From Candidatus Microgenomates bacterium (GTDB lineage: Bacteria > Patescibacteriota > Microgenomatia > UBA8517 > JACQJR01), in the NCBI GenBank assembly GCA_016204995.1, contig JACQJR010000001.1, forward strand, positions 369,132 through 433,131: 64,000 nucleotides of DNA, read 5' to 3'. This document shows, piece by piece, positions 1-64,000 of this stretch. Made by a program: the position numbers and the translations under genes. The notes beneath the pieces were generated by a model. It did no database searches, was not told where the DNA came from, and saw only the letters and a program-made list of their open reading frames with translations. Numbering within the stretch: the stretch's first letter is position 1; the number at the start of each line of letters is the position of its first letter.

Positions 1-46
1 CTTCAGTTTCTTTTTCTCACGCACCATTTTTGATGTCTTCGCCACC

Positions 47-592
47 TTATTTACCACCTTTCTCAAACGGCATGCCTAATTCTTCTAGTAATCTTTTAGC
101 TTGAGTCTCGCTTTTGGCACTAGTCACAATTGTAATACCTAAACCCCGGCCGCGACTAACTTTAGCTAAATCAATCTCCGGGAAAATAGTATGTTCAGTT
201 ATACCTAACGTGTAATTACCCGCTTTATCAAAAGAGGCGGTTTTGACTCCCCGAAAGTCCCGAATACGAGGAAGAACAATTTTAAAAAGTTTCTCCAAAA
301 ATGACCACATATATTTACCTCGCAAAGTTACCCGCAAACCAACTGGCTGACCTCGCCTAATACCAAAGCCGGAAATATCCCGGCTAGCCGGGCGAACTTG
401 CCCTTTTTGGCCGGTAATCGCTGCCAGCTCTGCTTGCACTTGCTCCAAGACACTTGCAGTTTTAGCAGCCTCGCCAATACCCATATCTAGGACTACCTTG
501 GTAATTTGCGGTACTGCCATCACACTTTTAACTCCTATTTCTTTTTGGAGCTTAGGCCGAATTTCATCTTTATATAATGTTTGTAAATTCAT
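47..592 (-). CDS. rplE: 50S ribosomal protein L5
   Basis: ORF translation MNLQTLYKDEIRPKLQ...; typical L5 length and position upstream of L24/L14 in spc-type order. Confidence 0.9.
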   Translation of the reverse strand: MNLQTLYKDEIRPKLQKEIGVKSVMAVPQITKVVLDMGIGEAAKTASVLEQVQAELAAITGQKGQVRPASRDISGFGIRRGQPVGLRVTLRGKYMWSFLEKLFKIVLPRIRDFRGVKTASFDKAGNYTLGITEHTIFPEIDLAKVSRGRGLGITIVTSAKSETQAKRLLEELGMPFEKGGK

Positions 593-594
593 AT

Positions 595-924
595 CTATTT
601 AGCTTTCTTTCTTTCTTCTATGCCTTTACCGCATTTTCTGCACATCCGTATCTTGCTACCATCTTTCAAAACTTGCGTGCCAATTCTGGTCGGTTTATGA
701 CAAGTCGGGCAAATAAGGGCGATATTAGAAACTGGAAGAGGCCGGGAAAATTCTATAATACCTCCTGGTTTACCGCCTGGCATACCTTTACGATGTCTTT
801 TATAGACATTAACGCCCGCGACTAAAAGACGGCTTCTGGTAGGAAAAATCTTCTCCACTGTTCCTTTTTGGCCCTTATCTTTACCAGCCATGACTAATAT
901 TTCATCTCCGACTTTGAATCTCAT
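595..924 (-). CDS. rplX: 50S ribosomal protein L24 with C-terminal CxxC...CxxC zinc-ribbon extension
   Basis: KOW-type N-terminus MRFKVGDEILVMAGKDKGQKGTV; C-terminus CPTCHKP...CRKCGK; located between L14 and L5. Confidence 0.85.
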   Translation of the reverse strand: MRFKVGDEILVMAGKDKGQKGTVEKIFPTRSRLLVAGVNVYKRHRKGMPGGKPGGIIEFSRPLPVSNIALICPTCHKPTRIGTQVLKDGSKIRMCRKCGKGIEERKKAK

Positions 925-1289
925 ATGACCTCCTTTGCCAGTGATACTATCTTAGCAAATCCTGCTTCACGTACTTCCCTGGCAATTGGACCGAAGATCC
1001 GGCTGCCGCGAGGTACACCCTGTTTATCAACTACCACTGCCGCATTCTCGTCAAAACGAACTGATGAACCATCTACCCGCTTCCTTTCTTTTTTGGTCCT
1101 GACAATAACTGCATCTACCAGTTCTTGATCCTTTACTATTCCGTTCGGATCAGCTCCCCGCACTACACATTTGATAACCATTCCTGAATAGGCAAAACGC
1201 TTTCTAGAATAGTGTGGAATACCTATTAATTTCAAAAGATGAGCTCCTGAATTATCAGCCGGTTTTAACATAGAAAGTAGCTGTACCAT
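921..1289 (-). CDS. rplN: 50S ribosomal protein L14
   Basis: MVQLLSMLKPADNSGA... matches L14 N-terminal signature; 122 aa. Confidence 0.9.
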   Translation of the reverse strand: MVQLLSMLKPADNSGAHLLKLIGIPHYSRKRFAYSGMVIKCVVRGADPNGIVKDQELVDAVIVRTKKERKRVDGSSVRFDENAAVVVDKQGVPRGSRIFGPIAREVREAGFAKIVSLAKEVI

Positions 1290-1290
1290 A

Positions 1291-1518
1291 TTATTTAATA
1301 ACCTCCATTATTTTCCAACTAATTGTGCGTGATATCGGCCTAGTTTGTACTAAAATTACCTTATTACCAATTTTGGCATCTATTAAATTTTGAGCGTGAT
1401 AGTTTTTTTGGCGGCGCAGACGCTTACCATATAAAGGATGGGTCACCCACCGCGAGACCTTTACCGTGGCAGCTTTTTCCATTTTATTACTAATTACTAC
1501 TCCTTGAACTTTCTTCAT
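1291..1518 (-). CDS. rpsQ: 30S ribosomal protein S17
   Basis: 75 aa; ...KTAVVKVSRWVTHPLYGK motif; between L29 and L14. Confidence 0.85.
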   Translation of the reverse strand: MKKVQGVVISNKMEKAATVKVSRWVTHPLYGKRLRRQKNYHAQNLIDAKIGNKVILVQTRPISRTISWKIMEVIK

Positions 1519-1727
1519 GATTTTTTGACCTCCAATTGTAAATTACGCAAGACCGTTAAAATCACCGCAATTTGCCGGCGCAAATTACGCCCAGCGTGCA
1601 CATTTTTAATCTTGCCAGTTTTAATATCCAGTTTAGTTTTAATAAACTCCTGTCTCTTTTTAGACAACAAGTCACCCAGTTCTTTAATTGATTTATTTTT
1701 TAATGCTAATAATTCTTGCTTTTTCAT
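1515..1727 (-). CDS. rpmC: 50S ribosomal protein L29
   Basis: 70 aa helical protein MKKQELLALKNKSIKELGDLL...; position between L16 and S17. Confidence 0.8.
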   Translation of the reverse strand: MKKQELLALKNKSIKELGDLLSKKRQEFIKTKLDIKTGKIKNVHAGRNLRRQIAVILTVLRNLQLEVKKS

Positions 1728-1752
1728 ATTTCTAAGATCTAATTTCTAATAT

Positions 1753-2220
1753 CTAAGATCTAACTACTATCTTGCAGGCCACTGGTAATTTGGCAGCTGC
1801 TAGCCTTAAAGCCTCATGAGCTATTTCGCTACTTACTCCCGCTACTTCAAATAACATCCGGCCAGGCTTAATTACTACGACATAACCGGTAATTTCACCT
1901 TTGCCTCCGCCCATCCGGACCCCGGCTGATTTTCCCGTAATTGGCTTATCAGGAAAAACCCTGGTCCAAATTTTACCACCCCGGCGCGTAGAATGAGCAA
2001 TTGCTCGTCTGGCGGCTTCAATTTGGGCGGCGCTGACCCAACCAACTGAAAGAGATTTCAAGCCATATTCACCAAAGGCGATATTTGCTCCTCTGGTAGC
2101 AATACCTTTCATACTTCCCCTAAATTGCTTGCGATATTTTTGTCTTTTTGGCTGTAACACAGCATCTGGAAGGACACCTACGGTTTCCCTCCAACTCCTT
2201 TCCCTTTTTTGTGAATCCAA
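1753..2220 (-). CDS. rplP: 50S ribosomal protein L16 (annotated start probably too far upstream; N-terminal ~20 aa overlap rpsC)
   Basis: ...LQPKRQKYRKQFRGSMKG...GANIAFGEYGLKSL matches L16; 43-nt overlap with S3 ORF suggests a later or non-ATG start. Confidence 0.88.
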   Translation of the reverse strand: MDSQKRERSWRETVGVLPDAVLQPKRQKYRKQFRGSMKGIATRGANIAFGEYGLKSLSVGWVSAAQIEAARRAIAHSTRRGGKIWTRVFPDKPITGKSAGVRMGGGKGEITGYVVVIKPGRMLFEVAGVSSEIAHEALRLAAAKLPVACKIVVRS

Positions 2221-2828
2221 ACTTTTATTCCGACATACCCTCTTTTTAAGAGAGCCGTAGCTTGGGCATAATCAATATCAGCCCGTAAAGTTTGAGTCGG
2301 CACCGACCCAGTGTGAAATTTAGCTTTACGAGCAATCTCTGATCCTTCAATCCGGCCGGCAAATAAAATTTTAATACCCGCCGCTCCAGCTGACATTACT
2401 CTTTCCATCGCCCGAGTGGCCACCCGCCGATGCGGCAAGCGTCGTTCCAGTTCAGTAGCAATTCTATTGGCAACCAGTCTGGCTGATAATTCCGGCTCCC
2501 TTACCTCTTCTATTGCTAAATCTAATTTCATAGGAATATCTGGCAAATCTTTACGGATAAATTCCCGTAGCTCTTCCACCCCTGTTCCGCCTCGGCCAAT
2601 TACCATACCAGGTCTGGTCACTAAAATTCTGATAGTCATGGCCTTGGGTAGCCGTTCAATAATGACGTTTGTAAGCCCAGCGTTTTTTAATTTTTCTGTT
2701 AGTATCTCTCTTAGCCTCAAATCTGCCAAAAGATATTGACTAAAAAGACGCTTATCCGCAAACCATTTCGCCTTCCAATCGGAAAACGTCCCTGTGCGAA
2801 ATGCGACTGGATTAACCTTTTGTCCCAT
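2178..2828 (-). CDS. rpsC: 30S ribosomal protein S3
   Basis: MGQKVNPVAFRTG... KH domain signature; 216 aa. Confidence 0.9.
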   Translation of the reverse strand: MGQKVNPVAFRTGTFSDWKAKWFADKRLFSQYLLADLRLREILTEKLKNAGLTNVIIERLPKAMTIRILVTRPGMVIGRGGTGVEELREFIRKDLPDIPMKLDLAIEEVREPELSARLVANRIATELERRLPHRRVATRAMERVMSAGAAGIKILFAGRIEGSEIARKAKFHTGSVPTQTLRADIDYAQATALLKRGYVGIKVWIHKKGKGVGGKP

Positions 2829-3183
2829 CTTTAACTCCTTTCACTTCTTCTTTAGTCTCAAGTACCACTCTAATATGGCTGGTTCTTTTCAAAATCGGCT
2901 TGACTCTGCCTGATGTACCAGCCCGAAATCTTTTAATTCTCGGCCCTTCGCCAATTTGGATCTCGCGAATTTCTAAACTATCTGGATTTATCCCTTTATT
3001 GTTTTTGGCATTGGCTATCGCCTGTTTGATAACTTTACTTAAAGGAGAAGCCGCCTTTTTATGCACAAATTCCAGTTGGGTAATTAAAAGAGCGGGGTTT
3101 TTGATCTTTTTAGCCAGGTAAGCCACATCCCGTAATTTTTGCGGGCTCATTCTAATATATTTTTGTTCAGCTTTTATAATCAT
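2812..3183 (-). CDS. rplV: 50S ribosomal protein L22
   Basis: 123 aa; position between S19 and S3; L22-like basic protein. Confidence 0.85.
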   Translation of the reverse strand: MIIKAEQKYIRMSPQKLRDVAYLAKKIKNPALLITQLEFVHKKAASPLSKVIKQAIANAKNNKGINPDSLEIREIQIGEGPRIKRFRAGTSGRVKPILKRTSHIRVVLETKEEVKGVKDGTKG

Positions 3184-3197
3184 AAAATCTAAGGTAT

Positions 3198-3227
3198 CTA
3201 GGCTGTTAGGCTCTTAGGCTATTAGGT
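3198..3227. repeat. short tandem repeat (TAGGCTNT)x4 in the rplV-rpsS spacer
   Basis: CTAGGCTGTTAGGCTCTTAGGCTATTAGGT. Confidence 0.6.
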
Positions 3228-3267
3228 AAAACCCAATACCCCAGTGGCCCAGGAACCCAATAGCCCT

Positions 3268-3552
3268 CTACGTTTTTTCTAATATTCTCTTAACAACTGC
3301 TCCGTGTCCACGAAACAGGCGAGTGGGAGCAAATTCTCCCAAGCGATGTCCCACCATGTCTTCGGTCACAAACACCTCTACAAAATTTTTACCAGTATGC
3401 ACCAAAAACCTCTGTCCCACAAAATCTGGCGAAATCTGACTCCACCTGGACCAGGTTTTAATAGGTGATTTCTGACCGCTCTCTTTTTGAGCCATCACCT
3501 TTTTGACTAACATTTCATCAATTGCTGGACCTTTTTTACTAGAACGACTCAT
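3268..3552 (-). CDS. rpsS: 30S ribosomal protein S19
   Basis: ...[18 protein letters not shown]-terminal S19 signature. Confidence 0.9.
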
Positions 3553-4295
3553 GATAACCTAGATCTTCTCCTTCCAATAATATACTTATCTGAATATTTA
3601 TGTCGTTTTCTGGTTTTAACTCCTCTGGCCGGCTTACCCCAAGGTGTTTTAGGCGGCATACCTTCACCCGATCTACCTTCTCCACCTCCGTGGGGATGGG
3701 CAGTCGGATACATGGCAACCCCTCTAACTGTCGGTCTAATTCCCATATGGCGGCTGCGGCCGGCCTTGCCAATTATTTCAGTTTTATGCTCCAGCCTGCT
3801 TACTTGACCAATGGTAGCAAAACAGCGACCATCAATTTTTCTGATTTCTCCTGATGGCAACTTGATAGTTATCATACTATCTTCTTTACCTTGCACTGTG
3901 GCTAAAGTACCTGCGCTCCTGACAATTTGACCACCTTTACCAAAAGTTAGCTCAATATTGTGGATATTGGTTCCAACTGGAATTTTAGACAGCGGCAAAG
4001 CATTACCCACCTTCAAAGAGGCATCTTTTGAAGCCATAATGGTTTGACCAACTGCCAAACCTGCGGGCGCTAAAATATAGCGTCTCTCGCCGTCGGTGTA
4101 AACCACTAACGCTACATCAGCAGTTCTATTTGGATCATATTCAATCGCCTCCACCCGACCAACAATATCTAGCTTATCGCGTTTAAAGTCAATTTCCCGC
4201 AAAAAGCGTTTATGTCTGCCACCCTGATGCCGGACCGAAATCCTACCATTAGAGCTGCGGCCAGAGTTTTTAGCTAAAATTCTTTTTAATTTCAT
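3549..4295 (-). CDS. rplB: 50S ribosomal protein L2
   Basis: 248 aa; ...[14 protein letters not shown]... L2 signature. Confidence 0.92.
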
Positions 4296-4609
4296 TTTTT
4301 AATCCTGCCCGTCTTTTTGGACTTTTTCTCGCTAGGGAATAAATCAATGGTCTGACCTTTTTTAAGGTAAACTATGGCCTTAACTCGATCTGATAATTTC
4401 TGAAAATTCCTACGATTTCGTACCCGTTTAGTCTTACCAGCGAGTTTTATAGTTCTTACTTTGACCACCTCTACTCCAAAAGTCTCTTCCACAGTTTGGC
4501 TAATCTGATGCTTGTTAGCCGCCCAATCTACTTCAAAAGTAAAGGCGTTTAGATTTTCAACAATTTTAGTTGATTTTTCCGTTAATATTGGTTTGATTAA
4601 AACGTTCAT
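4292..4609 (-). CDS. rplW: 50S ribosomal protein L23
   Basis: 105 aa; position between L4 and L2. Confidence 0.85.
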
Positions 4610-5265
4610 TTATTCTCCTTTTGACCCAAGAAAGTTTTTTTCAAAAGTTCTACCCCCGCTTCAGTGATAACCACTTTAGGATAGATAATTAGCTGATAAG
4701 CATTAATTTGGGAAGCTGGCATCAGTTCTACGCTTGCTATATTCCCCAAACCTCTCGCTAATTTTTCTTCGCCGCCATGCAAAACTAAAACTTTAGTTTT
4801 AGTTAAACCTAATTTATCTAACCATTTTTGCGCGGTTTTAGTTTTTCCCTCCAAGGCCGTTGCTTTAACCACTATTAAGTCTTTACTTGCCAGTTTTTCT
4901 GACAAGGCGACAGTTGTGGCTTGACGAGCCAGCCTCTTAGATAAACTCAACTGACGTTTTAGACCAGTTGGGCCATGAGCAATGCCGCCGCCGACAAAAA
5001 TAGGGGCTTTTTTCATGCCATGTCTGGCCCGGCCAGTTCCCTTTTGACGAAACATTTTAGCCGTGGTGCCAACTATTTCAGCTCTGGTTTTCACCTTATG
5101 GGTACCCTTGTGTTGTCTATCCTGATAAACATAGAAAGCCTGGGCCAGTAATTTATCATTTGGTTTCTGGCCAAATAACTCGTCAGGCAAAGACAATTTG
5201 GCAGCAGTTTTTCCTGTAGTTGGCCCCGATTTAATCGGGGTTGGTTGTATAATTATCTGTTTCAT
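4606..5265 (-). CDS. rplD: 50S ribosomal protein L4 (coding sequence contains a copy of the 17-bp palindrome CCCCGATTTAATCGGGG)
   Basis: 219 aa; L4-like; position between L3 and L23; palindrome at 5224-5240 encodes PIKSG near the N-terminus. Confidence 0.88.
   Translation of the reverse strand: MKQIIIQPTPIKSGPTTGKTAAKLSLPDELFGQKPNDKLLAQAFYVYQDRQHKGTHKVKTRAEIVGTTAKMFRQKGTGRARHGMKKAPIFVGGGIAHGPTGLKRQLSLSKRLARQATTVALSEKLASKDLIVVKATALEGKTKTAQKWLDKLGLTKTKVLVLHGGEEKLARGLGNIASVELMPASQINAYQLIIYPKVVITEAGVELLKKTFLGQKENK
5224..5240. repeat. 17-bp palindrome CCCCGATTTAATCGGGG, copy 1 of 4 (others at 6231-6247, 26712-26727 and 26921-26937 with 1-2 mismatches)
   Basis: a 13-bp core CCGATTTAATCGG would not be expected even once by chance in 64 kb; three copies lie within coding sequence and encode PIKSG or PLKSE. 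Confidence 0.8.
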
Positions 5266-5267
5266 AA

Positions 5268-6050
5268 TTACTCTTCTTTCTTTTCCTCCTTCGGCTCGCC
5301 GGAGTCTGCGGCGGAGGCGGCTTCAGCTTGTTCTGCTTCTACTTCTACTTCCATTGGCGGTAATTCCTCTGGTTTAATATCTTGGCCACGGACTACAAGG
5401 GGAGAAAAATCTTTAATTTGACCAATTTTGGTAATGGTCACCAAACTATCTTTATTGCCTGGTACCGGACCGGATAATAACACTTCACCGTTATCTTTCA
5501 CCGATAAGACTACCAAATTACGGATTGTGACGCGGTCGCTACCCATTCTACCAGCCATTCGCTTACCCTTATAAACCCGGCCAGGAGTGGTAGTTTGGCC
5601 GATGGATCCGGGGGCGCGTTCTCGATCTGATTGGCCGTGGGTGCGAGGACCACCGGCAAAATGATAGCGTCTGACCACACCGGCGAAGCCTTTACCTTTG
5701 GAAATACCAATTACTTTAACTAAATCACCAGGGCTAATCACATCCGAAGCTTTAACTTCATCTCCCACTTTTAAATCTTCGGCAGGCTGTTTGATTTCCC
5801 TTAAAAAGCGAGGAGCAACTTTTTCGCCTTTTGTTGCTCCTTTAAGATGCCCTAAAACTGCCTTTGAGATATTTTTAATTTTTCGCTCTCCTAAGCCTAA
5901 TTGAACTGCCTCATAACCATCTCTATCGTGAGCTTTAATTTGGGTAACCACCAGAGGACCAGCCTGAATTAAAGTAGTCGGGATCCGCCGACCATCTTCA
6001 CTCCAAGCCTGTGACATACCCTTTTTGATTCCTAAAATAGCATTAATCAT
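5268..6050 (-). CDS. rplC: 50S ribosomal protein L3 with acidic C-terminal tail
   Basis: MINAILGIKKGMSQAWSEDGRRIPTTLIQAG... L3 signature; C-terminus EVEAEQAEAASAADSGEPKEEKKEE. Confidence 0.9.
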   Translation of the reverse strand: MINAILGIKKGMSQAWSEDGRRIPTTLIQAGPLVVTQIKAHDRDGYEAVQLGLGERKIKNISKAVLGHLKGATKGEKVAPRFLREIKQPAEDLKVGDEVKASDVISPGDLVKVIGISKGKGFAGVVRRYHFAGGPRTHGQSDRERAPGSIGQTTTPGRVYKGKRMAGRMGSDRVTIRNLVVLSVKDNGEVLLSGPVPGNKDSLVTITKIGQIKDFSPLVVRGQDIKPEELPPMEVEVEAEQAEAASAADSGEPKEEKKEE

Positions 6051-6083
6051 ACTTGTTTGTTTTTCCTGTTAGGGAAAAGAGAT

Positions 6084-6108
6084 GGAGAAAAACCGTAGGT
6101 TTGTCTCC
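6084..6108 (-). promoter_or_regulatory. 10-bp-stem hairpin in the rplC leader
   Basis: GGAGAAAAAC-CGTAG-GTTTGTCTCC, 9 of 10 pairs, about 30 nt upstream of the rplC ATG. Confidence 0.35.
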
Positions 6109-6110
6109 AA

Positions 6111-6137
6111 GCACAAAAATGGGTGCTCGCCGCACCC
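6111..6137 (-). terminator. rho-independent terminator after the crp/fnr-family gene
   Basis: minus strand GGGTGCGGCGAGCACCC followed by ATTTTTGTG. Confidence 0.55.
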
Positions 6138-6252
6138 TAAATGTGGAGTGTCAGACCGAACACACTTTTCAGGAAGTAACGAACTCTTCCATTAACAATA
6201 AGTATATCAAAAAGAAGCTAATATGGCAAGCTCCGATTTAATCGGAGTAAGC

Positions 6253-6909
6253 TCAATATTCGCTCAAGGATTCTTTCGCCAGATCTGCCAGATTATTGAC
6301 TGCGGGCAGATGCTTCTGGAAAGAAATTAAACCTTTCTTTTCCAGCTTTGATAATTCAAGGCTGGTAGTTTCCCGAGTCACTCCTGCCAGACTGGCGATA
6401 TCTTGATGGGTGAGCGGCAACTGAATCACTACCTTATTGCCTTCTTTTTGCCCGAACTTTTCCGCGCAGATTAAAATCATGGAGGCAACTTTAGCGTAAG
6501 CATCTCCAAAGGCCAGATATTCCATTCGCCGCAGAGCAAATCTAAACCGATCATTAACTTGTTGACTGACTATTCTAAATACTGCTGTATTTTGATAAGC
6601 AAAGTCTATGAATTGTTTTTTATCCGCCCGTTTGAGTTCCACAGGCGTTAAAGCTTCGCTGTAATAAAGACTGGGCCCTCCCCCGGCCAAGACCAGAGCG
6701 GCCGGAAAGACATCACCTGCTTGGTAAATTAATAAGGTCAATTCTTTGCCTTCTGCGGAAAGTGAATAAAGCCTCACATAACCTTTTTCCAGTAAATAAA
6801 TACCGGCGGGGGGGTCGCCAGCGCGAAGAATGGTTTCTCCTTTTTTGTAGGTTATTTTTCTGAACTGGCTAAAAAAATTCTCTAGCGCGGAAGGGACTAT
6901 ATTACTCAC
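6253..6909 (-). CDS. Crp/Fnr-family transcriptional regulator (cNMP-binding domain plus C-terminal HTH)
   Basis: 218 aa; beta-roll-like region GETILRAGDPPAGIYLLEKGYVRLY and C-terminal HTH QDIASLAGVTRETTSLELSKLEKKGLI; inserted between rpsJ and rplC. Confidence 0.75.
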   Translation of the reverse strand: MSNIVPSALENFFSQFRKITYKKGETILRAGDPPAGIYLLEKGYVRLYSLSAEGKELTLLIYQAGDVFPAALVLAGGGPSLYYSEALTPVELKRADKKQFIDFAYQNTAVFRIVSQQVNDRFRFALRRMEYLAFGDAYAKVASMILICAEKFGQKEGNKVVIQLPLTHQDIASLAGVTRETTSLELSKLEKKGLISFQKHLPAVNNLADLAKESLSEY

Positions 6910-7131
6910 TTAAAAACATTGTACCACTTGTTAGTTATCTTACACAAATTTGGTAGTCAGTCTTACTGCATCCGCCAAAAATCCGAAATAAAATTTTAGT
7001 AAGTATGGGGAAAAGATTGTTAGACTTAATCGGTAGCTTGATTGCCTTCTTTAATGCGCCGACTGGTTAAAAATTAATTGGCTATGGAACGCCGCGTGGT
7101 ACCGCAAGTGTCGCGAGGACCTTAAATTAGG

Positions 7132-7440
7132 CTACATTTTGATCTCTATTGATACTCCGGCCGGCAAATCTAAATTGGATAACGAATCAATGGTACGGGA
7201 AGTAGGATTCATAATATCTACAATCCTTTTATGGGTTAAAATTTCAAAATGATCTTGGGCGTCTTTATCCACATGAGGCGAAGCATTAACAGTGATTAAT
7301 TTGCGACGAGTTGGTAAAGGGGTGGGACCGGACACACTAGCACCCGTGGAAAGAGCCGCCTCCACGATTTTGGCGGCTGCCTCATCAATGACCCGATGGT
7401 CAAAGGATTTAAGTTTAACTCTAATTCTTGACGCTGGCAT
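7132..7440 (-). CDS. rpsJ: 30S ribosomal protein S10
   Basis: 102 aa; ...IRVKLKSFDHRVIDEAAAKIVEAA... S10 signature. Confidence 0.9.
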   Translation of the reverse strand: MPASRIRVKLKSFDHRVIDEAAAKIVEAALSTGASVSGPTPLPTRRKLITVNASPHVDKDAQDHFEILTHKRIVDIMNPTSRTIDSLSNLDLPAGVSIEIKM

Positions 7441-7493
7441 ATTTACTCCAATTCAAAGTGCAAAATGCAAAATTAAAAATTCCGATAGTAGAA

Positions 7494-7522
7494 ATTATAA
7501 CCTAGAAATTAAGTGAAGTCAA
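7494..7522 (-). promoter_or_regulatory. sigma-70-like promoter for rpsJ (TTGACT-N17-TATAAT)
   Basis: the reverse complement of 7494-7522 reads TTGACTTCACTTAATTTCTAGGTTATAAT, about 55 nt upstream of the rpsJ ATG and just after the tuf stop. Confidence 0.55.
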
Positions 7523-7524
7523 AG

Positions 7525-8727
7525 TTAAGCAGTTACACTGGAGATGACGCCGGCGCCGACGGTTCTGCCGCCCTCACGAATGGCAAAACGCAGACCTTCT
7601 TCTAAGGCTACCGGCTGAATCAATTTCACTTTTAATTTGGCGTTATCCCCAGGCATGACCATTTCTACGCCTTCCGGCAAAACAACATCTCCGGTCACAT
7701 CAGTGGTTCTAATATAGAATTGGGGTTTGTAACCTGGGAAAAATGGGGTATGACGACCACCCTCCTCTTTGGTTAAAATGTAAGCCTCTGCTTCAAATTC
7801 TGTATGAGGAGTAACGCTGCCTGGTTTAGCCAACACCTGACCACGTTCTACATCATCTTTTTCAATACCGCGAATCAAAATCCCGACGTTGTCTCCAGCT
7901 TGACCTTCATCAAGAGTTTTTCTAAACATTTCAACACCAGTCACGACAGTTTTCTTGGTATCTTTAGTTAAACCGACAATTTCCACCTCTTCTCCCACCT
8001 TAATTTTGCCGCGCTCTACCCGGCCAGTCACTACTGTACCACGGCCTTTGATAGCAAAAACGTCTTCTACCGGCATCAAAAATGGTTTATCTATCTCCCG
8101 CTCGGGCGTTGGAATAAACTCATCCACTGCCTTCATCAGTTCCAAAATTTGTTTCTCTGCTTCCGAGTCGCCCTCGTAGGCTTTCAAAGCTGAACCACGA
8201 ATGATCGGAGTATCTTTACCTGGATATTGATATTTGTTCAAAAGTTCCCGAACTTCTTCTTCCACTAAGTCTACTAAACCCGGATCATCAACCATATCAA
8301 CTTTGTTCAAGAAAACTACTAAAGCTGGGACGTTGACTTGACGAGCCAGTAAGACGTGCTCGCGGGTTTGGGGCATCGGTCCATCAGCAGCGGAAACTAC
8401 TAAAATAGCTCCATCCATTTGAGCGGCGCCGGTGATCATGTTTTTGACGTAGTCAGCGTGTCCCGGAGCATCAATATGAGCATAATGACGTTTATCCGTT
8501 TCATACTCCATGTGGGTAATGTTGATGGTCACTCCGCGTTGTTTTTCTTCCGGGGCATTATCAATATCATCAAAAGCAGCCGATTTAGTAGGATTACCAG
8601 GTTGTTTGGCTAAAACGCGGGTAATAGCTGCAGTTAAAGTAGTTTTACCATGATCCACGTGACCAATAGTACCTACATTAATGTGAGGTTTAGTTCTCTC
8701 GTATTTCTTTTTTGCTTCTTCTGCCAT
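7525..8727 (-). CDS. tuf: elongation factor Tu
   Basis: 400 aa; [27 protein letters not shown] motifs. Confidence 0.97.
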
Positions 8728-8756
8728 ATTAAAAAGGGCCTCTGCCCTCTATATCA

Positions 8757-8790
8757 AGTATTATATGAAATATGAGCCTAATCTGTCAAT
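8757..8790 (-). promoter_or_regulatory. candidate tuf promoter (TTGACA-N18-TATAAT) immediately after the fusA stop
   Basis: the reverse complement reads TTGACAGATTAGGCTCATATTTCATATAAT, followed by a GGGCAGAGGCCC hairpin in the leader. Confidence 0.5.
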
Positions 8791-8792
8791 AG

Positions 8793-10958
8793 TTAACTTT
8801 TCTTAGCGCTAATTATTTTCTCGGCAATGTTATTGGGCACTTCTTCATAATGAGATGGTTCAACATAGGGATTGGCCCGGCCTTGAGTCAGCGAACGCAA
8901 AGTAGTAGTGTAGCCGGAAATTTCAGCTAGTGGCACTCGAGCCAGCACAATGGTAGAATTACCCCGTTTTTCCGTCCCTAAAATTTGGGCCCGGCGGGAA
9001 GATAAATCACCAATCACATCACCCATAAATTCTTCCGGCGTAGTCACTTCTACTTTCATAATTGGTTCCAAGAGTACTAAACCGGCTTTGCGGGCCGCAT
9101 CCTGTACTGCCATAGAGCCGGCAATTTTAAAAGCAATTTCCGAAGAGTCAACATCATGATAAGTTCCGTCAAAGACCGTCACTGACAAATCAACTACCGG
9201 GTAGCCTGCTAAAATGCCATTAGATAAAGCTTCAACCACTCCTTTTTCAATTGGCGGAATAAATTCATTAGGAATGGCACCGCCTTTGATTTTATTAATA
9301 AACTCAAAACCTTCTCCCCGGCCTTTAGGTTCCACTTTTAAGAAACAATGACCATATTGTCCATGGCCGCCGGTTTGGCGAATGTATTTACCTTCGCCTT
9401 CAGCCAAGCCCTTGATAGTCTCCTTATAAGCCACTTCCGGAGAACCAGTGGTCGCCTCCACCCCAAATTCCCGGCGCATCCGATCCACTAGAATTTCCAA
9501 ATGCAGCTCACCCATACCGGAAATAATCGTCTGGCCAGTTTCCGGATTGGAACGAATTCTAAAAGTGGGGTCTTCCTCTGACAATTTGCCCAAGGCTTCA
9601 CCTAATTTTTCCTGGTCGCTTCTGGTTTTAGGCTCAATAGCCAAGGAAATAACTGGATCGGGGAAAGCAATTGATTCTAAAACTAAAGGATAACTGCTAT
9701 CTGCCACTGTATCCCCAGTAACGGTTTCCCGTAAACCGACTGCCGCGACAATTTCTCCCGAGTAGGCTTCGCTGACCAACTCCCTTTGATCGGCATGCAT
9801 CAACACTAAGCGGCTAGTTCTTTCCCGTCTGTTTTTAGTGGTGTTGTAAGTCTCCTGGCCGGCTTTTAAAACACCGGAATAAATTCTTAACCATACTAAC
9901 CTACCCACATGAGGATCGGTTTGCACTTTAAAGGCTAAGGCTGATAAAGGCTCATCATTACCCGGTTTTCTTTCTTCGGTATTACCATTCCATTGACCCG
10001 TCACCGGCGGCAAATCAATCGGCGAAGGCAAATATTCTACGACCGCATCCAGTAATGGCTGAACTCCTTTATTGCGCAAAGATGAACCGCAAAAGGTCGG
10101 AAAGAGTTCGGATTTAATGGTGGCCCGGCGCAAAGCAGACTTTAACTCGTGAGTATCCGGCTCTACTCCCCCCACATACTTTTCCAAAATGCCCTGGTCG
10201 GTTTCGGCAATGGCCTCAATAGTTTGAGCCCTGTATTTTTCCATTTGCGCGACTAATTCTTCCGGCACCTCGGTCTCTGTATAAACTGCGCCTGTATCAA
10301 CTTGTCCTGAGACAGCCGAAGGATCACCTTCCCAAATATAGGCTTTGCGATCTAAAACTGACACAATGCCCCGGAAACTTTGTTCACTGCCAATGGGAAA
10401 GGTTAAAACTACAGGTTTTGCGCCTAATCTCTCGCGAACGGCAGCTAACGTCCCATCAAAGTTAGCTCCTAATTTATCCATTTTATTGACAAAAATAATT
10501 CTTGGGACATGATATTTATCAGCCTGGCGCCAGACTGTTTCAGTTTGCGATTGAACCATTTCTTCCGCATCTAACACCGTAATGCCGCCGTCCAAAACGC
10601 GTAAAGATCGCTCCACTTCAGCCGTAAAATCCACATGGCCCGGAGTATCAATGATGTTAATCCGGTAATTACCATGCTCAACGGAAGAGTCTTGTTTTAA
10701 TTCCCAAAAAGCGGTGATGGCTGCCGACACAATGGTGATACCCCGTTCCCGTTCCTGGGCCATCCAATCGGTAACAGTGGTACCCTCATCAACCGATCCC
10801 AACTTATAAGTCCGGCCGGTGTAAAAAAGAATTCTTTCGGTAGTGGTAGTTTTACCCGCGTCAATATGAGCAATAATACCGATGTTGCGGATTTTATCCA
10901 AAGCCACTTCGCGATTTTTGGTGACTACTTGTGATAGTGATGCTTTTTGCCCGGCCAT
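8793..10958 (-). CDS. fusA: elongation factor G
   Basis: 721 aa; AHIDAGKTTTTERIL, DTPGHVDF G-domain motifs; upstream of tuf. Confidence 0.97.
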   Translation of the reverse strand: MAGQKASLSQVVTKNREVALDKIRNIGIIAHIDAGKTTTTERILFYTGRTYKLGSVDEGTTVTDWMAQERERGITIVSAAITAFWELKQDSSVEHGNYRINIIDTPGHVDFTAEVERSLRVLDGGITVLDAEEMVQSQTETVWRQADKYHVPRIIFVNKMDKLGANFDGTLAAVRERLGAKPVVLTFPIGSEQSFRGIVSVLDRKAYIWEGDPSAVSGQVDTGAVYTETEVPEELVAQMEKYRAQTIEAIAETDQGILEKYVGGVEPDTHELKSALRRATIKSELFPTFCGSSLRNKGVQPLLDAVVEYLPSPIDLPPVTGQWNGNTEERKPGNDEPLSALAFKVQTDPHVGRLVWLRIYSGVLKAGQETYNTTKNRRERTSRLVLMHADQRELVSEAYSGEIVAAVGLRETVTGDTVADSSYPLVLESIAFPDPVISLAIEPKTRSDQEKLGEALGKLSEEDPTFRIRSNPETGQTIISGMGELHLEILVDRMRREFGVEATTGSPEVAYKETIKGLAEGEGKYIRQTGGHGQYGHCFLKVEPKGRGEGFEFINKIKGGAIPNEFIPPIEKGVVEALSNGILAGYPVVDLSVTVFDGTYHDVDSSEIAFKIAGSMAVQDAARKAGLVLLEPIMKVEVTTPEEFMGDVIGDLSSRRAQILGTEKRGNSTIVLARVPLAEISGYTTTLRSLTQGRANPYVEPSHYEEVPNNIAEKIISAKKS

Positions 10959-10971
10959 AAATCAATTGTAC

Positions 10972-10998
10972 ACAAAAAAGAAGCGTTATTGTCGCTTC
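10972..10998 (-). terminator. hairpin plus U-run between the unknown gene and fusA
   Basis: minus strand GAAGCGACAATAACGCTTC followed by TTTTTTGTG, ending 13 nt before the fusA ATG. Confidence 0.45.
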
Positions 10999-11075
10999 CG
11001 TAGCTAATTTTAACCTAAAATTTGAATTTAAGCAACCTATGAATAAATTATAATAATTAAGAGGCGTACTTTTGC

Positions 11076-11558
11076 TTAAGGATTTTGGTTCTCTTTATCG
11101 TTTTCTTTGTTGCCCGTCTGTCTCACTTCATTTTCATTATATCCATGTTCTTTACCCCACTTAATCCAATCAGCCGCCATCGCTTTCAAACGCCCTCTAT
11201 GTTCTGGAAGAATAGGATCAACTCCAGTAATGGTGTATAAAGCCTCAAACCAGTGATCCGGCTTTTGCGCAAGTTTCTCTAAAATTAAAGGAACAATTGG
11301 CATTCCCATCTCAATAATTTGCTGGTAGGCTGGATGTTCCACCATCACGCTAATATCCATGTGATGTGGTCTTTCTCGCACCCAGAGATCAGCCAGTTGA
11401 TTAAATTTATCTCTAGTAGCCCTACCTTCAATTACCTCATCAGTAAATTTTGTCAAAGCCTGTCTATCTTCGTTTGATATGTATGGAATCCATAGGTATT
11501 GTTCAAGTTGACTTGCTCTTTCTTCACCATTGAAGTTTGAACCTTGTTCTTTTTTCAT
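11076..11558 (-). CDS. hypothetical protein inserted between rpsG and fusA
   Basis: 160 aa ORF with no recognisable family; host-like composition; own candidate promoter upstream and hairpin plus T-run downstream. Confidence 0.5.
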   Translation of the reverse strand: MKKEQGSNFNGEERASQLEQYLWIPYISNEDRQALTKFTDEVIEGRATRDKFNQLADLWVRERPHHMDISVMVEHPAYQQIIEMGMPIVPLILEKLAQKPDHWFEALYTITGVDPILPEHRGRLKAMAADWIKWGKEHGYNENEVRQTGNKENDKENQNP

Positions 11559-11618
11559 TTGGAGTTAGTTTACCACCCTAAACTCGCTTGTCAAGCAATA
11601 TCACCAAGGAGTGATCAT

Positions 11619-12098
11619 TTACCATTTAAAGTGGGCAAAGGCCCGATTGGCTTCGGCCACGCGTTCCATATCTTTTTTCTTACCGATGGCTCCACCCAAC
11701 CCGCGACTGGCATCAATAATTTCTGCCGCTAGTTTCTCGGCAAAGGTGTGATAATCTTTATTGGAACGAGCGCGGGCGGCCATAATTAGCCAGCGGATGG
11801 CCAGAGATTCGCGCCTGGGACCCCGAACTTGCATGGGTACTTGATAAGCAGCGCCTCCCACCCGGCGAGGCCTAACCTCCATCAAAGGCTTAACTTGGTC
11901 AATTGCCGACAGAAAAATCGGTAAAGCTTCTTCGCCTGAATCTTGGCCAATTTTTTCCAAAGCCTCGTAAACTTCCGCTTGGGCCACTGATTTTTTACCA
12001 TCCAGCATGACTCCGTTAATAAATTTGGTCAATAGAACGTTATTAAAAACCGGATCGGGAGCAACAATTCTAGTAGGGGTTTGTCCGCGTCTGGCCAT
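11619..12098 (-). CDS. rpsG: 30S ribosomal protein S7
   Basis: MARRGQTPTRIVAPDPVFNNVLLTKFINGVMLDGKKSVAQ S7 signature. Confidence 0.92.
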   Translation of the reverse strand: MARRGQTPTRIVAPDPVFNNVLLTKFINGVMLDGKKSVAQAEVYEALEKIGQDSGEEALPIFLSAIDQVKPLMEVRPRRVGGAAYQVPMQVRGPRRESLAIRWLIMAARARSNKDYHTFAEKLAAEIIDASRGLGGAIGKKKDMERVAEANRAFAHFKW

Positions 12099-12103
12099 AA
12101 AAA

Positions 12104-12559
12104 TTAAGCTGCGGCTGGGGCCGGTGCGGCCGGTCGGGGCGCAACCCCTCCTCCTTCGCGACGTGTGCCATAGCGAGACCGGCCGGTTTTGCGGCCGACC
12201 ACGCCGGTAGTATCATATTTGCCGCGCACCACATGATATTTAACGCCTGGCAAATCTTTGACCCGACCACCCCGAACCATGACGTTTGAATGTTCTGCCA
12301 GTTCATGTCCTTCACCAGGAATATAGGCGGTAATTTCCTGCTTATTAGACAATCTAATTCTGGCCACTTTGCGCAAAGCCGAGTTAGGTTTTCTGGGAGT
12401 CATCGTGCGGACAGATAGCACCACCCCTCGTTTAAAAGGACTGGCTAGCTCACTAAATTTGCGGGTTCTGGTATTGAACCAACGGCGCAATGACGCGCTG
12501 CGGAATTTACTCACAGATTTCTTTCTCCCATGTTTGACTAATTGATTAATTGTTGGCAT
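12104..12559 (-). CDS. rpsL: 30S ribosomal protein S12 with Ala/Pro-rich C-terminal extension (start taken at internal Met of MPTINQL)
   Basis: [14 protein letters not shown]...[14 protein letters not shown]12 signature; the ORF-track N-terminal 15 aa ([15 protein letters not shown]) look non-native; C-terminus [13 protein letters not shown]. Confidence 0.9.
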
Positions 12560-12672
12560 AGCTCTCCCTTCGGTCGAGAATAATACCAATATTACAAATT
12601 TCAAATTTCAAATGTTTTATCATTGGTATTTATTGGTATTTATTTGATATTGGTACTTATTTTACCATGTTT

Positions 12673-15600
12673 TCAGCTTTGGGGCAATGGGGCTTGGGGT
12701 AAATGCGCCCTTTCAGCGGTAACAGGAATCAGCCTACCGATAATCACATTTTCTTTTAAGCCCACCAGTTTATCTTCCTTACCCAAAAGGGCCGCTTCGG
12801 TCAAGATGTTGGTAGTTTCCTGGAACGAAGCTGCCGACAGCCAAGACTCGGTGTAAAGCGAAGCTTTAGTCACCCCTAAAATGACCACTTGGGCCGTAGC
12901 CGGTTCTCCACCGGCGGCCAAGACCCGTTCATTTTCCTCCACAAAAGTGACTCGGGAAACGAGCTCTCTAGGCAGTAAAGTAGTATCGCCGGAATTAATA
13001 ATCTGCACCTTATCGCTCATCTTGCGCAAAATTACCTCAAAATGCTTGTCATTAATCGGAATACCTTGCGACTCATAAACTGCCTGAATTTCAAAAATTA
13101 AATATTCTTGGGCAGAGCGCAAACCACGAATAGCCAACACCTGTTTAATATCCAAGAGTCCTACCGCCAGTTGCTTGCCGGCCGCGATTAAATCGCCGTC
13201 TTCTACAGCCAGCTGAATAGTTTTAGGCACCACATATTCCCGTTCCTCCGGTGGTTTCACATCGGTGCTTTTAACCCGGACTTTCCAGGAATCCTCCGAC
13301 TCAACTACCTCTACCAAACCTGCAATCTCTGCTAGAGGCGAAATAATCTTGGGCATTCTGGCTTCAAACAATTCCTCTACCCGAGGTAAGCCTTGAGTGA
13401 CGTCCAGACCGACGATACCGCCCGAATGCTTCACCCGCATAGTAAGTTGCGTACCCGGTTCGCCGATGGATTGAGCGGCAATGACGCCCACCGGTACTCC
13501 CAATTCCACTCGCTTTTTGGTAGCCATATCCCAACCATAGCAGGCGGCGCAAAGTCCATAGCGAGAGGCACAAGCCAAAGGTGAACGAATTAACACTTCA
13601 GGAATTTCCATCTCAAAAATTTTCTGGGTAATTTCTTCACTCATTTCCTCACCGGCCCGAACGATGGTTTCCTTACCAACTATGACATCGCTGGCGGCTG
13701 TTCTACCCAGTAAACGGGCACTAAAGGCCCGAGTTCGTTCAGATCTTTTGACTAACACCCCTTCGGCAGTACCACAATCCTCAATTCTGATAATCACATC
13801 ATGAGCCACATCTACCAGGCGGCGTGTCAAATAACCGGCATCGGCTGTTTTTAAGGCTTGGTCTGTTAAACCTTTGCGCGAACCGCGGGCGGTAGAAACG
13901 TATTCAAAAATAGACAAACCTTCCTTAAAGTTGGATTTGGTCGGCAATTCCACCACCCGGCCCATCGGATCTACCACCAAACCGCGCATGGCGGCAATTT
14001 GCTTAATCTGCTCCCGAGAAGCCCGACCGACTCCGGCGTCAATAATTAGCTTGATAGGATTGTCCGCCTCAAATTTTTCCCAGGTCCGGTCAGCCAACTC
14101 TTCGGTAGTTTCAATCCAGACTTCCTGGGCCAGTCTCTTTTTCTCTTCTTCGGTAATAAGGCCGCTCCTGAAATTTTCTTCAATCTCTGCGACCTGCCCG
14201 TTAGCAGTTTCTATCCGCTCATTTTTCCCTTCTAAGGTGACGGCATCAGCCACGGAGAAAGACAAGCCGGACACAGTCCCGGCAGAAAAACCAATGTTTT
14301 TAATGGTGTCAATCATTTCTACTACTTCTGCTTTGGAACCGCGGGCAAAAGCGGTATTAAAAATGCCTTTGAGTCTTGCGGCCGTCACCGATTCGTTGAC
14401 ATAATTCATCCAGGAAGGCAACAGCTCATTGAAAAGTAAGCGGCCGACAGTGGTGGTTAATTTTTCTCCCTCATGGAAAATCTCTATTTCCTGCCTCAAA
14501 CCCAGTTGTCCCCGTTGGTATAAATAAATGACAGTTTCGGCATCGCCAGTAATTTCCCGCTTGGAAAGACGAGGATCGGTGGAAGTTAAGTAGTAAACTC
14601 CCAAAGTCATTTCCCGACTAGCCGGGATCGTAATCGGGGCGCCGTCAGAGGGTTTGAGTAAATTGTGTTCCGGCAACATCAGATCGCGAGCCTCTGCTTT
14701 GGCCCGTTCTGACAAAGGCACGTGGACGGCCATTTGATCACCGTCAAAGTCAGCGTTGTAGCCGGCGCAGACGCAGGGATGCAGCCGGATAGCATTACCT
14801 TCAATTAACACCGGATAAAAAGCCTGGATACCCAGTTTGTGCAAAGTGGGAGCGCGGTTAAGTAAAACCGGATGATCAGAAGTAATTCCCTCTAAAATAT
14901 CAAACACTTCCGGCACCCGTTTTTCCACCATGCTCTTGGCGCTTTTAACATTGGGGGCAATGCCTTGAGCAATCATTTCCCGCAGCACAAATGGCTTAAA
15001 CAACTCCAAAGCCATTTCTTTAGGCAAACCGCATTGGTTAAGAGATAATTCCGGACCGACTACAATGACAGACCTGCCCGAATAATCTACTCTTTTACCC
15101 AATAAATTCTGTCTAAATCTGCCCTGCTTACCGCGCAGCATATCAGATAGCGATCTTAAAGGTTGGCGCGTCCTACCCCGGCGCATCACCTGTCTTTGGC
15201 TGGCATCAATTAAAGAGTCTACTGCCTCTTGCAACATTCGTTTTTCATTCCTCAAAATAATTTCTGGCGCGCCCAATTCTAATAAATGACGCAATCGATT
15301 ATTGCGATTGATGATGCGGCGATATAAATCGTTTAAGTCGCTCGTCGCAAAACGGCCGCCGGATAGCTGCACCATCGGCCGCAGATCTGGCGGTAAAACC
15401 GGCAAAATTTTACAAATCAGCCAAGCAGGCGACACACCGGATTTTCTCATTCCCTCTATTAATCTCAATCTTTGGGCAAGCTTAATCGCCCGGCTGCCGC
15501 TGACTTCGCCGATTTGTTTACGGACCGCAGCAGCTGTCTCCTCCAAATTCAATTCGGAAAGAAGGCTATTAATCGCTTCGGCGCCCATTTTAGCCACAAA

Positions 15601-16383
15601 GAAATCGTTAGCGTCATGTTCTGCCAGTTCCTGATACTCTTCTTCCGACAAAAACGTCCGGGGAGTAATATCGCCCACCACGGCAATTAATTTTTCAAAT
15701 AATTCGCGGGTTCTATTAATAGTTTCAGCTGCCTGCTCGGTCTGGGCTGTCTTTCTTTTGCGCTTTTCCAGTTCCAGTTCCTCCAAGGCTAAAGCCTGCT
15801 GTTCAGAACCGCTAATTTCCTTTTTCTTTTCCGATATTAAATGATCAAATTCACGATCTAAGGCAGCCAACCGCTCTTTAAGCTGCACCTGCTGCTCCTT
15901 TTCCAAACTCTCTCGCTCTTTGGCTAAACCAACCAATACCCCTTTTCTCTTTTCCTCGTCTACCGAGATGACTACATAGCGGGCCAGATAAATTACCTGT
16001 TCTATTCCTTTGGAAGGTAAATCCAGTAACACTGACAGACGGGAAGGCGAGCCTTTGAAGAACCAAACATGAGCGGCAGGACAAGACAGGTTAATATGTC
16101 CCATTCTCTCCCGGCGGACCCGAGATTGAGTAACCTCCACACCGCATTTGTCGCAAACTACCCCTTTATAGCGAATTCGTTTGTATTTGCCGCAGTAACA
16201 TTCCCAATCACGGGTCGGACCAAAAATTCGTTCATCAAATAAACCGTTTTTCTCCGGCTTCAGCGTCCGGTAATTAATTGTCTCTGGTTTGGTAATCTCG
16301 CCATGCGACCAGCTCTTAATATCATCGCCCGAGGCCACTTTAATAACCAGCGATGAAAAATCAGCTAAATCTCTAGTATCCAT
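12673..16383 (-). CDS. rpoC: DNA-directed RNA polymerase subunit beta-prime, with lineage-specific coiled-coil insertion
   Basis: 1236 aa; N-terminal zinc finger CYCGKYK...CDKCGVEV; NADFDGDQM catalytic motif. Confidence 0.97.
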   Translation of the reverse strand: MDTRDLADFSSLVIKVASGDDIKSWSHGEITKPETINYRTLKPEKNGLFDERIFGPTRDWECYCGKYKRIRYKGVVCDKCGVEVTQSRVRRERMGHINLSCPAAHVWFFKGSPSRLSVLLDLPSKGIEQVIYLARYVVISVDEEKRKGVLVGLAKERESLEKEQQVQLKERLAALDREFDHLISEKKKEISGSEQQALALEELELEKRKRKTAQTEQAAETINRTRELFEKLIAVVGDITPRTFLSEEEYQELAEHDANDFFVAKMGAEAINSLLSELNLEETAAAVRKQIGEVSGSRAIKLAQRLRLIEGMRKSGVSPAWLICKILPVLPPDLRPMVQLSGGRFATSDLNDLYRRIINRNNRLRHLLELGAPEIILRNEKRMLQEAVDSLIDASQRQVMRRGRTRQPLRSLSDMLRGKQGRFRQNLLGKRVDYSGRSVIVVGPELSLNQCGLPKEMALELFKPFVLREMIAQGIAPNVKSAKSMVEKRVPEVFDILEGITSDHPVLLNRAPTLHKLGIQAFYPVLIEGNAIRLHPCVCAGYNADFDGDQMAVHVPLSERAKAEARDLMLPEHNLLKPSDGAPITIPASREMTLGVYYLTSTDPRLSKREITGDAETVIYLYQRGQLGLRQEIEIFHEGEKLTTTVGRLLFNELLPSWMNYVNESVTAARLKGIFNTAFARGSKAEVVEMIDTIKNIGFSAGTVSGLSFSVADAVTLEGKNERIETANGQVAEIEENFRSGLITEEEKKRLAQEVWIETTEELADRTWEKFEADNPIKLIIDAGVGRASREQIKQIAAMRGLVVDPMGRVVELPTKSNFKEGLSIFEYVSTARGSRKGLTDQALKTADAGYLTRRLVDVAHDVIIRIEDCGTAEGVLVKRSERTRAFSARLLGRTAASDVIVGKETIVRAGEEMSEEITQKIFEMEIPEVLIRSPLACASRYGLCAACYGWDMATKKRVELGVPVGVIAAQSIGEPGTQLTMRVKHSGGIVGLDVTQGLPRVEELFEARMPKIISPLAEIAGLVEVVESEDSWKVRVKSTDVKPPEEREYVVPKTIQLAVEDGDLIAAGKQLAVGLLDIKQVLAIRGLRSAQEYLIFEIQAVYESQGIPINDKHFEVILRKMSDKVQIINSGDTTLLPRELVSRVTFVEENERVLAAGGEPATAQVVILGVTKASLYTESWLSAASFQETTNILTEAALLGKEDKLVGLKENVIIGRLIPVTAERAHLPQAPLPQS

Positions 16384-16386
16384 ATT

Positions 16387-19300
16387 TTAAGATTTAATCT
16401 CCACCTCCATCGGAGATTCGGCCGCAGTTAGCTCGCCTTCTTCTGCTTCCAGACTGGCACCGGCTGCCTCGGCCAGCTCGCGGGCTGCTCTGGCGGTAGT
16501 TTCCCCACTCTCTGGTTCTGTTTGGGTAGCAATAACTGCTCCTTTAGGTTCTACCGACAAGTTCAAGGCATTTAATTCCCGCATCAATACTTTGAAAGAA
16601 TCAGGAATGGTGGATTCCGGAATGTCGGTCCCTTTGACAATCGCTTCAAAAGCCCGAGCCCGACCGACAACGTCGTCCGACTTAATGGTTAGCATCTCCT
16701 GCAGGGTGTGACCGGCCCGATGCGCTTCCAGGGCCCACACTTCCATTTCTCCCAAGCGCTGACCACCCATTTGGGCTTTGCCGCCTAAAGGCTGCTGCGT
16801 CACCAAAGAATAAGGACCGGTGGAACGGGCATGCATTTTATCCTCCACCATGTGAATTAATTTCATGATGTAAGCCACTCCCACCATGGTTTCCTGCTCA
16901 AACGGCTCGCCGGTTTTGCCATTAATCAGCCTGGTTTTGCCAGAGACTGGTAATCTCGCTTCTTTTAGTTTTTCGCTAATCAGCTCAAAGGGCACTTTTT
17001 CAAAAACCGGAATACCACCATGCTCGCCTTTTTTATCTAATGCCCAGCCTAAATGCGCCTCTAACAGTTGCCCTAAATTCATCCGGGCCAGGACTGACAA
17101 AGGGGAAATAATAATATCAATCGGGGTGCCATCAGGCAGATAAGGCATGTCGGCGGCCGGCACAATTTTAGAAATAACTCCCTTATTGCCGTGACGGCCG
17201 GCCAATTTATCTCCGGCGGTGACTTTTCTAATTTGAGCTACCCGTACTACCACTTTTTTCAACGTCCCTGGCTCCAATTCATCTCCTTTTTCTCTGTCTA
17301 AAATGGAAACGCCAATGACAATACCACGCTCACCATGAGGCATTCGCAGCGAAGTATCGCGCACTTCCCGGGCTTTCTCGCCGAAAATGGCCCGCAACAG
17401 TCTCTCTTCAGAAGTCAGTTCTGTTTCGCCTTTAGGCTGAATTTTACCGACCAAAATATCATTTGGCCCTACTTCAGAACCCACCACCACAATGCCATCT
17501 TCATCCATTAAACCTAGATCAGTCTCGGGCACATTAGGAATATCTTTGGTTAATTCTTCCGGACCCAGCTTAGTTTCCACCACTTCCGCTTCATATTCCT
17601 CAATATGAATGGAGGTCAAAACATCTTCTTTCACTAACCTATCAGAAACTACTAAAGCGTCTTCATAACCTAAACCTTCAAAAGAACAATAGGCAATCAA
17701 CATATTTTGACCCAAGGCGATCTCGCCGTTATCCGTAGCCGGACCATCAGCCAGGAAATCACCGCGCTTGACCTGATCGCCCACCGAAACCCGCGGCTTT
17801 TGGTGATAACAGGTGGATTGGGAAGTCCGCTTAAAGACAGTTAAATAATGAATTTCGCGCTTTTCGTCAATTTCCAGATGATCGCTTGTAATCTTTTCTT
17901 TGACTTTTTCCTCCAGTTGAATTTCAATTCTTTGGGCATCAACGTAAGACACCCGACCGGCGTTTTGGGCTAGAATCACCCAATTTTGCGATCTGGCTAC
18001 CATTTCTTCCATGCCGGTACCGACAATCGCCGCCGCTGGTTTGATCAAAGGCACAGCTTGACACTGCATGTGAGTACCCATAAGAGCACGGTTCGCCTCA
18101 TCGTGAGCCAAAAAGGGAATTAGGGAAGCGCTGGTACCGACTACTTGCCCCGGCGTCATATCCATAAAATCAATCAGTTCGGCCGGACCTTCCAAGAATT
18201 GACCTTGATAGCGCATCGGCACCCAGTCATCTTCAATTAGGCCAGATTCAGAAACTAATACACCGGCATGAGTCAAGTGATACTCTTCTTCATCATCAGC
18301 CGATAAATAAACAATTTCATCCGTTACTCTGGGCCTGATTTCACCGCGGATTTTGTCTTTGACCACCCGACGATAGGGTGCTTCTAAAAAGCCATATTCA
18401 TTAACTCGGGTATATAAGGCCATATAAGTTACCAAGCCGATGTTGGGGCCTTCCGGCGATCTGATCGGATCAATCCGACCGTATTGAGAAGAATTGATAT
18501 CGCGAATAGGAAAGCTCGCTCGCTCGCGGGAAATGCCGCCGGGACCAGTGACAGTTAAACGGCGTAGATTGTCAATTTCCGAAAGTGGATTGGTTTGATC
18601 TAAAATGGAAGATTGCGGGTTGGAGCGGAAAAATTCGTTTAAGGAAGCAATCACCGGCCGGGCGTTGACAAAAAATGAGGGGGCAACTAAATCATCGGTG
18701 GAAGTTAAGCTCATTTTCTCTTTTACTGATCGTTCCAGCCTTAACAGCCCCATGCGAAAACCATAAGTGGCCACTAATTCTCCCACCCGGCGGACCCGAC
18801 GATTGGCCAGATGATCAATATCGTCAATTCTACCCTCGTTATTTTGTAAACCAATTAAATAGCGAATCGTCCCAACAATATCTTCTTTTTGTAAAATCCA
18901 GTTCTCTTTAACATTTTCCAGACCAAGACCTAACCGCTTATTAATTTTATAGCGGCCAACCTTGGATAAATCATAGCGACGATAGCTAAAAAACAAATTA
19001 GTAAAGAAATTCTTGGCTGTGTCTAAAACCACCGGCTCGCCCGGCCGCATTCGGCGGTAAATTTCCAATAGAGCCTCGTCGGCGCTTTTGGTATTATCTT
19101 TATCCAAAGTAGCCTGAATATAACGATGTTTATCATCTCTATCAATATCGGCAAAAAGGTTTAAAATTTCTGCCTCCGTAGCAATTCCCAAGGCCCGCAG
19201 TAAAATCGTTACCATGATGCGGCGGCGGCGATCAATTCTGGCCATAATCACGTCATTTTTACCTACTTCAAATTCCAGCCAGGAACCGCGCACCGGCCTA

Positions 19301-19770
19301 ATTTCCGCCCGATGCAAGAAACGTGCGCTGACTGGATCCTGATCTCGGGAAAAATAAACTCCGGGAGAACGGACAATTTGATTAACAACTACTCGCTCAA
19401 TGCCGTTAATAATAAACGTCCCCTTATCGGTCATTTGGGGAATATCGCCCAAAAAGACATCCTGGGTGGTGGATTTCTCGGTCTTTTTGTTGAAAAGTTT
19501 GGCTTCTACTTTAAGGGGAGAACTATAAGTGAGTCCTTTTTCTTGGGCTTTTAAGGGAGTAATAGTTGGTTTGCCCAAGTAATACTCGCCTAGGCTCAAG
19601 GCCCAATTTTTACCGGTAAAGTCTTCTACGGGGGAAATTTCAGAGAGAGCCTCGGCAATTCCTTCCGCCAAAAAGCGCTCCCACGATTCTTTTTGGACGG
19701 CTACCAAGTCTAAGGGCGGCAGTTTAAATTGCCCCTGTCTCTGCGCTAGTATTTGACGCTTTGACGGCAT
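16387..19770 (-). CDS. rpoB: DNA-directed RNA polymerase subunit beta (start probably the internal Met MPSKRQ at 19770, since a terminator-like leader hairpin lies at 19790-19816)
   Basis: about 1127 aa; rpoB-typical motifs; immediately upstream of rpoC. Confidence 0.95.
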   Translation of the reverse strand: MPSKRQILAQRQGQFKLPPLDLVAVQKESWERFLAEGIAEALSEISPVEDFTGKNWALSLGEYYLGKPTITPLKAQEKGLTYSSPLKVEAKLFNKKTEKSTTQDVFLGDIPQMTDKGTFIINGIERVVVNQIVRSPGVYFSRDQDPVSARFLHRAEIRPVRGSWLEFEVGKNDVIMARIDRRRRIMVTILLRALGIATEAEILNLFADIDRDDKHRYIQATLDKDNTKSADEALLEIYRRMRPGEPVVLDTAKNFFTNLFFSYRRYDLSKVGRYKINKRLGLGLENVKENWILQKEDIVGTIRYLIGLQNNEGRIDDIDHLANRRVRRVGELVATYGFRMGLLRLERSVKEKMSLTSTDDLVAPSFFVNARPVIASLNEFFRSNPQSSILDQTNPLSEIDNLRRLTVTGPGGISRERASFPIRDINSSQYGRIDPIRSPEGPNIGLVTYMALYTRVNEYGFLEAPYRRVVKDKIRGEIRPRVTDEIVYLSADDEEEYHLTHAGVLVSESGLIEDDWVPMRYQGQFLEGPAELIDFMDMTPGQVVGTSASLIPFLAHDEANRALMGTHMQCQAVPLIKPAAAIVGTGMEEMVARSQNWVILAQNAGRVSYVDAQRIEIQLEEKVKEKITSDHLEIDEKREIHYLTVFKRTSQSTCYHQKPRVSVGDQVKRGDFLADGPATDNGEIALGQNMLIAYCSFEGLGYEDALVVSDRLVKEDVLTSIHIEEYEAEVVETKLGPEELTKDIPNVPETDLGLMDEDGIVVVGSEVGPNDILVGKIQPKGETELTSEERLLRAIFGEKAREVRDTSLRMPHGERGIVIGVSILDREKGDELEPGTLKKVVVRVAQIRKVTAGDKLAGRHGNKGVISKIVPAADMPYLPDGTPIDIIISPLSVLARMNLGQLLEAHLGWALDKKGEHGGIPVFEKVPFELISEKLKEARLPVSGKTRLINGKTGEPFEQETMVGVAYIMKLIHMVEDKMHARSTGPYSLVTQQPLGGKAQMGGQRLGEMEVWALEAHRAGHTLQEMLTIKSDDVVGRARAFEAIVKGTDIPESTIPDSFKVLMRELNALNLSVEPKGAVIATQTEPESGETTARAARELAEAAGASLEAEEGELTAAESPMEVEIKS

Positions 19771-19789
19771 CGGGATTTTTCTTTGTATA

Positions 19790-19816
19790 CGCAAAAAGTC
19801 CCGTTTCTCACGGGAC
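19790..19816 (-). terminator. terminator-like hairpin plus U-run in the rpoB leader (putative attenuator)
   Basis: minus strand GTCCCGTGAGAAACGGGAC followed by TTTTTG, about 20 nt before the MPSKRQ start. Confidence 0.45.
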
Positions 19817-19852
19817 AAAATAATTTTGCGTACCTGACTACGCCTGGAATTG

Positions 19853-19883
19853 TTTATATCACAGCTAGCCGACAGTTGTCAAT
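19853..19883 (-). promoter_or_regulatory. candidate rpoBC promoter (TTGACA-N18-TATAAA)
   Basis: the reverse complement reads TTGACAACTGTCGGCTAGCTGTGATATAAA, between the lemA stop and the rpoB leader. Confidence 0.5.
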
Positions 19884-19893
19884 ACCCAGCTGA

Positions 19894-20445
19894 CTAGAGG
19901 GAAACTTTAACGGCGGCGCGGTTTTCCTCTTCCGTCTGGAAGAATTCCTGGCGACGGAAGCCAAAGATAGAAGCTAACAGATTATAAGGGAAACTTTCAA
20001 TTTTAATATTCAGCTCCCGCACATTGGCGTTATAAAAACGTCTGGCGGCTTCAATTTTATTTTCCGTATCAGTTAAATCACTTTGCAGTTTGGCAAAATT
20101 TTCCGAAGCTCGTAGTTGAGGATAGTTCTCTGCTACTGCAAAAAGAGATTTCAAAGCGCCGGCCAGCATATTGTTAGCCTCGGCAGCAGCAGCCGGATTT
20201 TGAGCGCTCATCACGGCGGTACGGGCCACAGTGACATCGGTAAAAACTTTCTTTTCATGCTTGGCATAACCTTTGACTACTTCCACCAAATTGGGAATTA
20301 AATCAGCCCGGCGCTTCAGCTGAACATCAATATCGGCCCAGGCATTTTTAGTCTGATTGACTAAGGAAACAAAACTATTGTAGGCAAATATCACCCACAA
20401 GAAGATGACACCCACTAATCCTAAGATGATATAAGTTAAATTCAT
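19894..20445 (-). CDS. lemA: LemA-family membrane protein
   Basis: 183 aa; N-terminal TM helix then the conserved LemA core ...YNSFVSLVNQTKNAWADIDVQLKRRADLIPNLVEVVKGYAKHE... Confidence 0.8.
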   Translation of the reverse strand: MNLTYIILGLVGVIFLWVIFAYNSFVSLVNQTKNAWADIDVQLKRRADLIPNLVEVVKGYAKHEKKVFTDVTVARTAVMSAQNPAAAAEANNMLAGALKSLFAVAENYPQLRASENFAKLQSDLTDTENKIEAARRFYNANVRELNIKIESFPYNLLASIFGFRRQEFFQTEEENRAAVKVSL

Positions 20446-20483
20446 GATTTAATTGTCCTTTAAAATCACCTGTTTGTCAATCT

Positions 20484-22220
20484 TTACCAACTGCCGCCGC
20501 CTCCACCACCAAAACCGCCGCCGGAAAAACCTCCGCCTCCGGCGAAGCCCGATCTGGGACTAGCCATAATGGCCGAAGACATAGAACTGGAAAAATTACT
20601 AATATTGGAACTAAAGATGACCGGATTAAAGCGGCCTGTACCATAATACCAGGCCGGTTGAGTAGGTTTGATGCCCATCTCTTCAAAAACTTTGGCAAAT
20701 TTTTCAGTTAAGCCAAAAACAATGGCATAAGGCAATACTTCGTTAAAAATATTTTCCCTCTCCATAAATTGCTGTTTATATTTTTCGGCCTTTTCAATAA
20801 ACATTCTAAAGCCAAGTACTCTTCTAAATAATTGATAACCCGCCGTGGTTCTTCTAGGGAAAGAGCGGGAGAAAATCATTAGGATAATCCCTATAAAAAA
20901 TATACCCAGGATAAAGCCGGGCCAATACCCGCCTTCTTCAAAGGCGGCGGCGCTGGGAGCAAGAATCACGCCTAAAAAGAAAAGTATGGATCCAAAACCA
21001 GTGTATTTATTTCTTAATTTTTCGGGATTGGTGGGAAAATATTTTTTATCTATCATATCTTTGTATAAAGCATCCTTAACCAAAACCAAATCTTTATAAA
21101 ATTTATTTTGTAAGTCGGATAATAAAATTTCCTCTTTTTCTTTAAATAAACTCTGTAAAAGTATTTTTTCGTAATTAACCAAGCCGGTAATTTCCTTTTT
21201 AGTCCGAGTCAAAGTGTAATCTCCGCGACTTAACAATCCTTTTTTCGGCTCTTCCGTAATGGTTAAAAATCCACGGGCCGCCAAATCCACAATGGTAGCC
21301 GTTACATCCAGACTATCTGCCTTCTCATCCACTAGAGTACCGACTTGAGCCGGTTTTAATTTTTCCGGCGGAAAATATTCCGCGACCAGTGGCAAATTTT
21401 TACCCACTTCCCGGCCATGGTAAAACCAATAGGCAAAAATTGTCCCGCCGCCCAACAGAAAAAATACCCCGGCCACAATCAACATTGTTAAAACTGCTTT
21501 ACCCTGCTCTGGATTATAATTTTGGGAAGAGATTTTAGGACTTTGGGTTAAGGTAGTAATTGGTATGCTTCCCTTTTTATATCCGACTACAACTGTTAAT
21601 CCCCAACTAGGCAGCAAGGGGTTGCGCGCCTGAAAAGAAGCTTGGCTAGCAGATAACAAATTACTGCGACACTTGTTGTTTACCCCAAATCGTCCTTCAA
21701 AACAGGTAATACCGGTAATGGCATTTTGCGGTAAAGTGACTTGAGCCGAAGCCTTATTAATAAAAACCGGCCACTGATCACCAGTCACATCCCAATACAA
21801 CTCATCATGATCGCTAAAACTTCTTAAAGCACCCCTGACCAAATATTGAATTTGATAACTAACTTTACCAGAAACCGTTTGGCGGGGATCACCAATTTTA
21901 ATATGTAAAAAGTCGCCACTCGTAGAAGACTCATAAATCGCCGGAACGTTATTTTGTAAAACACCTAACAGAAGAATATCTATGTAATAATTCTGGCTAT
22001 TACCCAGTTGGTAAATATAAGGAATATCGCGGAAGATACCGTGTTTATCAAGCTCGCCAAAATCCGCATCAATCGTTTCTAAAACTTGTACTTTGCCATC
22101 AGATTGAATATTGATCTCGCTTTTAAAATTATCAATCACCCAATTTTCCGCAGCCTGTGCCTGCCGAACAAAAAGAAGAAAAAATAAGCTAGTAAATAAT
22201 AGAACTAAATGCTTTATCAC
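20484..22220 (-). CDS. DUF2207-family membrane protein with C-terminal Gly-rich tail (usual partner of LemA)
   Basis: 578 aa; signal peptide, extracytoplasmic domain, TM helices, C-terminus [18 protein letters not shown]; adjacent to lemA as in the conserved LemA-DUF2207 gene pair. Confidence 0.7.
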   Translation of the reverse strand: MIKHLVLLFTSLFFLLFVRQAQAAENWVIDNFKSEINIQSDGKVQVLETIDADFGELDKHGIFRDIPYIYQLGNSQNYYIDILLLGVLQNNVPAIYESSTSGDFLHIKIGDPRQTVSGKVSYQIQYLVRGALRSFSDHDELYWDVTGDQWPVFINKASAQVTLPQNAITGITCFEGRFGVNNKCRSNLLSASQASFQARNPLLPSWGLTVVVGYKKGSIPITTLTQSPKISSQNYNPEQGKAVLTMLIVAGVFFLLGGGTIFAYWFYHGREVGKNLPLVAEYFPPEKLKPAQVGTLVDEKADSLDVTATIVDLAARGFLTITEEPKKGLLSRGDYTLTRTKKEITGLVNYEKILLQSLFKEKEEILLSDLQNKFYKDLVLVKDALYKDMIDKKYFPTNPEKLRNKYTGFGSILFFLGVILAPSAAAFEEGGYWPGFILGIFFIGIILMIFSRSFPRRTTAGYQLFRRVLGFRMFIEKAEKYKQQFMERENIFNEVLPYAIVFGLTEKFAKVFEEMGIKPTQPAWYYGTGRFNPVIFSSNISNFSSSMSSAIMASPRSGFAGGGGFSGGGFGGGGGGSW

Positions 22221-22227
22221 TCCTATA

Positions 22228-23187
22228 TTATATAGCAGGGGAAGTAGCAGCAGGCCTAGAGGTTGGTTTTAAGATGGGGGTGGTGGTGGCATATGGCGAA
22301 GCCAGAGGCAAAACAGACGGCAAAGGCATTTCCTGTTGCAAAGATTTGATCCTAACTGCTTGCGAAATTATGCCAATAATTAAGGAAAAGAAAAGAATGG
22401 CTAAAATCCAGCCGAGCACTGCGATAATCCACACCCACATCAAGCTGGCTCCTTTTTCATTTTCCAGCCCCTGACTGGCTTGCTTATATAAAGTGACTGA
22501 ATAGGCAAGAGCATACCAACCCAATAAAATATTAACTAACATAGATAAAACAGGCGCTATTCTATTTAAAATTAGGACTATGCCTACTGTGACTAAAAAT
22601 ATAATCAGCACTCTGATTAAAATTTCTCCGCCATGTTTTTCAAATATTAATAAACTTCTCCTTAAAGCGCCTGTCCAGCGCTGATTATTAAGCACTACTT
22701 CATAAGCTGCAAAATAAAATAGGAACATAAAAAGTATTGCCGGCAAAATTAATAAAAATAATCCGCCTAAATTAATAAATAATAATAAAAGATTGACTAG
22801 AAAAAGAGGAATAACCAGCCGGAAACTTTTACTAATAGCACTAACTAAAGCTAATTCCCCCTTACTGTCTACCGTCAAGATGGAAGCTATCTGAAAGACA
22901 GCCGTAATAACCATGAAATATATTACTAAGGAAATTATTAAAACAGGCCAAATGGGGGGCATCATGGAAATACCTGATAAACCGCCTTCTTTTAAGTTGG
23001 CTAAAGATAAACCTAGGGTGTCGATAAAAATGATTATGAAGGGGATTAGCACAATGAAAGTTACTATCAAACTGATAATAGTTAGAATGAAAAGCTTTAA
23101 GGAGCTTTTGGCAAAAACATCCCAGGATTCTGTAAACAAGGCACCGATGGAAGGCAATGAGGAAACGGCTGATTTAGAACTATCCAT
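22228..23187 (-). CDS. polytopic membrane protein, hypothetical
   Basis: 319 aa with 7 or more hydrophobic segments; Pro/Thr/Ser-rich C-terminus. Confidence 0.5.
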   Translation of the reverse strand: MDSSKSAVSSLPSIGALFTESWDVFAKSSLKLFILTIISLIVTFIVLIPFIIIFIDTLGLSLANLKEGGLSGISMMPPIWPVLIISLVIYFMVITAVFQIASILTVDSKGELALVSAISKSFRLVIPLFLVNLLLLFINLGGLFLLILPAILFMFLFYFAAYEVVLNNQRWTGALRRSLLIFEKHGGEILIRVLIIFLVTVGIVLILNRIAPVLSMLVNILLGWYALAYSVTLYKQASQGLENEKGASLMWVWIIAVLGWILAILFFSLIIGIISQAVRIKSLQQEMPLPSVLPLASPYATTTPILKPTSRPAATSPAI

Positions 23188-23202
23188 TTTCTAATTAAAA
23201 AC

Positions 23203-24240
23203 TTACAACAAGTATTTGTCAATGTTCTGTTGATGTTCTTCGGAGTTGGCCGCATAGTGGATTTGGCCGGTATTATCATGCAGATAGAACCAATAAGGAG
23301 AATCTTGGGGACTCGCTGCAGCTTTAATTGAGGACAGTCCAGGACTGGCAATTGGTCCGGGCGGCAAACCGCGATGTAAATAAGTATTGTAAGGAGAATT
23401 TATTTTTTTATCCGCCACTGTGGCTGGTTCCCACCAGGAACAATTTTCGTCCAGATGACGACCAGCCTTTGGCTGGGAGATTTGACCTGCCTGCGCAGGC
23501 AGGCATTTGAGATTGACAACTGCGTACTGCAGTGTCGCATCAGCTTGCAAAGGCCAACCAGCCTTTATTCTTTTCAGTAAAATACCGGCGACAATCGGCC
23601 GCTCCTCATCGGTTCTGGTTTCCCGCTCTATGATGGAAGCCAAGGTTACTAATTTTTCCAAAGTTAAATCTTGTTGCTTGGCTTGGGAAATTATGTCTGC
23701 GGAAACTTTTTTATCAAAAGTATCACGCAGTTTTTTCACCACTGCCCCGGCAGTAGCATTTCTGCTCAACAAATAAGTATCGGGGAAAAGGAAACCTTCC
23801 ATGCCTTGCGACTCTTTCATAAATTCTTTCAAAAAAATCTGCTGTTTTTCTGAAGTTAACTCCAAAGCAGTCGCTATTTTTTGGGCGATTTCTTCCCGGC
23901 GAAAACCTTCCGGAATAGTCACCCATAGAGCCACTGGCCCACGAATTAACTCTGCTACTAATTGAGGTAATGGTAAATTTTTAGTAATTCTAAAATCGCC
24001 GGCCGGGATTTTTTTAGTCCGATCGGCAATGGAAACGTAAACTTTAAAAGCCAAAGAAGAACGAATAAAACCTTGTTTTTCTAACTCATCACCGATTTGA
24101 GAAGCGCTTTCGCCTTTGATAATCACAAAGGGATAGTAAATTTTATCAGTGGAAGGAGCAATGGTAGCATCTCGCCACCACCACATCACGAGTAGGGGCA
24201 AGGCAATGATTATCAGAAGAAATGTAACAAGACGTTTCAT
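23203..24240 (-). CDS. mltG: endolytic murein transglycosylase MltG/YceG family; carries an 18-bp palindromic insertion encoding LPAQAG
   Basis: 345 aa; N-terminal TM; YceG-like core ...GEGFLFPDTYLL...LASIIERET...; synteny alaS...ruvX-small ORF-mltG as in Firmicutes. Confidence 0.85.
   Translation of the reverse strand: MKRLVTFLLIIIALPLLVMWWWRDATIAPSTDKIYYPFVIIKGESASQIGDELEKQGFIRSSLAFKVYVSIADRTKKIPAGDFRITKNLPLPQLVAELIRGPVALWVTIPEGFRREEIAQKIATALELTSEKQQIFLKEFMKESQGMEGFLFPDTYLLSRNATAGAVVKKLRDTFDKKVSADIISQAKQQDLTLEKLVTLASIIERETRTDEERPIVAGILLKRIKAGWPLQADATLQYAVVNLKCLPAQAGQISQPKAGRHLDENCSWWEPATVADKKINSPYNTYLHRGLPPGPIASPGLSSIKAAASPQDSPYWFYLHDNTGQIHYAANSEEHQQNIDKYLL
23486..23503. repeat. 18-bp perfect palindrome CCTGCCTGCGCAGGCAGG (core of the 36-bp element), in-frame in mltG
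   Basis: matches the two 9-bp arms of the 36-bp element without the inner 18 bp; encodes LPAQAG. Confidence 0.8.
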
Positions 24241-24443
24241 ATTTCCGACAACAGTGCCCGACGATATTTTTTGGCTTTACTATCAAACAGAAAAACACGG
24301 CCGCAACTACAAGTAACTTTTTCCCAACCCTTGACTTTGCTTTTTTGAGGTTTATGAGGATTTAAATCCCGGCCGCAGCCGACACAGCGGCCCTGGGAGA
24401 TGAGCCAAGCTTGAACAGGAGAAATTAATTGCTTAATCACCAT
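24237..24443 (-). CDS. small zinc-ribbon protein (CxxC...CxC)
   Basis: 68 aa; CVGCGRDLNPH...VTCSCGRVF; sits between ruvX and mltG where Firmicutes carry a small ORF. Confidence 0.4.
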   Translation of the reverse strand: MVIKQLISPVQAWLISQGRCVGCGRDLNPHKPQKSKVKGWEKVTCSCGRVFLFDSKAKKYRRALLSEI

Positions 24444-24819
24444 GTGTCTCTAGATATGATTGTAGCATAACGGCGGCGGCAAATGCATCTTCCATGCTTT
24501 TTCGCCTGACCCTGGCCATGCCAGAAGCAATAGCTAACTTTTGAGCATCGTAAGTGGTTAAGGTTTCATCCCACAAAATCACCTTTATGCCTTGATGTTT
24601 TAGTTTATCAGCTACCTGTTTTATTATCTTTTCCATCTCTCCGCTTGGCAGGCCGATTACCACCTCCAATGCTTGTTCTCTTCTGGTTAAATCCGTGATT
24701 TTTTGGATCAATTTAGCTAAATTACTTTCTTTGATCACCACCAGCGGCTCGGCCAAAATTCCTACGCCCCGGGCCACTCCGGTTTTAATTTTGCCAATAT
24801 CTAATCCCAGTCTAATCAT
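24433..24819 (-). CDS. ruvX: RuvX/YqgF-family Holliday-junction resolvase-like pre-16S rRNA nuclease
   Basis: 128 aa; MIRLGLDIGKIKTGVARGVGILAEPLVVIK... RNase H-fold YqgF signature. Confidence 0.8.
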   Translation of the reverse strand: MIRLGLDIGKIKTGVARGVGILAEPLVVIKESNLAKLIQKITDLTRREQALEVVIGLPSGEMEKIIKQVADKLKHQGIKVILWDETLTTYDAQKLAIASGMARVRRKSMEDAFAAAVMLQSYLETHGD

Positions 24820-25505
24820 ATACTTGCCCCCGACTGCATCGGGGCTAACTCCGCTTTCACTATTAGCCGCCGCAAATAAGTTCCCGGCGGCACGCAGGTA
24901 ATTAAAGTCAGGTGGGGTTTATCGTTAGGTTGGGCCAGCACCGAGATTTCGGTCGGCGCCACCTCAAACATCTCTGAAATGACAAAACGATAAGTGATGC
25001 CATCATAGCTAACTATTATTTCATCTCCTTTCGCCAAAGTTGGCAGGGTAGAAAAAATAGATAAATAATTGGTAGGGCTAAAAAACTGCGGCAAAGTAGA
25101 ATGGCCAAAAATGACAGCATTACCCACTCGGCCTGGTATGGCCGTCCCCTTATAATGAATTAAATTTTTACTTAAGTCTTCGCCGGCAATTTCCACTGTC
25201 GCCTGGCTAATTTTTAATTTAGGAATTGATAAAGTATAGTATTTAATTTGAGAATTAGCTTCTGGCCGGTCGGGGAAATCCAAGCTGCCTACAAACCAAT
25301 TGGAAGCCCGAGTTAAATCTACGGGGCTATATTTTTGGCTATTGCTGTCTCCTACCGGAGATAAAAATTTAGAATCACTATCGCCCCGACTAAAGTTAGG
25401 GGCAGTAAACAATTCGTATGAAATAATAGGGAAAACGGCGCTGGTTAACACCAAGCCTCCCCCGATAATTAAAAAAATAGCCAATAACCGAAGCCAAAAC
25501 ATCAT
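24816..25505 (-). CDS. sortase-family transpeptidase
   Basis: 229 aa; N-terminal TM anchor; catalytic His (VIFGHS), TLITC cysteine motif, downstream Arg (RRLIV). Confidence 0.75.
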   Translation of the reverse strand: MMFWLRLLAIFLIIGGGLVLTSAVFPIISYELFTAPNFSRGDSDSKFLSPVGDSNSQKYSPVDLTRASNWFVGSLDFPDRPEANSQIKYYTLSIPKLKISQATVEIAGEDLSKNLIHYKGTAIPGRVGNAVIFGHSTLPQFFSPTNYLSIFSTLPTLAKGDEIIVSYDGITYRFVISEMFEVAPTEISVLAQPNDKPHLTLITCVPPGTYLRRLIVKAELAPMQSGASI

Positions 25506-27715
25506 TGTTCGGCAACCACCTTAATGGTAATGTTGTCGCTTTTTTGAGGCAGAAAATCGGACAGAAATGGCAAACGGGGAGAAAATTTAATGGAAGTACG
25601 AGAATAGCCTGGTAAAGCAGCCAGTTTTGTCTTAACCTCCGATTGGCTTTTACCAGCCAGTTGCGAAACCAGCTGTCTTTGATTAATCTGCGGCAGTAAA
25701 TTAGCTTGCGCTGTCACATTAATAGTCAGCACCTTATTTTTTTCTTTTTTCTCACCTGTCTGGCTAATGGAACTAAAACTAGCTGCTATATCACCCTCTT
25801 CTAAATTAAACTTCTCTGGCACTTTGGGACGCAAAACAGTTAATAGCTGGCTGTTTAACTGATCATGCGGTATGGTTACTGCTATTCCTTCCGCTTCTAG
25901 GTTTAACTTCAAGGTTTGTGCTTCCTCACCGACATTATGAGAAAATGAACGTCGCACAATGTTCATTTGGATTGATTCATTAATGACTGTTTCATCGCCA
26001 CTAACCTTCTGTCTAATATCTGTCTTAAATTTGTCGGTCAGTTCTGCCAACAGGTCTGTTTCCAGTTTTTGTCTATCTTCTTTGGCCACAGCCGGTACTT
26101 CTCGCGAGCTGCCGCCGGTAAAAACATTATCGTTTTTGGCAGCAAAACTATTGGTGGAAAAATTAGTGATCGCAAAACTATTGCCAGAGGCTAAATTGTA
26201 TTGGGTACCAATATCAGCCGCACTAATTACGGCTTTGGCTTGGCCTAGCACAATGTTGGGCAAAATGCCAGAGGCGGAGGCCACCGTCACCTGACTATCA
26301 AGACTGAACTTTAAACCGTTAGGACCAACTAAAATGGTATGAGCGGGAAAAGTTTTGGGCTGGGCGGTGTTATTGAAAATTATGACCTCTCCTTTGGCCC
26401 GATCTCCCACAGTTTTAGAACCGGTAGTGGAAGTAGTCTTTTCACCTTCCACGGTAGAAGAAATGGTCCGGCCGGCCACAATACCATCTCCGCTCCCACC
26501 AGTGGGATCAACCTGCAAAGTCAATTTTTCCTCAATTTTTTTAGGAGCAATATAAATAGTGAGCTGGGCCTTGGGTACAAAATACCACACTAAAGTAAAA
26601 ACTAAAATCGTTAATCCCCCTAAAATTAACCATATCTTCAACTTGCCTAAAAACCCACTTTTAGCAGAAACCGCATTAAAGAGGGAATTTAGTTTGGAAC
26701 CGGTCTCCGATCCTGATTTAATCGGGGCAGGCCCGCCTGCACCAACAGGCCTGTCTGCGCCAGCAGGCTCCACCACTTCCTCGTGGGTTTCCTGGAAACC
26801 GAAATCTTCTACTGGTGGTGTGACAGCAACTGGCAATTGCGGCTCTGGAGTCACTGAAGAAACCTTTTCCGTAGCAATTTCTTCCTCTACTACTGGTCTC
26901 CGGCCCTGGAAGGTCTCTGGCTCCGATTTAAGCGGGGCTGGTTCTGTCGCAGTGGTTAATTCCGGTTGAACCGGGGCTTCAGTGGAAGCAGCGACTGAAA
27001 TAGCGGATAATAACTCGTCCGATGTCAATCTTTCAATCCTGGGAGTATGCAGGAAAAAGGCCGAAGGCCATTCCCAGTTAACTAAATTTTGCCGTGCCTC
27101 CTCCAACTCGTTATTATTTCTGTTGTATAAAACTAACCGCGCAGGCAGTGATTCTCCGACGCCAAAACGGGATAAGCCCTCGGTAATATCATCTGCCAGC
27201 GATATACTGCGGCTGACCAGATGGGAATTAACAATTTTACCCGATCTAACCAATAACACTTCCGCTTCCTCTTCTTCAATACCAACTAAAATGGCCGAAA
27301 GGGGTGAGCCTTCTTTGTTTTTCAAAAAATGAATAATCGCTTCCGGTACTACCACAAAGCCTTTAGGTTTAAGTTCTAATTTTTCGCACAAGAGACGCAG
27401 GTGGGCCAGTTTTTCAGGAACAATATTACCATCTTCTATCCAGAAATTAGGCAAGCCAAAAACTACTGATAAAATTTCCTCCGGCGGCTCATTCATACTA
27501 CCTACTGCGGCTGATAAACTGTCATCAGCCGCCTGGACAAAAGATTCACTGTCCTGCCAAGCATCAGTCGTGCCGGCTGCCATTAATTCACCCTGACCGG
27601 ATAGAGTACGCCACAAACCGGCCTGAATCCAATTTTTACCAATCACAAAGGAAACAAATACTTCTTGCGGAGTTTCTTTTTTACCAATAATTTCCGTAAT
27701 GCTGGGCAATTTCAT
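25502..27715 (-). CDS. bitopic membrane protein: N-terminal cytoplasmic FtsA/PilM-like actin-fold domain, Pro-rich linker carrying repeat-element insertions, TM helix, large extracytoplasmic domain
   Basis: 737 aa; N-terminal region resembles PilM/FtsA subdomains (VFVSFVIGKNWIQAG..., AILVGIEEEEAEVLLVRSGKIV); TM KIWLILGGLTILVFTLVWYFV; the linker contains PAGADRPVGAG and PIKSG encoded by the palindromic elements. Confidence 0.5.
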   Translation of the reverse strand: MKLPSITEIIGKKETPQEVFVSFVIGKNWIQAGLWRTLSGQGELMAAGTTDAWQDSESFVQAADDSLSAAVGSMNEPPEEILSVVFGLPNFWIEDGNIVPEKLAHLRLLCEKLELKPKGFVVVPEAIIHFLKNKEGSPLSAILVGIEEEEAEVLLVRSGKIVNSHLVSRSISLADDITEGLSRFGVGESLPARLVLYNRNNNELEEARQNLVNWEWPSAFFLHTPRIERLTSDELLSAISVAASTEAPVQPELTTATEPAPLKSEPETFQGRRPVVEEEIATEKVSSVTPEPQLPVAVTPPVEDFGFQETHEEVVEPAGADRPVGAGGPAPIKSGSETGSKLNSLFNAVSAKSGFLGKLKIWLILGGLTILVFTLVWYFVPKAQLTIYIAPKKIEEKLTLQVDPTGGSGDGIVAGRTISSTVEGEKTTSTTGSKTVGDRAKGEVIIFNNTAQPKTFPAHTILVGPNGLKFSLDSQVTVASASGILPNIVLGQAKAVISAADIGTQYNLASGNSFAITNFSTNSFAAKNDNVFTGGSSREVPAVAKEDRQKLETDLLAELTDKFKTDIRQKVSGDETVINESIQMNIVRRSFSHNVGEEAQTLKLNLEAEGIAVTIPHDQLNSQLLTVLRPKVPEKFNLEEGDIAASFSSISQTGEKKEKNKVLTINVTAQANLLPQINQRQLVSQLAGKSQSEVKTKLAALPGYSRTSIKFSPRLPFLSDFLPQKSDNITIKVVAEQ
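26741..26781. repeat. degenerate copy of the 36-bp element in the linker of the 737-aa membrane protein gene
   Basis: GCAGGCCCGCCTGCACCAACAGGCCTGTCTGCGCCAGCAGGC shares TGTCTGCGCCAGCAGGC with the element; encodes EPAGADRPVGAG in the same relative frame. Confidence 0.6.
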
Positions 27716-27729
27716 TTTGGCGAGTATCT

Positions 27730-29076
27730 CTATTTTACACCTTGGCGGGAAACTTGTTGATGCCGACTAAATTCTTCGTTAAACTGTTGTCTATCAATTT
27801 TCTGACCTTTAACCGCAAATAATTCTTCCAAAACTTCTAAAGGAAAACCATAAGTTTGATAAAGATCAAAAGCAATCTTGCCGTCAATTTGAGCAATTTT
27901 TTCAATCTCTGCCAAACCTCTCTCTAAAGTTTTACCAAATTTATCCAGCTCTTGGCGAATAACATCAGCTATCTCATCTTTTTTAGAAATATCTAACATA
28001 TCGGTACCAGCGTATGTGTCAATAACACTACCACTGACTACTGCTAAATCTTGAGGTTTTTCCGTGGAACCGCAGATGCTATTAAATTTTACCGCCGCTC
28101 TTCTTAATAGTCTTCTTAAGACATAACCTTGCATTTTGTTGGAAGGTAGAATATCACTGGCAATAATAAAAGTAGCCGCTTTCATATGATCGGTAATGAT
28201 CTCAAATTGCTCTGATACAGCGATATCTTGGTAACTTCTTCCACTAATATTTTCTATTGCAGTAATAATTTTACTAAATAAGTCTGTCTCAAATATATCA
28301 GGGTTATCATTTGTTGCCGCTGTCATTCTCTCTAAACCGCCGCCAAAATCCACGTTTTTTTGGGTAAGTTCTTGTAAAGTTCCGTCCGCTTGCTTTTGAT
28401 ATTGGATAAAAACCGAGTTGCCGATTTCTACAAATCTGCCGCAATCGCAATTAGGATGACATTTATCTCCAAATCTTGGATCATGTTCCACTTGAGTAAA
28501 TTCATAAAATACTTCACTGTCCGGACCGCCGATTTCGCCGGCTGGCATTTGCTCCGGTGTGCCCGAACGAGACCACCAGTTTTTTTCTACGCCGTAGGCG
28601 AAAATATGATCCTCGGGGACGCCTAAACTTTTCCAGATTTCATAAGACTCATTATCTTTTGGTACTCCACTATTGCCACCTGTCCCGAGCGAAGCCGAGG
28701 GATCAAAAATACTGACATACAATTTTTCGTGAGATAGCTTTAACTCTTCTGTTAAAAATTGCCAAAACCAGGGAAGTTGTTCTTTTTTAAAATAATCTCC
28801 CAAAGACCAATTACCTAACATTTCAAAAAAAGTAGTATGGCGATTATCACCTACTTCTTCTATATCCTGTGCTCTAAAACATTTTTGGGAATTAACTAGT
28901 CTTTTTCCTTGCGGATGCGGCTTACCCAATAGATAGGGAACTAAAGGCTGCATGCCAGCACTGGTAAATAAAGTGGAAGGGTCATTTTCCGGAACAAGAG
29001 ATGCACTAGGGATTTCCTGATGCCCATATCTCACAAAAAATTCAATATATTTTCTCCGCACCTCTTCTGAAGTCAT
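27730..29076 (-). CDS. alaS: alanine--tRNA ligase, N-terminal catalytic/tRNA-recognition half only (448 aa; no editing or C-Ala domain)
   Basis: FTSAGM, FFEMLGNWSLGDYFK class-II AlaRS motifs; ORF ends after the tRNA-recognition region. Confidence 0.85.
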   Translation of the reverse strand: MTSEEVRRKYIEFFVRYGHQEIPSASLVPENDPSTLFTSAGMQPLVPYLLGKPHPQGKRLVNSQKCFRAQDIEEVGDNRHTTFFEMLGNWSLGDYFKKEQLPWFWQFLTEELKLSHEKLYVSIFDPSASLGTGGNSGVPKDNESYEIWKSLGVPEDHIFAYGVEKNWWSRSGTPEQMPAGEIGGPDSEVFYEFTQVEHDPRFGDKCHPNCDCGRFVEIGNSVFIQYQKQADGTLQELTQKNVDFGGGLERMTAATNDNPDIFETDLFSKIITAIENISGRSYQDIAVSEQFEIITDHMKAATFIIASDILPSNKMQGYVLRRLLRRAAVKFNSICGSTEKPQDLAVVSGSVIDTYAGTDMLDISKKDEIADVIRQELDKFGKTLERGLAEIEKIAQIDGKIAFDLYQTYGFPLEVLEELFAVKGQKIDRQQFNEEFSRHQQVSRQGVK

Positions 29077-29133
29077 GAAGATAGTATACTTGAGGCTACT
29101 CTTTAACTCAAGAGACGTATACCAGTATTATCA

Positions 29134-29550
29134 TTAATTAATACGCAATATACTATTTAATTCCGGTTGCAGATGGGGATTATTTTTCAGCTCACACCAC
29201 CATTTCAATTCACTACCTTGTGGTACGTAAACTTTTAATAAAGGGGTTATAGAAATTTTATAGTTTTTATCGAAATCTAAACCATAAGATTTAATAATAT
29301 TTTGCGCTTCCTCTTCACTAATAGATTTATATCCAACCAATAATACACCTTCTTGATATTGATGGCTTTTTCCAATCTCTTTTTGTTTTTGTTTTATACA
29401 TTGAGACAATTCATTAGGTATGGGAGAAGAAAATGGTTGAGAAGAAAAAAAGTTAATTTTTTGCGAAATAAGATAACCACCTATAACTAAAGCTACTACA
29501 ATAAATATTATTATTGGCACAAAGCCTTTTTGGGGAGAATTTACCGTCAT
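29134..29550 (-). CDS. membrane-anchored hypothetical protein with prepilin-like N-terminus (paralog of 30488-31102 at the N-terminus)
   Basis: 138 aa; MTVNSPQKG|FVPIIIFIVVALVIGG resembles a class III (G|F) signal; shared N-terminus with the neighbouring paralog. Confidence 0.45.
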   Translation of the reverse strand: MTVNSPQKGFVPIIIFIVVALVIGGYLISQKINFFSSQPFSSPIPNELSQCIKQKQKEIGKSHQYQEGVLLVGYKSISEEEAQNIIKSYGLDFDKNYKISITPLLKVYVPQGSELKWWCELKNNPHLQPELNSILRIN

Positions 29551-29806
29551 ACTTAACTATTAATTCCCCCCCCAACATGTCAAGTGCCAATCATGGAAAA
29601 TAATGATATAATGAATAACTATGACCAAGTCAACACGATTAACCAAGGCATATAGAAGGTACCGAAAAGAACGTGTTGGCACCAAAGTCGTGTTGGGATT
29701 TTTGCGCCTTTTTATGCCTGAAATGATTTTTAGAACCACCAGACTGGAAGGAGAAAAGGTCAGTCGCCGAACGGTTTCCTCTCTATTCAAATAATCTGGC
29801 GAGTTA

Positions 29807-30445
29807 ATGGCAAAAGCTACCACCAAACCAAAAGGGGCCACTTCTTATAAAGAAACTGCTTTTGGCATTATTCCCCATTCAAAACTTATCAAACTAGAAT
29901 TGGAAGGCATTAAAAGAGGACTGGAATATATTTATGGAATTATTCAGAGAAGAAAAGCTACTAACGTTACACCAAATTTAATCTGCAAGCTCCATCTAAT
30001 TTCCTTCGGTTGGATTTTCCCTACCTGGGCAGGAAAGTATAGAAAAATTCAAGTAACCTTTTCCGGAAAAGAAACACCATCTTATTATCAGTTACCAGAA
30101 CTCATTACAAATCTTTGCCAGGATTTAGAGGAACGATTAAAACATTTACCAGAACCCCTTAATGATGCTTTCATTATTGAAGTGGTAAAACTTTTAGCCT
30201 GGTTTCAACATCAATTTGTCTTCATTCATCCGTTTCAAGACTACAACGGCAGAACCGCCAGAATGTTAACAAGCTTCATCCTATTAAAACTTAATTTACC
30301 TCCAATTGAGCTTAAAGCAGAAACAGGTCTGGACAGAAAAAAATACCTCAAGGCTATGCAAAAAGCTGATGGGGGAAACTACTCGCTGCTTGAAACGCTT
30401 ATTAAGCGTGCTCTATCAGAATCATTAGAAAAAGTGAGGGGATAA
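29807..30445 (+). CDS. Fic/Doc-family protein (Fic motif variant HPFQDYNGRTAR)
   Basis: 212 aa; HPFxDxNGRxxR core matches the Fic HxFx(D/E)GNGRxxR motif with Gly to Tyr substitution. Confidence 0.75.
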   Translation: MAKATTKPKGATSYKETAFGIIPHSKLIKLELEGIKRGLEYIYGIIQRRKATNVTPNLICKLHLISFGWIFPTWAGKYRKIQVTFSGKETPSYYQLPELITNLCQDLEERLKHLPEPLNDAFIIEVVKLLAWFQHQFVFIHPFQDYNGRTARMLTSFILLKLNLPPIELKAETGLDRKKYLKAMQKADGGNYSLLETLIKRALSESLEKVRG

Positions 30446-30487
30446 TCTTCTTGTCATGGCGAGGAGCGAAGAGACGAAAGAATCTAA

Positions 30488-31102
30488 TTATTGAGTGAAT
30501 TTAAAGGTGGAGAGGATTTTAAATAGTTCATCTTCAATAGATTGATTTGGCCCTTCATATCTAAGGTAAAATATGAATTCATCGCCGTCCTTTTCAATCA
30601 TATTAGACATGAAGTCTTGGTGACCGTCATTAATACGGGCCATCTCATCTTCTGTGTTGTTTACCAACTTTTTATATTCTTCATCTGATATTTTGGTTAT
30701 TTTGTTAATTTTCAATTGATTATTTGATAATACTACCTTTATCTCTCCTGTAATGACATTAATACCATGGCCCCCCATGAATTTTTCTATAATTAATGTA
30801 GGCTTCTCGGGTATTCCTGCATTACTAATAACTACCATACTGCCCCCTCCTGTAGTATCCGCTAAGGAATAAGTTAAAGGATATTGAATTGAAAATTTAT
30901 ACCTTGAATTGGTATACGTTTTCCAGCTAGCAGTTTCATCTAAAGAGGTAGGAGAAGGTAAAACCGTGTTCATAGATTCGCGGGGAGTTAGAGTTATGGA
31001 TTGTTTACCCAGAAAGTATGCTCCGCCACCAATAGCTAAAATTACCACTATTATTAAAATTAGTATTGGAGTAAAACCGCCCTGTTTGGAGTTTACGACC
31101 AT
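30488..31102 (-). CDS. membrane-anchored hypothetical protein with prepilin-like N-terminus
   Basis: 204 aa; MVVNSKQGG|FTPILILIIVVILAIGG; the N-terminal 25 aa are paralogous to 29134-29550. Confidence 0.45.
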   Translation of the reverse strand: MVVNSKQGGFTPILILIIVVILAIGGGAYFLGKQSITLTPRESMNTVLPSPTSLDETASWKTYTNSRYKFSIQYPLTYSLADTTGGGSMVVISNAGIPEKPTLIIEKFMGGHGINVITGEIKVVLSNNQLKINKITKISDEEYKKLVNNTEDEMARINDGHQDFMSNMIEKDGDEFIFYLRYEGPNQSIEDELFKILSTFKFTQ

Positions 31103-31160
31103 ATTTAATTTTTAATCCCCCCCCAGCATGTCAATAGGCAAAAGGTGTATAATAAAATAT

Positions 31161-31376
31161 ATGCAAAAAGTTCATGCTGTTGTCTGGCAAGAAGATAGTT
31201 GGTGGGTAGCCAAAGCTCTGGAGGTAGAAGTGGCTAGTCAGGGCAAAAGCGAAAAATCAGCTCTGGCTAATTTAAAAGAAGCACTAGAGCTATATTTTGA
31301 AGATCAAACGAAAGTAGAATTAACTCCAGTTCACTCACCGAAACTTCAGGATATGGCTATTCAAACAAATGCCTAA
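31161..31376 (+). CDS. hicB: HicB-family antitoxin (UPF0150-like); the ORF track starts at 31128 but the internal Met MQKVHAVVWQ is the likelier start
   Basis: HAVVWQEDSWWVAKALEV...SEKSALANLKEALELYFED matches the HicB N-terminal domain; overlaps the downstream hicA by 8 nt. Confidence 0.65.
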   Translation: MQKVHAVVWQEDSWWVAKALEVEVASQGKSEKSALANLKEALELYFEDQTKVELTPVHSPKLQDMAIQTNA

Positions 31377-31593
31377 ACTTTACTCTGCTAGGGAAATCAT
31401 TAAAACACTAAATAGGGCAGGTTTTACTATTGTCAGCCAAAGAGGCAGTCATATTAAATTATTTAAAAGAGAAAGGGATAAATCTTTTACTGCTATTGTG
31501 CCCAATCACAAACAAGTTGCCATCGGTACTTTTAACAGCATCTTGAAACAAGCCGGCATGACCAGAGAAGAATTTGAAAAGTGGATTAGATAA
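31369..31593 (+). CDS. hicA: HicA-family mRNA interferase toxin
   Basis: 74 aa; ...REIIKTLNRAGFTIVSQRGSHIKLFK... YcfA/HicA signature with conserved GSH. Confidence 0.75.
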   Translation: MPKLYSAREIIKTLNRAGFTIVSQRGSHIKLFKRERDKSFTAIVPNHKQVAIGTFNSILKQAGMTREEFEKWIR

Positions 31594-31596
31594 AAA

Positions 31597-31962
31597 TTAA
31601 GCCAGGGGTTTACCTTGGCGGTGAAAGACCCGGCGGCCGCGTTCTTGCAGAGCCGTAATATGCTCCAAAGAATCTTTTTGGGTGTGAACTACCACGTCAT
31701 CAGTTTGATATTGGGCAGTACTAGTCACAGAATTTTCATATTCTGATGTAGAATTTTTACCGCTTTTTAAGACATGCTCTAATAACCCCCAGGCGGACAG
31801 AGTAGAAGTTTGGGCAGATTGCGAAATAGTATGGTTAATTTTTTTGACCGTGCCTCTGACATCTTTTAAGATAAAAATGACTTGTACTCCCACAAATACC
31901 AACAGGGCTGTTAAAATTAAGACCACCGCTCCCAATAATAATTGAACGCCAGCAATTTCCAT
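31597..31962 (-). CDS. small membrane protein, hypothetical
   Basis: 121 aa; single N-terminal TM. Confidence 0.4.
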   Translation of the reverse strand: MEIAGVQLLLGAVVLILTALLVFVGVQVIFILKDVRGTVKKINHTISQSAQTSTLSAWGLLEHVLKSGKNSTSEYENSVTSTAQYQTDDVVVHTQKDSLEHITALQERGRRVFHRQGKPLA

Positions 31963-32555
31963 TATGGTATGGCTACTTCTTTTCTGGTAGCCTTGCCGCT
32001 TCTGGATAAAGCTTCAATAGTCAAAGTGGTGCCGGTTTGGGCGGTTAAGTTAAATTGAAAACTGCCATTATCTTCTACCAACACCACCTCGTTATTAATC
32101 ACAACGCGGCTATCAGCGTTAGTGGTGCCTTTAATTAAAACTGAATCACCTTTTCGTTCCATACCTACGGTCAATGGCGGCGGAACGGCATATACTAAAT
32201 ACTGTTTAGTCAGATAAAAAACTAACAGCCCAATAGTAAACACTGCTACTGCCGCTATGGTTAGTCGGGGAGTCCAGATAGCCCGTGGAACTACTGTCTC
32301 CACTTTTTCCTCTTCTGCAAAATCACGACGCAGAAGTGCCAAAGCCAATTCCTCGCTCACTCCTACTGCCCCGGCAATGTTTCTGACAAAGCCGCGCGCG
32401 ACAGCAAAATTTGGCACCATTTGCCACTCGCCCTTTTCAATCGCCAGAATATAACGTGGTTTAATTTTGGTGGCGAAAGACAAGCGATCAATAGACACCC
32501 GATGTTTTTTTCTGGCTTCTTGAATAATTTCTCCCAAAGTCTTCATATAGGTCAA
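31962..32555 (-). CDS. RodZ-like HTH (XRE-type) bitopic membrane protein
   Basis: 197 aa; N-terminal HTH LGEIIQEARKKHRVSIDRLSFATKI, central TM, C-terminal beta-rich domain; adjacent to ftsK. Confidence 0.55.
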   Translation of the reverse strand: MTYMKTLGEIIQEARKKHRVSIDRLSFATKIKPRYILAIEKGEWQMVPNFAVARGFVRNIAGAVGVSEELALALLRRDFAEEEKVETVVPRAIWTPRLTIAAVAVFTIGLLVFYLTKQYLVYAVPPPLTVGMERKGDSVLIKGTTNADSRVVINNEVVLVEDNGSFQFNLTAQTGTTLTIEALSRSGKATRKEVAIP

Positions 32556-34612
32556 TTTCCCGATAGAAATTCTTCAGCATTTTTGACTAACACTTCGCGA
32601 GGCTTAGCTCCTTCGGCCGGCCCGACCACTCCTGACCCTTCCAGTTGATCTAAAATTCTGGCGGCCCGGGCATAGCCGATAGATAATCTTCTTTGTAAGA
32701 GCGAAGCCGAAGCCCGATCGTATTGGCAAATAATGCGCACTGCCTGATCAAATAAATCATCTCGTTCTTCTACCCCGCCATCTCCCCCCACACCGCTTGT
32801 CACATATTTAGTCGGCATGGTTACCACCTCTTCCGTATATTGCGGCGTCACTCCATTACGCTTTAAGAAATCAATCACCCGATTAATCTCCGCATCTGAC
32901 ACGAATGACCCTTGAATCCGAGTGGGTTTGGCTTGCTCCGGAGGAATAAACAACATATCGCCCCGACCCAATAATTTCTCGGCCCCAGGCACATCTAAAA
33001 TCACCCGCGAATCAACTTGAGACGCTACGGCAAAAGCGGCTCGGGCCGGGATGTTGGCTTTAATTAAACCAGTAATAATATCAACTGATGGCCTTTGAGT
33101 AGCAATCAACATGTGAATGCCGGTCGCGCGGGACATTTGGGCAATTCTGGTGACTGTTTCCTCCACTTCGGCTGGGGCAAATAACATAATATCCGCTAGC
33201 TCGTCAATGAACAAAACTATGTAAGGCAAGGCTTGAAAGCCGGACAATTCGTTAAAACTTTCAATGTTGCGGGCCCCTACCTGGGCAAACAGTTTATAGC
33301 GGCGGTCCATTTCCGCCATGGTCCATTTTAAGGCAGACAAAACTTTTTCCGGTTCCACAATCACTGGACTTAATAAATGGGGAATGCCGTTGTAGCCGGT
33401 CAATTCCACCCGTTTAGGATCCACCATAATAAATTTCACTTCATCCGGCGAAGCCCTAAATAGAATTGAACAGATAAAAGAGTTAATGGCGACAGACTTG
33501 CCGCTGCCGGTTTGGCCGGCAATTAACATGTGGGGCATCCTAGCTAGATCTGTCACAATCGGATTACCGGAAACATCCAAGCCCATAGACAACCCTAATT
33601 TGGATTTGAGATTACGCATATTTTCTGCTTCTAAAATTCGTTTTAAACCCACAAATTCCGGACTTCTATTGGGCAATTCTATGCCGATTAGGGAACGGCC
33701 GGGGATAGGCGCTTCAATTCTGATTTGTCCGGTAGGAGCAGCCAAAGCTAGGGCTAAATCCCGATCCAGAGCGGTAATGCGAGACAGCTTGGTTCCCAGT
33801 CCTACTTCCAAAGCATATTGAGTAACTGTCGGGCCTAAATTAACTTCTACTACTCTGGCAGTAATACCAAAAGATTCCAGAGTCCGTTCAATAATAGAAG
33901 CATGCTGTTTAATATCGCCCCGCTCGGCTTTGCCGCCGACGCTGTCAGATAAAAGCGATAAGGGCGGATATTGCCAGACCCGGGCTTGACCGGGGACATT
34001 ACTGACTAAAGTTTGAGAAAGGGGTTGCTCTTTATTATTTTTGACCGGCGAAGACGGTTTATTCTGCTCGGCTCCGGAAACCCGCAAATTAGAACGCGTT
34101 GCCAGCTGCGGTCTCTTACCAAATAAAATCCCCTTCAAAAAATTAAAGGCAGATAAAATTCCGCCAATAATCTGATCGGTAGAGGTGTTGAAAAAGACCA
34201 AGATACCAACGATGGCACCGGCTAAAAATAGTAAAAAGGCGCCGGGGGCGGTAATTAATGAAGTAACGCCGGCAAAAGCATTTTGTCCGGCCAGGCCTGC
34301 TTGGGTCAAACTGATCGCACAGACAAAAAAAAGTAAAAATCCCACAAAAACATTAGGCGAGTTTAGAGGAGTTTTAAAACGGGAGAATAAAAAACCAGTA
34401 ACGATCAATAAAAATGGCAATAAGAATGTGGCCCAACCCACCATTTGGAAAAGCAAATCATTTAAAAGGGCCAGCCACATCCCCTGGCGGGAAAAGGAGA
34501 CAATTACTAAAACCGCCAAAATTAAAAAGGTAATTTGGGCGATAGAATAAACAGTCTGCTTCTTAATGCGGAGTTTAAAGGCTCGGACAGTCAACTTCCT
34601 TCTTCTGGACAT
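32552..34612 (-). CDS. ftsK: DNA translocase FtsK/SpoIIIE
   Basis: 686 aa; N-terminal TM helices; motor domain with HMLIAGQTGSGKS Walker A and FIMVDPKRVEL. Confidence 0.92.
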   Translation of the reverse strand: MSRRRKLTVRAFKLRIKKQTVYSIAQITFLILAVLVIVSFSRQGMWLALLNDLLFQMVGWATFLLPFLLIVTGFLFSRFKTPLNSPNVFVGFLLFFVCAISLTQAGLAGQNAFAGVTSLITAPGAFLLFLAGAIVGILVFFNTSTDQIIGGILSAFNFLKGILFGKRPQLATRSNLRVSGAEQNKPSSPVKNNKEQPLSQTLVSNVPGQARVWQYPPLSLLSDSVGGKAERGDIKQHASIIERTLESFGITARVVEVNLGPTVTQYALEVGLGTKLSRITALDRDLALALAAPTGQIRIEAPIPGRSLIGIELPNRSPEFVGLKRILEAENMRNLKSKLGLSMGLDVSGNPIVTDLARMPHMLIAGQTGSGKSVAINSFICSILFRASPDEVKFIMVDPKRVELTGYNGIPHLLSPVIVEPEKVLSALKWTMAEMDRRYKLFAQVGARNIESFNELSGFQALPYIVLFIDELADIMLFAPAEVEETVTRIAQMSRATGIHMLIATQRPSVDIITGLIKANIPARAAFAVASQVDSRVILDVPGAEKLLGRGDMLFIPPEQAKPTRIQGSFVSDAEINRVIDFLKRNGVTPQYTEEVVTMPTKYVTSGVGGDGGVEERDDLFDQAVRIICQYDRASASLLQRRLSIGYARAARILDQLEGSGVVGPAEGAKPREVLVKNAEEFLSGN

Positions 34613-34690
34613 TAAGCCTATTATAGCATCACTATACGAAGTTGCAATTCAAAATCTTGACAAGAAAACTATGGGTAGTAAACTACAAAT

Positions 34691-35023
34691 ATGCCACAAA
34701 TAGAATCACCATTGCCTCATCTACCAGTAGAAATAATTACTATTGGCAAACGCCATGATGAAACGGAAATTCACCCTTGTATGCTTTGCAAAACTCCCAC
34801 TCAAAAAGTCTATTTATCTCACGAGATGTGGACAAATTATAAAGCAATTAGAGCCGAGGAAATGCCGGCTTACAGGTGCGATGACTGCGGTGGACTGGAA
34901 ACTTTTAACACTGAAGGTGTAATTGAATTTCTTACTCAAGCTATTGGTTTAATTAATCCCACTAAAGACCCGATAATACACGAACTTCTCCGTCAAGAGC
35001 TAACTGCTGCTCTTATAGCGTAA
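34691..35023 (+). CDS. hypothetical protein with 4-Cys zinc-ribbon-like motif
   Basis: 110 aa; CMLC...CDDC. Confidence 0.4.
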   Translation: MPQIESPLPHLPVEIITIGKRHDETEIHPCMLCKTPTQKVYLSHEMWTNYKAIRAEEMPAYRCDDCGGLETFNTEGVIEFLTQAIGLINPTKDPIIHELLRQELTAALIA

Positions 35024-35080
35024 AAAACAAAGTCTGAAATACTTAGGTCGCGAAGCTATCTAACCTGGAAGGTTAAGAAT

Positions 35081-36730
35081 CTAGACTTCTACTACTACCG
35101 GAATGACAATGGGGCGACGGGAGGTTTCTTCCCATAAAAACGGCTCGGTCATAGCCACAATTTGCTCGCGGACAAAATGAACGTCTTTTAATTTCATCTT
35201 TTGCAAGCGTTGGAAAATCAAATTTTTTAATTTATTGTTAATTGCTTCTTCTGATTTGCCAAACAGGAAACCGCGGGTAATCATATCAATATTTATTAAT
35301 TGGCCACTGGCTGCTTCCCATTGAGCAATCACTGCCACAATTCCTTCCTGGGCTAAAGTTTTGCGGTCGCGCAAAATAACCGGCCCCACTTCACCTATCC
35401 CCATACTATCCACAAAAACTTCCCGCACCGGCACCTTACCAGCCACTTTCACCTGATGCTTGTCTATTACAATAGCATTATCCGCCTCTGGCAAAATTAT
35501 TTGCTCTTTTCTATATTTCATCTCATTTGCCAATAGGCGGAATCTGTGCATATGGCGTAAAGTTCCGCCAATTGGGATAAGAGCGCGAGGACGAGTTAAG
35601 GCAATTAACAAAGCAATTTCTGAATGACTGGCATGACCAGACACATGCAAATCATCGGCAATTTCCGCATAGGTAACTGACACGCCGCTGGCGGTTAATA
35701 AATCAATTAAGGCATGAATGGCTAGCTCATTGCCGGGAATATAATCGGTGGAAAAAAGCACGTGGTCGCCGCTGGTCAGTTTAATATGAGGATTTAACCC
35801 TTGAGCAATTTTATCTAAAGATGAACCCATCTGGCCTTGAGCCCCGGCCACAATCAAAGTTAATTTTTGCCTCGGAATTTTATGTAATTGTCGTGGGTCA
35901 ACCAAAGTACCAGAAGGAATTCGCAAATATCCTAGTCTTTGGGCCACCCGGGTAGTTTGCTCAAATGATCTTCCCACAAAGCCGACTTTACGGCCGTTTC
36001 TGACCGAAGCATCAATCGCCTGCTGCACCCGGGAAATATTGGAAGACATAGTGGTCATGATAAAACGGCCCTGAACGTGTCTAATCTCCCGATCAAACAT
36101 ATCATCCAGCGTACTTTCCGACGGAGTTACTCCTTCGTTTTCAATTCTCAAGCAATCTGAAAAAAGCAAATCCACTCCGGCATCGCCGGCCCGGGCAATG
36201 GCTGCCACATCGGAAATTTTGCCGTCAATCGGCGTCCAGTCAAATTTAAAATCACTGCCATGATAGACATTGCCGTAAGGAGTCCGGATAAAATAATGCC
36301 TGGAATCTGGAATAGAATGAGTAATGGGAATAGCCGTAATTTGAAAAGCTCCCAAAGTTAGCTGTTTATCAATCTCACGAAAATTAGCCCCGACGGCAAA
36401 TTCTTTTAGTTTCTCGCTAGCCAGCCCTAAAGTTAATTTACTGCCGTAAATAGGAATTTGTGAACCGCCTTGCAGTTTAGGTAAAACATAAGGCAGGGCG
36501 CCAATGTGATCTTCGTGACCATGGGTTAAAACTATTCCCTTAATTCTTTTTTCCTTGCCCCGTAAAACCGAAATATCAGGAATTACTAAATCTACCCCAA
36601 ACATTTCTTCCTGGGGAAAACCAAAGCCGCAATCTACAATTAAAATATCTCCCTCCGGCGCAATCTCATAAACGAACATGTTGGTCGTCACCCGACCAAA
36701 ACCGCCCAAATTATAGATTTTTAACATCAT
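35081..36730 (-). CDS. rnj: ribonuclease J (beta-CASP metallo-beta-lactamase RNase)
   Basis: 549 aa; LTHGHEDHIGALPY motif and beta-CASP region. Confidence 0.85.
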   Translation of the reverse strand: MMLKIYNLGGFGRVTTNMFVYEIAPEGDILIVDCGFGFPQEEMFGVDLVIPDISVLRGKEKRIKGIVLTHGHEDHIGALPYVLPKLQGGSQIPIYGSKLTLGLASEKLKEFAVGANFREIDKQLTLGAFQITAIPITHSIPDSRHYFIRTPYGNVYHGSDFKFDWTPIDGKISDVAAIARAGDAGVDLLFSDCLRIENEGVTPSESTLDDMFDREIRHVQGRFIMTTMSSNISRVQQAIDASVRNGRKVGFVGRSFEQTTRVAQRLGYLRIPSGTLVDPRQLHKIPRQKLTLIVAGAQGQMGSSLDKIAQGLNPHIKLTSGDHVLFSTDYIPGNELAIHALIDLLTASGVSVTYAEIADDLHVSGHASHSEIALLIALTRPRALIPIGGTLRHMHRFRLLANEMKYRKEQIILPEADNAIVIDKHQVKVAGKVPVREVFVDSMGIGEVGPVILRDRKTLAQEGIVAVIAQWEAASGQLINIDMITRGFLFGKSEEAINNKLKNLIFQRLQKMKLKDVHFVREQIVAMTEPFLWEETSRRPIVIPVVVEV

Positions 36731-37797
36731 GCTGGCAGATACTCCTTAATGTTACTTTCCGTAAGTTGCACTTGACTAGTTTTTCCCTCTACTATCAGTT
36801 TAGCTACTTTTCGCACAATTGCCTCAATGGTTCTTTCTAAAGTTCTCATCCCTGCATCATAACCTAATGGTCGCACAATTATCGGCCAGACGGAATCGGC
36901 AATTTGGACAGCTTGGGAATTAAGACCGGCTTCTGTTAAAGTCCGAGGCAATAAAAATTTACTGCCAATCACGATTTTTTCGCTATCGGTATAAGAGGGC
37001 ATGGGAATTACTTCCAACCGATCAAGGACGGCTGTCGCGATATTATTAGTATTATTGGCTGTCGCAATAAATAGAGCTTCTGATAAATCAAATGGGTAAT
37101 CAAGATAGCTATCAAAAAAAGCCACGTTTTGCTCCGGATCTAAAATTTCAACTAGTGCCCCCATAATAGAAGCCCGTGAGGTTTGTTCCACCCGATCAAT
37201 CTCGTCCAACAGTATCACCGGATTTTTGGCACCACTCCGAATTAAAGCTTTCATAATTTGGCCTGGTTCTGCTACCATGTCAAAACGAGGCCGACCCCGT
37301 AGCATCGCCACCTCTCCTAAACCGCCAAAGGGAATTCTGACAAAATTTCTACCTAAGGCCTGGCTAATTGATTTGGCAATCGTGGTTTTACCAGTACCGA
37401 CTAAACCGACGAAACATAAAATCGGCGCCCGCAGGGAATGATTACCTGCCTGCGCAGGCTTGTCTGCGCCAGCAGGCAGGTCTCCTTTTTCTTTTTTCAA
37501 TTTCATCACGGCCATATATTCCAAGACGCGTTCTTTCAAATCGTTTAGACCATAATGATTACTATCTAAAATTTGTTTAGCGTGGGTTAAATCCAGGGTG
37601 TCTGGCGTTCTTTTCTCCCAGGGTAAAGTTGTAACTACATCAATATATTCATCAAGTCTTTCGCGTTCAGTAAAAGGCATTTCGGAAGAGCTAAAGCGGG
37701 AGAGGTAATTATTAATCAGGTCAGCTAAATCACCCGGCAAAGAAGCTTGTTTAACTTTCTCGGAAAGCTTAGTTAATTCATCCGTTGGGACAGGCAT
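36727..37797 (-). CDS. Lon-like AAA+ ATPase module without N-terminal substrate domain or C-terminal S16 protease domain; carries a 36-bp in-frame palindromic insertion before Walker A
   Basis: 356 aa; HYGLNDLKERVLEYMAV, ILCFVGLVGTGKTT, VILLDEIDRV, EILDPEQN and YDAGMRTLER motifs typical of the Lon AAA+ domain; stop overlaps the rnj start (ATGA). Confidence 0.75.
   Translation of the reverse strand: MPVPTDELTKLSEKVKQASLPGDLADLINNYLSRFSSSEMPFTERERLDEYIDVVTTLPWEKRTPDTLDLTHAKQILDSNHYGLNDLKERVLEYMAVMKLKKEKGDLPAGADKPAQAGNHSLRAPILCFVGLVGTGKTTIAKSISQALGRNFVRIPFGGLGEVAMLRGRPRFDMVAEPGQIMKALIRSGAKNPVILLDEIDRVEQTSRASIMGALVEILDPEQNVAFFDSYLDYPFDLSEALFIATANNTNNIATAVLDRLEVIPMPSYTDSEKIVIGSKFLLPRTLTEAGLNSQAVQIADSVWPIIVRPLGYDAGMRTLERTIEAIVRKVAKLIVEGKTSQVQLTESNIKEYLPA
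37445..37480. repeat. 36-bp palindromic element (CCTGCCTGCGCAGGCTTGTCTGCGCCAGCAGGCAGG) inserted in-frame in the lon-like gene
   Basis: identical to 43062-43097; 9-bp terminal inverted repeats CCTGCCTGC/GCAGGCAGG; encodes LPAGADKPAQAG on the minus strand. Confidence 0.9.
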
Positions 37798-37806
37798 ACA
37801 ACTTAA

Positions 37807-40113
37807 TTATCTCTCATCTCGTCGTGATCTGAAAGGTCGCACTCCACGTCTTTCCGGCATAAAACGCGAAATAGGAAAATGCGGCGCCCGGCTCATTCCT
37901 CCCGGACGGCGGCCGAAATTACGCGGCCCGCGACTGTCGTTCCGATCAGATCTGACTGGACCACCACGATCCCTCCGATCATCAGTTTTCGCGCCTTCAC
38001 CATTTCTCATGGTTAAATTAATTCTACCCAACTCATCAATTTCCTTAACTTTGACAGTAACTTTTTGACCAATAGAAACTACTTCGTTGGGATCATTGAC
38101 AAATGAATCGGACAAATCAGAAATGTGGACTAAACCGTCTTTACCTGGCAAAATCTCCACAAAGGCCCCGAATGGCTGAATCCGTTTCACTTCCCCTTCG
38201 TAAACCTCCCCCGGCTGAACTTTTTTGGTTAAACCCTCTATCACGCTTCTGGCTTTCAGGACTGATTCATCACTTACGCCGCTGATATTAACTGTGCCGT
38301 CATCTTCCACCTCAATTTGAGCCCCGCTATCGGCCATAATCTTGCGGATCATCCGACCGCCCGGACCAATCACTTCGCCAATTAATTCGGTAGGAATATG
38401 CAGCATCACAATCCGGGGAGCGTATTCCGACAGCTTCTCCCGCGGCGCAGCTAAATGCTCGGTAATTTTAGCTAAAATATGCATTCTGCCTACTTTGGCC
38501 TTCTCCAAAGCTTGTTCCAAAATAGCCACTGTCAACTCTAACGTTTTGACATCTAATTGAATAGCGGTAATACCTTCACTCGTGCCTGCTACCTTAAAAT
38601 CCATATCGCCCGAGCCATCTTCAATACCGGCAATATCAGATAAAACTACAAAGTTGTCTTTATCTATTACCAAACCCATGGCAATACCGGCTACTGGCCG
38701 GGAAATTGGCACGCCGGCATCCATTAAGGCTAGCGTGGAACCGCAAGTAGAAGCCATAGAAGTGGAACCGTTGGAAGATAAAATTTCTGACACCACGTGA
38801 ATTGCATAGGGAAACTTTTCTTCACTAGGCAAAACTGGCATGAGAGCTCTTTCTGCCAAGGCTCCATGGCCGATTTCGCGGCGGTTAGGACTGCCAATCC
38901 GACCAGTTTCGCCAGTGGCATAAGGCGGCATGGAATAATAATGCATATAGCGCTTGGTTTCTTCGCCTTCGGCCGACTCTATCTTTTGTTCTAAACTAGG
39001 AGCACCTAGCGTTGCTACTGACAAAGCTTGAGTTTGGCCACGGGTAAAAATGGCTGAACCATGAGTGCGGGGCAAAATACCAGTTTGAACGGTAATTTGA
39101 CGAATTTCTTCTGGTTTACGACCATCTGGCCGAATACCTTTCAAAAGTTTATCTCTTAATCTTTTACGAACAATTTCTTCAAAAACGAAGGAGGCTTGTT
39201 GATCAGTGATGTGGAAATCTTCTTTAATGGCAGCCTTGATGGCAGCTGCTTCTTGCTCACTGGTACGGTTGGTAGCCCGGCCAATGGCCCATTCTTCAAT
39301 CTGATCACCATATTTTTTATCAATTTCGGCACTTTCTTTAATCTTGGCTGAAGAGGTTGGTAATTGTTTAGCTCCTACTTTTTGGACAAATTCGTTAATT
39401 CCGGTTTGTATAACTTTAATTTCGCGTTGTGCAGCAGTGATGGCTCCAATGATCTTTTCCTCGCTGATCTCACGAGAGCCTGCTTCTAACATTAAAATTG
39501 ATTCATCATGTCCAGTCACCACTAAATCAAGGTCGGAAAATTTCAATTCTGACTCTAAAGGATTAATAATAAAATCACCATTGATGGCGCCTACTCTAAC
39601 TACCCCGACTGGCCCCTTCCAAGGGGTACCAGCTAAAGCTAGAGCTGCTGAAGCTGCTACCGCTGATAAAACTGCCGGATCATTTTCCGCGTCAACCGAC
39701 AGGGTAGTTAAAACTACTTGGACTTCATCACGATAATCTTTAGGAAAGAGGGGACGAAGAGAGCGATCAATTAAACGACCGGACAGAATTGCCTCGTCAC
39801 TTGGCCTACCTTCTCGTTTGACCCATTGGCTACCTTTGATCCGGCCACCGGCGTAAAGTCTTTCCACATAATCAACCGTCATCGGCATATAACCAGGATC
39901 ATTAAGTAATGGTTTAACCACCACGGTCGCCAAAACTATTAAATCGCCATAGCGAGCCATGACCGCGCCGCTGGCAAAGCCGGCAATATCACCAGTTGAG
40001 AAAATTAATTTTCTGCCTGCGACTTCAAATTCGTGGGTAATCTTCTCACGAGTCATTTTTACTTGAGTAACTTTTTTTTGAGTTTCTTTTTTCATTCTTT
40101 CTTTGTCTAACAT
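37807..40113 (-). CDS. pnp: polyribonucleotide nucleotidyltransferase (PNPase) with Arg-rich C-terminal tail
   Basis: 768 aa; two RNase PH domains, KH and S1 domains; C-terminal DRRDRGGPVRSDRNDSRGPRNFGRRPGG... Confidence 0.95.
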   Translation of the reverse strand: MLDKERMKKETQKKVTQVKMTREKITHEFEVAGRKLIFSTGDIAGFASGAVMARYGDLIVLATVVVKPLLNDPGYMPMTVDYVERLYAGGRIKGSQWVKREGRPSDEAILSGRLIDRSLRPLFPKDYRDEVQVVLTTLSVDAENDPAVLSAVAASAALALAGTPWKGPVGVVRVGAINGDFIINPLESELKFSDLDLVVTGHDESILMLEAGSREISEEKIIGAITAAQREIKVIQTGINEFVQKVGAKQLPTSSAKIKESAEIDKKYGDQIEEWAIGRATNRTSEQEAAAIKAAIKEDFHITDQQASFVFEEIVRKRLRDKLLKGIRPDGRKPEEIRQITVQTGILPRTHGSAIFTRGQTQALSVATLGAPSLEQKIESAEGEETKRYMHYYSMPPYATGETGRIGSPNRREIGHGALAERALMPVLPSEEKFPYAIHVVSEILSSNGSTSMASTCGSTLALMDAGVPISRPVAGIAMGLVIDKDNFVVLSDIAGIEDGSGDMDFKVAGTSEGITAIQLDVKTLELTVAILEQALEKAKVGRMHILAKITEHLAAPREKLSEYAPRIVMLHIPTELIGEVIGPGGRMIRKIMADSGAQIEVEDDGTVNISGVSDESVLKARSVIEGLTKKVQPGEVYEGEVKRIQPFGAFVEILPGKDGLVHISDLSDSFVNDPNEVVSIGQKVTVKVKEIDELGRINLTMRNGEGAKTDDRRDRGGPVRSDRNDSRGPRNFGRRPGGMSRAPHFPISRFMPERRGVRPFRSRRDER

Positions 40114-40139
40114 CTAAATTCTAATATCTAAAATCTAAC

Positions 40140-40415
40140 TTATGGAAGCTTTTCCTCTTTTAATTGCGACATCAGTTTAGCGTATCTTGTTTTATCCCGT
40201 CTTTCTAAATAACTTAATAATCTTCTCCTTTTGGCTACCATTGATAAAAGACCGCGACGGGAATGATCATCTTTTTTATGAGTTTGCAAATGTTGAGCTA
40301 GTTTTTGAATTTGGACGGAAAGAAGTGCTATTTGTACTTCAGGACTGCCTGTATCTTTCTCTCCCTGACCAAATTTTTCAATGATTCTCTGCTTTTCTTG
40401 AGGCTCAAGTGCCAT
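40140..40415 (-). CDS. rpsO: 30S ribosomal protein S15
   Basis: 91 aa; [49 protein letters not shown]15 signature; upstream of pnp. Confidence 0.85.
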
Positions 40416-40532
40416 AACCTAAACGAGAAACAAAGTAAATCGAAATTCCCGAAGAACCTTGTTTTCAATCCTTTTCGTGAATTATATCACTAAATTTCTG
40501 CTTTAGCAAGCAGTAAATAATTACCTTAAAGA

Positions 40533-41111
40533 TTAGGCTGTGTGTCGTTGTGAAGGATGACGTAATTTTTCCAGAGCTCTAGTTAAAGATTGTTCTACCT
40601 CATCCGGGGAAATGTTCATACTTTGGGCAATTACTTCTAATTCCTCGGGCCGACCGGTAAACAAACCAAAATATCTATGGATAATTAAATTTTCTCTCTC
40701 TGTTAAGATCCCAAGCACTTCTTTTACTTCATCCTTAATACCTTCAGGATATTTTTCATTGTATTTCGCTTTAATTTCCTCGTATGATAAGGAAGTATCA
40801 ACTGCCTCTCCTACTTGTTTTGCCATCCTTACTCTTTGCCTTTCCTGTCGTTCTTCATCTTGTTTAGCTAAATAATCGGCAGGCCTATTAACTATCTCTT
40901 GAAAATCAGGATAATCCTCAAATATATTCATTAATAACTTATCTTCTGCCGTTAATTTAGTCTGTAAATCTATATATGCTTGAGGTGTACCCTCCGGCCA
41001 GCGCCCATCTTTTCTTCGTGTGTTTCTCTCTTCTTCGGTCATAGAAGCTTCCCAATTAAAGAATTCCTGCCATTCTTGAGGAACAAATTTTGGTTGTCTT
41101 TCTTCTGTCAT
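40533..41111 (-). CDS. hypothetical protein with C-terminal sigma-70 region-4-like HTH
   Basis: 192 aa; the C-terminal 60 aa (LTERENLIIHRYFGLFTGRPEELEVIAQSMNISPDEVEQSLTRALEKLRHP) resemble sigma-70 region 4.2; no region 2. Confidence 0.45.
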   Translation of the reverse strand: MTEERQPKFVPQEWQEFFNWEASMTEEERNTRRKDGRWPEGTPQAYIDLQTKLTAEDKLLMNIFEDYPDFQEIVNRPADYLAKQDEERQERQRVRMAKQVGEAVDTSLSYEEIKAKYNEKYPEGIKDEVKEVLGILTERENLIIHRYFGLFTGRPEELEVIAQSMNISPDEVEQSLTRALEKLRHPSQRHTA

Positions 41112-41156
41112 TTGAGAATATTATAATACCGTTTCACTAAAAGTCAATCTCTATAT

Positions 41157-41357
41157 TTAAGTTAGCTCTTCTTTTTTAATTCCAGATTGTCTAAGTATAC
41201 TTTGCAAGGTGCCTGGTTTTAAATCTTTATTGTGATATGGCACTGTAACTCTTAAATCACTTTTTCTATATAATCTATGACTACCTTTTTGTCGGATAAA
41301 TTGAAACCCTTCTTTTTCCAAGACTTTAATAATTTGTCTTGGTTTGACAGATTTCAT
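41157..41357 (-). CDS. hicA: HicA-family mRNA interferase toxin
   Basis: 66 aa; QIIKVLEKEGFQFIRQKGSHRLYRK... with conserved GSH. Confidence 0.75.
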   Translation of the reverse strand: MKSVKPRQIIKVLEKEGFQFIRQKGSHRLYRKSDLRVTVPYHNKDLKPGTLQSILRQSGIKKEELT

Positions 41358-41593
41358 AGACTAACTTGGATGGGGGAAACCACAATGGGTTTAGATTCAC
41401 GGGGAATTTCTGTTCCTTTTAAATCTTCTACATAAAGTTCTGCCGCTTCTTTAATATTATCTAAAGCTTCTTCAAAAAAATCCCCTTCAGAAATACAACC
41501 TGGCAAAGCAGGAATTGACACTGAATATCCCCCACCCTTTTCAGGCTCAAAAACCGCTGTATAAGTTAAAACTTGAGCCATTTTCTTGACCAT
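41354..41593 (-). CDS. hicB: HicB-family antitoxin (UPF0150-like)
   Basis: 79 aa; YTAVFEPEKGGGYSVSIPALPGCISEGDFFEEALDNIKEAAELYVED; 4-nt overlap with the downstream hicA. Confidence 0.65.
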   Translation of the reverse strand: MVKKMAQVLTYTAVFEPEKGGGYSVSIPALPGCISEGDFFEEALDNIKEAAELYVEDLKGTEIPRESKPIVVSPIQVSL

Positions 41594-41671
41594 GATGAAG
41601 ATATTATATCAAAAATAAGAAGGGAATCAAACCTCCGCTTTTTAAAAATTCTGAAATTGGGATTTGATTGC

Positions 41672-42487
41672 CTATGGCAATGCTGTGCCCTTGTAGACTT
41701 TGGGACCGAGCCATTCTTCCGGCGGATTTTCTTCCGCTGTGGCTACTTGCTGTTCGTTAATCACGCCACCCTTAATATGACCCTTCATTCGCATTAACTT
41801 GCCTGCCACTTCAAAAGTTTCCGGCCGGACGCGATTGGAGGTGAAATTAGCGGTTGCTCCCACTATTCCCATTAGTAGATTAGCCGCCATATCTTCATCT
41901 AACGGCAAATTATTATTGAGAATGTTAATAGCCATAATTTCACAAATAGAGGAAGTTTGCCGGTCAATCAGTTCTATCACCCGGCCGCGTCTGGCAAAAG
42001 CCGGAGTCGCCTGGACAGTAATAAATTGAGACACCGAATTTAAATCTTCCAATATTTGCTGATCTAATTGTACCTCGTTAATAATGCCCACCAGGATTAC
42101 CACATCGGCGTTCATACCACCCATTTGACTGCGGACTTGTTCCGGCGTAGGAGAAGCAAGATCTGCTTTAGGAACAATTGTTAAACGAAATTCTCCATGA
42201 TCAATGTCATAACTAACTTTTTCAATATTGGTGGCCGGATAACCAGCCAGACTAATAGTTAAATTGCTGCTACCCAGTTCGGTAGTTATTTTATCTACTC
42301 CCACCAGACGATTAAATTCTACCAGCATCGGAGAAGAACAGGAAATAGTCGTTTGTTTACCGTATTTATTTAAAGACAGAAAAAGAGATAGGCCGGCGGC
42401 CACTGTGTCAAAATCCGGCTCTTTCGGCAAAAGTATTAAAAAGTTTTTGCCTTGGGCAATAGCGTCTTGAAAATTTTTAGGTTCCAT
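41672..42487 (-). CDS. DHH/DHHA1-like phosphoesterase-fold protein (NrnA-like position after infB) with degenerate catalytic motifs
   Basis: 271 aa; N-terminal FLILLPKEPDFDTVAAGLSL resembles the NrnA start but the DHH triad is not obvious; synteny nusA-infB-X. Confidence 0.45.
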   Translation of the reverse strand: MEPKNFQDAIAQGKNFLILLPKEPDFDTVAAGLSLFLSLNKYGKQTTISCSSPMLVEFNRLVGVDKITTELGSSNLTISLAGYPATNIEKVSYDIDHGEFRLTIVPKADLASPTPEQVRSQMGGMNADVVILVGIINEVQLDQQILEDLNSVSQFITVQATPAFARRGRVIELIDRQTSSICEIMAINILNNNLPLDEDMAANLLMGIVGATANFTSNRVRPETFEVAGKLMRMKGHIKGGVINEQQVATAEENPPEEWLGPKVYKGTALP

Positions 42488-42496
42488 TTATATTAA

Positions 42497-43936
42497 TTAC
42501 CTTACGGACTCTAACACATCTCCAATCTGAAAGTCAACAGTACCTGCAAAAATAAGGCCGCATTCTTGACCTTTTTCCACTTTATCCACTGTTTTGTCTG
42601 CTTGTTTCATGGAACTTATCTTAACCTTACCGATAACTTCCCCTTTTCTACTTAAAGTTAAATTATCGCCGCGGGCAATTCGGCCTTCAGCGACACGAAT
42701 TCCGGCAATTTTTTGATTCGCCCCAAAAGGAAATTGAGCAATAATTTCTGCCCTGCCTAAAATTTTAACTTCTTCTGCCACTTCTCCAGCCAAAGCTTTG
42801 GCTATCCAGTCAAAAATTTCATAAATAATGGCAAAAGAGAAAATTTTAACCTTGTCTTCTTCGGCTTGCTGGAGGACTTCTGGCGGGACTTTGACCCCGA
42901 AGGCAATAATGGTAGCGCCAAAAGAACTAGCCAGCGCTACATCGCCGGCAGTCACTTCACCAGTACCGCTAGATAAAACTACTACTTCGCTAGACAATCC
43001 TGCCATTAACGCTTCTAGTCTGCCGGCCGTATCAGCCTTGATAATTAAAGAGAGTTTTGCTCCTGCCTGCGCAGGCTTGTCTGCGCCAGCAGGCAGGCCT
43101 TCTTTAACTTCTTGTTGTTTAACGTTAGCTGATTCCACCTTCACCACCCCACCTTCGCCCGCAAGTTTTACCTGACTGCCGACTGTCGGTACTTTTTCCA
43201 ACCCTAAAATTTGCCCGGCCTGTCCCGGCAACACTGACTCTAAATTTTGGCCTTGATCACCGATTAAAGCCTTAACTTTTCCCACTACTTCACCAGCTGT
43301 AATTTTATCGCCCAAATTAAGCTGTCCATTTCTGACAATGACAGTGGCTAAGGCTCCCTTCCGGCTGTCAAATTGCGATTCAATCACTGTAGCTTCTAAG
43401 ACGGCTTCGCTGTCGCCTTTAATCTCGTGAATTTCACTTACCAAACTAATCATTTCTAGTAAATGAGAAATTCCCTGACCGGTTTTACTGGATACTTCCG
43501 TCACCACAATATCGCCGCCGCGACCCTCCAGAAGAATTCCTTCTTTTTCTAGTTCTTGTTTGACTCGCTCTGGTTGGGCAGTCGGTAAATCAACTTTAGT
43601 TAAAACAACGATAAAAGGCACCTGGGCGGCGCGGATAAATTGCAAAGACTCCCTAGTTTGCGGTTTAACCCCATCATCGGCTGCCACAATTAATAACACA
43701 ATATCAGCCACATTGGCTCCCCGTGAACGCATTTGAGAAAAAGCGGCATGGCCGGGAGTATCTATAAAAGTGATGGGTTGAGAGTTATGAGTTATGAGGT
43801 AAGCGCCGATGTGCTGGGTAATACTGCCTGCTTCCCGAGAGGCTACGTTAGTTTTACGGATCGCGTCTAACAGGGAAGTTTTGCCATGATCAACATGGCC
43901 TAAAACGGCGACAATCGGTGAAAGTGATATATTCAT
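42497..43936 (-). CDS. infB: translation initiation factor IF-2, minimal form starting at the G domain; carries the 36-bp in-frame palindromic insertion
   Basis: 479 aa; [27 protein letters not shown] motifs; C-terminal IF2 beta-barrel; insertion LPAGADKPAQAG in domain II. Confidence 0.9.
   Translation of the reverse strand: MNISLSPIVAVLGHVDHGKTSLLDAIRKTNVASREAGSITQHIGAYLITHNSQPITFIDTPGHAAFSQMRSRGANVADIVLLIVAADDGVKPQTRESLQFIRAAQVPFIVVLTKVDLPTAQPERVKQELEKEGILLEGRGGDIVVTEVSSKTGQGISHLLEMISLVSEIHEIKGDSEAVLEATVIESQFDSRKGALATVIVRNGQLNLGDKITAGEVVGKVKALIGDQGQNLESVLPGQAGQILGLEKVPTVGSQVKLAGEGGVVKVESANVKQQEVKEGLPAGADKPAQAGAKLSLIIKADTAGRLEALMAGLSSEVVVLSSGTGEVTAGDVALASSFGATIIAFGVKVPPEVLQQAEEDKVKIFSFAIIYEIFDWIAKALAGEVAEEVKILGRAEIIAQFPFGANQKIAGIRVAEGRIARGDNLTLSRKGEVIGKVKISSMKQADKTVDKVEKGQECGLIFAGTVDFQIGDVLESVR
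43062..43097. repeat. 36-bp palindromic element, in-frame in infB
   Basis: identical to 37445-37480; same reading frame; encodes LPAGADKPAQAG. Confidence 0.9.
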
Positions 43937-44010
43937 AATTCAAATAATCGTAATACCCAGAAAACTCAGCTTGCCAGAACTTCAGAGAATCAGATAATCT
44001 GATAGGTAAA

Positions 44011-45072
44011 TTAACTAGCTTGCTCATGTTCTGGCTCTACTGGTTTACTGATACTTTGATTTTCCGAGTTCTCCGAGTTGTCTGGTTCTTTGATAGGGCT
44101 CTCCGAGCCCTCAATATCAATATCAAAACCAGTTAGGATAGCGGCCAGTCTAACATTTTGCCCTTCCTTACCAATCGCTAGAGAAAGTTGATCAGTAGGC
44201 GCTTTGACGATCGCTTTTTTATTTTTAGGATCAAGCGAAACTGACAAATTCTGGGCTGGCGCGAGAGCCGACGTAATCAGCTGCGTCATTTCATCCGTCC
44301 AGGGAATAACATCAATTTTTTCTCCGCCTAATTCATTAATAACTGCCTGGACTCGCACGCCTTTTTGGCCAACACAAGAGCCGACCGGATCAACTCCGGA
44401 GGTGCTGGATTTAACAGCAATTTTAGTGCGGACCCCAGGTTCTCTGGCAATAGCATAAATTTCCACCGAACCGCCAGCAATTTCCGGAACTTCTCTGGCA
44501 AATAATTTTTTGACAAATTCAGGATCTGCCCGGGAAACGATTAAATCCTTGCCTTTAGCTCCTTCGCGAATTTCTTTTAATAAGAAAGTTAATCTTTGGG
44601 AAAGCTCTAGCCTTTCATTGGGAATTCGTTCACCGGCCGGAAAAAGGGCTTCAGTTTTACCTAAATCCACCCGGGCATTTTGGCCGTCAAAGCGCAAAAT
44701 CACCCCGCTGACCAGTTGACCAATCCGACTCTCAAAACCAGCTAAAATGGCTTCCTTTTCTACCTCCCGGGTTTTTTGTCTGAAGATCTGTCGAAAAGTT
44801 TGAGCGGCAATTCTGGTAAAACCAGGAGGCGTCACTTCAGTCTTTTTTTTACCTTCAACTTTGAAAATTGAAACTTCACCGGTCAGAGAATTAATTTCTG
44901 CGGTAAATTCTTCTTCCTCGGCAACTTCCACGCCTTGTTCCCGCATTTCCCGGCGATAGGCCCCAATTAAGGCCAGCTTTAACTGATCCATTAAAACTTC
45001 CGGCGTTAAACCCCGCTCGGCAGCAAGAGCCGTTAGTGCTTGGGCAAATTCTGATCTTGGTAATTGCGGCAT
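44011..45072 (-). CDS. nusA: transcription termination/antitermination factor NusA
   Basis: 353 aa; S1 and two KH domains (GVDPVGSCVGQKGVRVQAV..., LAIGKEGQNVRLAA); acidic C-terminal tail. Confidence 0.9.
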   Translation of the reverse strand: MPQLPRSEFAQALTALAAERGLTPEVLMDQLKLALIGAYRREMREQGVEVAEEEEFTAEINSLTGEVSIFKVEGKKKTEVTPPGFTRIAAQTFRQIFRQKTREVEKEAILAGFESRIGQLVSGVILRFDGQNARVDLGKTEALFPAGERIPNERLELSQRLTFLLKEIREGAKGKDLIVSRADPEFVKKLFAREVPEIAGGSVEIYAIAREPGVRTKIAVKSSTSGVDPVGSCVGQKGVRVQAVINELGGEKIDVIPWTDEMTQLITSALAPAQNLSVSLDPKNKKAIVKAPTDQLSLAIGKEGQNVRLAAILTGFDIDIEGSESPIKEPDNSENSENQSISKPVEPEHEQAS

Positions 45073-45086
45073 AATTTTATTTTCTA

Positions 45087-45114
45087 CAAAAAGGGTGGGT
45101 CTAACTCCCCACCC
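45087..45114 (-). terminator. terminator-like hairpin plus U-run in the nusA leader (putative autoregulatory attenuator)
   Basis: minus strand GGGTGGGGAGTTAGACCCACCC followed by TTTTTG, about 12 nt before the nusA ATG. Confidence 0.45.
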
Positions 45115-45131
45115 AACCTCACTACATGGGT

Positions 45132-45160
45132 AGTATAAAGCGAAACTGACTAACAGTCAA
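45132..45160 (-). promoter_or_regulatory. candidate nusA promoter (TTGACT-N17-TATACT)
   Basis: the reverse complement reads TTGACTGTTAGTCAGTTTCGCTTTATACT. Confidence 0.5.
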
Positions 45161-45180
45161 CCGGCCGGTTGATTTTTTAG

Positions 45181-45339
45181 TTATTGGCTCTGAGAACTTT
45201 CACCCTCTTCGCCTTCACTTTTTTCTTCTTCACTACCCATAGGTTGGCCTGGATGAGCTTCGTTGTGATGTCGCTCATGTTCTTCCTGGGTATCAAATTC
45301 CATACCGCAAATGTTACAAACAAATGGTTTATCAACCAT
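45181..45339 (-). CDS. small C2H2-type zinc-finger protein with acidic tail (not in the supplied ORF track; below 60 aa)
   Basis: my own minus-strand translation gives MVDKPFVCNICGMEFDTQEEHERHHNEAHPGQPMGSEEEKSEGEEGESSQSQ (52 aa); CxxC-x12-HxxxH spacing. Confidence 0.4.
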   Translation of the reverse strand: MVDKPFVCNICGMEFDTQEEHERHHNEAHPGQPMGSEEEKSEGEEGESSQSQ

Positions 45340-45443
45340 ATCTATCACCTCCCTCCATAGTTAAATTAAAACCATACAGTATGTGAATTGTTTAAGAGGC
45401 AAGAAAGAGAATAGTAAGTAGAAATTATGGCTTTAGAAAATCA

Positions 45444-45854
45444 GTGGCAATTTCAGTCATAGGCATATTATATGCTAAAATAAGTTTGATTATGTTAAAA
45501 GATCGTCCTTTAATCCGCAAAATTTATTTATACCTCTTTTCTTTTGTGGGATTACTTCTGATAGTAATCGGCTTGGTACGATTAGTAGATTTAGGATTAA
45601 AAGTTTATATTTTTAAAAAGGCGGACACATTTGTTTTTTATCCTACTACTCCTAGCCGCCTGGACAAAAATGGCAATACCGTGGATATAACTGAAGAGGA
45701 AAAAGCTAAATTTCAAAAAGAGCAAGAAGCAACTCAATTTCAGCAAACAGAGAGTAACCGCCAGAGAACTGCTTCAAATTCTATTGCCATGATCTTAATC
45801 GGCGCACCCTTATTTTTCTATCACTGGAGAACTATCGGTAAGGAAAATAGCTAG
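45444..45854 (+). CDS. small membrane protein, hypothetical
   Basis: 136 aa; two N-terminal and one C-terminal hydrophobic segments. Confidence 0.4.
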   Translation: MAISVIGILYAKISLIMLKDRPLIRKIYLYLFSFVGLLLIVIGLVRLVDLGLKVYIFKKADTFVFYPTTPSRLDKNGNTVDITEEEKAKFQKEQEATQFQQTESNRQRTASNSIAMILIGAPLFFYHWRTIGKENS

Positions 45855-45863
45855 GGTATAAAT

Positions 45864-46097
45864 TTAAAACTGCACGACAGGAACATCTATTGTATTGTCA
45901 GGTTTAGCATTTAAGGCCTGGTGGATTTTTTGATCAATTTTATCGCTAACTTTTGCCTCAAAATACCTTTCTCCGCATTGTTGGCACACCAGAGCTGGAA
46001 CATCACGTAGAGCAAGAAGATCCTTACCCCAATATCGGGCAATATCTACTTTTTCTTTCTTTAATTTACCACCGCAAAAATAACAAATGTTTGTCAT
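45864..46097 (-). CDS. YgiT-type (MqsA-like) zinc-finger protein, putative antitoxin
   Basis: 77 aa; CYFCGGK...CQQCGERY two CxxC pairs with YgiT-type spacing; downstream of the DUF4258-like gene. Confidence 0.6.
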   Translation of the reverse strand: MTNICYFCGGKLKKEKVDIARYWGKDLLALRDVPALVCQQCGERYFEAKVSDKIDQKIHQALNAKPDNTIDVPVVQF

Positions 46098-46133
46098 ATT
46101 TCACCTCTTATACATTATTATAACATGAACTTA

Positions 46134-46436
46134 TTAGTCGTTTGGTATATAGACTGTGACAATAACAGGTTTTTTAAATCTTAAACCAATGACTACATGA
46201 ATTAATTTATTAGTTTTCGTCTTACCTGCTATCAGACGGCTTTCGCCTCGTGGATCATCCAATCTCTCTTTTATAACAGAACCTGAAAATATTGCTTCCT
46301 CTATCTCATTAACAGTCAACTTATCATTTATTCTTTCTTCATCTGCATGTTCTGAAAAAAGATAATCTTTTTTGCTGATTAAACCCTGTATCTTCTTAAA
46401 ATCCATAGGCAAGAATCTATTTATTATAACTCTCAA
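46134..46436 (-). CDS. DUF4258-like small protein, putative toxin partner of the YgiT zinc-finger protein
   Basis: 100 aa; ...YLFSEHADEERINDKLTVNEIEEAIFSG... resembles the DUF4258 fold; paired gene arrangement. Confidence 0.5.
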   Translation of the reverse strand: MRVIINRFLPMDFKKIQGLISKKDYLFSEHADEERINDKLTVNEIEEAIFSGSVIKERLDDPRGESRLIAGKTKTNKLIHVVIGLRFKKPVIVTVYIPND

Positions 46437-46504
46437 TTAATTGATAAAATGTCTATTATAATAATATTGTGGAGATGCCTGAAGGGTGAAATCGTATTGA
46501 CACC

Positions 46505-47392
46505 TTATAATCCTTCTTCCGCCAATTCTTCAATTAATTCTTTTTGATCTCGGGTCAGTTTTTCAGGGATAGCCACATTCACCCGAACATACTCGTCGCC
46601 TCGTCCCCGGCCGCGCAGATGGGGGATACCACGCTCCTTTAATCTCATCATGGAGCCTGATTGAATACCAGGCCGGATCCGCAATTTCAAATCGCCATCA
46701 ATTGTCGGCACTTTAATTTCCCCGCCCAGTACCGCCAGGCTAAAAGGAATTACTACTTCTACAATCACGTCGCTCCCTTCTCGTCTAAAAACCGGATCTG
46801 GCTGAACACCAATTGTGATATCAAAATCGGCAAAGGCCAAATGAGTTCCATCGTCTGCCCCGGCCGGGATTTTAATAGTCCGTTTTTTGCCCTCAATAGC
46901 AACAGTTTTTTCAACTCCTTTGGCCGCTTCCTTAAAACTAATCTCTAAATGATAATGGGGTTTTTGGGCGCGTCTGTCTCCAAAAGGCGAACCGCCACCG
47001 AAAAATTGTTCAAAAATTTCAAAGGGATCGCCAAAGTCTCCAAAAGGCGAACCGCCACCAGAAGTGGTATAAGTATAAGTAAAAGGACCATAACGGCCAG
47101 TGCGAGCCTGTCCACCGCCACCTCCGAAACCACCACCAAAAGGCCCGCCGCCTGGCATGCCACCGGGGGTAAAAGCGGCATGACCAAATTGGTCATAAGC
47201 GTTCTTTTTTTCCGGATTAGAAAGGACTTCGTAGGCCTCGCTGGCTTCTTTGAATTTTTGTTCAGCTTCGGCGGATTTATTGCGGTCTGGATGCCACTCT
47301 AGGGCTTGCTTGCGATAAGCGCGTTTTATTTCCTCACTTGAGGCATTTTTGGTAACTCCCAGAATATCATAGTAATCTCTTTTTGTAGCCAT
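46505..47392 (-). CDS. dnaJ: J-domain co-chaperone (DnaJ/CbpA-like, no zinc-finger region, single C-terminal domain)
   Basis: 295 aa; J domain [33 protein letters not shown]; G/F-rich region with internal duplicated GGGSPFGD; no CxxCxGxG repeats. Confidence 0.8.
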
Positions 47393-47404
47393 AATAATTC
47401 AATT

Positions 47405-47817
47405 ACAAATGCTAAATGATAAATGCTAAATTAATTTTTCTTCGCATTGATAACAATTTTGCTAATTATAGCAATTATCTGCTGATTCTCATCTAAAACT
47501 GGCTCAAATCTAGTTTTTAAACTTAAATTATGGTCGGACAATAATGATAGCCAATAATGCGTTTCTTTTGCTTCTTTCTTAGAAATAGTAAACCTATGTA
47601 TAAACTCTTTCTTAGATTCTGCTCCATCCGCCTCGCTGGCATTCGCACCTATTGAACCAGATGATCTTATAACTTGTCTTATCATTACTAAATTTTCTGG
47701 AGTATTGGGTACGAATTTAACTATTTGGAGAACACCTAAGACGAATTTATATATTCTATTATGTATATCTCTAGTTTTGATTTCATTGGCCATTTATCAT
47801 TGGACATTTAGCATTAA
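47405..47817. repeat. inverted repeats flanking the four-helix-bundle gene (left 47405-47430, right 47794-47817)
   Basis: left AAATGCTAAATGATAAATGCTAAAT; reverse complement of the right AATGCTAAATGTCCAATGATAAATG; shared AATGCTAAATG and ATGATAAATG blocks in inverted orientation. Confidence 0.6.
47431..47793 (-). CDS. four-helix-bundle protein (23S rRNA intervening-sequence protein family, TIGR02436-like)
   Basis: 120 aa; ...SGSIGANASEADGAESKKEFIHRFTISKKEAKETHYWLSLL... typical of this family; inserted between dnaK and dnaJ; flanked by inverted repeats. Confidence 0.7.
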   Translation of the reverse strand: MANEIKTRDIHNRIYKFVLGVLQIVKFVPNTPENLVMIRQVIRSSGSIGANASEADGAESKKEFIHRFTISKKEAKETHYWLSLLSDHNLSLKTRFEPVLDENQQIIAIISKIVINAKKN

Positions 47818-49730
47818 CTTACCACTTCTCCCTCTTCCACATTCTCTTTCTTTTTATCTTCTTTTTTTTCTTCCGCTTTCTCATCGGATCCGGCTTCACC
47901 GGAGGAGGCGGCTTCACCCTGTGGCTGAGCTTGTTGGTACATGGCACTTCCAACTTGCTGTAAAACTTCAGAAAGAGATTTGGTAGCCAGTTCCAACTGA
48001 TCTTTGCCAGCATCTTCTTGGGCCAGCAGTTCTTTCACTTTCTTCACCTCGTCTTCTACTTTAGTTTTGACATCGGCCGACACTTTATCTCCCGCATCTT
48101 TTAAAGTTTTATCGGCAGTAAAAACCAACGCATCAGCATTGTTTCTGGCTTCAATCGTTTCCTTTTTGGCTGCATCTTCGCTGGCGTGCTTTTCTGCCTC
48201 TTCTTGCATCTTCTTGATTTCACTATCTGACAAACCCACCGCCCCGGTAATGGTAATTTTCTGTTCCCGGTTGGTCGCTTTATCGTGTGCTTTTACATTT
48301 AAGATGCCGTTCGCGTCCATATCAAAAGTTACTTCAATTTGGGGAATGCCGCGTGGTGCCGGCGGAATACCATCTAAAATAAACCTGCCTAAAGATTTGT
48401 TATCAACAGCTAATGGCCGCTCACCTTGAGTGACATTAATCTCCACTTGAGTTTGATTATCAGCCGCCGTGGAGAAAATTTGGCTTTTGCTGGTGGGCAC
48501 CGTGGTATTTCGCGGAATCATGGGGGTAGCCACTCCGCCTAAAGTCTCAATAGATAAACTCAAAGGCGTCACATCCAGCAGTAAAATGTCTTTGACTTCA
48601 CCTGATAACACCCCGCCTTGAATGGCCGCGCCGATTGCCACCACCTCATCCGGATTAACCCCCTTATGCGGCTCTTTGCCGAAAAATTCGTGGACTACTT
48701 CCTGAACTTTGGGCATTCTGGTCATTCCCCCTACTAACACCACCTCGTCTACTTTTTTGGAATCTACTTTGGCGTCTTTCAAACAAGCCGCGACTGGCTT
48801 CATCGTCTTCTCAATTAAATCACCCACCAAAGCTTCCAATTTGGCCCGAGATAATTTCATGGTCAAATGCAAAGGAGTGCCGTCTTTTTGAGTAATGTAG
48901 GGTTGGTTAATTTCAGTTTCGGTGGCGCTGGAAAGTTCAATCTTGGCTTTTTCGGCCGCATCTCGTAATCTTTGTAAGGCTTGAGGGTCTTGCCGCAAAT
49001 CAGTACTGTATTCTTTCTTAAACTCATCGGCAATCCAATTCATAATCACCTGATCAAAATCGTCTCCGCCTAAATGGGTATCGCCGTTAGTAGCTTTAAC
49101 TTCAAAAACACCTTCGCCCAATTCCAAAATAGAAATATCAAAAGTGCCGCCGCCCAAATCGTAAACGGCAATGGTGTGGGCATTTTTCTTATCAAGACCA
49201 TAGGCCAAGGCCGCCGCGGTTGGTTCGTTAATAATCCGCTCCACTTTCAACCCGGCAATTTCCCCGGCCTGTTTAGTGGCAGTTCTTTGATTGTCGTCAA
49301 AATAAGCAGGAACCGTAATAACGGCCCGATCAACTGTTTCGCCTAAATAACTTTCCGCATCTTTTTTCAATTTTGTCAAAATGCGAGCAGAAATTTCCTG
49401 AGGAGAATAAGCTTTCCCTTCTACCACCACTTCAGCCAAACCATCTTTGCCGGCGCGAATCTCATAAGGCACCATTTTCTTGGTTTTTTCTACTTCGGGA
49501 TCGCTAACTCTGTGGCCCATCAATCTTTTAATGGAATAAATGGTGCTCTTGGGGTTTAAAATCATTTGCCGTTTGGCCACATCACCTACCAAATTTTTAA
49601 CCGGCTCAACAACGGATGGGGTAATATTGCGGCCAGTATCAGCCGCCGGAATCACCTTGGGCTGTCCGCCTTCCAAAACCGCGACGACCGAATTAGTCGT
49701 TCCTAAATCAATACCGATTATTTTACTCAT
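47814..49730 (-). CDS. dnaK: molecular chaperone DnaK (start taken at internal [14 protein letters not shown])
   Basis: [32 protein letters not shown] Hsp70 signatures. Confidence 0.96.
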
Positions 49731-50151
49731 GTAATTCCTCCTTTTTTCCAAAAACCTTCACTTTGGCTGGCCGAATGATAAAATCCTCATTTTTCATTTT
49801 CCAGCCTGGCTGAACTACTTCGCAAATGGTATTAACCTGATCGTCTTCTACCATCTGTACTGCTTCTTCCAAAAGCGGATTAAATTTATCTCCTACTTGG
49901 ACTGCTATTACTTCTACTCCTAGATCCGCCAGAGCCGATTTAAAATCTTGAATGACTAATTCTAAACCGCTATCCTTTAAATGCTCCTGGGCCTTATTTA
50001 GCATATCAAAAACTGGCAAAATTCTCAAAACTATTTTGGCAGTTTCAATTTTTGACCAATCTGCCCGATCTGACTCAATCCTTTTTCTTAAATTATCATA
50101 ATCGGCCAGAGCTCTGGCCAGTTGAATTTTTAACTCATTTTTTTTCTGCAT
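49723..50151 (-). CDS. grpE: nucleotide exchange factor GrpE (short form)
   Basis: 142 aa; coiled-coil then ...[14 protein letters not shown]... GrpE motif; between hrcA and dnaK. Confidence 0.8.
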
Positions 50152-50155
50152 ACAA

Positions 50156-50893
50156 TTAGAAATCCCTCATCGCTTCTGATAATAAACTGCCAAAATATCT
50201 GACGCGGGGTATGACATAAGAAAAAGGCAGGCGAGCCGGCCCTACTACCCCGACTGCACAATGTCGACCTTTATTACCAATGAGAAATTTGGTGGCCACA
50301 ATCCCAATTGGCTCAAAATAGGGCCAGCCTAATTCTTCCCCGAACAGAATTGCTACCGGCTCTCCCGGTAATTTTTCAAAAAATAGTTCCTGTATTCTTT
50401 TAACTTCTTCCAAGATGGCTAAAACATGAGAGGTCACGTCAATATTATAAAATTCCGGCTTTTCTAAAATTTTAGCATAGCCGGCGTGCCAAATTGAATC
50501 GTCATCTTCTAGGGCGCCAATCGCTAAAGTACCAGTAGATTGGGCCAGAGCGCGAGTGGCTTCGCGCATCACATGATCCACGTCACGCTTTGAATCTTTA
50601 ATTCGCTCCTTAGCTGAAACCTCTTCGGTGACTGACAGCTGTTTTTCATCCATTAACTGCTGGACATAGAAACGCAAACCGCGAGAGGTGGGAATGCGGC
50701 CGGCAGAGGAGAAGGTCTGTTTTAGAAAGCCAGAACGAGTCAAAGCTACCATTTCATTACGAATAGTAGCAGGCGATACACCTAAACTATATTTTTTCTC
50801 CAGAGTTTCTGAACCGACTGGTTCAGCCGCTTCAATATATTCTTCAATTAGCGCCTTTAAAATATGAGCTTGTCTGGGAGTTAATTCGTTCAT
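50156..50893 (-). CDS. hrcA: heat-inducible transcription repressor HrcA
   Basis: 245 aa; N-terminal wHTH LTPRQAHILKALIEEYIEAAEPVGSETL; CIRCE element immediately upstream. Confidence 0.85.
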   Translation of the reverse strand: MNELTPRQAHILKALIEEYIEAAEPVGSETLEKKYSLGVSPATIRNEMVALTRSGFLKQTFSSAGRIPTSRGLRFYVQQLMDEKQLSVTEEVSAKERIKDSKRDVDHVMREATRALAQSTGTLAIGALEDDDSIWHAGYAKILEKPEFYNIDVTSHVLAILEEVKRIQELFFEKLPGEPVAILFGEELGWPYFEPIGIVATKFLIGNKGRHCAVGVVGPARLPFSYVIPRVRYFGSLLSEAMRDF

Positions 50894-50920
50894 ATATTTA
50901 CCCTGAGTAAAATCTAAGGG

Positions 50921-50947
50921 TTAGCACTATAATACCACGACTGCTAA
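50921..50947. promoter_or_regulatory. CIRCE operator (HrcA binding site) upstream of hrcA-grpE-dnaK
   Basis: TTAGCACTA-N9-GACTGCTAA, 27 nt before the hrcA start; one mismatch to the consensus TTAGCACTC-N9-GAGTGCTAA. Confidence 0.75.
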
Positions 50948-51089
50948 TCTTGTCAAGGGCCAACTTAACTTTAAAAGAGGCATAAAACGTGTAAGTGCGG
51001 ATATATGTAAGTTTTCCTCAGGGTGTAAGGATAACCATAAAGATATTGTGAATATTAATCCAAAATTACATTAGATCTGAAAATAGGAG

Positions 51090-52814
51090 TTATCCTCCAG
51101 GGGGAAGAGGAATACCGTTTTCTTCCGTCGCTTCGCGAGGAACAGGTGGAGCTTCTCTTTTTAATATTTGGCCGACCCAGCGGGCTAAAATTTCCACCTC
51201 GCGAACTTTGAAAAAGACACTCATGGCAAAATAAACCAAAAAGCCGACAGTCATTACCAAGAGGGTTAAAAAGATTAAATTAATCGTATATCTGGTATCC
51301 AGCACAAATCTTTCAAAACCAGTCGGCAAGGACAAGCCTAAGTTGCCCAAGAAAGAAAGATTTTTATCCCAGACTGCCCGGTCCAAAATTTTCAGTAACA
51401 GATACATCACTAATCCTGACGCGGCAGCGGCAAAAATAATTCTCCCCACGCTCAAAAATAAATCACGTGTCAAAACTGCTACTTTTTTATTTAAAATCAG
51501 CATCAAAACCACCAGCTGCACCAAAGAGGCTAGGGAAAAAGCCAGGGCAATGCTCCATACTCCAAAACCCAGAGTTTTAATAAAGAAAAAGGCCAGTATT
51601 GCCTCAATTGACAAAGTCGCCAAAGAAGCCAGCATAGGAGTCTTGGTATTTTGCAGGGCGTAAAAAGAGCGAGTGACTAAATTTAAAACCGCTTGGGCGA
51701 CTGTACCAATGGTAAAGGCGGATAGAGCTAGTCCAGTCTGGACAGTGGCATCCCAGCTAAAACGATCCGTCCCAAAAGCCAGACGGACAAGCGGAATGCG
51801 CAACACCAAAAATACTGTGGCCAGCGGCACCACAAAAAAGAGAATTTGGGAGATAGTAAAATGAAAAGTTTTGGCAAAAGTTTCCCGATCGTTTCTAGCT
51901 ACATGAGCGCTCATTGTGGGAAGGGCCGCCTTGGCAAAGGAGTAACCGAATAAAGCCACCGGAAAAAGCTGGAGGGTGTTGGCAAAAGTTAAAAAGGTAT
52001 AAGAAGCCACCGAAATCAGGGTGGACAAGAATAACTCCACCGACTTAGTAATTTGCACTACCAATAGTTCAATTATACGAGGAGCCGCCAGCTTAATTAT
52101 TCTTCTGAAATCCGGATCTCTTAAATTAAAATAGGGTACAAATCTAAAACCTAAATTTTGGGCAAAGGGCACTTGAAAAGCAAAATGAACCCCGGCCCCA
52201 AATACCGCCCCGATCGCCGCCCCCCACACCCCTAAATGGCCCAGGAAAATGGCTCCGGCAATAATACCTAAATTATAAAAAAGCGGGGCAATGGCCGGCA
52301 CTAAAAAGCGGCCGGTCGCCTCTTGAGTACTGCTGGCAAAAAAACTCAACAGAAAAAAGCCTTGTGCTAATAATAATAAACGGGTTAACCCTGCCATTGT
52401 TTCCTGCATGGCTGGGGGAAAACCGGGAGCTAAAATCTGGGCTAGGGGAAAAGCAAAAATGAAAATAGCCAGGGAAAATAATAAAAAGGCGAACAAAATC
52501 ACAGTTTGCATTAAACTGGCTACGTACCAGGCGCGTTTAGCTTGGCCGCTGGAAAGAAGAGTAGTAAAAACCGGAATAAAAGCCGAAGCTAGCGATCCGG
52601 CCACCAAAATTTCAAAAATTGTTTCCGGTAGCCTAAAGGCGGCAAAATAAACAGATAACTCCTCTACCGAAAAATAGTCTACCAAGACCCGTTGTCTGAC
52701 TAAACCTAAAACGCGGGAAACAGCAATCATGGCCATCACCAAAAAGGCCGCCGATAAAATACTGCCCTGTTTTCGGCTTAAAAAAGCTTTGCCTCTAATT
52801 AACCACCTTTGCAT
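51090..52814 (-). CDS. murJ: lipid II flippase MurJ/MviN
   Basis: 574 aa, about 14 TM helices; N-terminal AAFLVMAMIAVSRVLGLVRQRVLVDYFSVEELSVYFAAFRLPE matches the MurJ signature. Confidence 0.85.
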   Translation of the reverse strand: MQRWLIRGKAFLSRKQGSILSAAFLVMAMIAVSRVLGLVRQRVLVDYFSVEELSVYFAAFRLPETIFEILVAGSLASAFIPVFTTLLSSGQAKRAWYVASLMQTVILFAFLLFSLAIFIFAFPLAQILAPGFPPAMQETMAGLTRLLLLAQGFFLLSFFASSTQEATGRFLVPAIAPLFYNLGIIAGAIFLGHLGVWGAAIGAVFGAGVHFAFQVPFAQNLGFRFVPYFNLRDPDFRRIIKLAAPRIIELLVVQITKSVELFLSTLISVASYTFLTFANTLQLFPVALFGYSFAKAALPTMSAHVARNDRETFAKTFHFTISQILFFVVPLATVFLVLRIPLVRLAFGTDRFSWDATVQTGLALSAFTIGTVAQAVLNLVTRSFYALQNTKTPMLASLATLSIEAILAFFFIKTLGFGVWSIALAFSLASLVQLVVLMLILNKKVAVLTRDLFLSVGRIIFAAAASGLVMYLLLKILDRAVWDKNLSFLGNLGLSLPTGFERFVLDTRYTINLIFLTLLVMTVGFLVYFAMSVFFKVREVEILARWVGQILKREAPPVPREATEENGIPLPPGG

Positions 52815-52849
52815 TGAGTTTTTCCCCTTGTTGGATTATACTGTAAGAT

Positions 52850-53158
52850 ATGCCACAGACAAAATCGGCAAAACGGGCTTTAAGAGCCAGCAAGGACCGG
52901 AGATTAAGAAATGCCAAAATTTCTGCCGGTTATAAAAAGGCCATTAAGCTGGCACGCGCCAAAAATACTCCCAGCCTAATAAGCACTGCATATCAAACAT
53001 TGGATATGGCAGCTAAAATTGGCGTTATTCATTGGAAAAAAGCGGCCCGCCTAAAAAGCCAATTAGCCAAAGCTGGACAAAAGACTCCAAGTTCCACCAC
53101 TCAACCAAAAGTCAAGAAATCTTCTAAGAATGTAAGTTTGAAAAGTATTTTTAACTAA
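52850..53158 (+). CDS. rpsT: 30S ribosomal protein S20; the last 9 codons are supplied by the 94-bp repeat element
   Basis: MPQTKSAKRALRASKDRRLRNAKISAGYKKAIK... S20 signature; C-terminus ...NVSLKSIFN encoded by the repeat starting at 53131. Confidence 0.8.
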   Translation: MPQTKSAKRALRASKDRRLRNAKISAGYKKAIKLARAKNTPSLISTAYQTLDMAAKIGVIHWKKAARLKSQLAKAGQKTPSSTTQPKVKKSSKNVSLKSIFN

Positions 53159-53224
53159 CTTTAGGTTCAATTTTACAAATTTTGATAAATTTTCGAACCT
53201 AAATCATTTTTCAAACTTACACTC
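53131..53224. repeat. 94-bp repeat element copy 1 (internally palindromic, MITE-like); left boundary of the GC-rich insert
   Basis: identical over 94 of 94 bp to 55877-55970; terminal inverted repeats GAGTGTAAGTTTGAAAA / TTTTCAAACTTACACTC and inner AGGTTC...GAACCT. Confidence 0.9.
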
Positions 53225-53395
53225 GGAATACCGGTCCCGCCACCGTACCTGCTTGCTTGCCACCACGATGTCGCTTCTCAGGAACAAATCCATTGTCCAG
53301 GGGGCAAGAAGAAACCCAAAAGCAGGTGCTCGCGGGTTTTTTTATTTCCGGCTAACTGCCAATTCTGGGCCGATTTAGGAACGATGTTGGGGGTT

Positions 53396-53470
53396 TGGAG
53401 CGGGAGACGGGACTCGAACCCGCGACAGCCTGCTTGGAAGGCAGTCTGTTACGGCCTAGCTAGTCTCCGC
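53396..53470 (-). tRNA. tRNA-Gly(UCC)-like element with non-canonical 5' half (pseudo-tRNA or integration-site remnant)
   Basis: minus-strand reading gives anticodon arm CTGC-CTTCCAA-GCAG (anticodon UCC), T-arm GCGGG-TTCGAGT-CCCGT and 3' end CTCCCGC-T-CCA (Gly-like C70/G71/C72 and U73). The 5' strand GCGGAGA mispairs and there is no canonical D-arm. Confidence 0.3.
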
Positions 53471-53990
53471 ACGGTCCTGGGGAGGAGGGTCCAGGCAGAC
53501 GGTCACCGACCATGTCCACTGGACACTAACAATATGCACTATTGGGCTGAATCTGGCAAGGCTCTGCAAGGCATTCGGTAATTATTGACGGCAAGCTACT
53601 ACCTGCCTGACGCGACTCTCTCGCGTCAGGCCGAACAACCAGTTATGCCTGTTCTTAGGAAACGGATCAGTTGTCAACCCCCCAATTCAAGGTCAAGAAC
53701 GGCGGTATTCAGAATACCTGTCTTATAATGAGGTCGGCAGGCAGGGCCGCAAATCATGAGCAAGGAGGCAGAGCCACAGCTACATACATCATCAGAAGTA
53801 AGACCATCGAACCCCGCGGTCTCTAACATCCTGCGGGGCATACATCATAGCTTTCGAAGACCCAGGGCGTTAGAAGTCGCTCTATACTCTGTCCCGGTAC
53901 TTGCCGGAGCCGCAAATTGCTATTTGTCGAAACAATTGGCTTCCAGTGACCTAGCTGAGCGCAGAGCAGCGCTCGGTACCATGCTGATTG

Positions 53991-54653
53991 TCACTGGGGT
54001 ATGGGGCTTGGCTCTCCGTTTGAGGAATTTAAAGCCTTGAATAGGCAAACAAGTGCTTCAATAGCCACTGAAGTGAGTATACTACCCAGCAACACAATCG
54101 ATATCTCTCGAAAATCCGGCAGGGCAGGTGACCCAGAGAGCTGGGAGGAATCCCGAGTTATCTCTAGGAACAATAATGCGCCCGAAGTAACCGCTCCACC
54201 TATCCAAATAATCAAAATACTCGTATTAGCGCCAAGAATTACGCAGGCAACCCGGAAGACCCCCAAGACGGATAATGTAAGAAACGAAACCAAGATAGGA
54301 TTGTTGATGCCTGCGGGTGTTCCTGATCCCACTACGCTTCCTAACCCGAGGCTTGTCCACCCCAACATAATGTACACGAACCAAATCTCCGGGAACTTAG
54401 GGTGTCCCTTATCGCCATTCGAGCAGAACACAGGCAGAGCCCACCCGGAGAATCGATTTGGCCAAACCGCTGCTAGAGTTAACGCACCGATTCCGACCGC
54501 TAATGTTAAGTTGCCACTCCGCGCAATTACCTCAAGTAGCACTTCTCGCTCGCTGCATTCGTTTGTACCTCCGATCACGCCAAGGGCAGCGACGAGCAAC
54601 AACATGAGGGCAACACGGCAGATCTGCTGCCCACGTAAAAGAATACCTAGCAT
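53991..54653 (-). CDS. polytopic membrane protein, hypothetical (inside the GC-rich insert)
   Basis: 220 aa, 6 or more hydrophobic segments; the opposing plus-strand ORF 54001-54666 is Arg/Ser/Pro/Thr-rich and looks antisense. Confidence 0.4.
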   Translation of the reverse strand: MLGILLRGQQICRVALMLLLVAALGVIGGTNECSEREVLLEVIARSGNLTLAVGIGALTLAAVWPNRFSGWALPVFCSNGDKGHPKFPEIWFVYIMLGWTSLGLGSVVGSGTPAGINNPILVSFLTLSVLGVFRVACVILGANTSILIIWIGGAVTSGALLFLEITRDSSQLSGSPALPDFREISIVLLGSILTSVAIEALVCLFKALNSSNGEPSPIPQ

Positions 54654-54680
54654 GGCGTCCGTTTAGCTGTTCCTTCTAGG

Positions 54681-55484
54681 TCAAAATAGCTTCAGAGAAA
54701 CGAGGACATGTTGGAAAGCATCGATCATGCTGCCGTCTTCAGCTAAATCGGTACTTGAGACGCCAGTAAGATTGGCCGTCAATACCAAGAACCTCCCTGT
54801 CCTTGGGAACGCCGCGTGGACGCTCTTTCCTAGAGCACCAGCTGTGAAGAAGTGTCCAGTTACGCCGCTGACCGTAACCTCTTTGCGGTTGGCAACGGTG
54901 GGATCATCTTCTGCAGGCAGTGTATACGAATCAGTCAACACAGCTTCAATGCATTTTGGGCCACCTGGTATCTGATCGCGCAAATTGGTAGTTGGAGGGC
55001 AAAGTCTAAAACCCTTCTGGTTCGGCTGCTCGATAGCAACCTTAATCCAGTCTTTGGGGTACTCAATCGAATATCCGCCTTGGTTGTCCGTAAAAGAAGT
55101 CCATGTTGGTTCTGTGAGCGGTTCGGACGGCAAGCTATAAGCGATGTAGCCGCCAGAGGGGTCTCTAAACATCAGGGAATTGGCCGTATCTCCCTGCTGC
55201 TCGACATCTTCTGTGGAAACAGGCTTCCACCGGGCAGACGGTACGGGAGAAGGACTTGATGATACTCTTTGTCCATGATTTTGGATCATCGTTCTATCGA
55301 CCGCTCGCCACCTAACATAGTCGACGGTACCAATAAGGAGAAGTATGCCAACGACTAGCAAAGGAAGAAACGTGGGAGAATGGGCTACGACGCCGAACAC
55401 CTTTCTCATGTGGCTTGTTGGTATGTTTTCCGAACTTTCATCGGGCTTTAGTAGGTTATTGAGGCTGTCATCGGGTGGTTCCAT
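54681..55484 (-). CDS. membrane-anchored hypothetical protein (inside the GC-rich insert)
   Basis: 267 aa; one TM near residue 40 to 60; higher-GC codon usage than the host. Confidence 0.4.
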   Translation of the reverse strand: MEPPDDSLNNLLKPDESSENIPTSHMRKVFGVVAHSPTFLPLLVVGILLLIGTVDYVRWRAVDRTMIQNHGQRVSSSPSPVPSARWKPVSTEDVEQQGDTANSLMFRDPSGGYIAYSLPSEPLTEPTWTSFTDNQGGYSIEYPKDWIKVAIEQPNQKGFRLCPPTTNLRDQIPGGPKCIEAVLTDSYTLPAEDDPTVANRKEVTVSGVTGHFFTAGALGKSVHAAFPRTGRFLVLTANLTGVSSTDLAEDGSMIDAFQHVLVSLKLF

Positions 55485-55510
55485 AGAAAACGATATGAAT
55501 ACTCATAATA

Positions 55511-55876
55511 TCACATGCTTTCAACAGATCCCGGATGTTCCCTGGTCGGCAGTATCTTACCCAATTCGGCAGCGATGTCATTGGTAGTAATATTCAGTTC
55601 GTCGCCAAAGGCACCCACAGTTCTGGCTGCTCTCATAGCAGCCTGACGCGCCCCTGCATTGACAGCTCCGGCGATTTCGGCCGGTGATCGTCCTGCCGCA
55701 ATTTCTACTAGGCGCTCCAGATCGACCAGGTCTGCCCCCGGCTTGCCGCTAAGATGAATTTTCAAGACAAGGCGCCTAGCATCCGGATCAGGTAATCCTA
55801 CTTCGACCTTACTATCGAAGCGGCCCGCGCGGAGCAGTGCCTCATCCAAATCGGACGGACGGTTTGTCGCTGCGAG
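55511..55876 (-). pseudogene. 5'-truncated AAA+ ATPase gene (FtsH/CDC48-type C-terminal fragment) cut at the 94-bp repeat
   Basis: the reading frame runs ...[22 protein letters not shown]... (AAA second region of homology and sensor) with no upstream Walker A or B; the upstream end is replaced by repeat sequence at 55877. Confidence 0.6.
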
Positions 55877-55970
55877 TGTAAGTTTGAAAAGTATTTTTAA
55901 CTAACTTTAGGTTCAATTTTACAAATTTTGATAAATTTTCGAACCTAAATCATTTTTCAAACTTACACTC
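55877..55970. repeat. 94-bp repeat element copy 2 (direct orientation)
   Basis: perfect copy of 53131-53224; flanked on the left by the truncated AAA gene and on the right by the truncated istA. Confidence 0.9.
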
Positions 55971-56956
55971 ATAACGATTTCGCAAATTATAAGCGTAGTA
56001 AACATATCGAAACTGGCCCAGGCGAACAAGCACAAGTTGATTGGGCAAGTTTTGGTAAAATTGAAATTAACGGTAAAGTAAAAAAAGAGAGATTGTCCTG
56101 TTTTGTCTACGTTTTAAGTTATAGTCGGGCTTTATATATTGAATTTACTATTAAACAAAACCTTCAGACTTTAGAAGAATGTCATCTCCATGCCTTTGAA
56201 GAATTGGGTATACCTAAAACTATTGTTTATGACAATATGAAGACCGTAGTTTTAAAAAGAGAAAAATTACCTAAAGATAAATCAATAATACATTACAATC
56301 CAGCATTTGCTGATTTTGCCCAACACTATGATTTCCATCTATGGGCTTGTACGCCTCATTTACCTCGGGCTAAGGGAAAAGTAGAAAGAACAATTAGGTA
56401 TATAAGAAGTAATTTTATGCAAGGTATTAAAGTCAGACGGCAAGGGCTATCTCTGGAAGAGTTAAATAAAAAGGCATTAACGTGGTTAGAAAATGAAGCT
56501 AATGTCAGAATACATAAAGCTACTAATGAACGGCCACTGGATAGTTGGAAACGAGAAAAACCCTATCTACGATTTCCCAAAGATTATCATCCCTATACTA
56601 CCTCACCTTTCATAGTAAGATACAGCACTAAAGACGGAATGGTGCAATATAAATCAAACTTTTACTCCATACCAACAAAATTTTCTAGGAAAAAGCTCTT
56701 GGTAAGAGAAATAAACAAAAATGGCATGATTTTTCTAGAAATTTATCATGAAGATCAACTTATCACTGCTCATGGATTAAATAGAGATCGTGGACAATGG
56801 ATTACACAAGACCAACACCTTTTATCTGAAAACAAAACATCGCCTAAAAGAAAAATCAAGAAAAATTTATTTCACAAAGCAAAAATACAAAAAATAAAAG
56901 ATTTTACCAGAGGATTTGAGTACTACGAAAGGATAATTTCTACCTATAATGTCTAA
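55971..56956 (+). pseudogene. istA: IS21 transposase IstA, N-terminally truncated
   Basis: the open frame from 55971 reads ...KHIETGPGEQAQVDWASFGKIEINGKVKKERLSCFVYVLSYSRALY... (IS21 DDE region) with no start codon or HTH domain; the ORF track starts at a TTG at 56093. Confidence 0.75.
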
Positions 56957-57758
56957 GTCAAAATCTAATCAGTCTTATATTATTCCCGATGGTTTAAAGC
57001 AAAAGGAAAAAATAGATGTTGGGTTAAAGTTATTGAAGCTAGAAGGAATGAGATTTTCTTTTGATGCCTTAGCGCGGGACTATATTAAACAACAAAAAAC
57101 ATCTTATGATTTTTTGGAAAGCTTAACAGAGATTGAGTGTTCATGGAAACATGATAACAGAGTTGAATATTTAATTAAAAATGCCCGCTTTCCATTTATT
57201 AGAAGTATTTATGATTTTGATTTTGATTTTCAACCTAATATTAATAAACAACAAATAATGGAACTTGCTTCCTGCAGGTTTATTGAGCGGGGAGAAAATA
57301 TTATTTTTCTAGGTAAATCTGGAGTAGGTAAAACTCATTTAATTATTTCCTTGGGTATGGAGGCTATTGATAAATTATATTCTGTGCGTTATTTGCACAT
57401 CGGTGATCTAATTGAATCAATAAATAGAACTACAAATAACGGTGACGATTTATATAAACTTCTCAAGAATTTGCTACGCTTCAGATTACTTATTCTTGAC
57501 GAAATGAATCCTTATAACGTAAGTCCAGAATCAAGTAAGTTTTTATTCAAATTATTATGGGAACGTCACGAACAAAGACGTTCTACAATTTTTGCTTCTA
57601 ATCACGATCTTAAAGAGTGGGTTGTATTATTCGGGAGCAAAAATCGAGCCGAGGCAGTGATGGACCGTATTTTAACCCGCCAGATGTATGAAATTATTAC
57701 TATCGAAGGACCTTCTCACCGAGCCGAAAGAGGAGAAAATAGCCTAAAACTGCTTTAA
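56949..57758 (+). CDS. istB: IS21 helper ATPase IstB
   Basis: 269 aa; Walker A FLGKSGVGKTHL, Walker B LLILDEM; overlaps the istA stop. Confidence 0.8.
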   Translation: MSKSKSNQSYIIPDGLKQKEKIDVGLKLLKLEGMRFSFDALARDYIKQQKTSYDFLESLTEIECSWKHDNRVEYLIKNARFPFIRSIYDFDFDFQPNINKQQIMELASCRFIERGENIIFLGKSGVGKTHLIISLGMEAIDKLYSVRYLHIGDLIESINRTTNNGDDLYKLLKNLLRFRLLILDEMNPYNVSPESSKFLFKLLWERHEQRRSTIFASNHDLKEWVVLFGSKNRAEAVMDRILTRQMYEIITIEGPSHRAERGENSLKLL

Positions 57759-57767
57759 AGAAGTAAA

Positions 57768-58424
57768 TTATTCTAAAGATTTACCGCTAATTTCCTTTGC
57801 TTTCTGTCTGAAAAATGAACGCAACTCCTCCAAAGTTAATAGCTTAATCATCTCGGGCAGAAAATCAAAAGTTTCTACTTTTAACAAATCAGCTCCTACA
57901 ACAAAAGGATCCATTTTAACCTTAAATTTTACTCGTACTCCTTCTAATAAATCCCAAATAGTGAATTCTTTTAATAAGAAATAAAGATCAGCAAAATCTT
58001 TGACTTCAGTCCTTTGTTCTATTGCTAATAGTTTATTAATGGATATATCTAACAGTGAATCAATAGCCAGATTATCTACTATCTTACTCTTCTCTACTCG
58101 CTTATAAGGATAAAAGGCAAAATCAACTTTGACAGTCCGTTTGTCTGAAAAAATTAGGTTAAATATCTGGGTATTTTCTACTGCTAGATAATCAACTATA
58201 AAATGTAATTTTTTCTCCCAGAGAGTCATCTTGTCTAAGATAACTTGCGGATCAAATTTCTCTTGGCTGAAAAAATCAAGATCAATAGACTTACGATGTT
58301 GCAGATAATATAAACTTAAAGCTGTCCCGCCTGTAAAATAAAAAATGGAAGAAAGAAAGCGGTCTTTTCTAACTTCATCTAGTAACAATTCCTGCTCGGG
58401 GGTAATAATTCTTACTTGCCCCAT
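57768..58424 (-). CDS. AbiEii/AbiGii-family nucleotidyltransferase toxin (type IV toxin-antitoxin)
   Basis: 218 aa; FYFTGGTALSLYYLQHRKSIDLDFF matches the AbiEii NTase motif hGGTAL...R.S.DLD. Confidence 0.7.
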   Translation of the reverse strand: MGQVRIITPEQELLLDEVRKDRFLSSIFYFTGGTALSLYYLQHRKSIDLDFFSQEKFDPQVILDKMTLWEKKLHFIVDYLAVENTQIFNLIFSDKRTVKVDFAFYPYKRVEKSKIVDNLAIDSLLDISINKLLAIEQRTEVKDFADLYFLLKEFTIWDLLEGVRVKFKVKMDPFVVGADLLKVETFDFLPEMIKLLTLEELRSFFRQKAKEISGKSLE

Positions 58425-58606
58425 ATTAATAACTCTAGTAATCGTTTACGTGTGGGGAAAAGATGAAGATTTTTCCAGTTTTTTTTCACCTGGGATAAAT
58501 TAATTTTCTCCTTTCCGGGACCATAATTAATCATTCTTTCCAAAAGGAGAATTTTTCCTTTTTCGCTTTGCTCAAGTTTCTTTCTGTTATAATCCCACAG
58601 CCACAT
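58412..58606 (-). CDS. small ORF upstream of and overlapping AbiEii; possible minimal AbiEi-like antitoxin remnant
   Basis: 64 aa, basic; position and 13-nt overlap are consistent with an antitoxin partner, but it is much shorter than the roughly 200 aa of a canonical AbiEi. Confidence 0.25.
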   Translation of the reverse strand: MWLWDYNRKKLEQSEKGKILLLERMINYGPGKEKINLSQVKKNWKNLHLFPTRKRLLELLIWGK

Positions 58607-58800
58607 ATCTTTTTTTATTATACTACAAAATCTAATGTTGCAAAAAAATTTACCAAAACCGCTTCAAAGTAATCCTAGACAAACATAGTTTCACTTCATA
58701 TACTGCGTTTAGTAATTAGTAATGAGAGCTGAGAGGTTGGTAAAATAAAACATTCAACTACTAAACTCTAACCTCTAAACTACTAACTACTCATTGACCC

Positions 58801-59337
58801 ATGCCTGTCCGGAAAAAATCAATCAGCCTGCTACCACAAGATGAGTTTGCCGCCTCACCCTTAGGTAGAGTATTGACTTGGGCATTAGGCGCCGGCCGAG
58901 TTATCGTCATTATCACCGAACTGGCAGTCATTTTAGCTTTCCTTTCCCGCTTCTGGCTGGATCGCCGGCTGACTGACTTAAACGAACAAATTGACGCTAA
59001 ATCCCATCTGGTTGCCGCCAGCAGCAACTTTGAAAATCAATTTCGCAGTTTACAAAATCGTATCAATCTAGTAGCTCAAAAACAGAATAAAGACGATTTA
59101 TTTAAAATCGTAAACAATATTGTTACTCTGATTCCCCCAGAAGTAAAACTAACTCAACTTACCGTCAACCAAGAAGACATCCAAATTACCGGTTTAGGCC
59201 TGTCGGAAAACGGCATTGCCAGGTTTTTAAATAAACTAAACAATGCCAAGCTGGGAGAAGCCAAACTAACTCAATTAGCTACCGGCGAGCAGGAATCAGG
59301 CATTAAATTTAGTCTGGTGATTAATACTAAACATTAA
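58801..59337 (+). CDS. pilN: type IV pilus assembly protein PilN-like
   Basis: 178 aa; N-terminal ISLLPQDE motif (PilN INLLP signature), then a TM and periplasmic coiled coil. Confidence 0.6.
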   Translation: MPVRKKSISLLPQDEFAASPLGRVLTWALGAGRVIVIITELAVILAFLSRFWLDRRLTDLNEQIDAKSHLVAASSNFENQFRSLQNRINLVAQKQNKDDLFKIVNNIVTLIPPEVKLTQLTVNQEDIQITGLGLSENGIARFLNKLNNAKLGEAKLTQLATGEQESGIKFSLVINTKH

Positions 59338-59338
59338 C

Positions 59339-59950
59339 ATGCAAAAATCCTGGCGAGCGAGTTACCAAAGATATTTGAAGCTGTTAAGTTTAACCTGGCA
59401 AAAGCGACAAGATATCCGGGCTTATATTGGCATTTTGTTATCTTTATCTGCCATTTCCTTCTTTGGCGCTTTCGCTCTGCGCCCTACCCTAATTACTATT
59501 GGAGAGCTGGTTAGTCAAATTAAAACCCAAAAAGAAACTCTCGCCCAACTTGATCAAAAGGTCCAAAATCTGCAAACAGCCAGCACTAATTTTAATAAAG
59601 TCAAAAGCGATTTAGGTTTAGTTGATCAAGCCATGCCTGCCAGTCCTAAACCAGATGCCTTTTTGAGACAGATAGAGGCCTTAGCCGCCCAAGAAGGAGT
59701 GGCAGTGCAGGATACAAACATAGAAAAAATTATCCTTAAGGGAGAACAAAAATCAAATCCGCCTACTTTCAAAATAACTTTTACCACTGACGGAGAATAT
59801 ATTAATACCGTCTCTTTTTTGCATAAATTGGTGAGTCTTAGACGGGAACTAACGTGGGATTCGCTCACTTTAGGAGCCAAAGCCGGTGCTGACGAGGGTG
59901 GCAGACCAATTTCGCTGACTATTTCCGGCCAGTTAGTTTTTGTACCATGA
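59339..59950 (+). CDS. pilO: type IV pilus assembly protein PilO-like
   Basis: 203 aa; single TM then coiled coil LAQLDQKVQNLQTAS...; immediately after the pilN-like gene. Confidence 0.5.
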   Translation: MQKSWRASYQRYLKLLSLTWQKRQDIRAYIGILLSLSAISFFGAFALRPTLITIGELVSQIKTQKETLAQLDQKVQNLQTASTNFNKVKSDLGLVDQAMPASPKPDAFLRQIEALAAQEGVAVQDTNIEKIILKGEQKSNPPTFKITFTTDGEYINTVSFLHKLVSLRRELTWDSLTLGAKAGADEGGRPISLTISGQLVFVP

Positions 59951-60165
59951 AAAAAACATCTCAACCCAGAATTGTCACTTTTGCCTTGTTAACTACCATT
60001 ACTATGCTCACCTGGGTAACTTTTGAAGTCTGGCATTCTTTTAACAAACCAGCTCCAATCCAAGTGGAACAAAAGCTGCTGGCGCCTCTTAATCCTCAAT
60101 TAGATACTAAAACTATAGAAGAACTACGGGATAAATTATTTTTTGAAGGAGGAGTAAACCCATGA
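59947..60165 (+). CDS. small membrane protein in the pilus-like cluster
   Basis: 72 aa with one TM; translationally coupled to its neighbours by overlaps. Confidence 0.35.
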   Translation: MKKTSQPRIVTFALLTTITMLTWVTFEVWHSFNKPAPIQVEQKLLAPLNPQLDTKTIEELRDKLFFEGGVNP

Positions 60166-61580
60166 GGAAAGAACGGACTATTCCCACCGTCATTGGTCTA
60201 GTGTTACTGCTGGCCGGGGTAGGAATTTCCGTTCTGCTAGTTCAGCGCCAGCAGTTTTTTAAACTAACGGCGGCGCCGGAAATTACCCCCAAAGATGTCA
60301 GAATCACCAATGTAACTGATGGCGGCTTTACTGTTTCCTGGATGACAGACAAAGAAACCATCGGTTTTGTTTCCTTTGGCGATTCCACCTCATTGGGTCA
60401 GATAGCCCAAGATGATCAAGGGACCAAGAGTTCTCCCTTACACCATGTTACCATCTCCAATTTATCTACCAATACTCGCTACTTTTTCAAAATCGGCTCC
60501 GATCGCGACACCTTTGACCAGGATGGGAAGCCGTGGGAGCAAAAAACCGCGACACAACTTTCACCTCGGACAGCCGATGTCATCTCCGGTACTGTCAAAA
60601 ATAGCCAAGGCGCGCCGGCAAGCGACGCTTTAGTCTATGTCACCCTGCCGCAAGCCGCCCCTCTCTCTACCACCACCGATAGTTCCGGTAGTTTTTCTTT
60701 GTCACTGGCCCCTGCCCGCACCACCAATTTATCTTCCTATGTCACCTACGATAAAAATAATGCCCTCTTGTCTATTTTCGTCCAGGCAGGAAGCGGTCAA
60801 GTATCTTCGGCCCAAGTAGCAGCCGCTAGCGCTCACCCTGTCCCGCCTTTAATTTTGGGCCAGACTCATGATTTTCGTCGCTTAAGCCAGACTGGCGAAG
60901 CTACCTCTCCCGGCGCTGATTTAGCCTTACCATCGGCAGCGCCGACTGCTTCGCCCGAAAGCGCCAGCTCGGGTTTTAATTTAAACCCGATTGCTTCCAG
61001 CTCGCCCGCACCCTCGGTAGATAAACTAACTATTGATAATCCCAAAGAGGGAGAAAATATCAGCACTAAAACTCCGGAGTTTCGTGGTCAGGGTCCTAAA
61101 GGCGTTAAAGTTAACTTAACTCTTAACTCCACTACCCCCATCACCGGTACCGCCACAGTAGCCGCAAATGGCACTTGGACCTGGACGCCGCCCCAAACCT
61201 TAACTACCGGTAGTCACATCCTAATTGCCACTCTTACCGATAGCAAAGGTCAAAAACAAACCACTTCGCGCAATTTTAGCGTCTTAGCCAAAGCGGCTAA
61301 TTTACCAGCTTTTACCGCCACCGGTTCGGCTCAAGCCAGCCCCGGTCCAACCGGGGCCAGTCCCAGTGCCACGCCTCGCGTTACTGCTAGTCCTTCTGCT
61401 TCACCTCGAGCTAGTATTATACCCACTGTGGCCCCTCGCATCTCTATGCCTTCTACCGAATCTGGGGTACCCGTTTCTGGCGACTTGACAAATACTATTG
61501 CAGTTTTCATACTGGGTATAACCTCCATTTTTGGAGGGGCTCTCTTGTTCATAAAAACAAGAGGGAATAATTACCAATAA
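60162..61580 (+). CDS. cell-surface protein: N-terminal signal anchor, FN3-like domain, carboxypeptidase-regulatory-like domain, Thr/Ser/Pro-rich spacers, C-terminal TM plus basic tail (sortase-substrate-like architecture)
   Basis: 472 aa; VRITNVTDGGFTVSWMTDKETIGFVSFG (FN3/purple-acid-phosphatase N-terminal-like); ISGTVKNSQGAPASDALVYV (CarboxypepD_reg-like); C-terminus ...VPVSGDLTNTIAVFILGITSIFGGALLFIKTRGNNYQ. Confidence 0.55.
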   Translation: MRKERTIPTVIGLVLLLAGVGISVLLVQRQQFFKLTAAPEITPKDVRITNVTDGGFTVSWMTDKETIGFVSFGDSTSLGQIAQDDQGTKSSPLHHVTISNLSTNTRYFFKIGSDRDTFDQDGKPWEQKTATQLSPRTADVISGTVKNSQGAPASDALVYVTLPQAAPLSTTTDSSGSFSLSLAPARTTNLSSYVTYDKNNALLSIFVQAGSGQVSSAQVAAASAHPVPPLILGQTHDFRRLSQTGEATSPGADLALPSAAPTASPESASSGFNLNPIASSSPAPSVDKLTIDNPKEGENISTKTPEFRGQGPKGVKVNLTLNSTTPITGTATVAANGTWTWTPPQTLTTGSHILIATLTDSKGQKQTTSRNFSVLAKAANLPAFTATGSAQASPGPTGASPSATPRVTASPSASPRASIIPTVAPRISMPSTESGVPVSGDLTNTIAVFILGITSIFGGALLFIKTRGNNYQ

Positions 61581-61663
61581 TTACCAATATCCGATAATAC
61601 CAATGCATCAATCATTGGAAATTGGACATTTGAAATTGGTAGTATTGGTATTATTTTATTATT

Positions 61664-63382
61664 ATGCCCGACGAATCTGCCCAGAAGCCTGTTTCACCCG
61701 CTAGTCCTACAGTCGGACCGGCTACCCCGCCTCCTGTCCATGAACCCATCACTCCTAACTCTGAACCATCTATGCCGGAAGCAACCCACGATTTCCCGAC
61801 GATTCCCACTTCAGAACAAACTATTCCTACCATGCCGCCAACAGATCCCACTTCCCCTCCCTTCGGCTCCAGTTCGACTTCGCTCACTGCGGGCGCTCAG
61901 GGCCTGCGGCCTACTGCACAACCGGCACCAGCCGCTCCCAATTTTAGCCCGGGCGGCATCCCGCCTGTCATTACTCCACCCTCGCCCCGCCGGCCCAAAG
62001 CCAAAATTGTCGGAGCGATACTGGCTTTATTGATTTTAGTGGTGGGTATTCCGGTCGGAGTTTTTTTAGTCCAGCAAAATCAAGAAGTCCGCGAAAAAGC
62101 TTCTACTTGTCAAGATGATTGTAACAGCGCGCTCACTAGTTGTAATAATCAATGTAATCAAAATTTTGACAGCTGTACGGGCACTTGTGGGCCTGCAGAT
62201 GGCTCTACAGAATACGAAAGCTGCTATGGCGCTTGTCAAGGTGCACAAAACAGTTGCAATAGTGGGTGTGGTGGCGAATTTGATTTTTGTCTCACTTCTT
62301 GCGGCAGCACCACTTGTCCTGACGGCATTTGCAGCGATGAAGAATTTAATAATGGTTCCTGTGCTCAAGACTGCGGTTCGCCTGGATCAAACGTCTGCGG
62401 CGATGGAACCTGTAGCGATGAAGAATTTAATAACAACAATTGTCCTCAAGATTGTACGCCAACCGATGGGGACGGGGATGGTGGGGGTGGAGAAAGTAAC
62501 TATTGTATAGAAGCTGGGTATCATCAATGCACTCCTGGTAGCCCAGCCGGAACTTGTACCAATAATGGTCAAACCTGTACCTCTTATGAGCATTATGCCT
62601 GTAATTATGGAGGGCAGAATTACTGCGACGCACCGATTTGCGATACCAATTCTTGTGGTGGTGGAGATGACGGCGGAGGTGGTGGAGGCTGCCAATACAA
62701 TAACGCCTATGATGCCGGCTTATTAGCCGACAAACCAAATCCTAATGACCAATGCGGCACTCAAGATGGCATTTATTGTAACAATGGCAATACTAATTTC
62801 TGTTGTTACGGCGATGGAAATTGTTTTGCAGGCCAGCAAGGATCCTGTACTAATAACGGCAATGGCAGTATCACCACTACTCAATCTGCCCAAATTATTG
62901 AATTCTCGTGTCCCGGCCAGACTTCAGCGACGGGCAGCTGTTCGGAAAATCAAACCTCTAAAGGTAATCAACCGGCCGGCACTTACACCACGGGCGGCAG
63001 CGGCTGCGGCGGCTTCCAGATAGATGCAGTGGGTCTGTGCGGCAGCTATAAATTTGTTTCCTGCGGGGGCGGTGGCGAGCCAGAGGTTAACAATCAATGT
63101 TTGAACATTAAAGCTTATGATACTAATTGGAAACAGCTGTCAACCAGTGAACTGGCTCAACTTAAAGTGGGAGATCAAATTCGGGTGGCGGTTAACGGCA
63201 ATACTACTTCCGGGACGTTAAATAAAGCCAGATTTAGAATTAATAATAGTTCGTCCTGGCAAGAAACTACGGCTAAAAATCCCAACGGCGAATTCTATAT
63301 TTCCGTGACTATTTCTCAAGGACCACCTACTTGGAAATTTGATGCCCAATTACATCATCAAGAAAGTGATACTTGGTTCTAA
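61664..63382 (+). CDS. type II membrane protein with Pro-rich N-terminal cytoplasmic region, one TM, and a very cysteine-rich repeat ectodomain (about 70 Cys) ending in a beta-rich C-terminal domain
   Basis: 572 aa; TM IVGAILALLILVVGIPVGVFLV; repeated units CPDGICSDEEFNNGSCAQDCGSP and CGDGTCSDEEFNNNNCPQDCTPT plus many CxxxC pairs; Gly-rich spacers. Confidence 0.6.
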   Translation: MPDESAQKPVSPASPTVGPATPPPVHEPITPNSEPSMPEATHDFPTIPTSEQTIPTMPPTDPTSPPFGSSSTSLTAGAQGLRPTAQPAPAAPNFSPGGIPPVITPPSPRRPKAKIVGAILALLILVVGIPVGVFLVQQNQEVREKASTCQDDCNSALTSCNNQCNQNFDSCTGTCGPADGSTEYESCYGACQGAQNSCNSGCGGEFDFCLTSCGSTTCPDGICSDEEFNNGSCAQDCGSPGSNVCGDGTCSDEEFNNNNCPQDCTPTDGDGDGGGGESNYCIEAGYHQCTPGSPAGTCTNNGQTCTSYEHYACNYGGQNYCDAPICDTNSCGGGDDGGGGGGCQYNNAYDAGLLADKPNPNDQCGTQDGIYCNNGNTNFCCYGDGNCFAGQQGSCTNNGNGSITTTQSAQIIEFSCPGQTSATGSCSENQTSKGNQPAGTYTTGGSGCGGFQIDAVGLCGSYKFVSCGGGGEPEVNNQCLNIKAYDTNWKQLSTSELAQLKVGDQIRVAVNGNTTSGTLNKARFRINNSSSWQETTAKNPNGEFYISVTISQGPPTWKFDAQLHHQESDTWF

Positions 63383-63387
63383 AAAAT

Positions 63388-64000
63388 ATGTCTAATAGAA
63401 TTAACTTAAAAAGTATTTTAATTATTATTGCCACTGTCATATTGGCAGCCATTGCTGTTTTTACGGCCTGGCGGCTTTACCAATTAAGAAGCGAACCGGT
63501 CGCTCCCACTGCTCCTAAAAAAGCTCCGGCGGCAGAAAATAAAGCCTGTTCCGCTTTGACATTCACCATTGCTACGGCTACTGCTTCTCCCACCGCCACT
63601 CCTGTTCCCTGCACTGTTACCTGCGCCCAAGCTGATCTTAATAAAGATAATAAAGTTACTATTTTAGATTTGACTAAACTGGGCCAATGTACGGGCAAAA
63701 CTCCTACTGGAAACTGTGCCGGCACCGACTTAAATAAAGATAATGTTGTTGACCAAAAAGATGCTGACTGCGTCAAAACCGTCTGGCAGCAAACCTGCTC
63801 GGCAGCTACAGCTAGTCCGACTGCCTCGCCGACCAGTACGGCGACAGCCCGACCAACTGCCACCGCAACTGCTGCTCCTACCTCTTCTGCAGCACCAACT
63901 GCGACTTCTGCACCTGCCGCCACCGCTACGACTCGGGCGGGAACAGCCGCACCTACTGCAACTGCCGCTGCCCTACCAGTAGCCGGCATGTCCTGGCCGG
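63388..64000 (+). CDS. dockerin-repeat-containing membrane-anchored protein (partial; runs off the window end; not in the ORF track)
   Basis: my translation from the ATG at 63388 gives MSNRINLKSILIIIATVILAAIAVFTAW... then two dockerin-like Ca-binding repeats ADLNKDNKVTILDLTKL and DLNKDNVVDQKDADCV, followed by Thr/Ala/Pro-rich linker; no stop before 64000. Confidence 0.6.
   Translation, partial: MSNRINLKSILIIIATVILAAIAVFTAWRLYQLRSEPVAPTAPKKAPAAENKACSALTFTIATATASPTATPVPCTVTCAQADLNKDNKVTILDLTKLGQCTGKTPTGNCAGTDLNKDNVVDQKDADCVKTVWQQTCSAATASPTASPTSTATARPTATATAAPTSSAAPTATSAPAATATTRAGTAAPTATAAALPVAGMSWP

Follow-up and report, generated by a model that had tools for sequence, protein, structure and literature searches.

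We analysed a 64-kb stretch of DNA (64,000 nt, in the following the window) that carries an hrcA-grpE-dnaK-dnaJ heat-shock operon on its minus strand, with hrcA at 50156–50893, grpE at 49723–50151, dnaK at 47814–49751 (likely true start at ATG 49730, after AAGGAGG) and dnaJ, which encodes a J domain and a C-terminal domain, at 46505–47392. The operon promoter and its CIRCE element are located upstream of hrcA at 50921–50956 on the same strand, where a sigma-70-like promoter (TTGACA-16-TATTAT, 11 of 12 matches, with TG) overlaps the CIRCE operator at 50921–50947; the operator reads TTAGCAGTC-N9-TAGTGCTAA and has 2 mismatches to the consensus, with 0 such sites expected by chance. As an earlier note on this DNA had stated, the operon is interrupted downstream of hrcA and grpE, between dnaK and dnaJ, by a four-helix-bundle (4HB) gene for a 120-aa protein (47431–47793, minus strand). 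This gene forms the loop of an element closed by two repeat arms, of which the 5' arm contains the dnaK stop codon and the 3' arm constitutes the dnaJ leader. No terminator-like site was found in the dnaK–dnaJ interval of the window, and the cassette is presumably transcribed from the hrcA promoter. Other neighbours near the cassette include a DUF4258/zinc-ribbon pair that resembles a toxin–antitoxin system.

The assignment of the gene to the S23p ("23S rRNA IVS protein") family, likewise made in the earlier note, was borne out by matches above the family-model cut-offs to PF05635 (23S_rRNA_IVP; E = 6.3e-19, 68.6 bits, cut-off 33.8, model positions 4–105 of 106) and TIGR02436 ("four helix bundle protein"; E = 3.3e-23, 82 bits, cut-off 24), and by a match to PDB 2rld_A (E = 6e-18, residues 3–119 on 4–120 of 121). 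Judging from its single-domain size and the full-length homology to this solved four-helix-bundle structure, the protein is predicted to adopt the same fold; with the PF05635/TIGR02436 proteins, represented by 2rld and more distantly by Avd, which binds nucleic acid, it shares membership, a similar length and, by homology, the four-helix fold. The gene evolves under purifying selection (pN 0.16–0.25 versus a saturated pS of 0.67–0.89; median dN/dS 0.13) and 31 columns are invariant in an alignment of 51 homologues. PADLOC defence models gave no match to the protein. Neither the 4HB gene nor dnaJ is preceded by a Shine-Dalgarno sequence. The GC content of the cassette gene is low (0.30–0.34 vs 0.45–0.50 in dnaK/dnaJ) because the protein is rich in Lys, Ile and Asn and the arms are rich in A/T; a recent horizontal acquisition, considered on account of this low GC content, was rejected, since the low-GC gene is old at the dnaK–dnaJ site. 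A perfect extended -10 box (TGCTATAAT, 47473–47465) is present within the 3' end of the 4HB ORF, where it overlaps codons of the conserved IAIIS motif; conservation of the box does not extend to the homologous locus L066.

Both arms consist of phased heptamers, which refines the earlier observation of a plain inverted repeat. On the coding strand, the 5' arm (47781–47816, minus strand) comprises the five units AATGCTA AATGTCC AATGATA AATGGCC AATGAAA, with AATG recurring at exact 7-nt spacing (47815, 47808, 47801, 47794 and 47787); the first unit overlaps the dnaK stop codon (47814–47816), and the 4HB start codon (47793–47791) lies inside the fourth. The 3' arm (47405–47430, minus strand), whose coding strand reads TTTAGCATTTATCATTTAGCATTTGT, repeats the 5' arm units as their reverse complement. 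It begins directly past the 4HB stop codon, carries three CATT motifs at 7-nt spacing (47425, 47418 and 47411) as nnnCATT units and stops 12 nt short of the dnaJ ATG. TRF places the 5' array at 47783–47815 and the 3' array at 47407–47431 (period 7, 3.6 copies). The imperfect inverted repeat reported in the earlier note is real, with arms at 47408–47431 and 47792–47815 that are 83% complementary over 24 nt, and both blocks quoted there are present: AATGCTAAATG is found exactly at 47408–47418 (+) and 47805–47815 (-), and AATGATAAATG at 47415–47425 (+) and 47791–47801 (-). The terminal stem predicted here consists of 11 perfect base-pairs, a 3-nt internal loop, 4 base-pairs, a mismatch and 5 base-pairs, all A/U-rich, with mismatches coming back every 7 nt. 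The arms additionally hold TGCTAA and TTAGCA, which match the CIRCE inverted repeat in its outer halves. We rejected a CIRCE reading of the arms, as these halves are about 360 nt apart, stand in the opposite order and are absent from more distant 4HB cassettes, and treat the resemblance as a coincidence; the true CIRCE lies at the hrcA promoter.

Within the window, the flank–flank duplex reaches -26.5 kcal/mol compared to -15.1 ± 3.2 kcal/mol for shuffled controls (z = -3.5; 1 of 100 shuffles as good). This energy ranks just 12th among the 69 genes of the window and 2nd among the 34 genes with equally AT-rich flanks. The blocks match six times with at most one mismatch in the 64-kb window, five of these at the two cassette flanks; 2.4 matches are expected in the window as a whole, and 4 of 100 shuffles reach six. 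Taken from this single window alone, the evidence for the inverted repeat is moderate, and comparison across loci was therefore needed to settle it.

Conservation and insertion history

About 25 distinct metagenomic loci carry a gene of 56–76% identity at the same dnaK–dnaJ site, and their arm blocks agree with those of the window in sequence and orientation. Wherever the flanks of a homologue with 56% identity or more could be read (about 30 contigs), the gene occupies this site. With at most one mismatch, AATGCTAAA is present in the 5' flank of 24 of the 25 distinct homologous loci and TTTAGCATT in the 3' flank of 23, and 22 loci have blocks on both sides in the right orientation, whereas the controls gave 0–1 loci for the wrong orientation and 0.9 for shuffles. 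AATG and CATT are counted at a ratio of 107:2 upstream and 7:71 downstream of the homologous genes, and in 33 of 46 5' flanks and 35 of 46 3' flanks no other period scores as well as 7 nt. Loci differ in their number of repeats, which lies between about 2 and more than 12. The first repeat is located at most 9 nt from the dnaK stop codon in 17 of 18 contiguous loci and overlaps it, as TAATG or TGAATG, in seven of them, while the last CATT adjoins the dnaJ ATG (CATTATG) in several loci. The arms are thus conserved although synonymous sites are saturated, and the 4HB gene is conserved as a single unit with its two arms. Relatives with a repeat-less copy of the gene at this position, which would have spoken against the earlier note, are not what we observe: relatives have the gene at the dnaK–dnaJ site together with its repeats. 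Retention of the repeats at a shared site points to a conserved functional structure rather than to fresh transposon ends.

More distant homologues in CPR bacteria, Cyanobacteria, Chloroflexota, Bacteroidota and Bacillota are flanked by other heptamers, which are still inverted. In Nostoc punctiforme, TTCGCAA is repeated four times upstream and TTGCGAA four times downstream of the 4HB gene, with arms more than 100 nt from either neighbour gene; in Dolichospermum, four copies each of CGTAATT and TTACGAA surround the gene, and a like inverted pattern accompanies the 4HB genes of Planktothrix, Euhalothece, Chlorohelix and Monoglobus. The heptamer sequence shifts along with the protein subfamily, and the arms remain mutually complementary where the heptamers differ in other subfamilies and phyla. 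The recurrence of a like architecture around relatives in many phyla establishes a real, old and recurring element rather than a chance or one-off arrangement. The earlier note had described the family as usually residing in rRNA, which does not hold for the homologous loci covered by our Rfam scan: of these 31, chosen as more distant or atypical, none lies in rRNA. In cultured organisms, 4HB copies are located between genes of a single operon. Consequently, the non-rRNA insertion context claimed in the earlier note stands for the dnaK–dnaJ site of this genome but is not new in itself.

The junction between dnaK and dnaJ is ancestrally very tight (-8 to +14 nt in 13 relatives). The spacer comparison proposed in the earlier note agrees with this, the spacer being at most 172 nt in 46 of 63 related species with both genes and often at most 15 nt. 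Measured against this tight ancestral junction, the element has been inserted; it is found in a subset of Microgenomates. One lineage (L099) preserves a scar between dnaK and the 5' arm, namely a remnant of the dnaJ 5' end that covers the first ~23 codons with 71% nucleotide identity to the resident copy. On a DnaK+DnaJ tree the 4HB gene is distributed patchily, with five sister pairs of opposite status, and the 4HB protein has diverged in step with DnaK+DnaJ (Mantel r = 0.67, p = 1e-4). Inheritance has been mostly vertical, with losses and at least one independent insertion. Neither in nor beside the element is there a transposase or endonuclease domain, its sole ORF being the 4HB protein, and no target-site duplication outside the arms is conserved across loci. 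A candidate duplication, GTAAGTTAAT at the dnaK end and GTAATTGAAT past the 3' arm, matches at 8 of 10 positions here and was rejected, as nothing comparable is seen at the other loci. Neither a 4HB paralogue nor a solo arm motif was found elsewhere in the 64-kb window, and no 4HB relatives were found on viral contigs. The proposal of a small mobile cassette thus survives in part: gene and arms are one unit, they were inserted and one scar is preserved, but the unit is old, mostly vertically inherited and devoid of a transposase. The lack of a transposase, a conserved target-site duplication and a second copy in the window leaves autonomous mobility unsupported.

Predicted pairing of the arms in RNA

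Alignment-based covariation was replaced by an alignment-free comparison of own and cross duplex energies. The 5' and 3' arms of a given locus pair best with each other: in the set of distant loci the summed energy is -749, compared to -486 ± 35 for permuted partners, with 0 of 10,000 permutations as good. RNAalifold applied to 15 mini-hairpins (5' arm, GAAA and 3' arm) yields a consensus energy of only -1.0 kcal/mol, since loci with unequal numbers of repeats cannot be kept in register. Folding of the 446-nt cassette RNA gives z = -5.1, with the terminal long-range stem included in the minimum free energy structure. At least 10 long-range pairs are present in the minimum free energy structure of 34 of 46 loci, and the mean number of such pairs drops from 24.7 to 10.8 upon swapping of the 3' flanks (p = 8e-6, 46 loci).

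Similarity of the flanks by chance, as AT-rich low-complexity intergenic sequence, could appeal to the middling duplex rank in the window and to the 4 of 100 shuffles that equal the block count. We nevertheless consider its probability practically negligible and the reading refuted, given the perfect arrays in cultured cyanobacteria, the conservation of blocks, orientation and phase in 22–24 of 25 lineages despite saturated synonymous sites, and the co-variation of the arms between subfamilies. The noise against which the earlier note had called for shuffled controls is hence ruled out by the comparison across loci.

In 34 of 46 loci, the coding-strand duplex is more stable than the antisense duplex (Wilcoxon p = 2e-4), the difference averaging -3.15 kcal/mol, an advantage that is modest and drawn from phylogenetically non-independent loci, and G–U pairs account for 228 of 1760 pairs in coding-strand duplexes vs 131 of 1580 in antisense duplexes. 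This excess of G–U pairs on the coding strand points to the RNA rather than the DNA level.

A proposed intervening-sequence-type element in mRNA

23S rRNA intervening sequences (IVSs) with an S23p ORF have been known for about 30 years. The 23S IVS of Coxiella burnetii has a terminal inverted-repeat stem of 28 bp and, in its loop, an S23p ORF whose start codon is preceded by tandem heptamers; RNase III cleaves it at the first of its repeats (PMC4990558). The element described here resembles such IVSs (C. burnetii helix-45; Leptospira, Brucella and Xanthomonas types) in the protein family of the loop, in a terminal stem of about 24–28 bp with heptamers directly before the start codon, in the missing good Shine-Dalgarno sequence and in an overall size of about 420–445 nt (PMC4990558). 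In this window the ORF could be closed off by a terminal inverted-repeat stem within the range of about 20–30 bp, and the five phased AATGnnn units, the fourth of which contains the ATG, correspond to the tandem heptamers of a Coxiella-type IVS. The two differ in their host, which is a dnaK–dnaJ operon transcript here and helix 25 or 45 of 23S rRNA there, in the state of the ORF, which is under strong purifying selection here and reported as decaying and probably untranslated in Coxiella, and in the RNase III cleavage, which is demonstrated there and inferred here. Rfam finds no rRNA in the 64-kb window, which sets the element apart from an IVS in the strict sense of an insertion in 23S rRNA. 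Nor does the cassette match a known RNA family, and the same scan of the 31 homologous loci gave neither.

Other known systems were compared as well. Intercistronic double-stranded RNA as in the RNase III stems of T7 early mRNAs and rRNA operon spacers, or in REP/BIME sequences, could likewise separate or differentially stabilise messages; however, those are local hairpins, whereas here a long-range stem with phased-repeat arms encloses a translated gene. MITEs are also short, inverted-repeat-bounded, transposase-less and intergenic, but differ from the present element in its conserved functional ORF and its tandem arms of variable copy number. Moreover, we found no conserved target-site duplication, no near-identical further copies within the window and no mobility enzyme in or beside the element, as would be expected for MITEs or IS elements. 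An integron cassette has a single 3' attC, in contrast to tandem heptamers on both sides of the ORF; there is neither an integrase nor an array here, the gene standing alone between dnaK and dnaJ. Finally, diversity-generating retroelements can be set aside, since there is no nearby reverse transcriptase, no template/variable repeat (no TR/VR-type pair was found in 47300–47900) and the neighbours are the heat-shock genes dnaK and dnaJ, so that the protein is not the Avd of such a system.

The reading we favour, tentatively and at somewhat less than an even chance, is therefore that of an intervening-sequence-type element residing in mRNA, in which an S23p-family gene is looped out by inverted heptamer arrays that pair in RNA and are processed by RNase III. 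In this model, the element would be transcribed as part of the hrcA-grpE-dnaK-dnaJ message and the arms would pair into an imperfect A/U-rich stem of 24–40 bp, enclosing the ORF of about 360 nt and bringing the dnaK stop codon beside the dnaJ leader. By analogy with the rRNA copies, for which cleavage was shown experimentally, RNase III would cut the stem and leave dnaK, the 4HB gene and dnaJ on separate RNAs, which may allow the element to occupy a tight operon junction without harm to its neighbours. The paired stem would also hide the start regions of the 4HB gene and of dnaJ, both without a Shine-Dalgarno sequence. It counts against RNase III processing that the stem in this window is a weak substrate, with a mismatch every 7 nt. 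The heptamer arrays that precede other start codons of the genome unpaired also speak against this reading, as do the modest energy advantage of the coding strand and the phased core discussed next.

Two alternatives assign the arms another role. The conserved 4–5-nt core (AATG/CATT) is kept in exact 7-nt phase beyond the needs of pairing, which indicates a sequence-specific partner, and the arms could accordingly be putative binding sites of the 4HB protein or of another repeat-specific factor. A ring oligomer would read the phased AATG cores, one per subunit, on leader RNA or DNA and regulate its own translation and that of dnaJ, with the complementarity of the arms as a secondary or competing structure. 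The start codon within the fourth repeat fits this picture, as does the recurrence of the number five: this 5' arm holds exactly five phased AATG units, 2rld, the closest solved homologue, crystallised as five chains, and for S23p of X. campestris a toroid of five identical subunits is reported (PMC4990558). The structurally related Avd serves diversity-generating retroelements as an accessory factor (PMC10053308), and the paired heptanucleotide arrays of Geobacter metallireducens have independently been proposed as regulator-binding sites (PMC2700814). The joint change of heptamer and protein subfamily would also be expected, but is confounded by shared ancestry. A fixed ring of five subunits sits poorly with repeat numbers from about 2 to more than 12 and with arrays elsewhere in the genome that are direct or inverted without an ORF. 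Furthermore, AAUG and CAUU differ to a binder of single-stranded RNA, leaving the inversion purposeless unless the target is double-stranded, and we regard this reading as unlikely. A stem that remains uncleaved could instead restore a dnaK-to-dnaJ translational coupling otherwise broken by the insertion, if a ribosome ending dnaK at the stop codon within the 5' arm melted the stem and freed the leaders of the 4HB gene and dnaJ. Such coupling is suggested by the very tight ancestral junction, and the contact of the first repeat with the dnaK stop codon and of the last CATT with the dnaJ ATG, as well as the Shine-Dalgarno sequence found at dnaK and missing at the 4HB gene and dnaJ, would suit it. 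However, contact of the arms with their neighbours may reflect mere insertion into a very short spacer, the arms of Nostoc punctiforme keep well away from both neighbours, and a like architecture exists in rRNA, where there is no translation. Many relatives without the 4HB gene have a terminator and a TATAAT box between dnaK and dnaJ, indicating that coupling is dispensable in the clade; we therefore rate this device as quite improbable.

A third alternative, very doubtful in our view, places the function of the arms at the DNA level, as recombination or transposition ends of a MITE- or homing-like cassette moved in trans by an enzyme of the host or of an element. It would account for the patchy distribution with its sister pairs of opposite status, for the relic dnaJ 5' end at L099, for the low GC content relative to the neighbours and for the spread of the family over numerous unrelated operon junctions as well as, in published accounts, 16S and 23S rRNA. 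The absence of a mobility domain, of a conserved target-site duplication, of further copies in the window and of viral relatives, as well as the parallel divergence of 4HB protein and host, argue against it. Moreover, the arms have no defined ends but are tandem-repeat arrays that vary in copy number, and the coding-strand G–U excess points to RNA.

Heptamer arrays elsewhere and wider meaning

Heptanucleotide arrays extend beyond the cassette. Over the window, period 7 gives 18 sequence windows with at least 21 of 28 matches, compared to 0–2 for other periods, and TRF lists several period-7 arrays; the window thus displays intergenic 7-nt arrays of an over-represented period, as is characteristic of STRR-like heptanucleotides. 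Direct, unpaired arrays stand just before other start codons of the same genome, from which it follows that heptamer leaders occur also without a partner arm, and inverted heptamer hairpins without an ORF exist in the same genome and in relatives. The Planktothrix 4HB copy is flanked by CCCCAAT, which we take to be the classical cyanobacterial STRR1 unit. Intergenic heptanucleotide repeats described previously share with the present arrays the 7-nt unit, the tandem arrangement, the intergenic or leader position, often ending at a start codon, and frequent inverted pairs (PMC4692102, PMC2700814 and PMC4679880). Among them are the cyanobacterial STRR sequences, GGGAATC arrays of Xanthomonas with about 70 inverted pairs, the paired arrays of Geobacter metallireducens and TAACTGA repeats in 5'-UTRs of Beggiatoaceae. 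As far as their accessible text goes, none of these papers ties paired arrays to a PF05635 gene between them, whereas here gene and arrays are one conserved unit. Our literature search, with older subscription papers outside its scope, likewise yielded no paper tying non-rRNA PF05635 genes to flanking inverted heptamer arrays.

The architecture of a heptamer stem and an ORF is kept under selection in a heat-shock mRNA operon of many Microgenomates. The rRNA copies are thereby reduced to special instances of a broader element, able to tolerate, or to exploit, being placed in highly expressed transcripts, and some at least of the puzzling STRR-type heptanucleotide repeats acquire a gene. It is conceivable, though on the unlikely side in this general form, that PF05635 genes and inverted heptamer arrays constitute a phylum-spanning, two-part "IVS-like element" whose protein reads the repeats, for instance as a ring oligomer on phased 7-nt units. 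If true, this element would colonise tight operon junctions as well as rRNA helices. The function of the IVS/S23p protein and the meaning of STRR-type repeats would then explain one another, the heptamer repeats of cyanobacteria, Xanthomonas, Geobacter and CPR bacteria would be covered, and ORF-less inverted heptamer hairpins would represent the same element with its gene absent or lost. RNase III processing, repeat binding and coupling are all testable with short synthetic RNAs, the 13-kDa protein and hosts such as Nostoc punctiforme. For annotation, genes for a "four helix bundle protein" in CRISPR-cas, restriction-modification, efflux and chaperone operons are probably passengers rather than components of these systems.

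The arm-gene-arm element between dnaK and dnaJ

The element between dnaK and dnaJ is a conserved three-part unit, in which a gene under selection at the protein level is enclosed by complementary, co-varying arms. Judged by its sequence, the 120-aa ORF at its centre (47793-47431, minus strand) is a clear member of the four-helix-bundle (4HB) family PF05635 / TIGR02436, the S23p or '23S rRNA IVS protein' family (IVS, intervening sequence). Its product is identical to the NCBI entry 'four helix bundle protein [Candidatus Microgenomates bacterium]' and homologous across its full length to PDB 2rld. On the same strand lie hrcA (50893-50156), grpE (50151-49723), dnaK (49751-47814, with a probable true start at ATG 49730 preceded by AAGGAGG) and dnaJ (47392-46505). 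Since a strong sigma-70-type promoter with a CIRCE element, TTAGCAGTC-N9-TAGTGCTAA, overlapping the -10 box lies upstream of hrcA (50921-50956, minus strand), and no terminator-like site was found between dnaK and dnaJ in the window, we infer that the 4HB ORF most simply belongs to the heat-shock operon transcript.

An inverted repeat of 24 nt with 83% complementarity (47408-47431 against 47792-47815) encloses the gene, as an earlier note had proposed, and both sequence blocks quoted there were recovered. On the coding strand the 5' arm is made up of five heptamers that repeat AATG every 7 nt exactly; the first overlaps the dnaK stop codon and the fourth contains the ATG of the ORF. The 3' arm, with CATT three times in 7-nt phase, begins directly behind the ORF stop codon and leaves 12 nt before the dnaJ ATG. 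The duplex energy of the arms (z = -3.5 against shuffles) ranks 12th among 69 window genes and second among the 34 with similarly AT-rich flanks, so that statistical support from the window alone is only moderate. The hexamers TGCTAA and TTAGCA, which the arms have in common with the CIRCE half-sites, were judged coincidental from their order and spacing and from their absence in more distant cassettes.

The 5' arm (47781-47816, minus strand) carries four AUG codons inside 25 nt and in three reading frames; three of them are not in the reading frame of the 4HB ORF, open very short ORFs and could act as decoy starts. Gene calls of homologues often start with MIN or MLN, which correspond to ATGATAAATG or ATGCTAAATG within the arm. 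A promoter-like site (47465-47492, minus strand), whose extended -10 box TGCTATAAT is perfect, falls within the 3'-terminal part of the ORF, some 75 nt ahead of dnaJ. It overlaps codons of the conserved IAIIS motif and is not conserved in L066, a Woesebacteria locus. Directly downstream of dnaJ, genes for a DUF4258 protein (46134-46436, minus strand, E=2.5e-17) and a small zinc-ribbon protein that weakly matches MqsA/YokU-like antitoxins (45864-46097, minus strand) are probably a toxin-antitoxin pair, AT-rich like the cassette (GC about 0.31).

Conservation and history at the dnaK-dnaJ junction

A profile of the 4HB protein, run against metagenomes, recovered 56 loci, and all homologues of at least 56% identity with readable flanks (about 30 contigs) sit between dnaK and dnaJ. 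Among 25 distinct loci of this set, and with at most one mismatch allowed, AATGCTAAA occurs in the 5' flank of 24 and TTTAGCATT in the 3' flank of 23. Gene-bearing relatives thus keep the repeats at the same site, and chance similarity of AT-rich sequence, the objection that the earlier note had raised against itself, does not account for blocks present on both sides in 22 of 25 loci, when the wrong orientation yields 0-1 and shuffles 0.9. AATG and CATT are correspondingly polarised over these loci, at 107:2 upstream and 7:71 downstream. Synonymous sites of the ORF are saturated between lineages carrying it here (pS 0.67-0.89) at a pN of 0.16-0.25, and the arm blocks are retained, so that purifying selection acts on both the protein and the arm sequences.

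A DnaJ scan of species-representative genomes returned 80 Microgenomates loci, 63 of them with both dnaK and dnaJ. The spacer measures at most 172 nt in 46 of the 63, and in many at most 15 nt. The remaining 17 hold varied inserts, including PHP-domain proteins, glmS, PIN toxin pairs, DUF6941 and a GH63-like glycoside hydrolase; over loci L004-L083 we count at least three insert lineages for PHP-domain proteins and two each for glmS and PIN-toxin pairs, besides several inserted ORFs matching no family. Because most relatives have short spacers and the inserts elsewhere are so varied, the junction is ancestrally tight and a recurrent landing site, a hot spot at which Microgenomates take up unrelated inserts. 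L066 has a 4HB gene of 69% identity, bounded by the same blocks, in a spacer of 423 nt, against 421 nt in the window. In many of the short spacers a GC-rich terminator hairpin is followed by TTTTTAGTATAAT with its TATAAT box, and those lineages therefore have a separate promoter for dnaJ. Several 4HB-less relatives have ORF-less inverted heptamer hairpins in the spacer (e.g. L011, -43 kcal/mol, z=-8.4), which may represent the element with the gene missing.

On a neighbour-joining tree of DnaK+DnaJ, 4HB-bearing loci form two clades interleaved with 4HB-less loci, and five sister pairs are of opposite status. Pairwise distances of 4HB and DnaK+DnaJ are correlated (Mantel r=0.67, p=1e-4), and arm variants go with host clades. 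The simplest history is an old insertion that was then inherited mainly vertically and lost repeatedly. An independent insertion is visible at least once: in L099, the 5' arm is separated from the dnaK stop by a relic of the first ~23 dnaJ codons (2885-2968), which has its own in-frame ATG 6 nt past that stop and 71% DNA identity to the resident dnaJ start. The relic retains the tight dnaK junction of the 4HB-less sister L014 and is the scar of an insertion or recombination event that took place independently. The element is a true cassette, its arms and gene kept together as one unit across relatives, and a true insertion into a junction that was ancestrally tight. The mobility that the earlier note had suggested is not demonstrated; the cassette is old and resident, and we found no transposase for it, no conserved target-site duplication, no second copy within the 64-kb window and no 4HB relatives in viral contigs.

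Individual loci depart from the standard layout. About 100 nt with two GC-rich hairpins are inserted between ORF and 3' arm in L110 (1191-1345), a 1.3-kb segment separates dnaK from the 5' arm in L109 (1687-3000), and the 3' arm is enlarged to 93 nt and partly duplicated in L101 (3336-3430); in all three the arms still adjoin the 4HB start and the dnaJ start. The homologue in L139 (5-1393) is interrupted by about 1.17 kb with a long ORF; the cassette gene would here itself be the target of a second-order insertion.

Heptamer arms of distant homologues

Homologues of 37-54% identity in other genomic contexts have different repeat units (CCAATnn, CAAATCC, CACAAAT, GCCTTGA and others), again in period-7 tandem and again inverted between both flanks. 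In 33 of 46 upstream flanks, and in 35 of 46 downstream, no other period scores as well as seven. By duplex energy, every 5' arm has its own 3' arm as best partner, and the summed energy of the distant set is -749 kcal/mol, compared with -486 +/- 35 for permuted partners (0 of 10,000 permutations as good). Cultured organisms offer the clearest examples. The gene stands between TTCGCAA x4 and TTGCGAA x4 in Nostoc punctiforme pNPUN02, CGTAATT x4 and TTACGAA x4 in Dolichospermum, an upstream array of CCCCAAT x4 and CGTAAAT x3 and a downstream one of CGATTTA-type units in Planktothrix, CCAGTGA-type units upstream and TCACTGG x12 downstream in Euhalothece, and ATGAAGG-type and TCATAAT-type units in Chlorohelix (Chloroflexota). 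Monoglobus (Bacillota) and two Bacteroidota fit the same pattern.

In cultured organisms the gene lies between genes of one operon (helicase/methylase, RND adaptor/permease, hsdS/hsdR), in one case between cas2 and cas1, and a non-rRNA context is thus, taken by itself, nothing new. Copies at defence loci (L145 from Anabaena cylindrica pANACY.01, L148 from Monoglobus, and L142, L143 and L146) occupy cas2/cas1, hsdS/hsdR and helicase-related gene/DNA methylase contexts, the hsdS/hsdR copy being unannotated and containing an internal stop. They look like passengers rather than components, and may be the reason why a large clustering study (PMC10910872) lists '23S rRNA IVP' with its CRISPR-associated candidates.

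Predicted pairing in the transcript and likeness to intervening sequences

The following strand and fold statistics are predictions over loci that are not independent. Of the 46 loci, 34 have arm duplexes that are more stable on the coding than on the antisense strand (mean difference -3.15 kcal/mol; Wilcoxon p=2e-4), and G-U pairs are more frequent in the coding-strand duplexes (228/1760 against 131/1580). The 446-nt cassette RNA of the window folds with z=-5.1 against shuffles, its MFE structure including a terminal long-range stem, and full-length folds of the 46 loci contain on average 24.7 bp between the first and last 70 nt; swapping the 3' flank lowers this to 10.8 (p=8e-6). Together, these values favour pairing of the arms in the sense transcript.

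The cassette matches, point for point, the description of the Coxiella burnetii 23S rRNA IVS, which has a 28-bp terminal inverted-repeat stem and an ORF with a poor ribosome-binding site, and is excised by RNase III cutting at the first repeat (PMC4990558). However, its host is an mRNA operon and not 23S rRNA. It is therefore not an rRNA IVS, though built like one, and is best described as an IVS-type element in an mRNA. The reading that we consider most likely, and put forward tentatively by analogy to the rRNA copies, is that the arms pair in the operon transcript and the stem is processed by RNase III. Processing would allow the insertion to sit in a tight junction without harm and would separate the dnaK, 4HB and dnaJ messages; the stem, when paired, would mask the starts of the 4HB gene and dnaJ, both of which lack a Shine-Dalgarno sequence. 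A further possibility is translational coupling through unmasking, suggested by arms that set in within the dnaK stop codon and, at several loci, run up to the dnaJ ATG. Because a specific core is conserved in strict 7-nt phase, which counts against any stem being sufficient, the 4HB protein or another factor may instead read the heptamers; five chains are present in the crystal of 2rld, the closest homologue of solved structure, and a pentameric ring is described for the S23p protein of Xanthomonas (PMC4990558).

What most deserves follow-up is the family-wide tie of PF05635 genes to inverted heptamer arrays. PF05635 ORFs are recorded in CPR 16S and 23S insertions (PMC11270868), inverted pairs of tandem heptanucleotide repeats in Xanthomonas (PMC4692102) and, as proposed regulator-binding sites, in Geobacter metallireducens (PMC2700814), and heptamer arrays ending at start codons in Beggiatoaceae (PMC4679880); none of these accounts, as far as they were covered, links such arrays to a PF05635 gene between them. 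We found no statement joining the two in the literature covered, from which older papers are mostly absent.

The window is strongly enriched in period-7 repeats: 18 stretches reach at least 21/28 matches at this period, against 0-2 for periods 4-11. Two ORF-less inverted heptamer hairpins between co-directional genes, at 61562-61666 (plus strand, -28 kcal/mol, z=-3.7, the 3' half reaching the next gene's ATG) and, weaker, at 12575-12672 (minus strand, z=-1.8), have heptamer-like units (nnACCAAT / ATTGGnn; CAAAT / ATTTG) and look like cassette arms minus the gene. Direct tandem arrays of TTAGATn, AACTACT and other units (40103-40143, 1720-1774, 58756-58796 and 7447-7486) end at, or a few bases from, start codons, are predicted to be unstructured and precede genes without a Shine-Dalgarno sequence.

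Follow-up and report, generated by a model that had tools for sequence, protein, structure and literature searches.

A GC-rich segment between two identical copies of a putative MITE at rpsT in an assembled Candidatus Microgenomates contig

Introduction

Does a short GC-rich segment enclosed by two copies of one hairpin repeat, lying between rpsT and pilN in a metagenome-assembled Candidatus Microgenomates genome, record the capture of foreign DNA, or was it joined to its neighbours by an assembler? The window, meaning the whole stretch of DNA analysed, comprises 64,000 nucleotides (64 kb) of contig JACQJR010000001.1 (GCA_016204995.1). An earlier reading of the letters alone (hereafter the original prediction) had offered two explanations, a mosaic insertion through a MITE-like repeat and a chimeric join at a multi-copy repeat, and had proposed that copies of the 94-mer be counted and the proteins of the segment be assigned taxonomically.

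If the arrangement is real, it would show that a streamlined CPR genome, a setting from which few mobile elements have been described, holds a MITE-like element and has captured foreign DNA through recombination, and the repeat with its 2.65-kb cargo would be a sequence tag for DNA flow linking a CPR bacterium with a GC-richer groundwater neighbour. If it is a chimera, caution is due for the 609-kb MAG contig, and HY404_02185 and HY404_02190 would be misattributed to Microgenomates. On either reading no new mechanism or function emerges, the cargo consisting mostly of pseudogenes and orphan ORFs. The features of the locus are collected in Table 1.

Table 1. Features of the rpsT–pilN locus (positions in the window)
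Feature	Position	Strand	Remarks
rpsT, ribosomal protein S20, 102 aa	52850..53158	+	Pfam Ribosomal_S20p, E 2e-11, residues 2-75; NCBI MBI4059028.1
Hairpin repeat copy 1 (MITE-like)	53128..53224	+	53131-53224 identical to copy 2; left terminus GAA, not GAG
Left edge of segment	53225..53395	.	No recognisable gene (six-frame translation)
Decayed tRNA-Gly(UCC)	53396..53470	-	ARAGORN call tRNA-Gly(tcc); below Rfam tRNA gathering score
ORF94, doubtful gene	53756..54040	+	Overlaps 3' end of ORF220; called on Logan contigs, not by PGAP
ORF220, polytopic membrane protein	53991..54653	-	Orphan; at least 5 hydrophobic segments
ORF267, N-terminally anchored, PsbP-like extracytoplasmic domain	54681..55484	-	Orphan by sequence
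AAA ATPase C-terminal remnant, two-module CDC48-like	55511..55876	-	About 105-121 codons; cut at repeat copy 2
Hairpin repeat copy 2 (MITE-like)	55874..55970	+	Full 17-nt terminal inverted repeat
istA, IS21-family	55971..56956	+	Directly after copy 2; Pfam rve and Mu-transpos_C_2
istB, complete	56949..57758	+	Pfam IstB_IS21, E 3.5e-53
AbiEii toxin gene (57768-58424) and overlapping upstream 64-aa ORF (58412-58606)	57768..58606	-	Pfam AbiEii, E 3.9e-16
pilN	58801..59337	+	Pfam PilN; native synteny resumes

Results

The repeat

As originally proposed, positions 53131-53224 and 55877-55970 are identical at 94 of 94 nucleotides in direct orientation, and these are the two matches to the repeat in the window, against none expected in shuffles. 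The identity stretches to 97 bp (starts 53128 and 55874) with one mismatch, A/G at 53130/55876. The hairpin-like build that had been described was likewise recovered: a perfect terminal inverted repeat of 17 nt, GAGTGTAAGTTTGAAAA, encloses an inner inverted pair, TTTAGGTTC/GAACCTAAA, and as single-stranded DNA the repeat folds at -22.2 kcal/mol (z = -6.6). The conserved blocks TGTAAGTTTGAAAA and TTTAGGTTC occur as a pair in each arm, with a spacing of 15 nt in one and of 4 nt in the second; such two-block arms look more like transposon ends than like a simple terminator.

The element is short (97 bp, below about 500 bp), AT-rich and non-coding, the reading frames across it being interrupted by stops. 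Given its TGT...ACA ends, its terminal inverted repeat, the block in each arm and its lack of coding capacity, it looks like a MITE, and its termini appear to be of the type used by rve-type DDE transposases (IS21, IS3, IS481). Two further hallmarks of a MITE were looked for. The flanks CTAAGAA, CTCGGAA, GCTGCGAG and CTCATAAC contain no target-site duplication in any pairing or under any boundary definition. No parent IS was detectable, the repeat sharing no terminal repeats with the adjacent IS21 remnant or with 12 loci of IS21 relatives. Across the whole window, no transposase or recombinase able to act on the repeat was found except the truncated IS21. Counting of the 94-mer left its supposed multi-copy status without confirmation in the collections covered: the other 61 kb of the window hold no further copy, complete or degenerate, and the terminal-repeat pattern gave 0 matches in GTDB species genomes, JGI metagenomes and IMG/VR.

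The segment and its cargo

Both repeat copies sit exactly at GC and tetranucleotide boundaries. The GC content of the enclosed DNA is 0.521, compared with a median of 0.433 for 2650-bp windows, and that of the IS21/AbiE island to its right is 0.324. Its tetranucleotide r is 0.29, whereas the median over the window is 0.92. No other part of the window departs as strongly in composition, in line with the prediction of a foreign, higher-GC insert of about 2.65 kb.

The cargo of the segment is mostly debris: besides two orphan membrane-protein genes, it holds a pseudo-tRNA and 14% of an AAA gene. In the tRNA-Gly copy, a manual pairing check found the anticodon arm, the T arm and the 3' acceptor strand intact, while the 5' acceptor strand lacks one G and the D stem is absent. 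Because the acceptor stem is broken and the D stem missing, the copy is a remnant, as had been suggested and as an ARAGORN call that fails the Rfam threshold also indicates; tRNA-Gly genes of phages and plasmids match only its 3' half. The description of its surroundings as a structured non-coding stretch, on the other hand, did not hold, since this DNA folds like shuffled sequence (z -1.1, and -0.4 for the left edge). Inside the left edge, at about 53316-53352, a hairpin and the T-run that follows it could be a candidate bidirectional terminator.

The two membrane-protein genes that had been anticipated are ORF220 and ORF267, which among 5.8e9 proteins each matched only themselves. ORF220 shows GC1 > GC2, a pattern typical of coding sequence. 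ORF267 has a single N-terminal membrane anchor and a weak Pfam match to PsbP; its AF2 model has a pLDDT of 56, and its top Foldseek matches are all PsbP (E 1.5e-5 to 1e-3). The two genes may or may not be expressed. No Pfam match was found for ORF94.

The AAA remnant carries the Pfam domains AAA and AAA_lid_3. Its closest relative, 63% identical over residues 759-863, is the 870-aa MBI4319703.1; this protein belongs to a Chloroflexi MAG from an agricultural groundwater site (PRJNA640378). Among the segment proteins, a nearest relative was thus obtained for this one and none for the two membrane proteins. Translation bore out that the AAA reading frame continues into repeat copy 2. The estimate that the 5' half of the gene is missing was too low, since about 86% is gone and the last 14% or so is left.

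The host locus

The final 8 codons of rpsT come from repeat copy 1, as do its stop codon and one base of codon 94, which agrees with the earlier observation that the end of the gene, here from codon 94 onwards, is repeat sequence. The S20 domain is complete and the gene barely truncated. The broader statement that every junction truncates a gene stands for three of the four junctions, with rpsT hardly affected; at 53225-53395 there is no gene to be cut. Beyond copy 2, alignment of istA to the 423-aa IstA of a related locus (L053) begins at residue 90, so that the start in mid-protein is real: about 90-100 N-terminal codons of about 423 and the left end of the IS are missing. Only 9 bp separate the istB stop from the next gene, against about 50 bp beyond istB in a related intact IS21, and the right end is therefore missing as well. 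The IS21 is a remnant that retains istA (rve) and the overlapping istB and lacks both ends, where intact members of the family carry TG...CA inverted repeats.

The AbiEii pair belongs to an AT-rich (0.32 GC) accessory island, which no third repeat copy bounds and which is absent from the only syntenic relative (L013). No close relatives of the host were found in the collections searched. In L013, rpsT is followed after 9 bp by pilN-pilO-orf72-orf472-orf572, and its S20 protein (83 aa, 42% identical) has a different end, with neither the tail nor the hairpin. This adjacency of rpsT and pilN implies that 53159-58800, which holds both repeats, the GC-rich piece, the IS21 without ends and the AbiE toxin module, is accreted mobile DNA of two different compositions. 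Relative to L013, the rpsT–pilN interval is an insertion hot spot.

The junctions in independent assemblies

The four junctions are named J1 (rpsT|repeat), J2 (repeat|53225), J3 (AAA|repeat) and J4 (repeat|istA). J1, J3 and J4 are found again, 100% identical, in independent Logan assemblies (k=31) of single runs, SRR12113430 and SRR12113383, in contigs that end exactly 30 nt into the repeat. J2 was absent from the Logan contigs and is seen only in the MAG. The pairing of J3 with J2 yields an 18-nt perfect terminal inverted repeat, compared with 14 nt for J1 with J4, and no Ns occur at the junctions. The distribution of the segment across samples follows that of the host only partly. It was detected in at most 2 of the 4 host-positive runs, and it is present, 100% identical along 2,186 bp, in SRR12113385, a run in which none of six host genes was found. 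The rpsT contig of SRR12113420 (L003) passes the left end of the repeat without a branch, revealing no second left-hand context.

If the MAG stems from PRJNA640378, a link to that pipeline which we infer, it was assembled with MEGAHIT at default settings. The default k list of MEGAHIT reaches 99-141, exceeding the 94-bp repeat; where that assembler was used, a path across the repeat needs real spanning k-mers.

Discussion

Recombination into a resident copy

Foreign DNA bearing one repeat copy may have recombined into a resident copy at rpsT, an explanation to which we give an even chance. With the same confidence, this account takes the arrangement to be real, and to be a scar of mobile-DNA traffic rather than a functional system. 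The 97-bp element would be a non-coding, MITE-like transposon remnant, one copy of which already resided at the 3' end of rpsT, abutting the decayed IS21. A foreign molecule, probably circular, with a second identical copy would have entered the resident one by a single crossover, either RecA-dependent or through a transposase-mediated targeted reaction as in IS26 translocatable units. Its donor would have a higher GC content and an AAA gene nearest to that of a Chloroflexi MAG. Such cointegration would explain the two identical direct copies, the foreign DNA that ends abruptly in genes and the missing target-site duplications, which are not expected where recombination occurs at a resident copy. 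Run in reverse, the crossover would free a circle of 2,746 bp and bring back rpsT-repeat-istA. What was observed is the anatomy, the foreign composition, the ancestral rpsT–pilN adjacency and, in independent read sets, three of the four junctions; the order of events, the circular intermediate and the enzyme are proposed. The scar is of an ordinary kind, and the region between these two core genes of the uncultured groundwater bacterium is a junkyard of mobile DNA.

The mosaic insertion first envisaged is supported by the MITE architecture, the foreign composition, the hot spot and the recurrence of J1, J3 and J4; the absence of a duplication and of dispersed copies in the sequences covered, the J2 junction seen only in the MAG and the run with the segment and without the six host genes weaken the case for it. 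Several observations were counted against recombination into a resident copy: J2 is unseen outside the MAG, the segment occurs without host genes in SRR12113385, and L003 is unbranched. The lack of an acting enzyme in the window, the dissimilarity of the repeat to IS21-relative ends and its absence from GTDB, JGI and IMG/VR were counted likewise.

A parallel to such a recombination is offered by IS26 pseudo-compound transposons and translocatable units of the IS6 family (PMC7986276), which also present identical direct copies and require no target-site duplication, and in which, as proposed here, a one-copy circle enters beside a resident copy and can leave by inter-copy recombination. However, IS26 is an autonomous IS of 820 bp with its own transposase, whereas the repeat is non-coding and 97 bp long; no IS6-family transposase occurs in the window, and the reaction here could equally be plain homologous recombination. 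The sole hint of a free circle of this type is the cargo found without host genes in SRR12113385.

Assembly chimera and other explanations

A chimera, the second of the original explanations, is somewhat unlikely and has been weakened by the recurrence of three junctions outside the one assembly. In that case the host would truly carry rpsT-repeat-istA, and the GC-rich DNA with its own repeat copy would come from another replicon or organism. That DNA could derive from a circle of 2,746 bp, from a tandem array or from a larger genome, and the join would result from the assembler having threaded one path through the shared repeat node. At k=31, two branches of the graph lead into the repeat and two lead out of it, which fits either path. 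The solitary J2, the run with the segment and without host genes, the low overlap among host-positive runs, the unbranched L003, the extreme tetranucleotide profile and the longer inverted repeat obtained by joining J3 to J2 all favour such a join. Nevertheless, two organisms would still need to have the identical 94-bp element in common, which implies a biological link either way, and the chimera is not simpler, since the AAA gene and istA remain truncated. The junctions free of Ns, and the k values above repeat length if MEGAHIT defaults were used, also tell against it.

Improbable, too, are two independent insertions of a dispersed MITE, each followed by transposase-mediated adjacent deletions or by inter-copy recombination that trimmed the genes, the GC-rich DNA having arrived separately, for instance by natural transformation. 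The MITE-like architecture and a setting that amounts to a graveyard of mobile elements, with an IS21 cut at both ends, suit this sequence of events, and loss of flanking DNA and of target-site duplications is a known outcome of intramolecular transposition, as a review of the IS6 family states (PMC7986276). However, several events would have to place copies exactly at both compositional boundaries, the remaining 61 kb offer no complete or degenerate copy, and the two copies are identical, hence very recent.

A more ambitious extension of the recombination account is doubtful. Under it, a mobile 97-bp hairpin would be common to a CPR (Microgenomates) episymbiont and a larger, GC-richer neighbour with an AAA gene nearest to that of a Chloroflexi MAG, and the hairpin would have mediated a very recent (100% identical) capture of DNA from this neighbour into the CPR chromosome, beside the type IV pilus genes. 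Within this extension, the 2.2-kb stretch in a run without a detected CPR genome would make the segment a live, excisable unit that marks a physical donor-recipient, possibly host-symbiont, pair.

Site-specific integration is very improbable. The 94-97-bp repeat would then be attL/attR at the rpsT 3' end, and the segment a decayed, integrase-less integrative element, mobilised in trans and belonging to a tandem accretion array. Identical direct repeats do enclose foreign DNA where a conserved gene has its 3' end, the last codons and stop of that gene come from the repeat, a tRNA remnant lies inside the element, and a second accessory island follows directly. However, neither 53225-55873 nor the rest of the window encodes an integrase or recombinase, at its far end the element shows a truncated gene and no terminus, the AT-rich island has no third repeat copy at its border, the S20 gene of L013 has neither tail nor hairpin, and inspection by eye found no integron attC core motifs in the repeat. 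A composite transposon, in which both repeats and the cargo moved as one 2.84-kb unit via the outer ends, has an equally slim chance: the outer termini form the correct inverted pair and MITE-flanked composite-like structures are known in Acinetobacter (PMC6382973), but CTAAGAA on the left and CTCATAAC on the right of the unit are no target-site duplication, the flanks ...TTCTAAGAA and CTCATAACG... share no duplication either, and the rpsT tail and mid-istA that lie outside cannot have adjoined before insertion.

Relation to known MITEs and to IS21

Correia elements and RUP are short bacterial MITEs of about 100 bp. MITEAba12, at 113 bp, is another (PMC6382973). The repeat is similar to these families in size and AT-richness; like them, it has terminal inverted repeats, could form a long hairpin and sits at a gene end, where such elements may supply codons and stop codons. 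They are multi-copy, carry target-site duplications and can be linked to a parent IS, whereas none of the three is demonstrable here. In Acinetobacter, identical MITE copies flank class 1 integrons, and a MITE-297 pair flanks 76 kb on pA297-3 (PMC6382973). Those structures share with the present locus two identical short non-coding copies with terminal inverted repeats around foreign DNA. Unlike the Acinetobacter MITEs (439-502 bp), however, the element here measures 97 bp and encloses gene debris rather than an adaptive module, with no flanking duplication; neither further copies nor a parent IS is known for it.

Compared with the IS21 family, the copy in the window lacks both ends, and the repeat is not similar in sequence to the ends of the IS21 relatives retrieved. 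IstA (an rve DDE transposase) and IstB are present beside the repeat, and an intact relative (L055/L056) ends in TGT...ACA, as the repeat does. This motif, a generic one, is the only feature that the repeat and the IS21-relative ends have in common.

Structure of the repeat

The two copies of the repeat are identical at 94 of 94 positions, as originally noted, and when each is extended by 3 bp to the left they match over 97 bp with one mismatch. Allowing up to three mismatches, these are the only two copies in the 64-kb window (shuffles expect 0), and no degenerate copy or solitary terminus was found elsewhere in it. The termini form the perfect 17-nt inverted repeat that had been proposed (GAGTGTAAGTTTGAAAA), and a second conserved block, TTTAGGTTC, occurs in both arms. 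The gap between this block and the terminus is 15 nt in one arm and 4 nt in the other. In single-stranded form, the element folds much better than its shuffles (z = -6.6). The terminal-repeat pattern, searched with a variable gap, gave 0 matches in GTDB genome, JGI metagenome and IMG/VR viral contigs, and a BLAST search of plasmid and phage sequences with the 97-mer returned no meaningful match. Integron attC core motifs (RYYYAAC / GTTRRRY) were absent from the repeat on inspection by eye. Derivation from the adjacent IS21 was considered and found unsupported: no terminal-repeat match lies 3' of istB, and none of 12 IS21-relative loci resembles the repeat, the two having in common only generic TGT...ACA termini.

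Features of the region and of the wider window
Feature	Position	Strand	Details
Left neighbours of repeat copy 1			grpE, hrcA, murJ, rpsT
Repeat copy 1	53128-53224		94-bp definition 53131-53224
Repeat copy 2	55874-55970		94-bp definition 55877-55970
Logan contigs L001, L002	end at 53160		SRR12113430, SRR12113383; rpsT side, ending 30 nt inside copy 1
Logan contig L004	53398-55906		SRR12113430 and one further run; includes 30 nt of copy 2
Logan contig L005	53463-55648		SRR12113385; 100% identity to the segment
Logan contigs L006, L007	begin at 55941		SRR12113430, SRR12113383; carrying the last 30 nt of copy 2
Candidate structured stretch	53396-53760
Stem-loop	53605-53633		perfect, 11 bp, GC-rich; GCCTGACGCGA GAGAG TCGCGTCAGGC
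ORF220	53991-54653	-	membrane protein
Accessory DNA	53159-58800		repeat 1, GC-rich piece, repeat 2, IS21 remnant, AbiE module
Native comparison region	60501-63150		GC equal to the segment
Native GC-rich genes	60162-63382	+	3' of pilO; Ig-like/CarboxypepD_reg surface protein and 572-aa orphan
Crp/Fnr-family regulator	6253-6909	-	cNMP_binding + HTH_Crp_2; between rpsJ (S10) and rplC (L3)
160-aa ORF	11076-11558	-	no Pfam family; str operon, between fusA (EF-G) and rpsG (S7)
Alanyl-tRNA synthetase region	25502-29076	-	448-aa ORF, then 737-aa ORF without Pfam match
Host PsbP_2-like protein	30488-31102
PF05635 gene	46134-47793	-	'23S rRNA intervening sequence protein' family; between dnaK and dnaJ; range also takes in the DUF4258 gene beyond dnaJ

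Composition and gene content of the segment

The 2,649 bp enclosed by the repeats have a GC content of 0.521 against a median of 0.433 in windows of equal size, which bears out the higher GC first noted. The tetranucleotide profile also sets the segment apart, correlating at only r = 0.29 with the remaining sequence of the window (window median 0.92), while the native comparison region of equal GC reaches r = 0.70. A third compositional class (GC 0.32) lies to the right of copy 2. The GC content of the native genes 3' of pilO reaches 0.50-0.55, and their products abound in Ala, Pro, Ser and Thr; these genes are kept in the syntenic relative described below, so GC alone is no marker of foreign DNA in this genome. 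Elsewhere the window consists of core chromosome (S10, str and rpoBC operons, dnaK/dnaJ, infB, nusA, pnp and ftsK).

At the left edge, the S20 domain of rpsT is complete and the repeat supplies just the last 8-9 codons and the stop, in agreement with the nine expected. The tRNA-Gly(UCC) called by ARAGORN is indeed a remnant: it falls below the Rfam tRNA threshold, one base is deleted in its 5' acceptor strand, the D stem is absent, and tRNA-Gly genes elsewhere match only its 3' half. The surrounding non-coding stretch had also been taken to be structured; however, it folds no better than chance (z = -1.1 and -0.4), and with no Rfam match at gathering score a structured RNA or tmRNA was rejected. 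Under lax Rfam settings, the sole match in the whole window was a tRNA-Sec at 21.5 bits. At gathering score, the entire window (1-64000) holds 0 Rfam families despite its dense ribosomal-protein operons, and the decayed tRNA-Gly is its only tRNA call. Leader RNAs are common in such operons of other phyla. The stem-loop in non-coding sequence between the pseudo-tRNA and ORF94 is not followed by a T-run.

ORF220, with at least five hydrophobic segments, is a convincing polytopic membrane-protein ORF left uncalled in the NCBI annotation of the MAG, where accessions pass from S20 directly to ORF267; gene calling on the Logan contigs did pick it up. ORF267 has a single N-terminal anchor and a possible PsbP-like domain, indicated by a weak Pfam match and a low-confidence AF2 model, 14 of whose top 16 Foldseek matches are PsbP-family structures. 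Its similarity to the host PsbP_2-like protein is limited to a 17-residue motif, and paralogy was rejected. ORF220, ORF267 and the AAA fragment had 0 relatives in a 5.8-billion-protein index. By exhaustive HMMER search, the closest relative of the AAA fragment was MBI4319703.1 (63% identity over residues 759-863). This two-module AAA ATPase of 870 aa belongs to a Chloroflexi MAG from an agricultural groundwater site. The gene is therefore truncated as proposed, but about 86% of it is missing rather than its 5' half. Outside this fragment, the segment has no synteny with the Chloroflexi MAG, and the segment DNA matched plasmids and phages at the tRNA-Gly only. No N-terminal part of AAA or IstA was detected in the window by tblastn.

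Accretion at the rpsT-pilN locus

Beyond copy 2, istA begins mid-protein as described, about 90-100 of its ~423 codons being absent. The complete istB is separated by 9 bp from the convergent AbiEii gene, while a related intact IS21 has ~50 bp 3' of istB and ~85 bp 5' of istA; the IS21 of the window has thus lost both ends. The one syntenic genome retrieved, a 725-kb contig, has the order grpE, hrcA, murJ, rpsT (83 aa), 9 bp, pilN-pilO-orf72-orf472-orf572. Its direct rpsT-pilN adjacency identifies the intervening DNA of the window as accessory material built up at one spot, and the locus is a site of mobile-element accretion. In 90% protein clusters, every cluster was a singleton, with no empty-site allele and no full-length IstA among them. 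The syntenic contig (CAYQZQ010000001.1, 725,544 bp) is titled 'uncultured Pseudomonadales bacterium', yet it shares the gene order from grpE to orf572 with this Microgenomates window, an order of Patescibacteria-like type; the other MurJ relatives in the same match list are Patescibacteria MAGs, and the label is probably wrong.

Junctions and occurrence in independent read sets

Proteins of the window are recorded at NCBI under Candidatus Microgenomates bacterium (locus tags starting at HY404_02185, 609,565-bp contig). Logan assemblies (k=31), each built from one sequencing run, matched the region at 100% identity and were broken at the repeat. Their contig ends establish that the rpsT-repeat, AAA-repeat and repeat-istA junctions are real in the reads. 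The remaining junction, between the repeat and position 53225, was not recovered from Logan, where two ORFs in 53225-53581 gave no record. In the k=31 graph, the repeat is a node with two entries and two exits, which fits equally the linear order and an rpsT-repeat-istA chromosome accompanied by either a circle of 2,746 bp or some other replicon.

Each of six host genes (rpsT, hrcA, pilO, istB, AbiEii and rplN) was present in three or four of the runs SRR12113430, 383, 384 and 420, and none of the six was found in SRR12113385. ORFs of the GC-rich segment occurred in 430, in one further run and in 385. In run 420, the rpsT contig passes the left end of the repeat unbranched and ends exactly at its right end. 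Segment occurrence is therefore partly decoupled from the host, which fits either a polymorphic mobile unit also living elsewhere or a chimera. The presence of the segment in run 385, apart from the six host genes, suggests that this DNA has a second location, in the genome of a donor or as a free element.

Origin of the arrangement

The observation of a repeat-bracketed segment is real, and the outer flanks (the rpsT tail and istA) cannot have been contiguous before. The simplest path is a single crossover with a foreign molecule. A resident repeat copy would have lain at the rpsT tail, abutting the decayed IS21, and would have recombined with a single identical copy borne by a foreign molecule, through either a homologous or a transposase-targeted crossover. 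This route is analogous to that of IS26 translocatable units (PMC7986276), and the locus resembles MITE-flanked structures of Acinetobacter (PMC6382973). Nothing at the locus suggests a new kind of system.

The main rival is an assembly chimera at the shared repeat, with which both the graph and the run distribution are compatible. The naming style of the organism, the MBI4 prefix that its protein accessions have in common with those of the Chloroflexi MAG, and SRR run numbers that appear consistent suggest that the MAG may be part of PRJNA640378. In that project, MEGAHIT 1.2.9 was run at its defaults, and IDBA-UD was then used for scaffolding. The MEGAHIT default k list reaches 99, 119 and 141, exceeding the repeat length; if these defaults were used, crossing the repeat required real spanning k-mers, which makes a chimera less likely. 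We consider it fairly probable that the foreign piece truly lies in this chromosome, with an appreciable minority chance to the contrary.

Independent MITE insertions with adjacent deletions are another rival. The repeat is MITE-like in form, as claimed. Of the two features that define a MITE, no target-site duplication exists in any pairing of the four flanks under three boundary definitions, and no dispersed copy appeared in the 64-kb window or in the public contig scans. Integration at an att site and composite transposition are the least likely rivals. The window contains no usable transposase and no recombinase.

Other features of the window

The Crp/Fnr gene is an unusual break in the S10 ribosomal operon, and the 160-aa ORF stands within the str operon. 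The alanyl-tRNA synthetase catalytic ORF matches its Pfam model, 552 positions long, over positions 1-432 only, and the gene may be split or highly diverged. Furthermore, a toxin-like DUF4258 gene lies directly beyond dnaJ and, together with the PF05635 gene, places small accessory genes inside the chaperone operon.

Follow-up and report, generated by a model that had tools for sequence, protein, structure and literature searches.

Our analysis of a window of 64,000 nucleotides from a Candidatus Microgenomates (CPR) bacterium revealed, at its downstream end, a cell-envelope operon that is core to the class Microgenomatia (CPR/Patescibacteria). It encodes PilN and PilO, scaffold proteins of the type IV pilus, together with four unnamed membrane- or wall-anchored surface proteins. 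We propose, with a probability of roughly 45%, that PilN and PilO of the type IV pilus (T4P) machine are co-expressed here with lineage-specific, probably glycosylated, wall-spanning partners. A literature search found no paper on this six-gene operon. The features are as follows, with gene coordinates from the ORF list.

24816..25505, minus strand: sortase gene, outside the operon (Pfam Sortase, 5.1e-26)
58676..58704, plus strand: promoter-like site (TAGACA and TATACT separated by 17 bases), some 100 bases before g1
58801..59337, plus strand: g1, PilN, 178 aa; N-terminus KKSISLLPQDEF in the cytoplasm, with an INLLP-type motif; a single TM helix; external PilN domain
59339..59950, plus strand: g2, PilO, 203 aa, bitopic membrane protein
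59947..60165, plus strand: g3, 72 aa, small bitopic protein; N-terminal TM helix, conserved external segment
60162..61580, plus strand: g4, 472 aa (Pfam, alignments)
61664..63382, plus strand: g5, 572 aa, type II membrane protein (ORF, orthologue comparison, AF2)
61664..62005, plus strand: g5 cytoplasmic tail, residues 1-114, Pro/Thr-rich, predicted disordered
62006..62104, plus strand: g5 TM helix and juxtamembrane motif IVGAILALLILVVGIPVGVFLVQQNQEVREKAS, homologous to the g4 N-terminal anchor
62108..62680, plus strand: g5 variable Cys-rich region, about residues 149-340 (cysteine positions, orthologue identity)
62681..63094, plus strand: g5 beta-rich Cys region of intermediate conservation, about residues 340-477 (0.53-0.68 identical to the L004 orthologue)
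63095..63379, plus strand: conserved Ig-like beta-sandwich at the g5 C-terminus, residues 478-572 (CLNIKAYDTNW...HH...W)
63388 to beyond 64000 (the window end cuts the gene), plus strand: g6
63631..63777, plus strand: dockerin-like module, g6 residues 82-130; Ca-loop motifs DLNKDNKVTILD and DLNKDNVVDQKD, flanked by cysteines

A sequence-only reading of this DNA had proposed that six co-directional plus-strand genes with short or overlapping junctions form one operon, and the ORF coordinates agree with a tightly packed unit: g1 and g2 are 1 base apart, g2/g3 and g3/g4 each overlap by 4 bases, and the g4/g5 and g5/g6 gaps measure 84 and 5 bases. The promoter-like site fits the consensus at 10 of 12 hexamer positions in a consensus scan and is a weak pattern match only. 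No fewer than 80 species of the ultra-small Microgenomates carry the operon at one and the same chromosomal location. Across 80 species-level loci from Woesebacteria, Blackburnbacteria, Shapirobacteria and Microgenomates, the order is nearly invariant: MurJ (minus strand), rpsT, PilN, PilO, the small TM protein, the FN3/Big_13 protein, g5, g6 and a PMT glycosyltransferase (minus strand); loci L004-L009 read MurJ(-), rpsT, g1-g6, (g7), PMT(-). PilO directly follows PilN in 79 of the 80, the lone exception being a contig that ends after g1, and g3 is found in most. An order kept in dozens of species is not a chance arrangement. The earlier reading, of a surface/attachment gene cluster, had named a lack of this order in relatives as grounds for its refutation; the order is in fact kept. 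Throughout the class the operon has the same housekeeping genes around it, which identifies a core envelope operon and not an accessory attachment island.

Are g1 and g2 genuine pilus proteins? They had been described from the sequence as PilN-like and PilO-like, and both Pfam matches lie above gathering score: g1 matches PF05137 (PilN) at 1e-7 (32.3 bits; cut-off 22.8) and g2 matches PF04350 (PilO) at 1.3e-7 (32.3 bits; cut-off 22). The PilN family comprises at least 1846 clusters at 90% identity, and its profile matches Myxococcus PilN (3jc8, E = 1.5e-5); g2 orthologues could likewise be aligned. Among 31 PilN homologues the N-terminus reads I-x-LLPQEEF, with LLP invariant and I, Q, E, E and F nearly invariant. 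In characterised systems the INLLP-type N-terminal peptide of PilN binds cytoplasmic PilM, and g1 may do the same. Judged by these homologies, g1 is a true PilN and g2 a true PilO; together they are the bitopic scaffold of the T4P machine in the membrane.

Pfam and motif scans confirmed that the window holds no pilM, pilB, pilC or pilin gene, as had been noticed before, and within 10 kb of PilN neither the window nor the 80 loci yielded pilM, pilB (the T4P ATPase), pilC or a prepilin. The link to the pilus therefore comes down to PilN/PilO homology and the INLLP-type motif. The best reading is that Microgenomatia encode PilN and PilO apart from the ATPases, the platform protein, PilM and the pilins, although a second pilMNO set may exist at the T4P locus. 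For a complete Microgenomates genome, a single T4P locus has been described with PilA, PilD, PilB, PilT, PilC and PilM, and with PilN and PilO unlisted (PMC7143001), which fits their being encoded elsewhere.

The arrangement recalls the pilMNOPQ operons of the type IVa pilus (Pseudomonas, Myxococcus, Thermus) in that a PilN homologue is followed, as there, by an adjacent PilO homologue, the INLLP-type PilM-binding N-terminus of PilN is retained, and further envelope proteins follow at the pilP and pilQ positions. Unlike in those operons, no pilM lies upstream, where relatives carry rpsT; the ATPase, platform and pilin genes are separate; the downstream genes encode unrelated TM- or wall-anchored Ig-type and Cys-rich proteins; and PilP and the secretin are absent because CPR bacteria have no outer membrane. 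PilQ is absent from CPR bacteria (PMC6744442). Saccharibacteria, also members of the CPR, possess PilM/PilN/PilO-type alignment proteins too and need their pili for episymbiosis, but in TM7x the genes for PilM, PilN and PilO are part of the T4P loci (1 and 2), which also encode PilB, PilC and pilins, and no equivalents of g3-g6 are reported (PMC11623550). Here, PilN and PilO are detached and share an operon with four other proteins.

What the analysis establishes is the gene content, the domain families, the conserved gene order, the motifs, the exchange of modules and the fold adopted by the g5 tip; for the function we propose the following model. g1 and g2 would be co-translated with four lineage-specific extracytoplasmic proteins, g3-g6, which would make up the outer portion of the machine that spans the wall, or else a scaffold surrounding the machine, taking the gene positions held by PilP and the secretin PilQ in outer-membrane bacteria. 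Searches of Pfam, NCBIfam and the PDB detected no similarity of g3-g6 to PilP, PilQ or any known pilus component, and we infer their physical association with the pilus machine.

In this model g3 may act as a short membrane-anchored adaptor. Its external segment (PLNPxLDTKTxE...LFF) is conserved in the orthologue alignment and is extended by a Pro-rich tail in relatives; no Pfam or NCBIfam family matches. g4 would be a three-domain Ig-type rod whose C-terminal LPxTG-like signal a sortase could fix to peptidoglycan. It runs from an N-terminal TM/signal segment through an FN3-like domain, CarboxypepD_reg, a conserved PVPPLILGQTHDFR motif and a linker to Big_13, a Thr/Ser/Pro/Ala linker, VPVSG-DLTNT, a TM helix and the basic tail KTRGNNYQ. 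The FN3-like and carboxypeptidase-regulatory-like domains ascribed to this 472-aa surface protein are backed by Pfam: Pur_ac_phosph_N (9.8e-8), CarboxypepD_reg (5.9e-8) and Big_13 (1.9e-10) exceed their gathering scores, the fn3 model itself stays at 20.2 bits, below its cut-off of 25, and a g4-family search matched FN3 chains in the PDB. The Big_13 domain had previously been missed. [LVIT]Px[TS]G-xLTPT followed by a TM helix closes 47 of 73 g4 orthologues, 96% of these 47 with a K/R tail. An HMM of the g5 TM/juxtamembrane segment, itself 64% identical to P0002 (BLASTP), matches g4 residues 4-42 (E = 5.9e-9); by this match, the membrane anchors of g4 and g5 are homologous.

g5 would present, from a TM anchor with a disordered cytoplasmic tail of 110 aa, a disulfide-rich stalk that can be exchanged and, at its tip, a conserved Ig-like domain, which may bind a glycan. 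In orthologue sequences the tail has a conserved start (MPDE/MPDQ) and a membrane-proximal IPPVITPP motif; AF2 pLDDT is below 50 over residues 14-112, and a basic stretch, PRRPKAK, precedes the TM helix. The variable region comprises CX3C-X6-CX3C helices, then CxDGxCSDEEFNNxxCxQDC units. This unit is present as first described, in exactly two copies only (residues 218 and 245), and an ectodomain once credited with about 70 cysteines belongs to a protein in which we count 41. AF2 predicts helices at residues 115-165 and 184-201 and is otherwise of low confidence here. Identity to the L004 orthologue is 0.23-0.40 in blocks 161-320 and 0.53-0.68 in blocks 321-520, and in the closest relative unrelated modules stand in place of the variable region. 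Strands are predicted over about residues 340-477, with pLDDT mostly 44-70. The tip is predicted with high confidence as a beta-sandwich of eight short strands with no missing strand apparent, and weakly resembles carbohydrate-binding and Ig modules. This domain has 1439 representatives and, among the 150 matches listed, lies at or a few residues from the C-terminus. The Cys-rich repeat had not been recognised as a named family, and g5 indeed has no Pfam or NCBIfam match. As a candidate cohesin, a fold for which a structure check had been suggested, the C-terminal domain was rejected: the prediction is a generic Ig-like sandwich, and no Cohesin model matched.

g6 would be a second stalk-like protein, bearing an LPx[AS]G signal and displaying a small module that can be exchanged: most species have an 8-Cys knot at this place, and the present genome has a dockerin-like Ca module. 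Its full length, 224 aa, is found on a Logan contig (L001:7448-8122), for which the gene caller chose an antisense low-complexity ORF over g6. An N-terminal TM helix is followed by RLYQLRSEPVAP, a CSALTFTI strand, a Thr/Ala/Pro linker, the dockerin-like module, a linker, LPVAG-MSWPA and a hydrophobic C-terminus. Both termini are conserved among orthologues, including the N-terminal beta-strand-like motif C-x-L-x-F-x-L; LPx[AS]G..WPT occurs in 57 of 63, none of the 57 having K or R in the last 10 residues. In both g5 and g6 the ends are conserved and the Cys-rich middle is freely swapped.

How might these proteins be attached to the wall? Within the window, the g4 and g6 signals have a single candidate enzyme, the sortase; it scores 51.4 bits against the generic NCBIfam sortase (cut-off 39.35), and no class-specific model passed. 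Sortase is near-ubiquitous across Microgenomates (PMC6744442). As in Gram-positive LPXTG proteins and pilins, the [LVIT]Px[TS]G of g4 follows tandem Ig-type domains and precedes a TM helix with a basic tail, the LPx[AS]G of g6 is likewise combined with a TM helix, and the genome carries a sortase gene. Unlike in those proteins, the motif is degenerate (VPVSG in g4, LPVAG in g6), g6 has no basic tail, the operon contains no sortase, and no pilin motif or isopeptide domain was identified. Sortase may process g4 and g6, but this is uncertain, given the missing basic tail of g6, a fourth motif position where Thr is no more frequent than Ser or Ala, and the lack of a match to any NCBIfam LPXTG model. 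The Thr/Ser/Pro/Ala linkers are probably O-mannosylated by the neighbouring PMT enzyme, whose gene is convergent with the operon and adjoins it in nearly every species.

The operon has general wall-biogenesis genes as its neighbours (MurJ, LytR_CpsA_Psr, FemAB and PMT), and its role could lie in the wall instead of the pilus. g4, g5 and g6 would then be sortase- or membrane-anchored, glycosylated adhesins or wall organisers of the Microgenomates envelope, independent of the pilus and linked to pilN-pilO through shared regulation or history. The LPxTG-like signals of g4 and g6 and the weak likeness of the g5 tip to carbohydrate-binding and Ig modules agree with this, as does the swapping of exposed g5/g6 modules among close relatives, which adhesins or phage-exposed surfaces would also undergo. 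We nevertheless consider it unlikely: the 4-base overlaps joining g2, g3 and g4 and the fixed order from PilN to g6 in about 80 species argue for a stoichiometric complex over loose co-regulation, and we know of no role for PilN or PilO outside type IV filament machines.

A doubtful alternative, to which we assign still less weight, is that the PilN/PilO paralogues scaffold a separate, non-canonical filament or secretion apparatus, for example a sortase-assembled or donor-strand fibre of g4 and/or g6. Like Gram-positive pilins, g4 couples Ig-type domains to a sortase-like signal, and g6 has its conserved strand-like motif. The recently described Pam pili, to which such a fibre would be broadly comparable, are non-T4P fibres of CPR bacteria; this CPR-specific surface system, reported to have homologues in Microgenomatia, has Ig-like domains, disulfides, post-translational modification and an FnIII protein, PamR, with a C-terminal TM anchor (bioRxiv 10.64898/2026.03.03.709456). 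Their operon is set apart by its description: it encodes the pilins PamA, PamB, PamE and PamT with the chaperones PamC and PamD, neighbours ATP synthase and CorB, and has no PilN or PilO (10.64898/2026.03.03.709456). Moreover, the operon studied here contains no sortase, chaperone-like or usher-like gene, the g5 sandwich has no sign of a gap for a donor strand, and no PDB sequence match to any pilin was obtained.

The dockerin-like module of g6 had suggested a cellulosome-style surface attachment complex in which it docks on a cohesin-like g5 domain. The two dockerin-type calcium-binding repeats are upheld: g6 exceeds the Pfam Dockerin_1 (PF00404) cut-off (2e-6, 28.4 bits; cut-off 22.9) with two canonical D-x-N-x-D...D loops, and g5 and g6 are neighbouring and co-conserved. 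As the function of the operon, the proposed assembly is largely refuted and very improbable, since the loop pair occurs in 0 of 63 g6 orthologues, which have 0 to 3 copies of the 8-Cys knot instead, the closest relative carries this knot, unrelated to dockerin, in the same slot, and no window protein scanned matched the Pfam Cohesin family. Non-cellulosomal dockerin modules share the above-threshold match and the two Ca-binding loops; unlike these, the g6 module is cysteine-braced and occupies the exchangeable position within a stalk protein, with no cohesin partner found and no conservation in orthologues. The dockerin module is peculiar to this lineage.

The plus-strand genes from 58801 to the end of the window form a conserved, undescribed envelope operon of Microgenomatia, led by PilN and PilO; a literature search found no description of a PilN/PilO-led Microgenomates operon. 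Its six co-directional genes, g1 to g6, are joined by a 1-base gap (g2 starts 1 base past the g1 stop), two 4-base overlaps, an 84-base gap and a 5-base gap, and the reading frames at 58801-64000 agree with the run of short or overlapping junctions described in an earlier, sequence-only reading of this DNA.

Genes of the operon, with the basis of each assignment
58801-59337, plus strand: g1, PilN (Pfam)
59339-59950, plus strand: g2, PilO (Pfam)
59947-60165, plus strand: g3, small protein (open reading frame; neither a Pfam nor an NCBIfam family)
60162-61580, plus strand: g4, FN3/Big_13 protein (Pfam)
61664-63382, plus strand: g5, Cys-rich protein (open reading frame; neither a Pfam nor an NCBIfam family)
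63388 to beyond the window end, plus strand: g6, dockerin protein (Pfam)

All Pfam matches named here for g1, g2, g4 and g6 lie above the gathering score. The g1 protein matches PilN (PF05137) with 32.3 bits against a cut-off of 22.8 (E = 1e-7), the profile of its family matches PilN of M. xanthus (3jc8; E = 1.5e-5), and its N-terminus, ISLLPQDEF followed by a hydrophobic helix, is of the INLLP type. The g2 protein matches PilO (PF04350) with 32.3 bits against a cut-off of 22 (E = 1.3e-7), and the PilN-like and PilO-like pair recognized earlier is thereby confirmed. In characterised systems, PilM is bound by the INLLP peptide of PilN. In 31 PilN homologues the LLP of this peptide never varies, and I, Q, E, E and F are almost as constant. 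Searches of Pfam and NCBIfam gave no PilP, secretin or other T2SS/T4P family match for g3-g6, and no family match of any kind for g3 and g5.

How widely is this arrangement shared? The layout is the same around two g5 homologues (P0002, P0003) and around three homologues of PilN that lie on long contigs: IF-2, NusA, DnaJ, DnaK, GrpE, HrcA and MurJ on the minus strand, then rpsT, PilN, a PilO-like gene, a small protein, an FN3/Big_13 protein, g5 and g6 on the plus strand, and, 3' of g6, a protein O-mannosyltransferase (PMT) on the minus strand, near which LytR_CpsA_Psr and FemAB genes usually lie. A search with a PilN alignment, one genome per GTDB species, found 156 relatives, the best 80 of which belong to Woesebacteria, Blackburnbacteria, Shapirobacteria and other Microgenomates. 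When HMMs made from the orthologues were run against all open reading frames of these 80 loci, the order MurJ (minus), rpsT, g1, g2, g3, g4, g5, g6, (g7), PMT (minus) was recovered in nearly every locus that is long enough. The PilN family comprises at least 1846 clusters at 90% identity, and an exhaustive profile search with the C-terminal domain of g5 gave 1439 representatives at 50% identity; among the 150 matches listed, this domain lies at the C-terminus, or a few residues short of the end, of proteins about 100-550 aa long, many being fragments cut at contig ends. Given the conserved order and the family sizes, this is a core, class-wide operon of Microgenomatia.

The optional gene g7 (93 aa, apparently with two TM helices) separates g6 from the PMT gene in roughly one third of the relatives, for example at 14982-15263 in locus L007, at 15097-15378 in L008 and in at least 13 other loci, and is missing from the window. 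One Woesebacteria chromosome (L056, OY970314.1) has two tandem copies of the g5-g6 pair, and in several other loci additional reading frames, g5-like or anchor-only, lie 3' of g6. Many of the records (L012, L015, L016, L018 and more) are titled "uncultured Gammaproteobacteria bacterium", and one "Alphaproteobacteria"; given gene content and synteny that are plainly those of Microgenomates, these titles look like submitter mislabels.

The window operon has PilN and PilO and lacks pilM, pilP and pilQ, and it is therefore not a pilMNOPQ operon. The absence of pilM, pilB, pilC and any pilin gene from the window, remarked on from the sequence alone, was borne out by family and motif scans, which found none of these genes in the window and, in the 80 loci, none closer to PilN than 10 kb. 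PilT was also not found in the window, no prepilin signal of the G-F-T-L-I-E type was detected in the window or the related loci, and the sole PilB/PilT-type Walker A match falls inside FtsK. In CPR bacteria, T4P components are enriched and PilQ is lacking (PMC6744442). A complete Microgenomates genome has a single locus with PilA, PilD, PilB, PilT, PilC and PilM, PilN and PilO not being listed (PMC7143001), and PilM, PilN and PilO lie within T4P loci in Saccharibacteria (PMC11623550).

Could the operon instead encode a separate fibre or secretion apparatus? We consider this reading improbable. One known candidate, the Pam pilus operon of CPR (bioRxiv 10.64898/2026.03.03.709456), was ruled out on gene content and context: the Pam operon has Pam-type pilins, PapD-like chaperones and an ATP synthase context, whereas the window operon lies among MurJ, rpsT and PMT, and its proteins match no chaperone-like family in Pfam or NCBIfam.

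To our knowledge, type IV filament machines are the only setting in which PilN and PilO occur, and the strict conservation of the INLLP peptide argues that g1 still serves one. PilO, g3 and g4 are translationally coupled and the order is fixed as far as g6; both features suggest that the products form a stoichiometric complex, and we therefore propose that g3-g6 form a lineage-specific, extracytoplasmic pilus-machine module, anchored in membrane and peptidoglycan and bearing O-mannosylated linkers, a reading to which we assign a little less than an even chance (roughly 0.45). The four genes would take the positions of pilP and pilQ; their products would be held in the membrane and, via LPxTG-like signals, in the peptidoglycan, and the adjacent PMT would O-mannosylate their linkers. 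We further speculate, with considerable doubt, that g3-g6 could be the missing trans-envelope half of a T4P that works without an outer membrane, a glycosylated collar docked on PilN/PilO and replacing PilP and PilQ. Such a collar, anchored in membrane and peptidoglycan, would guide the pilus through wall and surface layer, and its exposed modules, the stalk of g5 and the knot or dockerin of g6, would diversify in response to hosts or phages. If true, this would be the first description of a T4P component that spans the wall in CPR or in any monoderm-type envelope.

The g3 protein has an N-terminal TM helix and a conserved segment of ~45 aa, followed in relatives by a Pro-rich tail. In g4, Pfam identifies Pur_ac_phosph_N (an FN3-type fold), CarboxypepD_reg and Big_13, alignments resolve three Ig-type domains plus a conserved PVPPLILGQTHDFR motif, and a PDB sequence search returned FN3 chains only. 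Its C-terminus follows an LPXTG-like layout, with [LVIT]-P-x-[TS]-G-x-L-T-P-T, a TM helix and a basic tail in 47 of 73 orthologues (a K/R tail in 96% of these 47) and VPVSG, a TM helix and KTRGNNYQ in the window genome; g6 ends in LPVAG and a TM helix without a basic tail. No NCBIfam LPXTG model matched any of the operon proteins, and we regard g4 and g6 as candidate sortase substrates with degenerate motifs, g6 also without the basic tail. Sortase is near-ubiquitous in Microgenomates (PMC6744442). Proteins of the g4-g6 type might instead be wall or adhesin proteins independent of any pilus, a reading with which the sorting-like signals are consistent; set beside the fixed order behind PilN and PilO, it appears unlikely to us.

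The N-terminal anchor of g4 (60162-60290) is homologous to the TM segment of g5 (62006-62104; HMM, E = 5.9e-9), the two having in common IPTxIGxxLLxxGxxxGVxLVQxxQ..., and may represent a lineage-specific export or sorting signal. The anchor HMM also matches further reading frames in loci L010-L089, labelled 'TMmotif-only', and a related TM helix with an RLYQLRQ motif is found in g6.

The g5 protein, identical to NCBI protein HY404_02235, is indeed a Cys-rich protein without a named family, with 41 cysteines instead of the about 70 first estimated, and the CxDGxCSDEEFNNxxCxQDC unit, described earlier as repeated, is present only twice. The protein has a conserved start, MPD(E/Q), and a Pro/Thr-rich tail of ~110 aa that is disordered. 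Ahead of the TM helix come an IPPV(I/V)T motif and basic residues, and the N-terminus should therefore be cytoplasmic. The ectodomain opens with CX3C-X6-CX3C helices and continues into the Cys-rich stretch. Residues 149-202 (62108-62270) read CX3C-X6-CX3C-X6-CX3C, X11 and the same pattern again, and are modelled as a pair of helices that carry on from the TM helix (pLDDT 60-80), an arrangement that resembles CHCH-type disulfide-stapled helical hairpins. No confident fold was obtained for the CxDGxCSDEEFNN units in the AF2 model of full-length g5 (pLDDT about 30-40). Identity to the closest relative is 0.23-0.40 in residue blocks 161-320 and 0.53-0.68 in residue blocks 321-520, and judged by alignment the Cys-rich stretch is not homologous even to that of this relative. 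The 55 orthologues have reading frames of 186-689 aa (median 398), the shortest of which look like contig-cut fragments, and contain 1-48 cysteines. The last 95 residues are confidently predicted as a beta-sandwich (pLDDT about 90-96), in line with the beta-rich C-terminal domain of the sequence-only reading; Foldseek gave nothing at E <= 0.001 (best match CBM56, 0.034). A PDB sequence search of this domain yielded no credible full-domain match, with a borderline one to adiponectin (E = 2e-4) in which no stretch passes alone.

A Logan contig identical to the window (L001) runs 2 kb past its end and completes g6, a protein of 224 aa ending in LPVAG-MSWPAVVGGIAGVGILILGILLAF and followed by a convergent PMT-type protein O-mannosyltransferase gene. 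At 7537-8076 of this contig (window 63477-64000+) the gene caller picked an antisense, low-complexity, Ala/Val/Gly-rich reading frame and not g6, and in L006 (12169-12871) nothing was called at g6; genes of the g6 family, with their Thr/Ala/Pro linkers, are probably often mis-annotated in public records. The conserved N-terminus consists of a TM helix, RLYQLRQxPVAP and a C-x-L-x-F-x-L strand, and the C-terminus of L-P-x-[AS]-G-x-x-W-P-T and a hydrophobic end (57 of 63 orthologues, none of the 57 with a basic tail). Between them lies a Thr/Ala/Pro/Ser linker, in most orthologues with 0 to 3 copies of an 8-Cys knot; cysteine counts are 1, 9, 17 or 25 in most orthologues, with other counts in a minority.

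What is the relevance of the dockerin module of g6? The two dockerin-type calcium-binding repeats noticed at the outset are present, as a match to Dockerin_1 (PF00404; 28.4 bits against a cut-off of 22.9, E = 2e-6) with the loops DLNKDNKVTILD and DLNKDNVVDQKD. Dockerin-like loops occur in none of the 63 orthologues, only the window genome having the module in that slot, where the nearest relative has a knot. No cohesin module was found as a partner, and the g5 C-terminal domain is unlike a cohesin. We therefore reject cohesin-dockerin assembly as the function of the operon; a cohesin-dockerin complex confined to the window genome, to which the two loops would lend themselves, is highly improbable. 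The sequence-only reading was thus largely right in what it observed, and its interpretation of attachment by dockerin is not supported.

The operon supplies four concrete, class-wide candidate partners of PilN/PilO, tied to sortase anchoring and protein O-mannosylation, both enriched in Microgenomates. The Cys-rich modules that g5 and g6 exchange are candidate determinants of host or phage specificity. T4P are the best-supported means for CPR bacteria to find, bind and move on hosts (PMC9894109, PMC11623550). Even without a link to the pilus, large unnamed families are defined here (the g5 C-terminal domain, g3, g4 and g6) that are open to naming and modelling.

The window also encodes a 229-aa sortase (24816-25505, minus strand) that passes a generic sortase model and no class-specific one. 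Its gene overlaps the end of that for a 737-aa protein with neither a family match nor a PDB sequence match; the two genes together span 24816-27715 on the minus strand. By eye, the N-terminal 250 aa of this protein look like a degenerate fold of the actin/FtsA/PilM type. Behind them come an acidic linker, a TM helix and a large external domain, and the protein might bear on the missing PilM or on sortase targeting.

Elsewhere the window encodes housekeeping functions: ribosomal proteins, EF-Tu, EF-G, RNase J, PNPase, FtsK, IF-2, NusA, DnaJ, DnaK, GrpE, HrcA and MurJ, with two large reading frames at 12673-19818 (1236 and 1143 aa) that, by size and position, are probably RpoB/RpoC. As its housekeeping surroundings are fixed across 80 species, we reject the idea that the operon is an accessory or mobile attachment island. 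The window genome has about 5.6 kb between rpsT (52850-53158) and g1 that relatives lack, and only the 5.3 kb directly 5' of the operon is an insertion (IS21, AbiE and tRNA-Gly). Within 53396-58700 the GC content reaches 0.495 at 54001-56000 and falls to 0.325 at 56001-58000.

Features of the insertion between rpsT and g1
53396-53470, minus strand: tRNA-Gly(tcc)
53991-54653 and 54681-55484, minus strand: two unknown genes
55511-55849: truncated AAA ATPase C-terminus
56093-56956 and 56949-57758: IS21 element (istA fragment and istB)
57768-58424: AbiEii toxin gene
58412-58606: small reading frame upstream of the AbiEii gene, in the antitoxin position

A gene for a 23S rRNA-intervening-sequence protein (PF05635; 47431-47793, minus strand) sits between dnaJ and dnaK, a position occupied in L007 and L009 by a short uncharacterised reading frame.
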